Numbered from the stretch's first letter, positions 1 through 41,229 are shown. The stretch is DNA of 41,229 bases from Candidatus Micrarchaeota archaeon (GCA_040758235.1 JBFLVW010000027.1:1-41229), one strand, 5' to 3'. Program-made: numbers and translations. The notes: a model not told the origin generated them from the sequence alone.

Positions 1-328
1 AACGAGGCTTCGGGCTCCCTGCTCTTTTCGAGCGAACCCGACTTCCCCATATCCTCCGTCCTCTCCCTACTCTCGGCAGGCGGCGGAAAGCAGCCGTCCG
101 GTTTCGCAATCGCCGTATATGAGACTGCCAGCACATCATATTTCCTGCTCTCGGATTCATCTAGGCGCATAATCGTGAGGGGGGCGCTTTCCAGCTACAA
201 CGACAGGCCGCCGATGAAGGAATGGGGCGCGATTGTCGAATCCATCCATGGAGCTGAGGAAGCGGCCATCAGGAATCCGGGGAAGACGGCGGTACGGGAC
301 GGCGACGCCCTCCGGCTCGTCTGATATA

Positions 329-336
329 TTTATTAA
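329..336 (+). promoter_or_regulatory. Probable archaeal TATA box for the 358 gene
   Basis: TTTATTAA in an AT-rich patch, 22-29 nt upstream of ATG 358, in a high-GC background. Confidence 0.55.
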
Positions 337-357
337 CTTCGACAACCACGTATCCTC

Positions 358-879
358 ATGGAACCCAGGCGCGCATCCAGGGGCAAAATAGTCCCGTTTA
401 CAAGGGGGTTCCCGGCAGGCGGCTCGATGGTGGAGAACCCGAATGTAACGCGGGAAGATTGCATCGAATTCCTCGGCAGGCTCGGTCCCGTGAGCGACTC
501 ATTTCTTGCCCTCCTCCAGATACCGGAGCGGCTGATATTCTCGCAGGGCGAGAGCTTCCGGTCGTTCTCAGTTCCGGGGAACAAGGGCCTCCAGAGGCTC
601 GCATCCTCATTCGCGCTCGGCCAGCCCGTCCCGCGCGACTTCCCCGATTTCGGAATCCATGTGGGCTCGGTCGGGGGCAACCTCTTCTGCACTTTCGTGG
701 ACCGCTGGAGGAAGGTCATCGTTTATGGGAGCGTAAAGAACGCCCAGGCGGGGGAGGGGTCGTGGGACATGTTCCAGAAGAACGTCGAGGCGGCGATAGC
801 CGAAGTTAAAAAACAGGAATCGCGCGGCGAAAAATTCGATTTCGTGATATGCAGGGGCGGCTCGATGAAGCTTCTTTAA
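358..879 (+). CDS. Hypothetical protein (173 aa), paralog of the next gene
   Basis: ORF with a TATA box upstream. Shares LL.[IL]P..L, ALG, D[FY]GI...S.GG, D..R..IV and W motifs with 903-1457. Confidence 0.8.
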   Translation: MEPRRASRGKIVPFTRGFPAGGSMVENPNVTREDCIEFLGRLGPVSDSFLALLQIPERLIFSQGESFRSFSVPGNKGLQRLASSFALGQPVPRDFPDFGIHVGSVGGNLFCTFVDRWRKVIVYGSVKNAQAGEGSWDMFQKNVEAAIAEVKKQESRGEKFDFVICRGGSMKLL

Positions 880-902
880 GGCATTCCGTCCATACCCATA
901 TC

Positions 903-1457
903 ATGCCAAAAAGCAGGAAAGCCGGGAGGATAGAAATCATCAATCCGCACGACCAGTCATTCTCCAGGCAGGCTCCGCAGGCCGATTCGCCCGTCCCCAA
1001 GCCCCAAAAGGTGGATTCTGGAGAGGTAATAGCCGTTCTGAGGGCGACCGGCAAGGGGTGGACCGACGACATCAGGGAGCTTCTCCGCCTTCCCGCGCAG
1101 CTTTACATGATCAGGACCGGTGACGGGACGTTCTACTCTTCTGACGAGCGCCTCGGGATACTAGGCATTCCGGCCGCTCTCGGTCCAGAGCCCCTAAAGG
1201 CAGAAAAAATCGACTATGGCATCGCCCTCTACAGTACGGGCGGCAGCGTATATTTCATCCTTGCGGACATGGAGAGGCGGATAATCGTCAGGGAGAGAAT
1301 GTTTTGCATACACGAGAAGCCTCCGGAAACCGACTGGACACTTGTGAAGGAAGGCATCCAGTCCGCGCTGTCAGCCTCTGAAAGCGAGACCGCGAGGAAG
1401 CAGGGGCTCATCGCAGTCTTCGACCGGGCCCTGAAGCTCGTCAAAATGTCATCGTGA
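903..1457 (+). CDS. Hypothetical protein (~184 aa), paralog of the previous gene
   Basis: ORF track gives 849-1457. ATG 903 (MPKSRK) is preferred because TTTAAG lies at 875-880. Motifs are shared with 358-879, and the 3' end overlaps the giant gene's 3' end. Confidence 0.8.
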   Translation: MPKSRKAGRIEIINPHDQSFSRQAPQADSPVPKPQKVDSGEVIAVLRATGKGWTDDIRELLRLPAQLYMIRTGDGTFYSSDERLGILGIPAALGPEPLKAEKIDYGIALYSTGGSVYFILADMERRIIVRERMFCIHEKPPETDWTLVKEGIQSALSASESETARKQGLIAVFDRALKLVKMSS

Positions 1458-4400
1458 CCTTTTTGGAGGATACGCGTCCGGGCCGAAGCCGAGAGGCATG
1501 CGCTGGTTGACGAACATCCTCTTCATGCGCTCGTCTCCCTTTATGAGGTCCTCCTCCTCAAGCTTTCTCTCGTGCTTGACGAACATTTTTTCAATTTTCC
1601 GCCATTCCTTCGCAATGCCCCTCTCGCCCATGTCCATGATGTAATCGAACACCTGGACCGCCCCCACTCTCTCCGTCTTGAGGCCGGTCAGCTTGCCGAA
1701 TCCGGGCGCCGCCCTGACGATGCCATGGTGCCCCGTCGCCGGGACCGCGTTTCCCCTCAGGTTCACGGGCACCGCGTCATAGCTTGTGAAAACCGCAAAG
1801 TATTTCCTGCCGACCTTGAACGTCCCGCTCATGCCGGCGGCCTCCTTTTTCGAAACGGGAGCGACGAAAACGAGGCGGCTCTGCGGGAAGAGGGGCGCGA
1901 TCTCCGGGGCGGCGGCGATGACGTTCACCTTCTCGTAGTCCGCCATCAGCCTCGTCCTTCCGTCATAGTAGAACACCGGCATGTTATTCTCGCCGTTGTT
2001 CGGGAACGCCATGTAGGTGACGCCGTCGCGCGCGAGCTGCGCCATCTGGTTCGGTTTCAGCTTGAAGCTGCTCACTCCGGCCGACTGCCCCTCCTTGCTT
2101 CTGAACCCGTCCTCCATCGCCTTCCTGTAATCTGCGTTGTCATGCTCCCTGAACCATCTTTTCATTCCTTTGTAGAACTGCCCTTTCCCGCCGTCCATCC
2201 CCTGCGCCACCATATCGTGGACCGAGACGAATCTGGGCGTTCCCGCCGGGGCGGAGACCTGGTTCAATCCTACATTGGCCAGCCTCCGGACCTGGTCCGG
2301 ATTCACCGCGTCGATGAAATAACCGGCCGCATCAGCCTTCACTTCCCACCCGTTCCGCTTGAAGTTGTCCACGGCCTGCGCCGGCACATCGAACCTCCAC
2401 GTTCCGGCCTGCGTGGCCTCATACTGGTTCTTCACCCTGGTGAGGAATGGCAGGAGGCGGGGGAAGACGTGATATTCCCCTGTCCAGCCGGCGTAATAGC
2501 CGAAGTCGAATTTGCCCTTCCGGCCCTTGGCCATGTAAGTCCCGGCCGAATCGTCCGTATCTATCCGGCCCAGCCTGAACATCTTGTAGTCCCCGGCGGC
2601 ATCCTGGAAGACGTAGACGCCGGAATCCCGCAGGGCCTTTATGTTCTCCTTCGTCGGGTTCTTTATGTCGAGAATCATGGCGAAGACGTTGCCCTCGTGG
2701 CCGTCCACCGCGCCCACGGCGAAACCCGCCGCGTTCATGTACCCCATCTCGTTCCAGAATGCGTCGGGATGGTTGATGAATATGTCCATTATCTCCGGCG
2801 AGCTCTCCATCTTCGCCAGCGGAAGGGCCTTGTCGGTCGTGATTTTGATTTCCCTGCCGCCTGCCTTAACGGTCCCGCTGAATTCGCCGATGTCCCTCGA
2901 GATTCCATACGCCGAGACGGTGCCGTCGGGCTGCATGAACAGCAGCGGCTGTCCGGCCTTGTTTGTGGTGATGACCTCGGGGGCAGGGATGCCCGAGCGA
3001 CGCAGGTTCTCCGCCCCGGCCTTGTCAGGGACCATGTCGACCATCTTCACGTATTCCACGTGCTCCAAGCCAGCAGCATCCTTGACCCGGACCGGATACG
3101 CGCCTGTCGCGCCTCCTCCGATGGATTCTATCTTAATCTCCTTGGCGCCGGGATACAGGTCCCTCAGGACGCCTGCGAGGTCGCCCGTGATGAGCATTCC
3201 GAAAAGGCCGTGGTCAGAGTAGTTGGGGACGATTACGCCTAGACGCTTTGCGACTTCCTCCCTCGCGGCCTCAATCGTCCCCTTCTCCAGGTAGGCATTG
3301 ACGAGCGAGCCTTCTGGCAGGCCGAGCGTCCCCTCGAGCCTCCTGCCGACATCGCCTTTGAGCGCCATCACTTCGCCGAGGCGAATCGCCTGGACCCCGA
3401 TCCTCTGCGCGTTTTCCCGGTATACGGCGGCCGCGTCCGGCTGTGTCGCTTCGAGCGCATTCGCATCCTCCCATGCCTTCCTCGCCCTATTGTGCATCTC
3501 GCGGTACACTCCGAGCTGGGCGTCTATCGGCAGCTGCGAATACGCTACGAGGGCATCCTTTGCGTCGGGATGCCTCTCTGCCGCAAGGGCATCCACTATC
3601 TTGCCCGGAGTGAACTTTGGCGGGGCGGCCGCTGTAAGGTCCTCCAGCCAGCTCGGTGTTGGCGGCGAAGGCCCGGGCTTCGGCTCCTCTCTTTTCGACG
3701 GCACGTTTATCTCGCCCTGCACAGGCTTCTGCCCTGACACGGGTTTCGCGGGCATCATGCCGGTGGGCTGGTCGGGCGCGGCCGCAGGGACTTTAGATGC
3801 AACCGGCAGCGGAGCCTCTTCTTTCGCAAGCGGGGCCGGCTTGGCCTCCTTCTTCTTCGCATCCTCATAGGAGAGGATGTTTTTCCCGATGGAGCCGAAC
3901 TGCTCCTTCATGAATCCTTCTCCGGCCCCCATCATCCACTCGAAGACCGGAACGGCGCCTGCCTTCGAGGCCTGGACGCCGAGCATGTCTCCCATGCCGG
4001 CATCGCCCCTTATGACGCCTACCTTGTTTTCATGCGCGACTTCGGACGGCTGCGGGATGTCCCTCCTCGCCCTGACCATCCCCACCCCGCTCTTCGCAAG
4101 CTCGGCTACCGCGGGGTCTGCGGCATCGATTATCGCGACTGTCCGCTTGTCGCCTGTGACTATGGTGTTGAATCTCGTTCCGATGTCGGATACCGCGCCC
4201 TTCGACTTGTCGTTTATCTCCACGAGGACAATGTCCCTTCCGGGCGGGAACATGCCGAGGACTGTTTCGTCCCATTGCTTGAGGGCCCAGGGCTGGACCA
4301 CCTCGTAATCGGCCCTCATAATCGAGCGCCCGTCCTGGAAGGCGATGAGGGTGTAGGGGTCGCCGCTCAAAGGCATCTCGAAGTGCACGGCCTCTCCGCT

Positions 4401-7400
4401 CTTCAGTCTCCGCACAGTTCCCTCGTCCTGTGTGATTCCGAAGCCGGCCGGCTCGCCGTTGTGGCTGGCGAAAGCGGTCTTGACGCGGTCCATGTATTTC
4501 GGGTCGTTGCCGTAAAGCTTCATCCATCTGGAAATCCCCTCCCCGAGCGGGCCGCCGGGCGTGCCGCCGCTCATGTCCCCGAAGGCTTCAGCGACAAGGT
4601 CCTCCACCTTGGCCCCCCTTATCCTTGCCATGGTGGCGAACAGCCTGTGCAGGTCGGCCCCGAACTGCGCGTTCATCACCGTCATGTCGTATTTGCCGCC
4701 GGTTTCGTACGCCTTGTAGCCGGCTCCGGTGTCGGTGTCGATGCCGCCCATCATGAACGCGTATGTCTTCCCATTCTCGTCCCATACGGTATATCCCTTA
4801 CCCACGAGTGCGTCCCTGACGGTCGGCGAAGCGGGATTGGCGGGGTCGGAATTGTGCAGCGGGTTCGTTATCTCGAGGACCATGGCCCGCGAGTTTATGT
4901 CATGCCGGTCCCACATCCCGACTGCGTAGGAGCCGGCGAGCATGTATCCGAGCTCCTTCCAGAACATATCGCGGATTTTCGGGTCAGCCGAATTGAGCCA
5001 TCCGAGCATCGGGCTGTCGGCCAAATCATGTATGCTCGACTCATAAACCGTCTTGACCCTGGCATCCACTCCGCCAAGGTTGATGCTGCCCTCGAATTTC
5101 TTCATGTCCTCGATGATTCCATACCTCGACACGTTCCCGTCGGGCTGGGTGTACACCAGGTCTTTTCCGCCGGCAGAAGTGGTCACTCTCGGGGCAGGAA
5201 CGCCGGATTCCATCGAATATTCCGAGCCTGCCCTGTCGGGGCGGAGGTCCTGCCTCTTGACGAACACGCTTCTCGTTTCCGCCGAGCCGTCCGCCCTTCT
5301 CGTTTCTATGACCACCTCGTAAGCGCCCACCGCCCCGTTGCGGAACTCAACGGACTTTATCTTCGCCCCCCCGTAAGCATCCGCTATCGAGCCAATCAGG
5401 TTCCCTGATGTGATGATGCCAAAGATGAAGTTGTCCTCGTATGGGCTGTTGAACTCCTTGTATGGCTTGGAGACCCAGCCCCTGTTCGCCTGATCATACG
5501 TCTTCCACGGCAGGTCCTTGACTGCAATCCCCAGCCTGCCCATCAGCAGCGTCCTTGCGCTCACGGCATCGGGGGCCGATGAGTATATCCAGACCAGCTC
5601 CCCCTTGTCGATGCCGTACATTTTTGCGATGACGCCTCCGGCCTCCCCCGAAATGGCCTGCATCTCGGTCAGGTGTATCGCTTCCTTTTCCCTCCCGGAT
5701 TCCCTCAATTCGCTTATTACTGCGGTCTGGTCCCGGGCATCCATCTTCAGGAACGAATTTATCGCCTGCGAGCGGGCAGCCTGGTCGGCCCCAGTGAATG
5801 CGCCCGCCGCTTCCGAAACGCTCATTATCTTAGGCTGGGGCGGGGCCGGGGGCATCTTGCCCGAGGGCGCCTCCCTTACGATCGAAATCTCAGGTTCCGA
5901 AACCGGGGGCTTGGACGGGGCCGCTTTCTCCGCCGCGACGACGGCGTCCATCATCATCTTGGCATATACGGCCCTCATCTTGGCGAACTCTACCGAGCCC
6001 CTTCCGGCCTCGAGTTCCTTCGCCGCTTCCAGGAGCCGCCTGCTCTCGGTGGTCTTCCCGGCTATCATTTCGTCGACGAGCTTCCCGACGGGGTGGTCGC
6101 CAAGGGCCGAGCGGACGTGGAGCGCCCACTCCTCGCCCTTCATCAGCGCGAGCGCGAGGCCGCCCACCTTCACCGGGCTCCCGGCAAGGTCCGCAGCAAC
6201 GGAATGCGACAGGTCCCTCTCGAACTCCTTGGGGACAGGCGCGGGCTCGAACCCTTCCGCACCCGCAGCCACCTTGACCCCCGGCTTTGTCACTTCGTCG
6301 CTCGGCTTAATCGCGGCACGCCGGCCGGGCGTCGTCTTCTCCGATACAACCGCCCCCGGCTTTCCTGTGCGCGGCCCGGATTCCACCGGGAGGGGCGGGA
6401 GCGGCTCCTCGTAATTCTCGCGCTGCAGGGTCCCCTCCTCCTTCGATTCCTTGGCCCGCACCAGCGCGTCGTGCTGCGCCTTCAGGAATTCCCCCTCGGC
6501 TTCCTTGCCGTTCAATTTCTTCGCTATCGGGAGCGCCTCATCGGCATAAAGCGTCATGCGTCCGTCAGCGCTTTCGATGACCCTGCTCCTCCCGCCGTAA
6601 TGCAGCGAATTCCTGCCTATCCCGTATCCGGAATCGGACACGTCGAATCCCAGCCCGAACTTCTTCCCGTCGTGGGCTTCTATCGCTTCCAGCGTCGCTT
6701 TCCGGGCAGCCTCCCTGTCCTGCCTGGACTCATCCGGGAAGGCTTTCTTCTTGTACTCGGCTATCATCTGGTCGTAGAGCCTGCCTTCCGGAATGTTCCA
6801 GGCCCTCGACATGTTCCCGATGAAGCCGTCGGTCTTTTCCATGAAGTCGCTGTTGAAGTCCCTGGGCTCGCTCCCTTTCAGCACGTAGTCCATGTCGATG
6901 GGCTCGAATACGACCTTGTACCTCTCCCCTGCCGGAACGTTCGGTCCCCTGTCCACCACAAATACCGCGGTGTTCTCGCCATGCCTGTCCGCGAGCAGGG
7001 ACCTGCGCGAAAGCTCGTGATACGCATGCCAGGCACGAAGTATCTGCTCGCGCTGGCCATCGTCCCGGACCATCTCGTCGAATTTCCTGACGGCCTCGTA
7101 TCTCGGGTCGTTCTTGTCGCCGAGTATCTGGGCCCTCTTGCCCGGCTCCATGACCTCTTTTCCGAGTATCGCGACGCTCACCACGGTGACCTCTTCGGTC
7201 TTTCCGCCGGGCATCTTGACCTTCACCCTGCTTCCGGCGAAGCCATGGATGTCCTCGCTGAACCCGTAGCTCTGCATTTTCGTGGTGCGCCCGAGAAGAG
7301 GGTCGTTGTACACTATGCCGGTATTATAACTGAGGGGCGCCCCATCGGCGCCGGTAGTGTGGATTTTTCCCGTCACCATGCCGTTCGCCGCGGCAAGGTT

Positions 7401-10400
7401 CGCGCCCAGGCTGTCCGCCTCGAGGTCTATGTGCTTCACGAATATGCTCTTCTTCGTCCCGTCGCCGAGGACGAGGTCGACCTTGAGCGTCCCCATTATC
7501 CCCTCCTGGCCGCTGACCCCGGTTATCTTCGCGCCTTCATAGCCGCGGATGGATGAAATCTGCCTCTCCAGGCCGCCCCTGAAGACGAGGTCGAATATGT
7601 GCGGGAGGTTCTCCACAAGCGTCTTCCTGTCCTCGGGAAGGACGTTGTCGAGCATCCCGAGCTTCTCCAGCACCGCCGCTTTCCCTTCGGCCCCTCCCGA
7701 ACCATAAGCCTTCACGAGCTCGGCCTGGAAAGATTTCGGGTCCCTGCCCCTCTGGAACGCGAGCGCCTCGATGGCCGGGGGGATTCTTCCGGCGCCCCGG
7801 TCCTCCTTCGAGCCGGTGATAAGCGAAAGCTCCCCTTCGCTGACTTGACCGGGCGTCCTGTTCGCTTTCGCCTCCCTTATTGCAGCGTCCCTCTTCGCCT
7901 CGACCCGCGCCCGTTCCCATTCCGCTATCTTCCTGTCCTTTATCGCCTGCGGCGCGTCTTTGTCGGCAAGGACGCTCAGCGTGTCGGCGAGGCCCCTGTC
8001 CACGAACTCCATCGACTTTATGCGCCTGTTGAACTCCGCCTCTGATTTCGCCTTTATGCCGGCGTATCTTTCCGAAAGCTCGACCAGGCCATTCCTGGTC
8101 TCCGGAACGCTCTTCTTCGAAATCAGCTCGAACGCCGATTCCAGGCTCCTGTTGTTCGCGAGCGCTTCGGCTATTATCGCCCTCTCCGTCGGGTCTGCGA
8201 GCATGAACCTCTCCCTGAAGGGGCTGTCCTCGCTGGTCAGCCTCCTGAAGTTGTCCGCGGCCTGGGAACTCATGTCCATGGTCAGGCGGGACACGTCCGC
8301 TTTGCTCACGTCGCTCCGCAGGCCGAGTTTCCCTTCGGCGGCCTTGAGCAGCTCGCTGCCCCTCGAGTAGGGGTCCATCCTATCCTCCTCTGCAATCCGC
8401 GAAAGCGCCTGCTCGTCGCTCTTGATTCCGGAGATGCTTTTCTTGTATTCGTCTATCTTTTCCTTCGAGGCCGTGACGGGCTTTTCCGCGGGCCGCTCAG
8501 GCTCGGCCCTGGCCTGGTTCATCCTCTGCGAGACTTCGATGACGGCCTCCGCCTCGGCCTGCGCCTCCAGCTTGCCGGCCGCCACCTTTTCCTGCCTGAG
8601 TCTCACTATCTCGTCGAACAGGGCCGCGTCCATGTACCTCCCCACCTTGTCCGAAGGCAGGGGTTCGTTGCGCAGAATCTTCTGCCAGTTCCTCGCGTCC
8701 TCGGCAATCTGGCTTTTTGCGTCTACTCCAGCGGCCTTGAGGCCGCTTTCGACATCAGTCACCTTTACCGGCTTCATCTCTCCTGCGAGGGATTCGGCTT
8801 TCGCCAACATCCCGGCCGGGTCGGAGGTCATCAGCGTGAGCATGCGGTCCCCGTACGCGCTCCCGGCGCGCACCTTGTCCGGGTCGATGCCCTGCTTCCT
8901 CAGCGCGGCATCGAACAGGTATTCCGCAACCGCGAATTTCGCCGGGTCGGCCGCGGCATAGCTCGACATGTTGGAATTCCAGTCTTTCGGGAAATCGCCC
9001 TTGAGGGCCACTTCCTCAGCCCCCGCTGCGAGCTGTCCGGCCCGTATCGCAATCCTGTCCAGCTCCTTCTTCCCTGCTTCCGACTTTTCATCGAAGAGGG
9101 GCTTCCCGTCCTCCCCGACGAGCGATTTGGCCTGCTTCCTGGCGTCGTTCCCTTCGGCGGCGAACTTCTCGAACATCTCGATGTTCGCCTTCCAGTTCTC
9201 CTTCGCCTTCTTCCCCATCATCCCGAGCACTTCGTCGATGACAGGGTATTTCACTTCCACCCCGAACTTCGCGGCGATCTCGTAATCCAGCCTGAAGCTG
9301 CCCCCCTTCCCTCCCTGGCCGACGGCCTTGAGGAATCCGCTCGTTCCGTAGAACATGTCATTCGGGGACTCGGTGCCGAGGCCCTTGACAGAATCGTGCG
9401 CCGTTTTCCTGTTCTCGACGTACCAGCTCGACTTGTCCGCGTATTCCGAAAGGATGGGAGCCTCCTCCATTACGAACCGCATCTCCTCCGGCTTCATCTT
9501 CGATAGGTACTCCTCATATAGCGCCAGCGGGGACTTCTCCGCGTACCTGTTCGCTATCCTGCCGTTCGAGCCCGCATCGACCGTGTTGGCGTCCTTCTCG
9601 TAAACCGGGACGGCCCCCCGCGGGAAGCCGAATGACGTCTTCTCCCCGACTTTAGCGTTATCGAAGGGGAACTCCGTTCGCTGTATCATGGCTTTCGCCA
9701 TGGCGATTTTCCGCTTGCCGTCCTCGGCCTTCAGCGGGTCAGCGGAATCCGGGTCCCACCCGAAGCTGTCCTTCATCAGCTTCTTCCCCTCGGCGGAATC
9801 CATCCATTCGAGCGTGGCGGAAACGCGCGCGGCCTTGCCGGGCAGCCTGCCCGGGTCCAGGTCATGGAGCATGCCGACCTGCGCCAGGAATGTCGCCTTC
9901 TCCTCCCTGCTTCCGAACAGCCTGGCGTCATTCTCCGTGAACGGCCTGTTCATCGCGAGAGAATAGGCCATCTTCGCCACGTTCTCGCTGTGCGCTATGT
10001 TATGGTATGCCGGCTTCTCCACGACCGTGCCGTCCGGCAGCGTTACCTGCACTATGCCGTCCCTCTCCAGAGGGTGGAGCTCGGCGAACCGCTTCGCGCC
10101 GACATGCTCCGAGGGAACGAACGGCCTGGTGCGCTTCGCGGCCTCCGCCTCGAGCTTAGATGCAGCCGATTCCAGGGCGGAGGCGCGCTCGGTCAGGGCA
10201 CCGGCCCCTTTCTTGAGCAGTTCGGCCTCTGCGCCCTTCGATGCAGCCGCCTGCTTCTCGAGCTCGGCGGCCTTCGTCCTCGCTGCCTGCGCCTGCTCCC
10301 TCCAGCCCTTCGCCATGAAGGCCAGGTCCTCATGGTTGTTCGTATAATCCTTGATGGCGAGCGCGGCCTCTGTCGCGTATGCCGCCTTGGCCACCTCGGG

Positions 10401-13400
10401 CTTCGAGGAAAGGCTCTCCAGGTCGCGCGCCTTCGCAAGGGCGAGGCGGAGCATCATCCCCGACTTGTTCCCTTCTGCCGCATCGGCGAATTCCGGCCTG
10501 CCCGCGAGCTCCTGGACGGTTTTCCTGTAAGCCTCCGGCACGTTGAGGATTGCCTTGTCGGATGCCGCACCTCCCCGGATTGCTTCAAGGTATCTTTTTC
10601 CGTAATATACTAGTCCGACTGCGGCGCTGAAATGCTCCTCCGAATAGTTGATGGCCGATTCATTCCTCCCTATCGTGTACACTTTGCCCCCTTCACCCGC
10701 GGCGATGGATGTGACGGTAGTCTCGAGCTCGCGGCCGAGCCGGCCCTGCTCCTCCCTTTCCAGCTTCTGCGCCTCGGCTTTCCGCGCCTCATCCAGCTCT
10801 TTGATGACCCTTTGGGGCTTCTCCGCAAGAGACTTATCATATGCGGCCATCGACTCGTCAACATTCCTCCCGGACTTCCTCGCATCAACGTACGCTTTCT
10901 GCTCGATGGGAAGCTCGGACGCGCTCTTCTCCCCCCTCCTCACCTTGTGGAAGGCCTCCTCGTTGGCTTTCGCCTGGGGCGAGCGCTTAAGCGACTGCTC
11001 GTATGCGAAGAACCCGGCTATGGCCTCGTCCCTCGATGCGCCGCGGGCCCTCTGCTCCGCATAGACGTACTCGTAGTCGCTCATCGCTGAGACGCTTTTT
11101 CTGCCGCCGGCAAGTGCCGTGTAGGACGCCTCATAGAACAGCCTTTTAGCGCCCGGGTCGTTCTCGACGTAATTTTCGAAGCTGGTGGCCTTTCCCGACT
11201 CCCGCGCCGCCCGGTAGTCCTTTATCAGCTGGCTCTCGGCATCGGGGGCGAACTCGACGCCCCTTTTCGCCTTGTATGCCGTGTAAGCGTCGCGCTCGGC
11301 AACAGGAAGCTTGCGGAATTCCCGCTTGTAGGAGGCATAGCTTTTCGCGACGGCATGTACATCTGCGGCGTCCCATGGGGTTCCGAGCGTCAGCGCCTCG
11401 ACTGTCTGCAGCCACTTCGGCCTGTAGGCCGGTATCCCGGTCCTCATCCCGACCGAGGCCCGGTAGGAGTGGAGGCCCGTCTGCACTATCGGGAGCGCGA
11501 CCGAGCCGATTTGCGCCGCCGCCTCCCACCATGTCATGTCGCCTTTTTCGACGGCCTTGAGGATGTCCTTGTAATTCCACAGCCCCTGGACGGTCCCTAT
11601 CCCTATCATCCCGATGCCGGCATAGGAGACCATGCGCTGGCCCATAGTGAGCGTCATCGTCTCCCCGGCTCCGAGAATCATGACCCCCTCGGTCGCGGCC
11701 GCCCTGACCTGCTGCCACTTCCCGATGCCGGGGAGCACAGGCGTCAGGACCGTCGTCACGACCTGCAGGCCGAAGAAGCCCTTCTCCTTCCCGGACATGT
11801 ACTCCCAGCCGCCCTCCTGCTTGTAGTATTCATAGGCGGCGGAGGCGCCCTCGACGGTGAGCTCAGCGATTGCCGCGGCGCCGGAAACGCCGCCGGTGAA
11901 CGGGCTCGCAGCGAACTGGCCCGCGATGCGCACCATCTTCACCACGAACAGCGTTGTGTTCTGCGCGCTCTGCATCCATTTCATGTCCTTGACGTGCTTG
12001 TTCGTCTCCTCGTCCGAATCCTTCCAGGTTCCTCCTTCCTTGACCCACGCCTTCCCTGCCTCGAAATTGTATTTTATCTCGGCCTTCCTCTCAGCCTCCA
12101 CCCTGGCTTCGTATTCCTTCCGGTCCGCTTCAGACAGGGGCAGATACGACCCCGGAAGGGGCTTGATCTGCCGGAACCTCATGGTGACTTCGGGGATGGA
12201 ATACTCGTCCATCCCCATCGACAGCCCCGCGGCCTTCGTGAAATGCGTCATCCTCTCCCCGACGCGCATGTAGTAGTCGTTCTGGTCGCCTGCGAAGAAG
12301 ATGTCGATTCCCATCGTGTTTCCGATGAGCGCGTTTCGCAGGAAGCTGAACTGCTCATACGCTTTGGACACCATCTGCGCGTCCTCCCTGCTCCCCTGCC
12401 ACACCTCGTACTTGTAGGCGAATTTCCCCGCGGCCGACTGTTCCTTGTCCTCCGACCTCCTTATCCCTATCACTCCAAGCTCGAGGAAAGTCTGCGCATC
12501 CGCGACGTTTCTGAAGTAGTCGCTGTTGCTTATGCGGTCATACCCGAAGCTCACGAAGTCGGCGGAGGCGTATGCGCTCAGCTCCAGGCCCATGCGCCGG
12601 TTCACATTGGCGAGCTCGTCGCCGAAGCTTATTGCCCTGCGGTCCCACTGGCTCCAGTTCCATTGCCACCTGTTGTGCTGGCCGGGCTCGTTTATCATGA
12701 CTACGAGAGGCTGGTCGTCATACCATGACCGTTCCTTGCTTCCCTTGAACTGGTATATCGGGGCCTCTATCCTGGTTTTGTCTGTGAGGAGGTCGAGGAA
12801 CCTGTAATCGTACTCCGGCCATGTGGCCGCTATCGCCGCCTCGCCCGCATACGCCGCGTTGTTCCTGTGGCCGTGATAAGTCTTTGCATTGTATACCGGA
12901 CCGGCCGTGTAATACTTATCCATTGTCCTGCTTTTCTCTTTGCGCCCCTTCTGCGACGAATCGGCGAGCGCTAGCTCGTCCCCCATCTTCCTCGCCAGTA
13001 TCATTGCGTACGCCCTGCCGTATCCGCTCTGCACCTCCCTCTTCCCGGCCATCGCCCCGCTCGCATACGCTTCCCACTGCGGGAGCTGATTTTCGGCCGT
13101 GTTGTTCAGCCCTTCCTTGGCGTTCTTCCTTATCGTCGGCATTATCGTCGCGAAATCCTCAGGGTTGTCCTGCAGGGCCTGGAAGAACTGCGCGGCCCTC
13201 TGGTTTCTCTCCCGCTCGTCTCTGCCTTCCCAGATGTAGTTGGCCATGTCCTCGTAATTTTTCCCGTTTCTCAGCGTCTTCGATTTCATGCTGTCCGGCA
13301 TTGCGAACAAAATGTCGCCGACCATGGCCGTGTTGATGCTCAGCGCGTCCGCCTTCCCGAACGCCATCGAGTCCCTGGCGTTCAGGTATGCTTCCTCCGC

Positions 13401-16400
13401 CTGCTTCCAGCCGCCACGCGTCTGGCGCTCCTGCCAGAGGTATCCTTTTTCCTGCAGGTCCAGGGGGGCGGTATTGACCATCTCCTCCCAGCCGTTCGCC
13501 ATTCGGAGGTAGCTGCCTTTGATGGAATTCACGACCGCTCCCATCGCGTCGTTCCTGTCCTCGGCCCTGGCCCTCTCCTCCCTGTCCTCTATCTTGTCCG
13601 TGGGTGCAAGGAGCTGCTCCTCGACTTTCCCCGCGGCGAGTATGTTCTCCCACCTCTTCTTCCTTGAAAGTATCGCCTTGTTGTCCAGCTTCTGCGTTTC
13701 GCTGTCCCTCCTTGCGCCGAGTTCGATATCTTCCAGCTCTTTCTGCGCGCCGCGGTGGTTTCCGCTCAGATACATCCTTTTCGCCTGGTTTATCCTCTCG
13801 TAGCTGGCCTTTGCGTCGAAGAATACGGGCTTGCCCTCGAACAGCAGCAGGGAAACGTTCCTGCCATTGTGCTTCACCCTGTCGTTCAGCCCTCCCTCGT
13901 ATTCCACGTAAGCCTGGAGGTCCTGGCTCGATTTGTCGGCCTTCGCGGTGAGCGCCGGAAGGTCGGAGGCCTTCACTTCGCCGGACACGATTTTGCTCCC
14001 CGAAACCGCCTCTTTGTCCTCCAGCGCCTTCTTGTAGAGCGCCTCGAGCTTCGCCAGCTCCGCATCCCTCTCCCTTCCCGGAGGCATATAGCTGATGAGC
14101 ATTTTTCCGATCTCGTAGCTTCTCATCAGGTCGGTCGTTCCCGGTCCGAACGGGGTGCCGAAATCGTTGATGCTGTCCCTGGATGCAGTTATGGGGGTCC
14201 CTGGGGGCACGAATTCGCCGCCGTATCCGCTTCCAGCCTCCTTCGCGAACCTCCGCTCCTCTATGAAATACGAAGCGGCGTCGAAATTCCCCCTCATGAA
14301 GAACTTGGCCTGTCCCGCCCTCCTCTCGCCATCGCGGAAATTCTCGTTCCAGTACAGGCCAACGACCCTCTTGTAGTCCCTCTCCACACCATCGATGTCG
14401 TAGATGAAAACCTCTTCCCTGGACTTCGGCCCGACCTTCTGTCCCAGCTCGATGTATATCTTCGTGAGTTCCTTCATCTCGCCGTTCTCGAATGCGAATT
14501 TGACGCGGTAGCGGTAATCCTGCCTTTCCTTCTCCGGAAGGAGTTCGATGAGCGGATTTATCCTGTTCTCGATGAACGCTTTCGATTTCGTGTACTCCGC
14601 TTCCTCCGTGACGGGCACACCCGCCTTCAGCCCCACTTCTACGTACAGCTCCTGCAGTTTTTTGGTGTCCTTCTGCTCAATCAGCCATTTCAGCTTGTCA
14701 AGATACGCCTGCCGCTCCCCCTCAGGCAGGAGGTTGATGATGCCGCCCACTATCTGCTCGGCGTTGCTCAGGTTGACCTCGTGTATCTCTTTCTTGGCAC
14801 GGGCTATCGACTGGTCCCTTCTCTTCTGGATTGCTTCCTGCCTGGACACCTCCTTCGTCCCCTCCACGGCGTGGGACTCGGCCTGCGCGGCGAGCTGGCG
14901 CGTCCGTCTCTCATCGGCGGCCACGGCCTCGCCCTCGCGCATGATGACGATTCCGTATTCATCGGCATCCACTCCCCTGCCAACGGCGGCGTAGGTCCGG
15001 ATGCCGATTCCGAGGTCAAGCCATCCGTCGTCGCGGCGCTTCGTGTTCAGTTTCAGCCCCTTCTCCAGGCTGAGGATGCCCCCGACGATGGCATCCGAGC
15101 TCCTTATCATCCGGTCGCCGGTCTGGGCTTCACTGGCCGCCTGGGCGTAAAGGCCGTCCGCCGTCTTCTTGTCCCCCGCGATGGCGGCCTTGTCGCCTTC
15201 GGCCTTCAGCCGCAGGGCTTCGTCCATATGCTTTCGCCCCTCTTCAAGCAGCCTCCTCGCTTCCCCGAGCTGGGACGAGACGAACTCAGAATCCGCTACC
15301 TCTTTGGTCCGCGCATAGTACTGGGCGAGCATTTCGTAGCCCGGCCTGCGTTCGGCATCCTGCTGCTTCCCGGCTGCATATTCGTGGGCTTTCTTTATCC
15401 TGGACTTGTCGAACTCCTCCGCCCTCTTTATCTTCAGGAGCCTCTCCGCATCCATGTAAGCCGTGAGGTGTCTGGAGTTTTTCGCTGATATGTCCTCAAG
15501 AGCGGAAATCCCGGCGTCCAAGTCGCCTTTGCCGAGGGCATCCGCAAGCGGCGTCCCGGCGATTATGGCGGAGGCGGCCGAATTCAGCTTCCCCTCCTGG
15601 GGCTTGAACTTATCCTCATGGATGTCGGCGAGGCGCTTTCTCCCCAGCCACTTGAAATCGCCGAGCGTCCCTTCCACGAAAGTAAGGGCGTCCTCCCGCT
15701 TCGCCTGCAGGTCCTTTCCCAGGCTTTTCGCGTCGAGCGCGGCCCATTTCGCGTAGCCTGTCGCGAGTTCCAGGGAGACCTGGAGGTCGTCCTTGTTCCC
15801 GCTCCATGCCGCGAATAGAGCGAGGTCGAAATATGCGGAAGCGTTCCTTCTCTTATCCGCATCCTTTATCGTTCCTTCATACCGAACCCGCTGCTCATAC
15901 ACCATGAGCACATTCCGCGCGACGGACCCCTCTATCTCGTTTTTCCCGTATTGCCTTGCGATGCCAAGGACCCTCTGCCGGTCGCCCTTCTCATCGAGGT
16001 CGGAATATATCGCCGCAGCCGAGGAATACATGGCGGCGTCCTCGAGCGTTCCGGACCTGAGGGCTTCGATGGAATACCCATATATCTCCGCCACTCCCCT
16101 GCGCTCCTCCTTGCCGCGCGCCCTGCCAAACGCCTTCGGAATGGAATCCCCGATGTCGGTGAGGGCGGAAAGCTTCCTCTGGTCCGCCTCACCCCGGGCT
16201 ATTGCGGCTATCGCATCATCGACCGAAATGGAACGCTCCTTGGCGTATGCCGCAATCTTTCCGGCAAGGTCGGGGTCGCTTTCCATCTGTTTCCGAATCC
16301 GCGCCCCCTCCGCCGCTATCTGGCCTTCCGTGGCGATGCTTTCCCCATTGACGATTTTCGTGCGGTATTCCCTAAGGAGCGAAGCCACCTGCGCCATCTG

Positions 16401-19400
16401 AGCTCTCGCTTCCTTTGGCGGGCCTTTCGCCGCCTTCTCGTACTCGTCGATTTTCTGGTCCAGCTGGAGGTAGCCGTTCACCATGCCCAGCTTAGAGGCG
16501 TCGCTCGCGAGACCTGCGGAAAGGGATTCGAGCTCGCCCCGTTCCGCGGGTTTTTTGCCCGGGCTCAGGTATTCCTCCGCAAGGAAGCCGTGCGCAGCGG
16601 CAAGCTCCATCTCCCCGCCGCCTGACAGCGCGGCAAGCGCCCTGTTGTAGAACGCGAGCCCGCCCTTCCTCACATCGGCATCCATCTTCCTTGCGAAGCT
16701 GGCGTCCATCCTCGAAAACATCTCGAGCGCCGCCCTGCCCCTTGCGAGCGCCGATATGTCGCATTTTGCCGGGTCGGCGGCGAAGGAGCCCAGGCCGTCC
16801 GCGAGGGGCTTGACGGCATCCGCCGTGTCCTTGCCGTATTTGCCGGCCCGCGAGTCTATTTCAGCGGACAGGGATTTCGAAAGATATGTTATCAGCTCGT
16901 TTTTCGGCGCCTCTGTTTCATCCGCGCTCTTCGCCTGCGCTACCGCGCCGGAATACTTCAGCAGCTCGGCGCGCTTCGCCTTCGATGCCTTGTCTTTCCC
17001 CGCATATCTCAGAATCTGCTCGGCTGCGAAAATCATGAAGTCGAACAGCCGGGGGTCTCCCGTATTGTCATAAGCGCTGAAAGCGTTCGAATACGCGGCT
17101 AGCGCGTCCTTGTAGAGCGCCGGGTCTGATTCCTTCAGCTCGGCAAGCGCGGGAATTACTTCGCTGAGCTTCCCGAAGCGCACCATCAACGGGCCGTAGA
17201 CGTCGTCGCCAAGGTTCTTCCCGGATTTCAGCTCCGCGATGCGCGCGTCGTTGTCCGCCGCCAGCTTGTCGATGAACGGGAGGAGCTCCGGAGGCGCCTT
17301 CGCGCTGAGCTCAAGAAGCTGGACGTTGTTTCCCCTGAGCGCTCTTTCCTTGGCCTCCCTCTCGTCTTTCGCGAGCTTGACGGCCTTTTCGGCGAAGCTG
17401 AAAATGAACTTGTCCGCATCATCCTTGCCGACTTTTGCGCCGGGTTCGAGGGCCGCGAACATGAACGAAAGCGCCCCGGAAAGGAGCTGCATGCCCGCCG
17501 GACTGAGGAGGGTATCCTTGTTCTTGATGATGAGCCCCATGGCAGCAATCACCATGTCCGCTTTCCACTCCTCCGCGGTCCCTATGTACGCGGACGCGTC
17601 CCGCATGCCCTTGAGTATCTCTGCCGGGAACTGAAGCTCCTCGAGCTTCTTCGCCCCGTCCTCGAGCGATTTTTTCTTCTCGCCGGCCTGGGACCGGGCC
17701 TCCTGCGCCCTTCTCCCGCGCAGATTCACGAGGCTCGCGAACTTAACTGGCTGAACCGGCTTCTCCACCGGGGGCTGCGGCGCCACCGCCGGTCCGGCCT
17801 CCTCCTTCCCCGGCTGGACCCTGTGAGTCCCTGCGGGCACAGGCCCGGCCCTGCTTAAAAGGCCCCGGAATTCCGCATCCGCCTTCTCCTTGCCTGTTTC
17901 CGGCTTCGCGACCGAGGCGACGAACGAGAGCAGCCCGTCAAGCAGCCCCTTGTTTTTCTTTTCGGCGAGCATGCCTTTCCTGCGCAGGAAGAAGCGCGCG
18001 GCGGAGAATATCCTCTCTCCGCGCCACTCCTGCCCCTTCATCCCGAACCATTTCGCCGCGCCCTTCACCGCATCGATGAGGGGCTTGGGGGCTCCGGCCT
18101 CCTCGAGGCCCGCGACAAGCCTCTTCGCTTCGAGAGCCCTCGCGTTGGAGCGCGCGGTCCCGACCAGTCCCTTCGCCTTGTCGGCAGGCCATTCGCCCTT
18201 TTTGATGCCGAGCCCCTTCTCCACTTCCTGGTCTTCCTTCGGGCCTGCAAGGAGTCCGATGAATTTCCCGAGCGCCTCGAAAAGCCCCTTCCCCTTCGAA
18301 TCCCTGGCGAGGTCGCGGTATTGCGAGAACAATTTTGCGGCAGCAAAGGAGAATTTCGCCCTCCATTCGCTCGCGGTCCCGTAGAACCTGTATGCGGCGC
18401 GCACGGCCTTGAGCACGGGCTCCGGAGCGCCGCTCTGCCTCAGGTCCCTCTCGAGCGAAGCGAGCTCCACAAGGCCCTTCGTCTTCCTGTCGGCGGCTCC
18501 AAGCAGCTCCTTCGCCCTCTTCTCGAGGCGCTCGGCCTCGGCTTCGAGCTTCTTCGCTTCCGCGGCCTTCCCCTGCTCCCGGAGCTTCTTTACCTGCCCG
18601 CGCAGCTCGTCCGCCTTCTTCATCGCCGCCGCGGCCTCGCGGTCGAGCTTCCGTATGTCTGCGACCTCCTTCTCGTAGAGCTTCTTCCCGTCCAGGGAAA
18701 TCACGGCCAGTTTCGCAAGCACCGATTCGCGTCCGAGCATGGCCTTCATATCAGCCGGGCTGACCTTCCCTTCCTCCAGCCAGCGGCTGAACCTCTGAAG
18801 CTCCTCCTTCCTCTCCGGGTCCTTTTCGGCGGCATACCTCTTCGCGAGCGTCTTCTGTATGCGCGCCTCCTCCGCCTTCCCGGCCCGCATCGAGCGGATT
18901 CCCCTCGCATAAATCGCGCTCGCAGGCCCGCGGGCGTCGGCCGGCATGCCCTCGAGGTCCTCCTCCGCGGCCTTCGCGAAGGCGAGGGCCGCCGCGGCCT
19001 TGTCCTTCTCGTCTTGAGACGCCTCCCCGCTTTCCATCTTCTCCTTGAGCTTCTTCACTTCCTCTTCGAGTTCCTTTACAGCCACCAAATACTCCTTGTC
19101 CTTCTTGGCCTGGGAAACCGAGCGGAAAAACGCGTCGGACTGGTGTATGAAAGCGAATATCTCCTGCACGGGCCTTGTCACCTGCATGAGGGCCCTCGCG
19201 GCGGCGTCGATGGCCTCCTGCGTGGCGATTTCCCCCGCCGCCGCCCGCTCGCCTATATTCGTTATGTATCCAAAGAGCCCGTCCCTCGCGTTCGCCATGC
19301 CGGGCGTGCCGGAGTCGAGCGACACCCTGTTATCCTTGTAGAAATGCACGCCGCTGTAAAGCGAGTCGGACCAGCCCTCGCCGCCGGCACCCGCACGCTG

Positions 19401-19871
19401 CCAGACGCTGAGCATCGCCCGCTGGACCGGCTCGGGCTGGTTCTCGAAATCCGCGTTCCTCATCCTGCGCAGTTCCTGCGCCCGCTGGACGCCGATGTTG
19501 TATTCCCTCTGTGCGAGGTCGGTCCTCCCTTCGCGCATGTGCCGCTCGGCGTTGTCGAAATGCGCGGCAGTGTCGCGGGCCTGGCTCTCGAGGGCTCCGC
19601 CGCTGAACCCGCCCATCTCCTTGCGGATGCGGTTGCCGTGCTCTGTGAGCGTATCCCTCGAGAGGGGCATCCTCGTGCTCGTATCCTCGGCCCTCGCGAC
19701 GAAACTCCCCACGATTCCGTCTGCCTTGTTGTATTCAAAACCCAAGAACCTTCCCTTGAGGTCCTCCGCCCTCGGCGCGAATGCGGGGGGCGCGGCGGGC
19801 TGGGGCTGGACTCTCGGCACTTCCTGCGGAGCCTGCTCCTTCACCCTCTGTTCGCCGCCCAGCTCATGCAC
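1449..19871 (-). CDS. Giant 6140-aa multidomain protein: helical repeats, hydrophobic segment, HD/PDEase-like domain and three PI3K/HipA-like kinase domains
   Basis: Uninterrupted 18.4-kb ORF with a GTG start overlapping the upstream stop. Motifs: YHNIAH...LHDLDPG...YADKS; FVK...DRHGEN...IDMD; FVK...DRHDIN...IDTD; YVK...DGHEGN...IDTD. Confidence 0.95.
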   Translation of the reverse strand: MHELGGEQRVKEQAPQEVPRVQPQPAAPPAFAPRAEDLKGRFLGFEYNKADGIVGSFVARAEDTSTRMPLSRDTLTEHGNRIRKEMGGFSGGALESQARDTAAHFDNAERHMREGRTDLAQREYNIGVQRAQELRRMRNADFENQPEPVQRAMLSVWQRAGAGGEGWSDSLYSGVHFYKDNRVSLDSGTPGMANARDGLFGYITNIGERAAAGEIATQEAIDAAARALMQVTRPVQEIFAFIHQSDAFFRSVSQAKKDKEYLVAVKELEEEVKKLKEKMESGEASQDEKDKAAAALAFAKAAEEDLEGMPADARGPASAIYARGIRSMRAGKAEEARIQKTLAKRYAAEKDPERKEELQRFSRWLEEGKVSPADMKAMLGRESVLAKLAVISLDGKKLYEKEVADIRKLDREAAAAMKKADELRGQVKKLREQGKAAEAKKLEAEAERLEKRAKELLGAADRKTKGLVELASLERDLRQSGAPEPVLKAVRAAYRFYGTASEWRAKFSFAAAKLFSQYRDLARDSKGKGLFEALGKFIGLLAGPKEDQEVEKGLGIKKGEWPADKAKGLVGTARSNARALEAKRLVAGLEEAGAPKPLIDAVKGAAKWFGMKGQEWRGERIFSAARFFLRRKGMLAEKKNKGLLDGLLSFVASVAKPETGKEKADAEFRGLLSRAGPVPAGTHRVQPGKEEAGPAVAPQPPVEKPVQPVKFASLVNLRGRRAQEARSQAGEKKKSLEDGAKKLEELQFPAEILKGMRDASAYIGTAEEWKADMVIAAMGLIIKNKDTLLSPAGMQLLSGALSFMFAALEPGAKVGKDDADKFIFSFAEKAVKLAKDEREAKERALRGNNVQLLELSAKAPPELLPFIDKLAADNDARIAELKSGKNLGDDVYGPLMVRFGKLSEVIPALAELKESDPALYKDALAAYSNAFSAYDNTGDPRLFDFMIFAAEQILRYAGKDKASKAKRAELLKYSGAVAQAKSADETEAPKNELITYLSKSLSAEIDSRAGKYGKDTADAVKPLADGLGSFAADPAKCDISALARGRAALEMFSRMDASFARKMDADVRKGGLAFYNRALAALSGGGEMELAAAHGFLAEEYLSPGKKPAERGELESLSAGLASDASKLGMVNGYLQLDQKIDEYEKAAKGPPKEARAQMAQVASLLREYRTKIVNGESIATEGQIAAEGARIRKQMESDPDLAGKIAAYAKERSISVDDAIAAIARGEADQRKLSALTDIGDSIPKAFGRARGKEERRGVAEIYGYSIEALRSGTLEDAAMYSSAAAIYSDLDEKGDRQRVLGIARQYGKNEIEGSVARNVLMVYEQRVRYEGTIKDADKRRNASAYFDLALFAAWSGNKDDLQVSLELATGYAKWAALDAKSLGKDLQAKREDALTFVEGTLGDFKWLGRKRLADIHEDKFKPQEGKLNSAASAIIAGTPLADALGKGDLDAGISALEDISAKNSRHLTAYMDAERLLKIKRAEEFDKSRIKKAHEYAAGKQQDAERRPGYEMLAQYYARTKEVADSEFVSSQLGEARRLLEEGRKHMDEALRLKAEGDKAAIAGDKKTADGLYAQAASEAQTGDRMIRSSDAIVGGILSLEKGLKLNTKRRDDGWLDLGIGIRTYAAVGRGVDADEYGIVIMREGEAVAADERRTRQLAAQAESHAVEGTKEVSRQEAIQKRRDQSIARAKKEIHEVNLSNAEQIVGGIINLLPEGERQAYLDKLKWLIEQKDTKKLQELYVEVGLKAGVPVTEEAEYTKSKAFIENRINPLIELLPEKERQDYRYRVKFAFENGEMKELTKIYIELGQKVGPKSREEVFIYDIDGVERDYKRVVGLYWNENFRDGERRAGQAKFFMRGNFDAASYFIEERRFAKEAGSGYGGEFVPPGTPITASRDSINDFGTPFGPGTTDLMRSYEIGKMLISYMPPGRERDAELAKLEALYKKALEDKEAVSGSKIVSGEVKASDLPALTAKADKSSQDLQAYVEYEGGLNDRVKHNGRNVSLLLFEGKPVFFDAKASYERINQAKRMYLSGNHRGAQKELEDIELGARRDSETQKLDNKAILSRKKRWENILAAGKVEEQLLAPTDKIEDREERARAEDRNDAMGAVVNSIKGSYLRMANGWEEMVNTAPLDLQEKGYLWQERQTRGGWKQAEEAYLNARDSMAFGKADALSINTAMVGDILFAMPDSMKSKTLRNGKNYEDMANYIWEGRDERERNQRAAQFFQALQDNPEDFATIMPTIRKNAKEGLNNTAENQLPQWEAYASGAMAGKREVQSGYGRAYAMILARKMGDELALADSSQKGRKEKSRTMDKYYTAGPVYNAKTYHGHRNNAAYAGEAAIAATWPEYDYRFLDLLTDKTRIEAPIYQFKGSKERSWYDDQPLVVMINEPGQHNRWQWNWSQWDRRAISFGDELANVNRRMGLELSAYASADFVSFGYDRISNSDYFRNVADAQTFLELGVIGIRRSEDKEQSAAGKFAYKYEVWQGSREDAQMVSKAYEQFSFLRNALIGNTMGIDIFFAGDQNDYYMRVGERMTHFTKAAGLSMGMDEYSIPEVTMRFRQIKPLPGSYLPLSEADRKEYEARVEAERKAEIKYNFEAGKAWVKEGGTWKDSDEETNKHVKDMKWMQSAQNTTLFVVKMVRIAGQFAASPFTGGVSGAAAIAELTVEGASAAYEYYKQEGGWEYMSGKEKGFFGLQVVTTVLTPVLPGIGKWQQVRAAATEGVMILGAGETMTLTMGQRMVSYAGIGMIGIGTVQGLWNYKDILKAVEKGDMTWWEAAAQIGSVALPIVQTGLHSYRASVGMRTGIPAYRPKWLQTVEALTLGTPWDAADVHAVAKSYASYKREFRKLPVAERDAYTAYKAKRGVEFAPDAESQLIKDYRAARESGKATSFENYVENDPGAKRLFYEASYTALAGGRKSVSAMSDYEYVYAEQRARGASRDEAIAGFFAYEQSLKRSPQAKANEEAFHKVRRGEKSASELPIEQKAYVDARKSGRNVDESMAAYDKSLAEKPQRVIKELDEARKAEAQKLEREEQGRLGRELETTVTSIAAGEGGKVYTIGRNESAINYSEEHFSAAVGLVYYGKRYLEAIRGGAASDKAILNVPEAYRKTVQELAGRPEFADAAEGNKSGMMLRLALAKARDLESLSSKPEVAKAAYATEAALAIKDYTNNHEDLAFMAKGWREQAQAARTKAAELEKQAAASKGAEAELLKKGAGALTERASALESAASKLEAEAAKRTRPFVPSEHVGAKRFAELHPLERDGIVQVTLPDGTVVEKPAYHNIAHSENVAKMAYSLAMNRPFTENDARLFGSREEKATFLAQVGMLHDLDPGRLPGKAARVSATLEWMDSAEGKKLMKDSFGWDPDSADPLKAEDGKRKIAMAKAMIQRTEFPFDNAKVGEKTSFGFPRGAVPVYEKDANTVDAGSNGRIANRYAEKSPLALYEEYLSKMKPEEMRFVMEEAPILSEYADKSSWYVENRKTAHDSVKGLGTESPNDMFYGTSGFLKAVGQGGKGGSFRLDYEIAAKFGVEVKYPVIDEVLGMMGKKAKENWKANIEMFEKFAAEGNDARKQAKSLVGEDGKPLFDEKSEAGKKELDRIAIRAGQLAAGAEEVALKGDFPKDWNSNMSSYAAADPAKFAVAEYLFDAALRKQGIDPDKVRAGSAYGDRMLTLMTSDPAGMLAKAESLAGEMKPVKVTDVESGLKAAGVDAKSQIAEDARNWQKILRNEPLPSDKVGRYMDAALFDEIVRLRQEKVAAGKLEAQAEAEAVIEVSQRMNQARAEPERPAEKPVTASKEKIDEYKKSISGIKSDEQALSRIAEEDRMDPYSRGSELLKAAEGKLGLRSDVSKADVSRLTMDMSSQAADNFRRLTSEDSPFRERFMLADPTERAIIAEALANNRSLESAFELISKKSVPETRNGLVELSERYAGIKAKSEAEFNRRIKSMEFVDRGLADTLSVLADKDAPQAIKDRKIAEWERARVEAKRDAAIREAKANRTPGQVSEGELSLITGSKEDRGAGRIPPAIEALAFQRGRDPKSFQAELVKAYGSGGAEGKAAVLEKLGMLDNVLPEDRKTLVENLPHIFDLVFRGGLERQISSIRGYEGAKITGVSGQEGIMGTLKVDLVLGDGTKKSIFVKHIDLEADSLGANLAAANGMVTGKIHTTGADGAPLSYNTGIVYNDPLLGRTTKMQSYGFSEDIHGFAGSRVKVKMPGGKTEEVTVVSVAILGKEVMEPGKRAQILGDKNDPRYEAVRKFDEMVRDDGQREQILRAWHAYHELSRRSLLADRHGENTAVFVVDRGPNVPAGERYKVVFEPIDMDYVLKGSEPRDFNSDFMEKTDGFIGNMSRAWNIPEGRLYDQMIAEYKKKAFPDESRQDREAARKATLEAIEAHDGKKFGLGFDVSDSGYGIGRNSLHYGGRSRVIESADGRMTLYADEALPIAKKLNGKEAEGEFLKAQHDALVRAKESKEEGTLQRENYEEPLPPLPVESGPRTGKPGAVVSEKTTPGRRAAIKPSDEVTKPGVKVAAGAEGFEPAPVPKEFERDLSHSVAADLAGSPVKVGGLALALMKGEEWALHVRSALGDHPVGKLVDEMIAGKTTESRRLLEAAKELEAGRGSVEFAKMRAVYAKMMMDAVVAAEKAAPSKPPVSEPEISIVREAPSGKMPPAPPQPKIMSVSEAAGAFTGADQAARSQAINSFLKMDARDQTAVISELRESGREKEAIHLTEMQAISGEAGGVIAKMYGIDKGELVWIYSSAPDAVSARTLLMGRLGIAVKDLPWKTYDQANRGWVSKPYKEFNSPYEDNFIFGIITSGNLIGSIADAYGGAKIKSVEFRNGAVGAYEVVIETRRADGSAETRSVFVKRQDLRPDRAGSEYSMESGVPAPRVTTSAGGKDLVYTQPDGNVSRYGIIEDMKKFEGSINLGGVDARVKTVYESSIHDLADSPMLGWLNSADPKIRDMFWKELGYMLAGSYAVGMWDRHDINSRAMVLEITNPLHNSDPANPASPTVRDALVGKGYTVWDENGKTYAFMMGGIDTDTGAGYKAYETGGKYDMTVMNAQFGADLHRLFATMARIRGAKVEDLVAEAFGDMSGGTPGGPLGEGISRWMKLYGNDPKYMDRVKTAFASHNGEPAGFGITQDEGTVRRLKSGEAVHFEMPLSGDPYTLIAFQDGRSIMRADYEVVQPWALKQWDETVLGMFPPGRDIVLVEINDKSKGAVSDIGTRFNTIVTGDKRTVAIIDAADPAVAELAKSGVGMVRARRDIPQPSEVAHENKVGVIRGDAGMGDMLGVQASKAGAVPVFEWMMGAGEGFMKEQFGSIGKNILSYEDAKKKEAKPAPLAKEEAPLPVASKVPAAAPDQPTGMMPAKPVSGQKPVQGEINVPSKREEPKPGPSPPTPSWLEDLTAAAPPKFTPGKIVDALAAERHPDAKDALVAYSQLPIDAQLGVYREMHNRARKAWEDANALEATQPDAAAVYRENAQRIGVQAIRLGEVMALKGDVGRRLEGTLGLPEGSLVNAYLEKGTIEAAREEVAKRLGVIVPNYSDHGLFGMLITGDLAGVLRDLYPGAKEIKIESIGGGATGAYPVRVKDAAGLEHVEYVKMVDMVPDKAGAENLRRSGIPAPEVITTNKAGQPLLFMQPDGTVSAYGISRDIGEFSGTVKAGGREIKITTDKALPLAKMESSPEIMDIFINHPDAFWNEMGYMNAAGFAVGAVDGHEGNVFAMILDIKNPTKENIKALRDSGVYVFQDAAGDYKMFRLGRIDTDDSAGTYMAKGRKGKFDFGYYAGWTGEYHVFPRLLPFLTRVKNQYEATQAGTWRFDVPAQAVDNFKRNGWEVKADAAGYFIDAVNPDQVRRLANVGLNQVSAPAGTPRFVSVHDMVAQGMDGGKGQFYKGMKRWFREHDNADYRKAMEDGFRSKEGQSAGVSSFKLKPNQMAQLARDGVTYMAFPNNGENNMPVFYYDGRTRLMADYEKVNVIAAAPEIAPLFPQSRLVFVAPVSKKEAAGMSGTFKVGRKYFAVFTSYDAVPVNLRGNAVPATGHHGIVRAAPGFGKLTGLKTERVGAVQVFDYIMDMGERGIAKEWRKIEKMFVKHERKLEEEDLIKGDERMKRMFVNQRMPLGFGPDAYPPKRSR

Positions 19872-20199
19872 CCGCCGTCTGCCTGAGGCCGATTTTCACG
19901 AACCGCTCGAGCATCCTCATCCTCTCCTCGAAGGTCATCCCGGCATTCATCCCATGGAGCATGTCCCTCAGCCATGCCGACACCTCCTCGTGCAGCCTCT
20001 TGAAGGATTCGTATTTCCCCCGCAGCTCCGGGGGCTTTTCACTGGCGTTCTCGTACGCCGCTATCGCTCCCTCGAGCGCGCTGATTAGCCTGTTCGCGAA
20101 TTCGAGGTTTTCCTTCTCGATTGCGCCTATGTTCGCCTCGGTGATGGGGCTGCGGTCCTTGATTGTGCTCCCGGAGTGCCAGGCGTCGGCATCGGCCAT
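19864..20199 (-). CDS. Small helical protein (111 aa), homolog of 38382-38657; candidate chaperone/adaptor
   Basis: Stop overlaps the giant gene's start by 8 nt. TATTAAAA lies 22-29 nt upstream. Aligns with the 91-aa protein (NR..SA.E.A.A..E.A.E.P..L...K..H...S.W.RDML...T.E.R...L..F..I). Confidence 0.9.
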   Translation of the reverse strand: MADADAWHSGSTIKDRSPITEANIGAIEKENLEFANRLISALEGAIAAYENASEKPPELRGKYESFKRLHEEVSAWLRDMLHGMNAGMTFEERMRMLERFVKIGLRQTAGA

Positions 20200-20220
20200 G
20201 CTGGGATATCCTGTGGATGA

Positions 20221-20228
20221 TTTTAATA
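20221..20228 (-). promoter_or_regulatory. Probable TATA box for the small gene/giant gene operon
   Basis: Minus-strand TATTAAAA preceded by an A-rich, BRE-like stretch, 22-29 nt upstream of ATG 20199. Confidence 0.5.
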
Positions 20229-20268
20229 GATTGTTTTTTGTCGCGGAAAATAACCAAAAATGGAGTAA

Positions 20269-21387
20269 TCACTGCTCGGGGCCCGGAGCCGCGGAATTGG
20301 CGCGCTTGAGCTGGAACGCCTTCCTCCTTCTTGAGGAGATGTAGCCCGGCCCGCGGCGAGGGCCCGGCATCCGGCATCCTGCCTCCTGCATCCGGCCTTC
20401 AGGCGATGGAGGTGCAGCCCCATGGCAGCCGGTTTCAGGCAGGGGGCCCACCGGAACCGGTGCCACATCGTCCCGGCGTGGAGCACTGGAGGCGGGGCTG
20501 ATTTCTGTATGCGAGACGGGGGCACATGGCGAATGCGCTGTTATCGTCTTCGGGTTTCGGACTGAGCCGGAGACGTGAGCAGCCGATGGCCTCTGCAATG
20601 CTGCGGCGTTTTCGCGTTTTTGGGGATACGCCGGGTGCGCGCCTCTCTCGCCGCCATCCGGTGCGGTCGTGTATTCGGCACCTGCGAGCGTTCGTTCGTG
20701 AATCCACGTCCCCGTTTCGGCAGATTGCACGTCCGGGCGATCGCCTTCCGAAGCCATCCGGCTTTCGCTGCCGGAGCGATTCGCACGCGCCTGTTCTCTT
20801 TCATCACTTCCCCGTATCCTTATTATTTCGGCAGGCGCCGCGCCCATAAGGTGTCCCCGAACCAGCCTGAGCGGCCTGAACTGCGGGTGCTTCCTGATGT
20901 GGACTACCTCGGCGAGCTCGCCCGCCTCGGCCCGGGGCGGAACGTGCACGAAAGAATCCCACCTCCTGTCGTTCGCGGCCCTTTTTATCGGGCGCCATGC
21001 GGCGCCCTCCCCCCTCCCCTCAGCCCCGCTATCGCGACGGCCCCCGTCATGGTCCGCATTTACATCCACCCCGCGCTCGAACTCTATCCCCCTCATCGTC
21101 CCGCTCTGGGGCGGGCGCCGCTCCTCGTCGTGGCTCCTCGAGAATAGCGGCGTGACCTTGCCGCTCATCTGAAAGTAGTTCCACCGCGAGCCGCAGACCA
21201 CGCTCTCGGCCTTGTTCGGGGGCTTGCCCTTCGCCCCGCGGTTGTAGGCGTGGTCTGTGAACCTCATCGGGTTCTTCCGGGAAATGTACGGCTTGAATAT
21301 GGTTCCGCTTACTCTCAGCCTGGAAGCGCGCTCGGGGGACCTGCCTTCCTTCTTCGGAGGCAAAGTCCTTGGAGTGAGGGTCCTCAT
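20269..21387 (-). CDS. Hypothetical, largely low-complexity/disordered protein (~372 aa)
   Basis: Only long ORF filling the gap between the DHH gene and the 111-aa gene. TTTAAAA (21412-21418) lies 25-31 nt upstream of ATG 21387. No recognisable domain. Confidence 0.5.
   Translation of the reverse strand: MRTLTPRTLPPKKEGRSPERASRLRVSGTIFKPYISRKNPMRFTDHAYNRGAKGKPPNKAESVVCGSRWNYFQMSGKVTPLFSRSHDEERRPPQSGTMRGIEFERGVDVNADHDGGRRDSGAEGRGEGAAWRPIKRAANDRRWDSFVHVPPRAEAGELAEVVHIRKHPQFRPLRLVRGHLMGAAPAEIIRIRGSDEREQARANRSGSESRMASEGDRPDVQSAETGTWIHERTLAGAEYTTAPDGGERGAHPAYPQKRENAAALQRPSAAHVSGSVRNPKTITAHSPCAPVSHTEISPASSAPRRDDVAPVPVGPLPETGCHGAAPPSPEGRMQEAGCRMPGPRRGPGYISSRRRKAFQLKRANSAAPGPEQ
20367..20401. repeat. 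Degenerate 7-bp tandem repeat (5 units)
   Basis: gcatccg gcatcct gcctcct gcatccg gccttca. Confidence 0.75.
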
Positions 21388-21413
21388 CAGAAGCATCAAT
21401 GGCTGGCACGCTT

Positions 21414-22772
21414 TTAAACCTTGCTTCCGGCACTACGATTTTGGACGAAGCTTCCCGCAAGGAGCAGGAATCCCTCGAGCTTCTCTTCCGGTATCGATGC
21501 GCCGGCCGCCATCCGGTGCCCGCCTCCGGCGCCCCCGAGCTCCTCGGTAGCGGATTTCATCAAAGCGCCCAAGTTGAGCCCGGATTCGACAAGCGCGCGC
21601 GGGGCCCTCCCCGAAAATTTCAGGGTCCCGGAATCGCCGAGCGACACCCCGAGCACCGGCTTCCTCCATTCTTGGCGCATGCACATGCCGCACACCACGC
21701 CAATTATCCCTTCTTCTATGACTCCCCGCGCGTCCAGGAAGTAGAACGGCCCCAAATCCTGAAGATTCGATGCGGCGAACGCCACGCCCTCCCTGAGCAT
21801 CTTCCGATGGAGCGAGAGGAGGGCCCTCGCCTCGGAGTATGCGCCCTCGTCGCGAAGGCATACCCTCACGCCCACCTCCGGCTTCGAGTGCCTTCCGCAT
21901 GCGTTCAGTAGCGTGCTGAACTCGTTCGCCTCGTAAGTCTCGTTGCGCGGCCTTCCGGGGAAGACGTAGCTCTCCCCGATGAGGCGGGAGCCGTCGCTCG
22001 CCATCGTAATCCTCGCAAGCGCGCTCACAAGCCTTTTCTTCTCGTCCGCATCGAGGTCCGCATACACGCGCATTCCAGCAGCCGGCCCCCGGTCTCCTGA
22101 TTCCAGCGGTATGCCAAGTTCGGAAAGGAGCTCCACCGCCTTGTCCTCCCTGTATGTTATCCCCGGAAGAAAAGGCTCGTCGCAATATGCCAGGAACTGC
22201 ACGAGCGGCCTGCAGTATCTTCCGTAAAACCTGAGGTCATCCTCGACTTTCACCTCTCCGCTCCCTTCCCCCTGCCCCAAAACCCACCTGTTCATTCCCG
22301 AAAGCGGGTGCTGCATGTCCCCGACGGCTCCGACTACCGCAAGGTCGGCGTCCGTCCTGAACACGCAGTATGCGGTCGATGCAGCGCTCAGCTCGGTCCC
22401 CCCGTCGAGCCCGGACAGGAGCGGGTTCGCCTGGGGCTTTCCTATGCCTTCGGTCTGGTGATGGTCTATTATTACGACGTCCTGCAGCTCGTTCACCCTT
22501 TTGTTCCCGCCACCCAAATCGACGAAAATTATCTCTGACTCCCGTTTCCCGTTTCCGGCACCCAAATACCGCTCGATTGCGGTATCATCGAGCTTTTTTA
22601 TGCACTCGCTCCGGACCTTCCTCCCTTCCTTCCTGAATGCGCTCATGACAAGCGAGCCGGAGCTGATGCCGTCCGCGTCATAGTGGTGCACGATAAGCGG
22701 GTCGCTGAACGAGAATGCTATGCGGCGCGCCTCGGCGCATCTTTCAAGGAAACCCTGCTCGTCCCTCGCCAT
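21414..22772 (-). CDS. DHH/DHHA1 family phosphoesterase, archaeal RecJ/GAN(Cdc45)-like
   Basis: HHYDADG, FVDLG, IIDHH, VGAVGD, STLLNACGR and C-terminal GGGHRMAAG motifs. Confidence 0.92.
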   Translation of the reverse strand: MARDEQGFLERCAEARRIAFSFSDPLIVHHYDADGISSGSLVMSAFRKEGRKVRSECIKKLDDTAIERYLGAGNGKRESEIIFVDLGGGNKRVNELQDVVIIDHHQTEGIGKPQANPLLSGLDGGTELSAASTAYCVFRTDADLAVVGAVGDMQHPLSGMNRWVLGQGEGSGEVKVEDDLRFYGRYCRPLVQFLAYCDEPFLPGITYREDKAVELLSELGIPLESGDRGPAAGMRVYADLDADEKKRLVSALARITMASDGSRLIGESYVFPGRPRNETYEANEFSTLLNACGRHSKPEVGVRVCLRDEGAYSEARALLSLHRKMLREGVAFAASNLQDLGPFYFLDARGVIEEGIIGVVCGMCMRQEWRKPVLGVSLGDSGTLKFSGRAPRALVESGLNLGALMKSATEELGGAGGGHRMAAGASIPEEKLEGFLLLAGSFVQNRSAGSKV

Positions 22773-22816
22773 GACGACACTCCCCTTAAAAACAAATGCC
22801 TCCCATCCTTGGATAC

Positions 22817-23389
22817 ATGGCCAAGGAGATATTAATACATCTCATCGTCTCCCTTGTCAGGATTTTCGCGGCAATAGTCCTTTCGGCGGGAGCGGTATAT
22901 ACCGGAATCTCGCTCGTGGACCGCATGACAGCCCGCATCGACGAGTGGAAGGAGATAAAGAAAGGCAACCTCGCCCTCGGCATCCTTTTCGCCGCGGTCG
23001 TCGCCTCGGTAATCCTGCTGTGCGAGAGCCGCATCGTCGAGGCGGTCTTCGCCATAGGCGCGGGCGTCATCTCCCCGCTCAATGACGGCGCGGACACGAG
23101 CGCCGGGGCAATCGTCTTCACGCTTGAGCTGATGCTCATCACCTTCGTCAACTATATCATCGCGCTTGGCGCGGCTTCGTTCGTCGTTTTCCTCTCAATC
23201 AACGTGATTGACCGCATTACGCCCGACCTGGACGAGCTCGCGGAGCTGAAGAAGGGCAACCTCGCGGTGGCCCTCATCCTCGCTGTCTCGCTCCTCCTCG
23301 TCGCCTTTGCGCTGAGGGAGCCTTTCGAATCCCTATTCGACCTCCTTAAATCCATCGAAGTAGCAATACTGGAGCCTGTATTCCCATGA
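22817..23389 (+). CDS. DUF350-like integral membrane protein (two repeats)
   Basis: Two E[IL]KKGNLA[LV] motifs, each followed by hydrophobic helices. ORF track starts at 22796. The stop overlaps the proS start (ATGA). Confidence 0.8.
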   Translation: MAKEILIHLIVSLVRIFAAIVLSAGAVYTGISLVDRMTARIDEWKEIKKGNLALGILFAAVVASVILLCESRIVEAVFAIGAGVISPLNDGADTSAGAIVFTLELMLITFVNYIIALGAASFVVFLSINVIDRITPDLDELAELKKGNLAVALILAVSLLLVAFALREPFESLFDLLKSIEVAILEPVFP

Positions 23390-24822
23390 AGCTCGACAAG
23401 AAAGATTTCTCGGAGTGGTACAATTCAATCATCAAGGAGGCGCAGCTCTGCGACATCCGCTACGGCATCAAGGGGTTCGTCGTTTTCATGCCGTGGGCCG
23501 TGATGACGATGAACCGCATGTACGCGATGTACGAGGCGATTCTCGAGGCGCGCGGCCACGTCCCGGCGCTCTTCCCGGCGCTCATCCCGGAAAGCTACCT
23601 GACGAGGGAGAGCGACCATGTCAAGGGATTCGTCCCCGAAGTCTTCTGGGTTACGCAGGCCGGGGCGCACCCGACCGAGGAGCGCTACGCGATGCGGCCG
23701 ACAAGCGAGACGGCCATGTACTCGATGTACGCCCTCTGGATACACGGGACGCGCGACCTACCCCTCAAGCTCTACCAGCGCTGCCAGGTCTGGAGGCACG
23801 AGACGAAGGCCACGAAGCCGTTCATACGCTCGAGGGAATTCCACTGGATAGAGGCGCACGACTGCTTCGCGACCCGGGAGCAGGCCATGCAGCAGGTCCG
23901 CGAGGACATGGAGATGGCCGAGCAGGTCATCCACAACCATTTCGGCGTGCCTTTCCTGTTCTTCAAGAGGCCCCAGTGGGACAAGTTCGCCGGGGCCGAA
24001 GATACTTTCGCCGCCGACACGCTCATGCCCGACGGCCGCGCCCTCCAGCTTCCGAGCACCCACATGCTGGGGCAGCATTTTTCGAAGGCTTTCGGAATCA
24101 AATATACGGATGAAAAAGGGAAGGAGGAATACGTGTGGCAGACCTGCTACGGCCCGGCGATATCGCGCATCTACGCCGCGGTGATATCCACGCACGGGGA
24201 CGACAAGGGGCTGGTATTCCCCGTCCGCCTCGCTCCGGTGCAGGTCGTAATAGTCCCGATAATAAAGGAGGACACCCGCGAAAAGGTCATGGACGCCTGC
24301 CGCGAGGCGGAGAAGCGCGTAGGCTGCTGCTTCGTCGTGAAGATAGACGACTCCGACCGCACGCCCGGCTTCAAGTTCAACGAGTGGGAGATGAAGGGCG
24401 TCCCCATCCGCATCGAAATCGGCATGCGGGACGTAGAAAGCGGGAGCGTGATGGTCGCCCGCAGGGACACCGGCGAGAAGCTCAAGGTGAAGATAGAGGA
24501 GCTTGACGCGAAGCTGGACGAAATCGCCCAATCGATAGACGCGAGCATCCGGCTGAAGGCCGACAAGTGGTTCTCGGACAAGCTCTCCTTTGCCGATTCC
24601 ATGGAGGAACTGGGCCAAAAACTCGAAATGCACGGCTTCGTGCGCGTACCTTTCTGCACCGACCAGATGAGCGGGGAGAAGTGCGCCGACATAGTGAAGG
24701 ACAAGCACCAGGCCAACATCCGCGGCTCGCTCTTCGGCTCCGACATGGTGCCCAAGGACAAGAAGTGCGTCTCCTGCGGCAGCCCGGCAACGATTTACCT
24801 CTATGCCGCGAGGCAGTACTGA
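23386..24822 (+). CDS. proS: Prolyl-tRNA synthetase, archaeal/eukaryote type
   Basis: DFSEWY, MRPTSET, WRHE..TKPFIRSREFHWIEAH, QTCYG, WEMKGVPIRIEIG, C-terminal CxxC and terminal Tyr. Confidence 0.97.
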   Translation: MKLDKKDFSEWYNSIIKEAQLCDIRYGIKGFVVFMPWAVMTMNRMYAMYEAILEARGHVPALFPALIPESYLTRESDHVKGFVPEVFWVTQAGAHPTEERYAMRPTSETAMYSMYALWIHGTRDLPLKLYQRCQVWRHETKATKPFIRSREFHWIEAHDCFATREQAMQQVREDMEMAEQVIHNHFGVPFLFFKRPQWDKFAGAEDTFAADTLMPDGRALQLPSTHMLGQHFSKAFGIKYTDEKGKEEYVWQTCYGPAISRIYAAVISTHGDDKGLVFPVRLAPVQVVIVPIIKEDTREKVMDACREAEKRVGCCFVVKIDDSDRTPGFKFNEWEMKGVPIRIEIGMRDVESGSVMVARRDTGEKLKVKIEELDAKLDEIAQSIDASIRLKADKWFSDKLSFADSMEELGQKLEMHGFVRVPFCTDQMSGEKCADIVKDKHQANIRGSLFGSDMVPKDKKCVSCGSPATIYLYAARQY

Positions 24823-24852
24823 TTTAAATCTTTATATCATATTAATATATCT

Positions 24853-25515
24853 ATGACCACAGTTCGGTTTGGCAGCCAAATCAACCGCGTCACGCTCTTC
24901 CACGGCTCTCCTGTTTCCGGGATAACAAAATTCGACCCGGAATGCGAGACGTTCGACCGGCCCGGCAACGACACGCTGGGGACCGGAACCTATTTCACAG
25001 CGAGCGAGCCCTGCGCAGAGAAATACGCGATACTGCGGTCCAGGCAGTTCAGGACGGGCACGCCGACCGTCTACCGGGCAGCGCTCAGCGACGTTTCGGT
25101 TGTCGACCTTCGCGAACGGGAAGTGAGAATCGCCGCGCTGCAGGAATTCATGGCATTTCTGAGAATGCTCCGCGAAGCCGGGAATGGAGCGCCTCATGAT
25201 TTCGGGGTTCATGGAAAACTTGCTGAAATACATCTGCGCGCGCCACGGTCCTCCCGATATCGTGTCGAAAGAATCATATCCGATTCATTAGCCGAATATC
25301 GTGAAAATCCCCAACCGGATGATGTCCGCACCGTGCTGGACACCGGATACTCGATAATCCCCGGCTATTTCTCACGATACCTCCAGGCTTTCGGGAACCA
25401 CGGCCTCATCAGCGCAGAAGGGACCGACTGGCACATTGGCGGGGCGGACAGCTGGCTCGTCTTTGAGCATTACCCCAACCTCCAGATAGTCTCGGAGCGG
25501 AAGCTTCCGGCGTAG
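24853..25515 (+). CDS. Putative ADP-ribosyltransferase-fold protein (ART-PolyVal-like)
   Basis: LFHGS, F(D), LGTGTYFT...AEKYA, VY and a C-terminal GLI...WLVF pattern typical of H-Y-class ART domains. TTTATAT TATA at about 24831. Confidence 0.65.
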   Translation: MTTVRFGSQINRVTLFHGSPVSGITKFDPECETFDRPGNDTLGTGTYFTASEPCAEKYAILRSRQFRTGTPTVYRAALSDVSVVDLREREVRIAALQEFMAFLRMLREAGNGAPHDFGVHGKLAEIHLRAPRSSRYRVERIISDSLAEYRENPQPDDVRTVLDTGYSIIPGYFSRYLQAFGNHGLISAEGTDWHIGGADSWLVFEHYPNLQIVSERKLPA

Positions 25516-25554
25516 CAGTATGCTATAAATGAGTAAGCTGCGAGGCGGTAGTGG

Positions 25555-26388
25555 ATGGTCCTCTTCGCTCTCGGCGCGACCTTGTTCTCCGGGCTCTCCG
25601 ACACGCTCACGAAAATGGCGATGGACGGCGGAAGCAGGTACAAGGCAATAGTTTACGCTTATGCCGCGCTCGTGCTGCCGCTCGTCCTTGGCGCGCTCGC
25701 GCTCGGCCTCCCATTCTCGTTTCCCGCGGAGCTGATACCGGCATTCATCGCCCAGTCCGTCATCGGCGCGGCGGCGGTCGCGGCGCTTTTCAAGGCATTC
25801 CAGCACGGGAAGGCGAGCGTCCTCGCGCCGCTTTCCACCTCCTATATCCTCATAGTGATGGCAATCGGAATATTTTTTTTCGGGGAAACGCTGAGCCTCC
25901 TCCAGTTCGGCGGGGCGGCTCTCGTGCTCCTTGCCGCGATGGTGCTCGCCTTTGAGGAAATCAGGAGCTTCAGGCTCGAAAAAGGCGCAGCCTACCTCCT
26001 CATAACGGTCATCGGCTGGGGCTACTATTACAGCTTCATCAAGCTCTTCATCCCTGCGCTGGGGGCATACATGGCCACCGTCTACCTCGAGCTCGGCGTC
26101 TCCCTTTTCGTCGTGCTATATTATCTCGCGAGGGGGAGGGACCTCTCGCTCCCCTCACGGGAGCAGGGCGGGCTGATAGCGGTCCGGGGAATCGCCGTCT
26201 TCCTCGCCACGGTTTTGTACACTTTCTCGGTCGCGGAGCTCGGCGTCGCCCTCACATCGGTAATCGTGGCGGCAACCCCGCTCGTCAGCGTCCCCTCCTC
26301 ATATTTCCTCCTCGGCGAGCGCCTAAGCCTGCCCAAGTACGCGGCCGCAATCCTCATCGTTTTGGGCCTCGTTCTTGTTCTGGCGTGA
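25555..26388 (+). CDS. EamA/DMT family transporter
   Basis: About 10 hydrophobic helices in two repeats, with FFGETLS and LLGERLS motifs. Confidence 0.92.
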   Translation: MVLFALGATLFSGLSDTLTKMAMDGGSRYKAIVYAYAALVLPLVLGALALGLPFSFPAELIPAFIAQSVIGAAAVAALFKAFQHGKASVLAPLSTSYILIVMAIGIFFFGETLSLLQFGGAALVLLAAMVLAFEEIRSFRLEKGAAYLLITVIGWGYYYSFIKLFIPALGAYMATVYLELGVSLFVVLYYLARGRDLSLPSREQGGLIAVRGIAVFLATVLYTFSVAELGVALTSVIVAATPLVSVPSSYFLLGERLSLPKYAAAILIVLGLVLVLA

Positions 26389-26431
26389 TGCAACCCCCCA
26401 AAATATAATCGTTGCGTGATTTTTCCGTTCC

Positions 26432-28039
26432 ATGACTTCCATCTCCGGCCAGCTCGTCGACGTCCACGAAGAGAGGATATATCCGGCCCGCGTCACGTTC
26501 GGGAAAAAAATCGAGAGAATCGAAAAAATCTCCTCCGCCCCCAAAACATACCTCGCCCCCGGATTCGTGGACGGCCACATCCACATCGAGAGCTCGATGC
26601 TGATTCCCAGCGAGTTCGCCCGCCTAGCCATCAGGCACGGCACAATCGGGGTGGTGGCGGACCCGCACGAAATCGCGAACGTCCTCGGCGTCCCCGGCGT
26701 GCTGTTCATGATTAGGAACGCCCGCAGGACTCCGATGAAGTTCTATTTTGGGGCCTCGCCCTGCGTTCCGGCGACTGATTTCGAGACGGCGGGCGCGGAG
26801 CTGGGGCCCGATGAAACCGGGCGCCTGCTCAGGCTGAAGGATGTGACGCACCTCTCCGAGGTGATGAACTATCCAGCCGTAATCGCCCGCGAAAAAAGCA
26901 TCATGGCTAAAATCGCGCTCGCCAAAAAATACAACAAGCGCGTGGACGGCCATGCGCCCGGCCTGCGGGGGCATGCCCTCGGCAAATACCTTTCCGCGGG
27001 CATCGAGACGGACCACGAATGCTTCATGCTTGAGGAGGCGATGGAAAAAGCGCGCAAGGGGATGAAGATTCTCGTCCGGGAAGGCTCGGCCGCAAAGAAC
27101 CTCGCGGAGCTGCACCCGCTCCTTCGGACGGAAATGGGCCTGCTCTGCTCGGACGACAAGCACCCCGACGACCTGATTGCGGGCCACCTGGATGCGACGA
27201 TGGCGAAGGCGGTCTCCCTCGGCATACATCCGATACAGGCGATAAGCGCTGCAACGAAACGGGTGGTGGAGCACTACCGTCTTGGCGCAGGACTCCTGCG
27301 CGAGGGGGACGCGGCGGATATCGCGGTGCTCGGGGACCTCAGGCGCTTCAGCGTGAAGCAGACCTGGATAAACGGGAAGCTTGTTTTCAACGGCAAAAAA
27401 GCATCCTCACCCCGCATCCGCGAAAAGCCCATCAACAATTTTGGGGCAACGACCAAAAAACCGGGGGATTTTGCAGGCACGGGCGGGACGGGCACCATTG
27501 CGATAGAAGCGATAGACGGCGAGATAGTCACGAACAAGGTTTCCGTGGACCACGCGCCCGACATGAAAAAAGACGTCCTGAAAATCGCGGTCGTGAACCG
27601 CTACCGCGACGCCCCGCCCGCAATCGGATTCATCAAGGGCTTCGGGATAAGGCGCGGCGCCTTCGGCTCGAGCGTCATGCACGACTCCCACAACATCGGA
27701 ATCGTGGGAACCGATGATGCATCCATATGCACGGCCGCGAACTCCATAATAAAAATGAAAGGCGGCCTCGCGGTATTCGATGGCCGTTCGATGCATTCAC
27801 TTCCCCTTCCATTCGCAGGCCTGATGAGCGGCGAGGACGGTTTTAGGGTGGGGAAGCGATACGGCGCGCTGACGGAAAAGGTGCGGAGGATGGGTTGCAG
27901 GATGCACTCGCCATTCATGACACTTTCCTTCATGGCCCTTCTTGTGATACCGCACATCAAGCTCTCGGACAAGGGGCTTTTCGACGGCGACCGGTTCAGG
28001 CTAATTCCCTCCGCGCGTTGGCAGACGAAAACCTTTTAA
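26432..28039 (+). CDS. ade: Adenine deaminase
   Basis: PGFVDGHIHIESS, DPHEIANV, EVMNYP, DGHAPG, TDHE, REGSAA, CSDD, HDSHN, PFMTLSF motifs. Confidence 0.96.
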   Translation: MTSISGQLVDVHEERIYPARVTFGKKIERIEKISSAPKTYLAPGFVDGHIHIESSMLIPSEFARLAIRHGTIGVVADPHEIANVLGVPGVLFMIRNARRTPMKFYFGASPCVPATDFETAGAELGPDETGRLLRLKDVTHLSEVMNYPAVIAREKSIMAKIALAKKYNKRVDGHAPGLRGHALGKYLSAGIETDHECFMLEEAMEKARKGMKILVREGSAAKNLAELHPLLRTEMGLLCSDDKHPDDLIAGHLDATMAKAVSLGIHPIQAISAATKRVVEHYRLGAGLLREGDAADIAVLGDLRRFSVKQTWINGKLVFNGKKASSPRIREKPINNFGATTKKPGDFAGTGGTGTIAIEAIDGEIVTNKVSVDHAPDMKKDVLKIAVVNRYRDAPPAIGFIKGFGIRRGAFGSSVMHDSHNIGIVGTDDASICTAANSIIKMKGGLAVFDGRSMHSLPLPFAGLMSGEDGFRVGKRYGALTEKVRRMGCRMHSPFMTLSFMALLVIPHIKLSDKGLFDGDRFRLIPSARWQTKTF

Positions 28040-28050
28040 TTCTTTTTTGA

Positions 28051-28083
28051 AACATATGTTCGATGAAAAAAACACGTGTTCGA
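28051..28083. promoter_or_regulatory. Paired palindromic putative operator of the HTH-MNT/HEPN operon
   Basis: AACATATGTTCGA (28051-63) and AACACGTGTTCGA (28071-83), 20 bp apart, just downstream of TTTTAAT (28034-40). Confidence 0.55.
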
Positions 28084-28647
28084 AAAAAAACGCGAGAGCT
28101 TGATATCTATTCGAGCACCCTCCTCGTGATGCGGCACTTCTTCAAGTACCCAACCACTGAATTCACGCTTTCGGAAGTCGCTTCGTTCACCGGACTTTCA
28201 AAATCAACCGTAAGCCGGATAATAAGCAACCTGAACGAAGCGGGTTTTGTTACCATCGTAGACCTGGGTGTCGTCTACCGGCTAATCGCCAATTCGCAGA
28301 GTGCGATATACAACAAGGAGAAGGCTGCCAATAACCTCTCCATAATAATCCGCTCCAACATCACGGAATTTCTCGTGGAGAGATTCAAAAACCCAAAATG
28401 CATCGTTCTATTCGGAAGCTATCGGCGGGGCGAAGACAGTAAGGATTCCGACATCGACATCGCTGTAGAGCTTTCGGACGACATCGAAACGGAGCAATTT
28501 GCATTCGAAGAATTCAAAGATATGGAAGCTGAACTCGGAAGAAGATTTGTAATCCTGGCTTTCAACAGGAAAAACATAGATGATAATCTGTTCATTAACC
28601 TTGCCAACGGGGTAGTGCTTTACGGCCTTCTCGAGGTGTCCAAATGA
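28063..28647 (+). CDS. Winged-HTH plus minimal nucleotidyltransferase (MNT) antitoxin-like protein
   Basis: TLSEVASFTGLSKSTVSRIISNL (HTH); LFGSYRRGEDSKDSDIDIAV (GS-x10-DxD). Confidence 0.9.
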   Translation: MKKTRVRKKTRELDIYSSTLLVMRHFFKYPTTEFTLSEVASFTGLSKSTVSRIISNLNEAGFVTIVDLGVVYRLIANSQSAIYNKEKAANNLSIIIRSNITEFLVERFKNPKCIVLFGSYRRGEDSKDSDIDIAVELSDDIETEQFAFEEFKDMEAELGRRFVILAFNRKNIDDNLFINLANGVVLYGLLEVSK

Positions 28648-29069
28648 ACCTCGAATTCTTGTTGTCCATGGGAAAGATACGCCGTGTTTCACCAGACAAG
28701 GGACGGGCACAGTCGCTGGTGAACTCTTCCGAGGCGAACATGGACGCGATAACTGCCATCCCTTTGAATGAAAAGACATCAACGATAATATTCAGGGAGA
28801 CCTACGAATCCATACGACAGCTGGGTGACGCAAGGTGGTGGTCCCTTGGCTATGCTCCAAAAGACCATGAAGCGAGCATCGAAATCCTGAAAGAGGAAAA
28901 GATACCCCGCTCCTCTTTGCTTCCAAAGCTGGACCGTTTCCGGCAAATCCGGCACAATGCCAATTACGGGGGCTATCGGGTATCTGTCGCCGTCACAAAC
29001 GAGATTGTCGACTTCTGGAACTTATGCGGAAAAGAAATTCTGTCGAAACTCAAGAATGACCTTAAGTGA
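28644..29069 (+). CDS. HEPN-domain protein (toxin partner of MNT)
   Basis: ATGA overlap with the MNT gene. Helical protein with DH and RQIRHNANY motifs typical of MNT-associated HEPN proteins. Confidence 0.8.
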   Translation: MNLEFLLSMGKIRRVSPDKGRAQSLVNSSEANMDAITAIPLNEKTSTIIFRETYESIRQLGDARWWSLGYAPKDHEASIEILKEEKIPRSSLLPKLDRFRQIRHNANYGGYRVSVAVTNEIVDFWNLCGKEILSKLKNDLK

Positions 29070-29111
29070 GCACCCGCGAGCTAAAGCGAGCGCATTTAAC
29101 CAAAACAAAAA

Positions 29112-29327
29112 TAGCCCCGAGCGGATTTGAACCGCTGTCAAGGGATCCAAAGTCCCCTATCCTTGACCTTTGTCAGTTTCGCCTTTTTAGTTTCCCTGGT
29201 TTTCACCGGTGAAAAAGGCGAGCCCAAAAACAGGCGAAAATTGCCTTCGGATTTTGCGCAGAGCGCAAAATCAACCGCCCGTTTTTGCCCCGCTTTTTAC
29301 TAAAAAGCGGGACTAGACGACGGGGCT
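29112..29327 (-). tRNA. tRNA-Gln(UUG) with a 143-nt D-loop intron
   Basis: 5' exon AGCCCCGTCGTCTAG(T) from 29327. 3' exon GGTCAAGGATAGGGGA-CTTTGGA-TCCCTTGACAGCGGTTCAAATCCGCTCGGGGCTA ends at 29112. Acceptor, D, anticodon and T stems all pair. The intron lies at about 29170-29312 (boundary +/-1). Confidence 0.9.
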
Positions 29328-29366
29328 GTGCACAAAAGAGCGCTGGAAAGAATAAATAGCTGCCTG

Positions 29367-30269
29367 TCATTGGCCGGGGCGGTCGAAAGCCCTAAGGAAA
29401 CTGACGACGTTCTCGCCGAGCTTCGGGAGGTGATACCCTCCTTCGAGGCACGCGAACTTCGGGCAGTCGATTTTATTGATAAGCGCCCCAATCCTGTAAT
29501 ACGTCTCGCTCATCTCGATTCCCAGCTCCGCGACGGGGTCCCTGACGAACGTGTCGAACCCTGCGCTTATCCCCACGATTTTCGGCGCGAACGCCTTTAC
29601 CCGCTCGAGGGCGGCGGAAAGCGCCTGCAGGTACACTTCGTCGCCCGTTCCGCGAGGCAGCTCCACGTTGAGGATGTGCTGGCTGCTCTCGCCTGCGAAA
29701 CCCGTTCCGGGATAAGTTGTGTACGGGTCCTGGTGGAGCGAAAGGAAAAACACCCTCCCGTCCGTAAGGAAGATATCCTGCGTCCCGTTCCCGTGGTGGA
29801 CGTCGATGTCCACGACTGCCGCCCTCTCGATACCCATGCTGAGGACGTTCTTCAGCGCAATAGCAATGTTGTTGAAATAGCAAAATCCCCCAAAGCCCTC
29901 CCTCTCGGCATGGTGGCCAGGGGGCCGGACAAGTGCGAACGAGAACTCGCCGGTGTCCATCGCATTGTAGGCGGCGTCCATCGCCGCCCCCGCCGCGAGC
30001 CTCGCGATATCATAGGTATGTTTCTCGAACCCCGTGTCGGTATCCTCGCGGTATTCCTGCTCCGACAGGGCCCTCACAGAGCGGACGTGCCTTTCCGAAT
30101 GCGCAAGCAGCAGGTCCTGCTCCTCTGCCGCGCGCGGCTCGGCCAGCTCATGCCTGAGGCCGCTTCTCTCCAGGGCCGCCAGGATGGCGCTAAGCCTCTC
30201 CGGGCGCTCAGGATGGGTTGAAGCCGGCTGCTTGTGCTCCATGAATCGTGGTGAATAGTAGATTCGCAT
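29367..30269 (-). CDS. Histone deacetylase family (Zn-dependent) amidohydrolase
   Basis: HPERPERL, RPPGHHA, GFCYFNN, DIDVHHGNGTQ, SAGFD, LEGGY. Confidence 0.96.
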   Translation of the reverse strand: MRIYYSPRFMEHKQPASTHPERPERLSAILAALERSGLRHELAEPRAAEEQDLLLAHSERHVRSVRALSEQEYREDTDTGFEKHTYDIARLAAGAAMDAAYNAMDTGEFSFALVRPPGHHAEREGFGGFCYFNNIAIALKNVLSMGIERAAVVDIDVHHGNGTQDIFLTDGRVFFLSLHQDPYTTYPGTGFAGESSQHILNVELPRGTGDEVYLQALSAALERVKAFAPKIVGISAGFDTFVRDPVAELGIEMSETYYRIGALINKIDCPKFACLEGGYHLPKLGENVVSFLRAFDRPGQ

Positions 30270-30321
30270 GGTAATTATGGTGCCGGGTAGGTTATTTATT
30301 CCTTTGCGGGGGGTTCATTCC

Positions 30322-31086
30322 ATGCGCTTGCCCCAGGCGGGCCCGATGAGGGCCGCCCTGCTCTTTGGCGGTGGCATCGGTGCAGGGCTTCTCATCTCTT
30401 TCATTGCCCTGCTGCTCCTCTTCAACCTTCCCTACGGCAGGCAGCCTCCCGTATCGGCGACATGCATGGAAAATCCCGCGGAATCCGTCATAATGCTTCC
30501 CGAACCGTCGCACGCAGGCATGCCGCTCGAAGAGGCAATACGCGAGCGGCGCTCGATGCGTGTTTTCTCGAACGAATCGCTTTCTTTGGGGGAACTCTCC
30601 CAGCTTCTCTGGGCCGCGCAAGGGATTACTGACGAGCGCCTGGGATTCAGGGCCGCTCCTTCCGCGGGGGCGACCTACCCGCTTCATGTTTATGTGGTCC
30701 CGAACCGCGTCGAGGGGACAGGATGCGGCATCTACCTATACGACCCATTCGAGCATGGCCTGTTTCTGGTGCGGGAGGGCGAATTTTCGGAAGAAGTCAG
30801 CGCAGCCGCATTCAACCAGCCCCACGTGCGCGACTCGGCGGCTGTTTTTGTCATAGCTTCCGAGCCGTCAAGGACTTTTGAGCGCTACGGGAACGACACG
30901 GAGCGTTTTGTCCACATAGAGGCAGGCCATGTTGCCCAAAACATTTTGCTCGAAGCGACGTCCCTCGGCCTCGCCGCTTCCCCGATAGGAAGCATCTATC
31001 AGGATAAAATGGACTCGGCGCTGGGAATCAACGGCACTGGGACGAACTCTGTCTATGTCGTGATTGCCGGGAAAAAGCCCGATTAG
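30322..31086 (+). CDS. SagB/ThcOx-family nitroreductase-like dehydrogenase with an N-terminal membrane anchor
   Basis: RRSMRVF, LSQLLWAAQG, RAAPSAGATYPL, IEAGHVAQN. Hydrophobic N-terminal helix. TATA-like 30292-30300 favours ATG 30322 over 30268. Confidence 0.9.
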   Translation: MRLPQAGPMRAALLFGGGIGAGLLISFIALLLLFNLPYGRQPPVSATCMENPAESVIMLPEPSHAGMPLEEAIRERRSMRVFSNESLSLGELSQLLWAAQGITDERLGFRAAPSAGATYPLHVYVVPNRVEGTGCGIYLYDPFEHGLFLVREGEFSEEVSAAAFNQPHVRDSAAVFVIASEPSRTFERYGNDTERFVHIEAGHVAQNILLEATSLGLAASPIGSIYQDKMDSALGINGTGTNSVYVVIAGKKPD

Positions 31087-31125
31087 TCAGCTATTTATTC
31101 TTTTCTTGGCTTAGCTATCTGTTTT

Positions 31126-31361
31126 GGGCCCGTAGTCGAATTCCGTCTAAATGACTGACGACTCTGGTTAAGACGCCACTCTCACAAACTTTTTGGGAAA
31201 AAGTTTGACAAAAACCGGCTGTTGCAAAACCCTTTCGGGTTTTGGGGAAACCATTTTTGCGAGCCGCAAGGCGAGCAAAAATTAGCAAGTCGGTTTTGGT
31301 CCAGCTTTTCCCAAAAGCTGGAGTGCAGTGGAGATTCGCGGTTCGATCCCGCGCGGGCCCA
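31126..31361 (+). tRNA. tRNA-Val(CAC) with two introns (24 nt at 15/16; ~139 nt at 37/38)
   Basis: Exons 31126-31140, 31165-31186 and 31326-31361 join to GGGCCCGTAGTCGAA-TGGTTAAGACGCCACT-CTCACAC-AGTGGAGATTCGCGGTTCGATCCCGCGCGGGCCCA. All stems pair and the A15-U48 Levitt pair is restored. Confidence 0.87.
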
Positions 31362-31407
31362 AAATCCCTTTTGTCCCCAGTTTCCGGTCTCCTGTCTTGC
31401 CTAACGG

Positions 31408-31566
31408 AAATTTGGGCGAAGTGGCCGAAGGCCACTCAGAGCCCAATTTTTTTCCTTGCATCCCGCATCAGGCATCCGGTTTCCGGTCCTGGGTTTTGAC
31501 TCAGGCAAAATTGGGCAAAGTGGCCACAGCCACTCAGAGCCCAATCTCCCTTCCTTGCATCCCACA
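31408..31566. repeat. Two ~60-bp imperfect direct repeats, each a hairpin, separated by 7-bp repeats
   Basis: TTGGGC.AAGTGGCC(gaag/aca)GCCACTCAGAGCCCAAT...TTCCTTGCATCCC at 31408-31467 and 31507-31566. Spacer is gcatccc gcatcag gcatccg gtttccg gtcctgg. Confidence 0.8.
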
Positions 31567-31641
31567 CTGAGTTCTCGACTGCAGTACCTATGATGTTAAA
31601 TAAACTGCAAGAAAACGCTATACACTCCCTAAAATTGTATA

Positions 31642-32727
31642 CTAGCGATATGATCGATTACCATTTGACCCTCGCGTCTCTATATACGGTTTTATCAACA
31701 AAACTACTACAGACACAAGCAAAATTCCCTTGCCAAGATTATAGACATTAATGATCGAATTTCCCATTAAAGGCGTATAATCTCCAATAAATAAGAAACT
31801 CGTTCCAAATCCAAAAAATGAAATAAGCGTCACTACCCCCTGATTATCAAACCCGAAATATCTCAATATTATTATTAAAAATATCGAAAGTACTCCGGGC
31901 CCCCATCCTCGAAAAAGAATCATTATGATCGTATCCCACCCTAGTGAAAAAATTCCAATTATGCTTTTTTGATTTCCAACTTCTGAAATCAAATATTCTT
32001 TTGTTCCATTTTTTTGTAACGCTTGAGGAATGAAAAACTCATTTTCTTTATTATAAAGGAAGGTTATCCTCCCATCCATCGCATTTAATACCGGAGAATT
32101 CTGGGATGAAAAAACTTTCTGTAATTCATATGTCTCGGGCAAGATCACATATAAATTCTGCGTTGCTATGCTGTCCTGCGTTTCTGTACCTATGGAGAAT
32201 AAGCCAAAAATATTAAACGGATATGCAAGATCCTGTTCATTAGCAATATAAAAATTTTGAGCTTGAAAAAGTATATTTATCGTTCTCTCCTCTTTCCCTT
32301 GGATCGGAGTTCGATTAAAACTACACTCTATCTGAACAATATGCGTATTATTTATTATTGAGTCAAAAATAACCTTTGCCTGATATGCCCCCGAAATGCC
32401 GCGGTCATCATAACATACTATTTTGCTATCTTTTCCGCCTGGCATTATTTTTGTGAATAATGGTAAATTATATGTGACTGTCATTGAGCTAGGCTCTTTA
32501 TCTACTACTGCCCCTTGATATTCTATTGATGAGATAAATGTAATATCCTCACGAACCCCATAATTAGCATACCCCCCACCCAATATCTCTATTTGATGAG
32601 TTCTTGAGGAAATCGGGCCACACCATCCGGTGACTACCTCCTCCGCACTTGCATTTGTCACAATCATTAATGATAATAATGCCACAACAACATGATTCGG
32701 AAAGAACTCTATCCCGCCCCCATCCAT
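31642..32727 (-). CDS. Hypothetical membrane protein (signal/anchor, extracellular beta-rich domain, C-terminal TM helices)
   Basis: 361-aa ORF in AT-rich DNA. N-terminal hydrophobic stretch ending ASA, NxS/T sequons, and 3-4 C-terminal hydrophobic segments. Confidence 0.8.
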   Translation of the reverse strand: MDGGGIEFFPNHVVVALLSLMIVTNASAEEVVTGWCGPISSRTHQIEILGGGYANYGVREDITFISSIEYQGAVVDKEPSSMTVTYNLPLFTKIMPGGKDSKIVCYDDRGISGAYQAKVIFDSIINNTHIVQIECSFNRTPIQGKEERTINILFQAQNFYIANEQDLAYPFNIFGLFSIGTETQDSIATQNLYVILPETYELQKVFSSQNSPVLNAMDGRITFLYNKENEFFIPQALQKNGTKEYLISEVGNQKSIIGIFSLGWDTIIMILFRGWGPGVLSIFLIIILRYFGFDNQGVVTLISFFGFGTSFLFIGDYTPLMGNSIINVYNLGKGILLVSVVVLLIKPYIETRGSNGNRSYR

Positions 32728-32898
32728 AATTGGTCATATTGAACACAACTATTTATCTTTGCTCTTAGCCAACACCACGCCCTCGCTTCTACAGTAAGCT
32801 TTGAACACTCTTGGACTGACCGTCAAATGGTATCGCGGAAACGAACCTCAATAACGTTTAAATACTCAAAAAGTTGTCATTGCAGCTGAGGCGAGGGC

Positions 32899-33714
32899 GT
32901 GAATAAATTTTTACTTGAAATCGACTATGTGAATAGAGAAAAACTGGTGGACCTTCTATCTAGTTTAAATGAAGGACTCAAAACCGAAGTGACCATCAAA
33001 AAAATAGAACGCGGACCAATCACAACTACCTCGGCCAACGTCGAGGGAAGCCTAGGTCATGAAATTATCGCTAAGGCTAAGGGTGAAATTGGCGTTCATA
33101 AACAATTTGGTCAGATCGAAAACGAATCAACCTTCTCAGAACAGGAAACCGATGCAACTTTACTAAGAAAATTAATTGTTAGTTTAATGAATGAAAAACT
33201 GCTAGTACATGATGACAATCCAAAGGAAGAACGAAAACTTTACGAGTTTGAAGGATACGTAGCCCTATCCCCTGTTGAGGCAACAATCCACGAAATGAAA
33301 CCGATTAAGAATGAACTCATCAAAATGATTACACTCAGTCAAAATAAGAATAGAGGATTGCTTGCCAGTTACCTGACTAGTTTATTCGCTGATAAAGAAA
33401 ACTATTTTGCAATTATCAAAAAACCCGAACTATCAATTATTATTAAAGTTAAGCAAGCCTACGTGCGAGAACGCGACTTGAATCGGCTCACCGGGACAAA
33501 AAAGATTCTCGGTAGGCTAATCCAGAAAAGCAAAGACGGTCAGGAGGTTAGAATTTTTGAACCCCCAATTAATTTCAATAAGAGCGAGATTGACAACGCA
33601 CTTTTGACTTTGACGAATGCGCTAGGGCGCGAAGTGACAGTCGACGACATTAAAGTGAAACATCCATTTATCGTGATTGAACCAATCGCAATATACCAGC
33701 GAGATAGCGTCTGA
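32899..33714 (+). CDS. Hypothetical protein, DUF6414-like
   Basis: 271-aa ORF in AT-rich DNA. The N-terminal Y.N.E.L..LLSSL.EG followed by an S/T/G-rich beta hairpin and the C-terminal IEPIAIY resemble DUF6414 (recalled, not searched). Confidence 0.7.
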   Translation: MNKFLLEIDYVNREKLVDLLSSLNEGLKTEVTIKKIERGPITTTSANVEGSLGHEIIAKAKGEIGVHKQFGQIENESTFSEQETDATLLRKLIVSLMNEKLLVHDDNPKEERKLYEFEGYVALSPVEATIHEMKPIKNELIKMITLSQNKNRGLLASYLTSLFADKENYFAIIKKPELSIIIKVKQAYVRERDLNRLTGTKKILGRLIQKSKDGQEVRIFEPPINFNKSEIDNALLTLTNALGREVTVDDIKVKHPFIVIEPIAIYQRDSV

Positions 33715-33796
33715 AACTTTGTAACCACATTCCTACTAACACAACTGCTTGGAAAGTCCGGCAAAACCTGCTGAACTCGGAACAGAACCCCGCAGA

Positions 33797-33845
33797 ACTC
33801 ACGACTCAGAACCCAAAACTCTAAACGCGAAACTGGAAACTTCCC
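33797..33845. repeat. Degenerate 7-bp tandem repeat (7 units)
   Basis: actcacg actcaga acccaaa actctaa acgcgaa actggaa acttccc. Confidence 0.65.
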
Positions 33846-34044
33846 TACCGCACACCCCCAATTTTCCGCTGCGCTGTCGTGTCCCGCAGGCATGCTCAAA
33901 ATCTGAAAGCGCGGCTTTCTCGGCGCGCAGGCGGACCGTCGTCTCCCGCCGTGGCCGAAGCCGACCATGGTCTCGCTTCGCGCTGAACGCATCCTGCATC
34001 CGGTCTGTCGTAACGGTTATATCCTCCCTCGCCAATACCCCTGC

Positions 34045-34740
34045 ATGGCGGAAAAAGACCAGGTGAAAATCTACTCGGGCCTGGCAAGAAATTACGACAT
34101 TGACGAAAAGCTCCTGCTCCTTGCGGGCCTGCGGCTCGGCCACTACCGGAGGCTTGCAGCCGGGGAGCTCCGCCTGAGGCCCGGGGCGACCGTCATAGAC
34201 CTCGGATGCGGGACGGGCCTCAACTTCCCCATGCTCGAGCAGGCGGTTGGCCCCCGCGGCCGGATAATCGGCGTCGACATCACCAAAGCCATGCTCGGGG
34301 AGGCCGAAAAAAGGGTAAGAAGGAACGGATGGAAGAACGTCGAGCTCGTCCGCTCCGACATGGCCGGCTACGAATTCCCGGAAGCAGACGGTATCCTCTC
34401 CACATGCGCGATTACGCTCGTTCCGGAATATGACGATGTGATACGGAAGGGCTCGCAAGCGCTGAAGCCGGGGGGCAGGTTCGTGATACTCGATTTCAAG
34501 AAGCCAGAATGGCCGGGGTGGCTTGTCGGGCTCGCCGCGCGACTCCTCGTCGAGCCTTTCGGCGGCGACATCGGCATGGCCTCCCGCCATCCGTGGGAAT
34601 CGCTCGGTAGGCACCTCCGGCTGAAGGCGTTCAGGGAGTTCTATTTCGGGGGCATGTATATCGCCACGGGGGAAAAGCCGCGTACCGGGCGGCGGAACCA
34701 GCCCCGCAAGAAATCGCATTCACGCCACCAAAGTGAATAA
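34045..34740 (+). CDS. Class I SAM-dependent methyltransferase (UbiE-like)
   Basis: VIDLGCGTG, IIGVDIT..ML, ALKPGGRFVILD. TTATAT at about 34017 supports ATG 34045. Confidence 0.92.
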   Translation: MAEKDQVKIYSGLARNYDIDEKLLLLAGLRLGHYRRLAAGELRLRPGATVIDLGCGTGLNFPMLEQAVGPRGRIIGVDITKAMLGEAEKRVRRNGWKNVELVRSDMAGYEFPEADGILSTCAITLVPEYDDVIRKGSQALKPGGRFVILDFKKPEWPGWLVGLAARLLVEPFGGDIGMASRHPWESLGRHLRLKAFREFYFGGMYIATGEKPRTGRRNQPRKKSHSRHQSE

Positions 34741-34894
34741 AAACTCCCGCTTCGACTGGGATTACATTGGAAAAACGGCGATGCGCGGGAACTCCCCGCC
34801 GGAGCACATGGGAGCGCTCGCTGCCGGGCTGAACTGGCCGGGCCCATGGGACAAACATCCACAACAAGGCGCATCCGGATACGGACGGAATGAT

Positions 34895-35521
34895 TCATTC
34901 CGCCCGGAAATTCAGCTTCGCCGGCCCCTTCACAACCCCATCCCACGAAAGGACGTCGCCCTGCGCGCTATTTACGATGTCGCCCTGCCTCCCGCTCGAA
35001 ATCCTTATCGAGACCCTGGCTGAGCCTGATGCCGGCGGTAGCAACGTAATCTCATTGTCCCCCGGAACAAGCGCGGCATTGATGAGCGAGGCGAAGCCGG
35101 AAGAGCCGATGTCAATGAGGACCGGAGACTTCTTTCCGTTGAAAAGGATGCCGAGCCTTTCCTCCCCCTCCACCACATACTGTATCGAATAAACTTTGCT
35201 GAACTTCGAAAACCCGCTCCTCTCGTTGAAATATTCCCAGGATTCCCCCTTCCTCCTGAAGGTCAGGGAAAACCTCCCCTCTCCCTCAGCGTCCCTGAAG
35301 TGCGCGATGCAGAAATCGCCGAAGCACTCGGGCTCCTCAGGCGCTCCGGCAATAACCTGCTTCAGGTCCTCGAAAATCGCATGGAAAAACTGCTCTTTCT
35401 GTTCTTTGGGAAAGCCGGAGGTATCGAACCATTCCGAATAGACCCCCGCCATGAAAGCCTTGTCGCCATTCCTCACCGCGTCCAAATACTTCTTCAGAAA
35501 GTCCCCGAACTCCTCTGCCAT
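34895..35521 (-). CDS. Hypothetical protein (~208 aa)
   Basis: GGAGGAG Shine-Dalgarno-like motif before ATG 35521. Globular-looking composition with a beta-rich C-terminal half. Confidence 0.8.
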   Translation of the reverse strand: MAEEFGDFLKKYLDAVRNGDKAFMAGVYSEWFDTSGFPKEQKEQFFHAIFEDLKQVIAGAPEEPECFGDFCIAHFRDAEGEGRFSLTFRRKGESWEYFNERSGFSKFSKVYSIQYVVEGEERLGILFNGKKSPVLIDIGSSGFASLINAALVPGDNEITLLPPASGSARVSIRISSGRQGDIVNSAQGDVLSWDGVVKGPAKLNFRAE

Positions 35522-35572
35522 GACTCCTCCATTGAGAAGCAAATTTTAATTACTTGACATTGTTCTAATGGC

Positions 35573-36796
35573 ATGGCAAAAGCCAGGGCTTCTCCCAAGA
35601 AGAATGCAAAAACGCGAAAAGCCTCAAAAAGAACGGCGGCAAAACCCAGGCCCGCCCGGCGCAAAAAAATCGCTCCGGGAAAACCCCCAAAACCAGCAAA
35701 GGGAAAAGCCGGGGCGAAGCGTGCGCTACCGAAAAAACCAACGCCCCGCGCTAAGAGGCCCGTGCAGAAGAAAGCGCCCCCTGCGAAAATTTCCGCCCCG
35801 AAAACGGAATCGGCAGCGGCCCCGGCGCATCCGGCGATGATAAAAGAATCCGCCCCGCCGTCGCTGATAACCGCTCCGCCCGCGACCATCCTTCTCCCCG
35901 CTCCGAAAATGCAAACGCCCGCCGGAACGAAAGCATCCGAGCCGCAAATGCCGATCGCCCCCGGGCCGCCGCCGGAAAAAAAGGAGCCATTCGAGCACAT
36001 GGAAGGCACTGCCGGCCCGCTCGCGGTGGAAATCAACCCCGCGCTCGAAAAGCTCCCCGAATGGGAGGACCGCGGCAGGCTGCGGAGGGCCGTCTTCGAG
36101 GGCGGCCTGAAATTCTTCTCGCTGAGCAGGGTCTCATCCGATTTCCCGGAAGCCCTGAGCCTCCTCTCAAAAAGCAGGCCGCCTGCAACCGGCATCAGGG
36201 GGCATTTCATCATCTGCGCCAGAGACCGCTCCGGGGGCATGGCCGGGGCAATCGACGGCCACATGCTCGCGGAAGACATCATGTACATCGACCGCATCTC
36301 CATCCGGAACGGCAGGAGGCGGGAGCTCTGCATCCTGCTCTTTGCCGCGGCTCTCGCGATCAAGGGCGCGCCCTACGTCCTTTGCACGGCCGAAGCACCC
36401 GCGCTGACCGAAGGGCTTGCCGGAAAAATGATTCTCTTCGGGCGGGGATTCGGGATGCTCGCAATTCCGTCCGGCCACGCGACCCTGGCTGTATTCGTGC
36501 GGCGGACCGGGCGCGAGCTCGATCCCATATCCAGCGGCGCGGAGCTCGCGAGGCTCCTTGGCTGCCTGAAGGAATTCGACCCTTCTTTCGAGAGCATCGC
36601 CGCAGGCATCTCCCGGAAGGCCGAAATCGCGCTTATACCGCTTCCGACTTCCCCGGATTCGCGCGAGCACCTCCACGAGCTGATGGACGCCGTGAAGATG
36701 CTCGGCCTTAAGCAGGAGGGAATCGGCCCCCTCATCGAGGACCTCAAGAGAAGATACGTGCTTGCGCGCGAGGACATCACGCCCGATGCCATCTGA
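35573..36796 (+). CDS. Protein with a K/A/P-rich (histone H1-like) N-terminal tail and a possible degenerate GNAT-like C-terminal domain
   Basis: About 75 aa of K/R/A/P repeats, then a Pro-rich linker, then FIICARDRSGGMAGAIDG...YIDRI.I. Confidence 0.75.
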   Translation: MAKARASPKKNAKTRKASKRTAAKPRPARRKKIAPGKPPKPAKGKAGAKRALPKKPTPRAKRPVQKKAPPAKISAPKTESAAAPAHPAMIKESAPPSLITAPPATILLPAPKMQTPAGTKASEPQMPIAPGPPPEKKEPFEHMEGTAGPLAVEINPALEKLPEWEDRGRLRRAVFEGGLKFFSLSRVSSDFPEALSLLSKSRPPATGIRGHFIICARDRSGGMAGAIDGHMLAEDIMYIDRISIRNGRRRELCILLFAAALAIKGAPYVLCTAEAPALTEGLAGKMILFGRGFGMLAIPSGHATLAVFVRRTGRELDPISSGAELARLLGCLKEFDPSFESIAAGISRKAEIALIPLPTSPDSREHLHELMDAVKMLGLKQEGIGPLIEDLKRRYVLAREDITPDAI

Positions 36797-36798
36797 CA

Positions 36799-37410
36799 TC
36801 AGCCCGGGAATTTCTCCGCGAGCCACTCTTTCGCTATTTGGACGTCCCTGCCGGCAAGCTCGTGCCCCGCTTCGAGCCATCTCACCGTGACGTCAGCCCC
36901 GGCCTCGCGGAGGAGCGAGGCGAGCGCCTTCGCGCTTTCGGCTTGCACGAGAGCATCGTTCCTGCCGGAACAAATCAGCACACGCTTCGAGGAGAGGTCG
37001 GGAAGGCTTTTGGGGGCGATGGGTTGGGTCCCGCGGAAAATGACCGCCCCATCGAGCGTCCGCGGCCTGAGGAGGAGAATGGCGGACGCCATGTTCGCGC
37101 CGTTTGAATATCCGACCGCGACAAGCCTGCGGAGGTCGTAGTCTTTTTTCGCCCTTTCTACAAAATCCGCAAGCTCGTTCGCGCGGAAAACCAGGTCAGC
37201 CATGTCGAAGGAGCCGTCCTGCTCGCGGCGGAAGAACCTGTTATGCGGCCCTTCCCGCACTTTCCCCCGCACCCCTAGAATGGAGGAGCGCGGGGCGACC
37301 TCCCTCCCTACTTTCGCCAGGCTCGTTTCGTCCCCGCCCGTCCCGTGGAGAAGCAGCAGGCTGGTGCCGGAACCCTTGCTTCCTGGAAGATACGCATGGA
37401 TGAAAGTCAT
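36799..37410 (-). CDS. Alpha/beta hydrolase (phospholipase/carboxylesterase, MhqD-like)
   Basis: LLLHGTGGDE, RFFRR, GYSNGANM, GRND, GHEL. ATG 37410 overlaps the upstream stop. Confidence 0.92.
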   Translation of the reverse strand: MTFIHAYLPGSKGSGTSLLLLHGTGGDETSLAKVGREVAPRSSILGVRGKVREGPHNRFFRREQDGSFDMADLVFRANELADFVERAKKDYDLRRLVAVGYSNGANMASAILLLRPRTLDGAVIFRGTQPIAPKSLPDLSSKRVLICSGRNDALVQAESAKALASLLREAGADVTVRWLEAGHELAGRDVQIAKEWLAEKFPG

Positions 37411-38330
37411 TTTCCCCCCCGGATGCGCAGCGGGGGCAGGAAAGATTCGAGTTCGCTTCGCCTGCGCTCGAGCCACGGCGGAAGCTTCAGGGAGGAGCCA
37501 AGCTCCCCTTCCTTCTCGTCTATGAGGAATCCCGGCCCGTCCGTCGCAATCTCGAAAAGGACGCCCCCCGGTTCGCGGAAATAAATAGAATGGAAATAAT
37601 GCCTGTCTATCACTGGCGTGACGTCGAGGCCTGCAGAGACGAGCCTCCTCCTCCAGTCCGCCTGGCTGCCGTCATCAGAAGTCCTGAACGCGATATGGTG
37701 CACGCTTCCCGCGCCCACAATCCCTCGCGGGCTGTCGGGCCGGCAGAAGATGTCGATGAAATCGTTCCCGGCGCCGTATCGCGACCGCTCCCCGTCCCCT
37801 TCTGCGCCTGCGAACCCCAGGATGCCGCTCACGAAACCGGCCGTCTTTTCATACCCCTCCTCGCTGAGCGCGGCCCCTCCGAAGCCGCGGATGGAATGCT
37901 CGCGCGGCACGTCCCCGCCCCATCCCTGCTCGTCCTTGTCCGCGCCGCCGCATATCTCCAGCGAAAGCCCTTCGGGGTCCGAGAAAGATAGAATCTCCTT
38001 CCCGAACCTTTCCTCTTTCCTGAGCCGCACGCCAAAAAAATTGAGCCGCTTCTCCCAGAAATCCAGCGATTCATCCGGGACGGAGAAACATACCGCGGAA
38101 ACCTGCCCGGTGCCCTTGCGCCAGCGAGGCATCTGCGGCCAGTGGAAAAAAGTGAGCACGCTTCCGGGCGCCCCCGTCCGGTCGCCGAAATAAAGGTGGT
38201 AGGACGAGGGCTGGTCGAAATTGACCGTGAGTTTCACCATGCGCATGCCCATGGTTTTGGTGTAAAAGGAGATGTTGCTGTCCGCATCGGCGGTCACGGC
38301 GGTTATGTGGTGGATGCCGGCAAGCGCCAT
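37407..38330 (-). CDS. Ring-cleaving dioxygenase / VOC family (MhqO/A/E-like)
   Basis: GIHHITA, VKLTVNFDQP..YHLYFGD, GSVHHIAF, DRHYFHSIYFREPGGVLFEIATDGPGF. Confidence 0.95.
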   Translation of the reverse strand: MALAGIHHITAVTADADSNISFYTKTMGMRMVKLTVNFDQPSSYHLYFGDRTGAPGSVLTFFHWPQMPRWRKGTGQVSAVCFSVPDESLDFWEKRLNFFGVRLRKEERFGKEILSFSDPEGLSLEICGGADKDEQGWGGDVPREHSIRGFGGAALSEEGYEKTAGFVSGILGFAGAEGDGERSRYGAGNDFIDIFCRPDSPRGIVGAGSVHHIAFRTSDDGSQADWRRRLVSAGLDVTPVIDRHYFHSIYFREPGGVLFEIATDGPGFLIDEKEGELGSSLKLPPWLERRRSELESFLPPLRIRGGK

Positions 38331-38352
38331 GGGCCGCTTTCCACTCAACAGA

Positions 38353-38360
38353 TTATAAAA
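38353..38360. promoter_or_regulatory. TATA box between divergent genes (possibly bidirectional)
   Basis: TTATAAAA lies 22-29 nt from ATG 38382 (+) and 23-30 nt from ATG 38330 (-). Confidence 0.55.
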
Positions 38361-38381
38361 CTAACCGACAGCTATCTAAGT

Positions 38382-38657
38382 ATGGGAGATGGCTATTCGT
38401 TCGCAGTCGAGGACATGGAGAAGATGGAGAAGCTGGCTATCGCCACTTCCAACCGCGTGATGAGCGCAATCGAGAGCGCGGTGGCGTCATTCGAGGCGGC
38501 CGGGGAACGCCCGGCTTCGCTCAAGCCGCGAATCGTCCGGCTGAAAAGCGTCCACAGCTCGCTTTCGGTTTGGGAAAGGGACATGCTCCTTGCCGCAAGG
38601 GGGACAATAGAGAAGCGGCTCAGCCTGCTCCGGAAATTCGGGCAGATTTTCAGGTGA
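38382..38657 (+). CDS. Small helical protein (91 aa), homolog of 19864-20199
   Basis: MGDGYSF...; C-terminal part of ORF-track 38142-38657. TATA upstream. Aligns with the 111-aa protein. Confidence 0.88.
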   Translation: MGDGYSFAVEDMEKMEKLAIATSNRVMSAIESAVASFEAAGERPASLKPRIVRLKSVHSSLSVWERDMLLAARGTIEKRLSLLRKFGQIFR

Positions 38658-38661
38658 TGCC

Positions 38662-41010
38662 ATGGCTCAGAGGGACAGAAGGCAGCCGGTCCGCCCGGAA
38701 ACGCTCGCAAGGGAAGCCGCAATGAAGGGCCGCGAGATTGCGCAAAGGCGGGAAGTCCAGCAGCCGTCCCGGCAAATCCCGAAAAAAGGGCCGGCGACGA
38801 GGGTTGTCGAGGCGACGGTGAAGGCGGAGGGCGAAGTGAGGCGGGGAAAGGAAGTCGCTCAGGCCGTTTCATCTTCGGCGAACGCGATGGACCAGACGCT
38901 CAGGGCGCAACAGGAAGCGAGAGCTCAGCAGCCTGCCCCCCGGCAGCAGGCCGAACCCCAAAAACAGCCTGTGCAACAGCCGGTTCAGGCACCCCAAAGG
39001 CAGGACACGTCCCAGCCCCGGCAGGTAGCGGAAACGCCGGTCGTTGTGTCGAGCGGCCCGCAAACTGTCCGCGCGAGGGAAGAGCCAGCTCCCCGGGAAA
39101 GGCCGGCGATACCGAGGCAGGAAAGGGCCCCGAGGCAGGAGCAGCAAAGGCCGAACGTGTTCAGGAGGATGCTCAACTCTCTCCTCAGTTTATTCCGCCG
39201 GGGCGCACGCCCACCGCCCCAGGCACAGAGGCCTCGGGAGGGGGAGCGGCAGGCGCCGAGGCCCGCGATTATGCCGGTCGTTCTCGGCTCGGGCAAGGGT
39301 GTCGCGCAGGGAGCCCCGCCCCCGGATGACCCGCAGGCATATACGTCGGAAAATTTTAACACGCCCATCGATTTCGACACCGTGCGCATATCCCCGCTCG
39401 ACCCGCAGGTCAGGGTGCAGAGGCAATTGCCGGGGCTCGGCGCCGCGGAGGCGACCGATGCCCAGCGCGCGCTAAGGGAGAATGCCGCGACGTTAGCGGC
39501 TTACGAATCGCGCGTGAGGACTTTCATGCGGGACCATGCTGATGCCTTCAGGCCCGTCCGGAGGATGCGCGCGGGCGAGCAGGAAATCGCGATATGCGGG
39601 CCCATACGGATGGGCGGCGCAGTCCGGGATGCGAGGGAGGACATCGCAGTGCCCATTTTCATTACGTCGGGCGGAACGACGCGGCTCGTCATCGCATACC
39701 AGTCCCAGTCCCAGGGAACGTGGCGGCGCTTCGCCGGCTGCGACGACGAGCACGGCCACTACTACAAGGGGCCGAGGGCCGACTCCGAGCACCTGCAGGA
39801 CCTCGACTGGCGCATCCAGCGCGAGATAGACCTCGTCCTCGGGCGTGAGCAGCCGTCTGTCATGCCGGCTGTCGCCCTGAGGGAATTCGGGCCGCGTCCC
39901 GCTGACGGAGACGGGGCGGAGGAGCTCGTCGTTGCGATGGAGAACGCTGTCCAGTCCTCCGCGCTCAATGGCGCAAGGGCGCTCGACCTCTCGCAGCCTG
40001 GGAGCATGCCCGCAAGAATCAGGGAATACTGGCTCACAGGCTCGGACGGCGATTTCTACGGCAGGCATGCGCATATGGTCGCCGAATCCGCAGACGGCAG
40101 GTTCCTATATGGCATCGCGCTCACGGACCTGGGAATGTTCCTCCAGTATGTGCACGACCGGGAGGCTGGCGGAATCACCATGTCCGGCTCTCCATCCCGC
40201 GGCGTGACAATCCCGGAGAGGGACGACTGGATAATGACGCCGATAATCGAATACACTATGCAGACCGGCGACGTGCTGGCAAGGCGCCTGTCCCGGGTGG
40301 AGGCCCGCAAGTCGGTCCTCGGGGGCGGCGTCAGGAGCTACCTTGTCGGCGTGCACAGCTCGAGCGGAAGCCCCTTCTTCCAGATTGACAACGCGCTTTC
40401 CCCCATTTATCCGATGCTCCGCAGGGGCGACCACGACCGGGCGGAATCAGTGCTTGGTGAAATCCGGTCGGGGCGGATGCCGCTCGTTTCGGCGGAGCGC
40501 CCCCGGCAGCTCCCGGCCGACCGCGTGATGGCTCTCGCGGACCAGCGCTACGCCCAGCTCAGGGACGCCTACAATGCCCATGCCTCCCGCTCGGTTGGCG
40601 ATGCGGAAATAATGCGCCAGTATTCGGTCACTTCCAGGGAGCTCCGGGTCTTCGGGCGGTACGAGGAACATGGGCGCGAGATGCTCGCAGGCGGCCCTGC
40701 CCTTGCAAGATACTCGAAAAAGCGCACCATGCAGCTCGCCGGCATCCTCGCCGGGCTGCAGGGCCCGATAGACCCGCAAAGCGCAGAGGGGAAGGAGCTT
40801 GTCGCAAGGGAGCGCCTGAGCGCAAGGGAAATAAACGCGCTGAACGGCCTCGCCGGCTCCCAGGCGGACCAGAAATCACAGAATCGCGCCCTGAGGGCGG
40901 CAGTCGAGAGCGACGAGAGGGAGCGCATATCGGCTCGTATAGCCGGGATGGTCGAAGACCGCCTGAGGTGGCAGGCCACGCTCTGGGCGCAGGCAGAACT
41001 CGCCCGGTAA
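38662..41010 (+). CDS. 782-aa protein: disordered Q/P/R-rich N-terminus, unknown globular domain, helical C-terminus
   Basis: Long ORF starting 4 nt after the 91-aa gene. Central motif-like segment AYQSQSQGTWRRF...YYKG...EHLQDL. Confidence 0.9.
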   Translation: MAQRDRRQPVRPETLAREAAMKGREIAQRREVQQPSRQIPKKGPATRVVEATVKAEGEVRRGKEVAQAVSSSANAMDQTLRAQQEARAQQPAPRQQAEPQKQPVQQPVQAPQRQDTSQPRQVAETPVVVSSGPQTVRAREEPAPRERPAIPRQERAPRQEQQRPNVFRRMLNSLLSLFRRGARPPPQAQRPREGERQAPRPAIMPVVLGSGKGVAQGAPPPDDPQAYTSENFNTPIDFDTVRISPLDPQVRVQRQLPGLGAAEATDAQRALRENAATLAAYESRVRTFMRDHADAFRPVRRMRAGEQEIAICGPIRMGGAVRDAREDIAVPIFITSGGTTRLVIAYQSQSQGTWRRFAGCDDEHGHYYKGPRADSEHLQDLDWRIQREIDLVLGREQPSVMPAVALREFGPRPADGDGAEELVVAMENAVQSSALNGARALDLSQPGSMPARIREYWLTGSDGDFYGRHAHMVAESADGRFLYGIALTDLGMFLQYVHDREAGGITMSGSPSRGVTIPERDDWIMTPIIEYTMQTGDVLARRLSRVEARKSVLGGGVRSYLVGVHSSSGSPFFQIDNALSPIYPMLRRGDHDRAESVLGEIRSGRMPLVSAERPRQLPADRVMALADQRYAQLRDAYNAHASRSVGDAEIMRQYSVTSRELRVFGRYEEHGREMLAGGPALARYSKKRTMQLAGILAGLQGPIDPQSAEGKELVARERLSAREINALNGLAGSQADQKSQNRALRAAVESDERERISARIAGMVEDRLRWQATLWAQAELAR

Positions 41011-41047
41011 GCAAAGGGAAATCTGAAAGAGAAACCGCAGGATTCCT

Positions 41048-41229
41048 TTAGCCGCCGAATAAGGATTTCAGCCTGTCGAAGAATCCCTTCTTTTTCCTCT
41101 TCTCGTGCTTTTCTTCCGGCTCTTCCTTCTCCTCGCGCATTACCTCTTTTTCTTCAACTTCGCGCTTTTCTTCGATTTCCGGTCTCTTCTCTTCGGGGGG
41201 CTTTTCCGCAATCTCCTTTTTCGGAACGG
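41048..41229 (-). CDS. 3' end of a gene entering from beyond the window; E/K-rich with a C-terminal amphipathic helix
   Basis: Minus frame reads ...VPKKEIAEKPPEEKRPEIEEKREVEEKEVMREEKEEPEEKHEKRKKKGFFDRLKSLFGG-stop (TAA at 41048-41050). Confidence 0.75.
   Translation of the reverse strand, partial: VPKKEIAEKPPEEKRPEIEEKREVEEKEVMREEKEEPEEKHEKRKKKGFFDRLKSLFGG

Follow-up and report, generated by a model that had tools for sequence, protein, structure and literature searches.

Non-canonical bulge-helix-bulge (BHB) tRNA introns have been described in ARMAN-2 (Candidatus Micrarchaeum acidiphilum) (Fujishima et al. 2011, PMC3239211), which has a three-unit epsilon2 splicing endonuclease (Hirata et al. 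2012, PMC3488258; Miyata et al. 2025, PMC12397907) that is reported to cut relaxed motifs (PMC3239211). Families of transposed tRNA introns are known from the Thermoproteales (Sugahara 2008; Fujishima 2010; as summarised in PMC4090602 and bioRxiv 10.64898/2026.10.13.758758). The mechanism by which tRNA introns move was called unknown in a 2014 review (PMC4090602), and a 2026 preprint on Asgard archaea found no general route of arrival (bioRxiv 10.64898/2026.10.13.758758). In animals, DNA transposons are removed from mRNAs by SOS splicing (Nature 2025, PMC12779559).

The window analysed here is a stretch of 41,229 nucleotides from a Micrarchaeota (DPANN) archaeon (GCA_040758235.1, JBFLVW010000027.1:1-41229), and all positions are counted from its first base. 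The source genome (G000) is 80% complete. Two tRNA genes in the window, tRNA-Gln(UUG) and tRNA-Val(CAC), are interrupted, and the Gln intron and the second of the two Val introns are members of one family of BHB introns of about 100–220 nt that has probably multiplied in a single Micrarchaeota genus.

The tRNA-Gln(UUG) gene, 216 nt with its intron, lies on the minus strand (29112–29327) and was identified from an acceptor/T-arm catalogue, from ARAGORN applied to the spliced form and from an Rfam match to the 3′ exon. Exon 1 (29313–29327, tRNA positions 1–15) ends in GTCTAG, a boundary set by comparison with 14 parsed Gln(UUG) orthologues, five of which are intronless. Exon 2 (29112–29169), placed using the orthologues and ARAGORN on the spliced form, begins with AGGTCAAGG. 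The 143-nt intron between them (29170–29312) is in the D-loop at 15/16, with limits inferred from the orthologues. Its sequence and fold include, all on the minus strand, a left-arm hairpin H1 (29289–29311, CCCGC-T5-AGT-A5-GCGGG) followed by the tail GCAAAAAC, a long stem P2 (29226–29286, with strands at 29276–29286 and 29226–29236) around a hairpin at 29250–29272, and a right-arm hairpin H3 (29179–29221, TCGCC-T5 ... A5-GGCGA) with a 23-nt loop.

The tRNA-Val(CAC) gene is on the plus strand (31126–31361), is 236 nt long with its two introns and was recognised from the acceptor/T-arm catalogue and ARAGORN on the spliced form. Intron 2 (31187–31325, 139 nt) occupies the canonical 37/38 site, was delimited by a strict-type BHB and matches the family covariance model (R1). 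Its left-arm hairpin H1 (31185–31207, CAAAC-T5-GGG-A5-GTTTG), the first two bases of which are the exon bases C36 and A37, is seen in the sequence and corresponds to covariation helix 1. The long stem P2 (31210–31297, with strands at 31210–31224 and 31282–31297), supported by the fold and covariation helices 2–4, encloses hairpin P2a (31225–31244), a mini-hairpin with a GAAA loop (31244–31252) and hairpin P2b with a GCAA loop (31253–31282). The right-arm hairpin H3 (31301–31321, CCAGC-T4-CCC-A4-GCTGG), also seen in the sequence, corresponds to covariation helix 5. At 31320–31325, the host-matched bases GGAG, which pair with anticodon-loop positions 32–34, and the bulge bases TG precede the 3′ splice site. 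Intron 1, which lies outside the family, is a 24-nt insert in the D-loop at 15/16 (31141–31164, plus strand) that was recognised by comparison with Val genes lacking it (C2 and C77; G014). When drawn by hand, GTCG at tRNA positions 10–13 pairs with CGAC at the 3′ end of this intron, which was absent from the earlier sequence-only reading of this DNA.

That reading had described introns of about 140 nt at different positions in the two tRNAs, with a set of hairpins in each. The intron coordinates were recovered, as were the two positions (D-loop 15/16 in Gln, 37/38 in Val), and every hairpin was present in the sequence where it had been placed. The folds of the two precursors were more stable than those of shuffled sequences (z = −5.09 for the Gln and −6.41 for the Val pre-tRNA), and none of 200 shuffles was as good. 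When the exons were joined in silico by coordinates, ARAGORN recognised a 73-nt tRNA-Gln(ttg) and tRNA-Val(cac). ARAGORN in its default mode and Rfam at the gathering score gave no match within the window, and both tRNA genes were still missed by ARAGORN with introns allowed. A custom acceptor/T-arm cataloguer was therefore used; it is blind to genes with T-loop introns, and these were resolved by eye. With a relaxed threshold, the Rfam tRNA model detected solely the Gln 3′ exon (25.3 bits), and a search of the window with Rfam at E ≤ 1 returned this exon and one chance-level match, with no Rfam family matching the introns. The possibility that the interrupted genes are pseudogenes with intact copies elsewhere was rejected, as no second intact tRNA-Gln(UUG) or tRNA-Val(CAC) was found in the assembly and none of its six uninterrupted tRNAs duplicates either gene. 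A histone-deacetylase-family gene lies between the two tRNA genes; it was found in one of 39 congeners and was unusable as a synteny anchor.

The structured family that had been proposed from the two introns was recovered with model R1, which was built from full-length copies. At E ≤ 1e-4, matches were found in 27 of the 39 other species from the genus, the remaining 12 giving none, and copy number ranged from none to dozens, with a maximum of 49 matches in one genome. Val intron 2 is the top-scoring member (142.6 bits, E 4e-25) and is closely related to the Thr(CGU), Ser(GCU) and Glu(CUC) introns of G000 (nhmmer E 1e-33 to 5e-39). The Gln intron is a divergent member, with one inner hairpin rather than two or three and the 23-nt H3 loop. 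It scored alike on both strands with model R1 (39.3 bits sense, 42.6 bits antisense), and nhmmer gave E 8.8e-5 for the sense and 1.9e-9 for the antisense strand; such double-stranded matching follows from the arms being near reverse complements. The orthologous Gln gene of G023 has a clearer family member at the same D-loop site.

Beyond these species, an order-wide draw of genomes gave model matches in four of six from the same genus, none of 16 from the family's other genera, two of 19 (both weak) from one other family and none of 39 from elsewhere. In the genome with the most copies (G045), the family was found in more than 15 isoacceptors. By inspection, 25 of the 28 sequence clusters in the source genome lie in or against stable-RNA genes, with three unresolved. 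A narrow test for exact matches to one core pattern in viral contigs found none. We found no published description of the family, although intron sequences or lengths tabulated in the supplements to PMC3239211 and the Asgard preprint may bear on this point.

A full copy has two mirror-image arms. In the hairpin of each arm, the outer stem is G+C-rich and variable, and the inner stem (U4-5/A4-5) is near-invariant. The tails adjoining the hairpins (CCAAAAAC in the left arm and GTTTTTGG in the right) pair to form P2, with two or three small hairpins inside this long stem, and in every copy the hairpin lies against the exon with the tail pointing away from it. Also conserved in the core are certain wobble pairs and an unpaired word beside P2. 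Across 46 distinct copies, 95.2% of cells were paired, in an alignment that was fitted to the model and leans toward structure. The covariation expected of a structured family was found, with double-sided changes in 28 of 45 pairs (270 cells), a level reached by none of 500 shuffles; controls in which the alignment was slid gave 15–60 cells. Helix 1 (H1) was 98.0% paired, with seven of its eight pairs changed on both sides, and helix 5 (H3) was 98.4% paired. G·U pairs outnumbered A·C mismatches by 109 to 16, or by 49 to 16 when two conserved wobble columns were removed, and selection therefore acts on the RNA.

The complementarity noted earlier between the flanking hairpin loops is real for both introns (GGG/CCC in Val, AGT/ACT in Gln), but it does not extend to a co-varying pair across the family. 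Loops that are exact reverse complements were found in 12 of 41 copies (shuffled mean 7.9), and 274 of 5000 shuffles reached 12. The family-wide complementarity is a general tendency for one loop to be G-rich and the other C-rich, and a kissing loop gained no specific support, as no co-variation of the loops within elements was found beyond this tendency. As for an alternative fold, one that pairs the two ends of the element is geometrically needed for a strict BHB, but arm-to-arm pairing of the ends was 74.9% versus 72.2% in shuffles, and an extended arm-to-arm duplex showed no covariation beyond the shared A/U tracts.

The splice motifs were compared with the strict BHB, in which two 3-nt bulges flank a 4-bp helix at the exon–intron junctions. 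Val intron 2 has a strict-type BHB, with three of four pairs in the central helix, an exon helix of 5 and an outer helix of 9–11 with one mismatch. A strict BHB was absent from the Gln intron when it was scanned; a relaxed motif could be drawn by hand, with a GTC/GAC helix, an AA|A bulge and an outer helix after an internal loop. When strict-type was defined as a central helix of at least three of four pairs together with an exon helix of at least four, 34 of 45 hosted copies had such a motif, and 25 of these had all four central pairs. The other 11 failed in a narrow window, and two of them passed with a wider one. A perfect central helix was found in 25 of 34 true pairings versus 109 of 1062 host-swapped introns with fixed junctions; a search of ±3 nt raised the latter number to 316 of 1062. 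The rule for adaptation to the host can be read as four matched bases plus AA.

The source genome encodes a three-unit epsilon2 splicing endonuclease and RtcB. The EndA protein has two endonuclease domains in one frame of 389–423 aa and matched the ARMAN-2 three-unit enzyme (PDB 4fz2) with an E value of 4.8e-129, and RtcB, matched at 563.6 bits, was found in all four genomes searched. Splicing, circularisation and mobility of the family introns are predicted from these sequences as follows. Four bases at the 3′ end of the intron are complementary to a loop of the host (positions 32–35, 54–57 or 10–13); with two bulge bases after them, usually AA, they form the central helix. The outer helix could come from pairing between the left arm's U-tract and the right arm's A-tract, and the epsilon2-type endonuclease would cut within the two 3-nt bulges. 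RtcB would then ligate the exons and presumably circularise the intron; release of a circular RNA is expected from the known behaviour of this enzyme. Copies would reach new tRNA genes, other loops and rRNA, and subsequently decay to half-elements that keep what is essential for splicing.

Among the 46 inspected copies, those in tRNA genes covered about 25 isoacceptors. By site, 35 were at 37/38, seven in the T-loop or T-arm, two in the D-loop, one in 23S rRNA (inside an LSU match) and one in a 3′ trailer. All 46 were in the sense orientation, host labels and orientation being an analyst's reading of the flanks. Some copies reside inside other introns. The earlier suggestion that such elements use tRNA introns as safe harbours needs refining: they are not passengers but constitute the introns, and the splice motif is built in part from their ends.

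Comparison of orthologous genes revealed turnover. The suggested presence/absence check gave a clear result for the Gln gene, as the 14 parsed tRNA-Gln(UUG) orthologues included, beside the five without an intron, seven with a family intron, full-length or truncated, in the same place and two with unrelated introns. The element is absent from Val(UAC) and Asp(GUC) of G000, but these genes carry it in G021, G010 and G023. For 28 of 46 copies, the nearest relative was in a different host tRNA, in an analysis that covered fetched copies only, 23 of the 46 coming from one genome. The copies in Asp-GUC of G023 and Glu-UUC of G016, for example, are 91% identical. Decayed copies are half-elements that keep just the arms and the splice motif.

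These observations might be accounted for if the family were the first sequence-defined BHB intron that is currently or was recently mobile, a reading that we put forward tentatively. The two-armed fold would be used by the endonuclease and RtcB, or by another partner, for reinsertion, followed by fixation in DNA, with the excised and probably circular intron entering other structured RNAs. Reinsertion of this kind would explain why all copies are sense, why they are confined to stable-RNA genes and why there are no target-site duplications. No such duplications were found, the longest direct repeat between 14-nt flanks being distributed as it was in mismatched flanks. A reverse transcriptase was found in G014 and not in G000, G045 or G021, but the genomes are incomplete and the pattern neither supports nor excludes an RNA route. 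If true, RNA-level reinsertion would provide the archaeal counterpart sought by the authors who described SOS splicing.

It is considerably less likely that the family is a MITE-type DNA transposon, with the mirror-image arms serving as terminal inverted repeats for a transposase. Under this scheme, which would also be an archaeal counterpart of SOS splicing, an insertion would persist only if its repeats paired in the transcript and so allowed the endonuclease and RtcB to remove it. The arms are indeed near reverse complements, giving matches on either strand, and their paired ends help to build the outer BHB helix. Transposition of the Thermoproteales introns is supposed to occur at the DNA level (PMC4090602), and SOS splicing combines excision via inverted-repeat pairing with ligation by RTCB, its authors raising the question of an archaeal system (PMC12779559). 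The arms mirror each other in the A/U tracts, loops and tails, and their outer stems differ. However, the outer stem of each hairpin is kept by compensatory change, whereas the arm-to-arm duplex shows no covariation. The highest-copy genome, G045, does have two Y1 transposase genes, but an origin from its IS200-like unit (IS200/IS605), the sole candidate for an autonomous partner, was rejected, as the ends of that unit are unrelated to the element (best E with the model 0.44). G000, G021 and G014 yielded no Y1 transposase, and a TnpB-type domain was found in none of four genomes. The location of 25 of 28 source-genome clusters in or against stable-RNA genes also speaks against a DNA element. 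The MITE-like nature suggested by the sequence-only reading is thus disfavoured because the copies are all sense and lack target-site duplications, G·U is far above A·C and no matching transposase was found.

Another reading, in our view improbable, is that the core is a non-coding RNA useful to the host, released in a probably circular form to act as a guide, a sponge, a protein scaffold or a regulator of tRNA supply, with selection for dosage, rather than selfish spread, behind the many copies. Functional small RNAs are known to be encoded in archaeal introns, one example being the box C/D RNA in the tRNA-Trp intron. The strong conservation of the core at the RNA level, including the wobble pairs and the unpaired word by P2, and the single orientation of all copies are consistent with such a role. 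Against this, copies decay freely to arms and splice motif, copy number varies from none to dozens, 12 of 39 congeners have no match at E ≤ 1e-4, the orthologous genes are intronless in many species and no Rfam family was matched.

Arms were also found singly at the ends of stable-RNA genes. Left arms begin immediately at the 3′ ends of tRNA-Lys (C30), a second tRNA (C71) and an SRP RNA match (C93), and one right arm (C29) runs up to the 5′ end of a tRNA. Two convergent tRNA genes in a genome from a different family are separated by a complete element that takes up the entire spacer, one arm lying against each 3′ end. Of 78 hairpin matches, a list that includes overlapping registers and opposite-strand views, 34 carry the tail versus 0.7% in the background, and 17 of these 34 have no partner tail within 250 nt. 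T4-5 runs, which are likely terminators, were present within 7 nt downstream of 22 of 33 tRNA genes, and the introns carry T5 runs like these, which are hard to reconcile with efficient transcription. A leader–trailer processing stem around whole tRNAs was considered and rejected, as no gene with both arms was found. That the hairpin-and-tail arm is primarily an end-processing or termination signal at stable-RNA ends, with introns arising secondarily from two captured arms, is very improbable despite these end positions, as the majority of copies are internal to genes, efficient termination at the T-runs would preclude synthesis of the host tRNA, no gene has both a leader and a trailer arm and the trailer position may simply be another insertion site.

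The BHB intron family provides a concrete handle on how archaeal tRNA introns spread, a question that dates from the observations in Thermoproteales. As test material, it offers introns of modellable length, a fold with measurable covariation, copies that range from dozens to none detected across genomes, presence, truncation and absence at one orthologous site and a readable rule for adaptation to the host. Most tRNA genes in these genomes are missed by standard tRNA finders, and tRNA counts in genome quality checks of this lineage are therefore likely to be too low.

Of the systems described previously, ARMAN-2 belongs to the same phylum-level lineage and has the same type of enzyme (E 4.8e-129 to 4fz2). 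Most of its tRNA genes are likewise interrupted; several introns can share a gene, their sites include 37/38 and the T-loop (59/60) among others, and both strict and relaxed BHB motifs occur. However, the ARMAN-2 introns shown in PMC3239211 are 13 and 25 nt long, compared with 100–220 nt here, and neither a repeated intron family nor a conserved intron fold is among the features that we saw described there. The family reported here has a five-helix covarying fold and copies also in 23S rRNA and in trailers. The Thermoproteales families share with it the occurrence of closely related intron sequences across tRNA identities and positions in one genome, with BHB junctions, but belong to another phylum with another type of endonuclease. 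They are defined by the sequence identity of short introns, whereas the introns here are long, structured and two-armed, have host-matched adaptor bases, are found genus-wide and can be modelled as an RNA family. The phenomenon is of the same kind, but the families are not the same.

In SOS splicing, as is predicted here, an element with inverted repeats leaves the transcript by a non-spliceosomal route, RtcB/RTCB joins the flanks and pairing of the ends is part of the signal. The animal endonuclease is not known, TSEN is not required and excision is imprecise (PMC12779559), whereas here the tRNA splicing endonuclease would be expected to cut at a defined BHB, the elements are hosted by tRNA and rRNA, and they show no hallmarks of a DNA transposon, with all copies sense and no target-site duplications. 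The Asgard introns (bioRxiv 10.64898/2026.10.13.758758) resemble those reported here in that there are many per tRNA gene, D-arm introns are missed by standard software, the sites are BHB-competent and gains have been repeated. In the Asgard lineages, cross-tRNA families make up 1.5% of 1,062 intervening sequences, whereas a large proportion of the long introns reported here belongs to one recognisable family.

The tRNA-Gln(UUG) gene (29112–29327, minus strand) and the tRNA-Val(CAC) gene (31126–31361, plus strand), as placed in our own catalogue of tRNA genes, are both interrupted, and for this reason ARAGORN in default mode reported no tRNA in the window and Rfam nothing at the gathering score. 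The Gln gene contains a 143 nt intron (29170–29312, minus strand) in the D-loop between positions 15 and 16, with limits set from 14 parsed orthologues, five of them without an insert. Exon 1 ends with GTCTAG in all parsed orthologues and exon 2 begins with C/AGGTCAAGG. The Val gene contains a 24 nt D-loop intron (31141–31164, plus strand) and a 139 nt intron at the canonical 37/38 site (31187–31325, plus strand). When the inserts were removed in silico, ARAGORN recovered a 73 nt tRNA-Gln(ttg) and a 73 nt tRNA-Val(cac). Each hairpin and stem that a sequence-only reading had listed for the Gln and Val introns was located in the sequence, and the pre-tRNAs folded much better than shuffled sequences (z of -5.09 for Gln and -6.41 for Val, with none of 200 shuffles as good in either case). 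Only six uninterrupted tRNAs were found by ARAGORN in the whole assembly and neither Gln(UUG) nor Val(CAC) is among them, so the two genes are not unspliced pseudogenes backed by intact copies elsewhere. Two similar hairpins about 100 nt apart (approximately 31408–31448 and 31507–31545, plus strand) lie downstream of tRNA-Val, with a stem TTGGGC/GCCCAA around an inner GTGGCC...GGCCAC hairpin and a T7 run after the first. A single open frame of 6140 aa (1449–19871, minus strand) occupies nearly half of the window.

In the source assembly (1.57 Mb in 126 contigs, 59% G+C, 80% complete, the window being contig 27), 28 of the 33 plausible tRNA genes in our catalogue are interrupted. The splicing endonuclease encoded there has two catalytic-family domains in one frame, is 84–87% identical to proteins named as tRNA-intron lyases in Candidatus Micrarchaeota and Candidatus Bilamarchaeum, and matches the solved structure of the three-unit ARMAN-2 enzyme (PDB 4fz2) with an E value of 4.8e-129. 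Endonucleases of the three-unit type cut both strict and relaxed bulge-helix-bulge (BHB) motifs (PMC3239211; PMC12397907). RtcB is also encoded, and an RNase P RNA match falls just below the gathering score (81.3 versus 84 bits). A second, short endonuclease-family frame of 141 aa, cut by the contig end, was seen at C104:3644–3889 (locus L010).

Within the same genome the Val intron has clear homologues in the Thr(CGU), Ser(GCU) and Glu(CUC) genes, as introns (nhmmer E values of 1e-33 to 5e-39). Full copies consist of two mirror-image arms, each a hairpin with a G+C-rich variable outer stem and a nearly invariant U4–5/A4–5 inner stem. After the left hairpin (H1) comes the tail CCAAAAAC, and before the right hairpin (H3) the tail GTTTTTGG; these tails and the adjoining bases pair to form a long stem, P2. 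Enclosed in P2 are a hairpin with the A-tract first (P2a), often a GAAA mini-hairpin, and a hairpin with the U-tract first (P2b). A hairpin always adjoins the exon or mature RNA end with its tail directed away, and this also holds in the trailers, the leader and a spacer between convergent tRNA genes in another family. This spacer (L126, G088:C70:1–260) belongs to a genome from another family of the order and is filled by a two-armed element, with an arm against each 3′ end. The tail is retained without a partner tail in 17 of 34 tailed hairpins in a redundant list, so it may have a role beyond pairing in P2.

Two smaller modules were found with the large element. One, of about 45 nt, has a stem GTCAGTT.../...ACTGAC around ATTTTCCC-TTCG-GGGAAAAT. 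It is a stand-alone D-loop intron in the source genome (C91, C48 and C45), and in genome G045 (L069, L070, L076, L079 and L081) it is nested between P2a and P2b as an intron within an intron. The other, an insert of about 50 nt (...CCATGGAAC...GTTCCATAGGGAAG), lies in an arm-hairpin loop of Thr and Ala introns of G018, G009 and G010, namely the H3 loop in L003 and L007 and the H1 loop in L028 and L032.

A profile of the element at E ≤ 0.5 marked 28 clusters in the source genome, 24 of which were judged by inspection to lie in or directly against tRNA genes, including one 5′ leader, two 3′ trailers and one after a duplicated tRNA 3′ end. One of the others begins exactly at the end of an SRP RNA match and three had no assignment by inspection. 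The SRP RNA match (C93:2240–2535; L083:341–636) scored 81.4 bits, below the Rfam gathering score of 96.5, and the left arm (hairpin and CCCAAAAC) starts where it ends. BLASTN with the Val intron gave matches in 21 of 24 sampled congeneric species; among 16 genomes from other families, two gave matches, and these were only weak and partial. Fifteen full copies from six species were used to build a covariance model (R1; 139 positions, 45 pairs). At E ≤ 1e-4 it had matches in 27 of the 39 other species in the genus, and G045 alone gave 49, both strands counted. In a draw across the order, under stricter filters, R1 matched four of six genomes of the genus and two of 19 in one other family (41–45 bits), with no match in 16 genomes from seven other genera of the family or in 39 genomes elsewhere. 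Because the arms mirror each other, the profile and R1 both match either strand. For the Val intron the sense score is far above the antisense score (142.6 versus 47.9 bits), and the Gln intron scored 39.3 bits sense and 42.6 bits antisense. The window Gln intron is a divergent family member; the orthologous intron of G023, at the same site, is a clearer one.

The fold is under selection as RNA. In a model-guided alignment of 54 matches (46 distinct), which is fitted to the model and so favours structure, 95.2% of cells were paired and 28 of the 45 pairs had changed on both sides, in 270 cells; none of 500 shuffles reached any of five measures, and sliding the partner by 1–3 columns left 15–60 double-change cells. 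RNAalifold applied independently to a MAFFT alignment of 15 copies gave double changes in 15 of 40 pairs. There are 109 G·U pairs against 16 A·C, and still 49 against 16 when two conserved wobble columns are set aside, so pairing is kept on the transcribed strand and it is the RNA, rather than a DNA cruciform, that is under selection. Each arm hairpin retains an outer stem of its own, different from that of the other arm (98.0 and 98.4% paired). The alternative arm-to-arm duplex was 74.9% paired, compared with 72.2% in shuffles, and the excess covariation looked for in it was not found. A kissing loop between the arms had been suggested from the sequence. H1 loops are G-rich and H3 loops C-rich, and they are exactly complementary within the element in 12 of 41 cases, hardly above shuffled pairings (mean 7.9, with 274 of 5000 shuffles reaching 12), and this idea finds no support.

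The host sites were read from the flanks of the 46 distinct copies; about one third of those in G045 were assigned by a simple tRNA finder and the rest were placed by eye. Thirty-five are at 37/38, seven in the T-loop or T-arm (59/60 where placeable), two in the D-loop, one in 23S rRNA and one directly 3′ of a tRNA. The hosts comprise about 25 isoacceptor types, with up to three copies per gene, and all 46 copies are in the sense orientation relative to the host RNA. The rRNA copy (C81:1670–1849) is inside the 23S rRNA gene of G045, in a region covered by an LSU match extending to 1991. Upstream of it in this gene, at L090:514–757, is a weak group I intron match (30.5 bits versus a gathering score of 50).

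A strict geometry (exon helix, 4 bp helix, 3 nt bulge cut after the second base, and outer helix) was scanned in narrow windows at the element ends. In 34 of 45 hosted copies the central helix has at least three of four pairs and the exon helix at least four; 25 of these have a complete central helix, 22 an outer helix of at least four and 20 a second bulge AA|N. The 11 failures include T-arm and D-loop copies, the rRNA copy and copies with a nested insert in H3, which pass in a wider window. The Gln intron has only a relaxed motif, drawn by hand. Introns fit their hosts in the central helix, where the intron strand is perfect in 25 of 34 true pairings. After exchange of introns among different hosts the figure was 109 of 1062 with the junctions kept fixed and 316 of 1062 when a ±3 nt search was allowed. 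The contrast is somewhat inflated, since the true calls are the best within a window. The outer helix would be formed by the left-arm U-tract and the right-arm A-tract, and this duplex competes with the two arm hairpins, the form visibly maintained by selection. The enzyme may recognise either the paired ends or a junction at which the hairpins are stacked.

T4–5 runs start no more than 7 nt from the 3′ end in 22 of the 33 tRNA genes, as expected of terminators, yet T5 runs are also present on the sense strand of introns (two in Val, three in Gln and six in one other gene). In five of the 33 genes (C50, C54, C78, C83 and C91) the last 10 nt of the tRNA are repeated exactly 46–152 nt downstream, with a T-run directly after the second copy in C54, C78 and C91 and 7 nt later in C50. 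This suggests one more intron near the tRNA 3′ end, with ambiguous exact limits. A shared word, TTTTTGGTCAAATG (variants TTTTTGTTCA and TTTTGGTCAGATG), is found immediately 3′ of many tRNA genes, often followed by a G+C-rich hairpin.

The introns differ between orthologous genes. The Gln(UUG) survey covered 30 loci, eight of which could not be parsed. Among the 14 parsed orthologues, besides the five without an intron, two have full variants (143 nt in the source genome and 118 nt in G023), five have truncated family introns of 40–55 nt and two have unrelated introns of 37–46 nt, all at one D-loop site. In the source genome Val(UAC) is uninterrupted and the 37/38 site of Asp(GUC) is free of the element; full copies are present in G021 and G010 for Val(UAC) and in G023 and G014 for Asp(GUC). 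Half-elements, reduced to one arm plus the splice motif, are common among the introns, as would be expected if the core serves propagation rather than the host. In tRNA-Met(CAU) of the source genome (C30, approximately 18310–18690), a long anticodon-loop intron with box C/D-like words and a T-loop half-element were noted by eye only. In a comparison restricted to the 46 distinct copies, the nearest relative of 28 is in a different host tRNA, from the same genome in 12 cases and from another genome in 16. For seven copies it is in the same host of another species, and for 11 in an isoacceptor that carries the same amino acid; the closest cross-host pair is 91% identical.

Target-site duplications were looked for and none was found. 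No reverse transcriptase was found in the source genome, G021 or G045 (90% complete), and one was found in G014. No TnpB-type domain was found in four genomes, and no viral contig matched one core pattern. Among the genomes searched, Y1 transposase was found only in G045, and the IS200-like unit there was rejected as the source of the element, its ends being unrelated. Movement by an RNA-mediated route or by recombination between RNA genes would fit better than a cut-and-paste DNA element, because the sense orientation is uniform, the copies are restricted to stable-RNA genes and selection is at the RNA level.

The sequence-only reading had proposed structured, possibly mobile elements that use tRNA introns as harbours. 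The family of structured elements stands and its mobility is probable; what changes is that the elements are BHB introns in their own right, predicted to be spliced, and supply much of the splice signal themselves. The family is of genuine interest for understanding how introns are gained in archaea. Introns of this kind are already known. Non-canonical BHB introns together with the three-unit epsilon2 enzyme were described in ARMAN-2 (PMC3239211), and similar introns across tRNA types form families in Thermoproteales, as summarised in PMC4090602 and a preprint (10.64898/2026.10.13.758758), the latter giving 28.3% of 272 introns in cross-tRNA families in Thermoproteales, compared with 1.5% of 1,062 for the Asgard lineages. 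The main text of the literature searched contained no account of such a family in Micrarchaeota. Relative to the ARMAN-2 and Thermoproteales introns as described in these sources, the family found here differs in its size, its covarying and conserved two-armed fold, its host-matched adaptor, its spread to rRNA and trailers and its genus-wide distribution. In outline it would work similarly to SOS splicing in animals (PMC12779559), the authors of which ask whether archaea have a counterpart.
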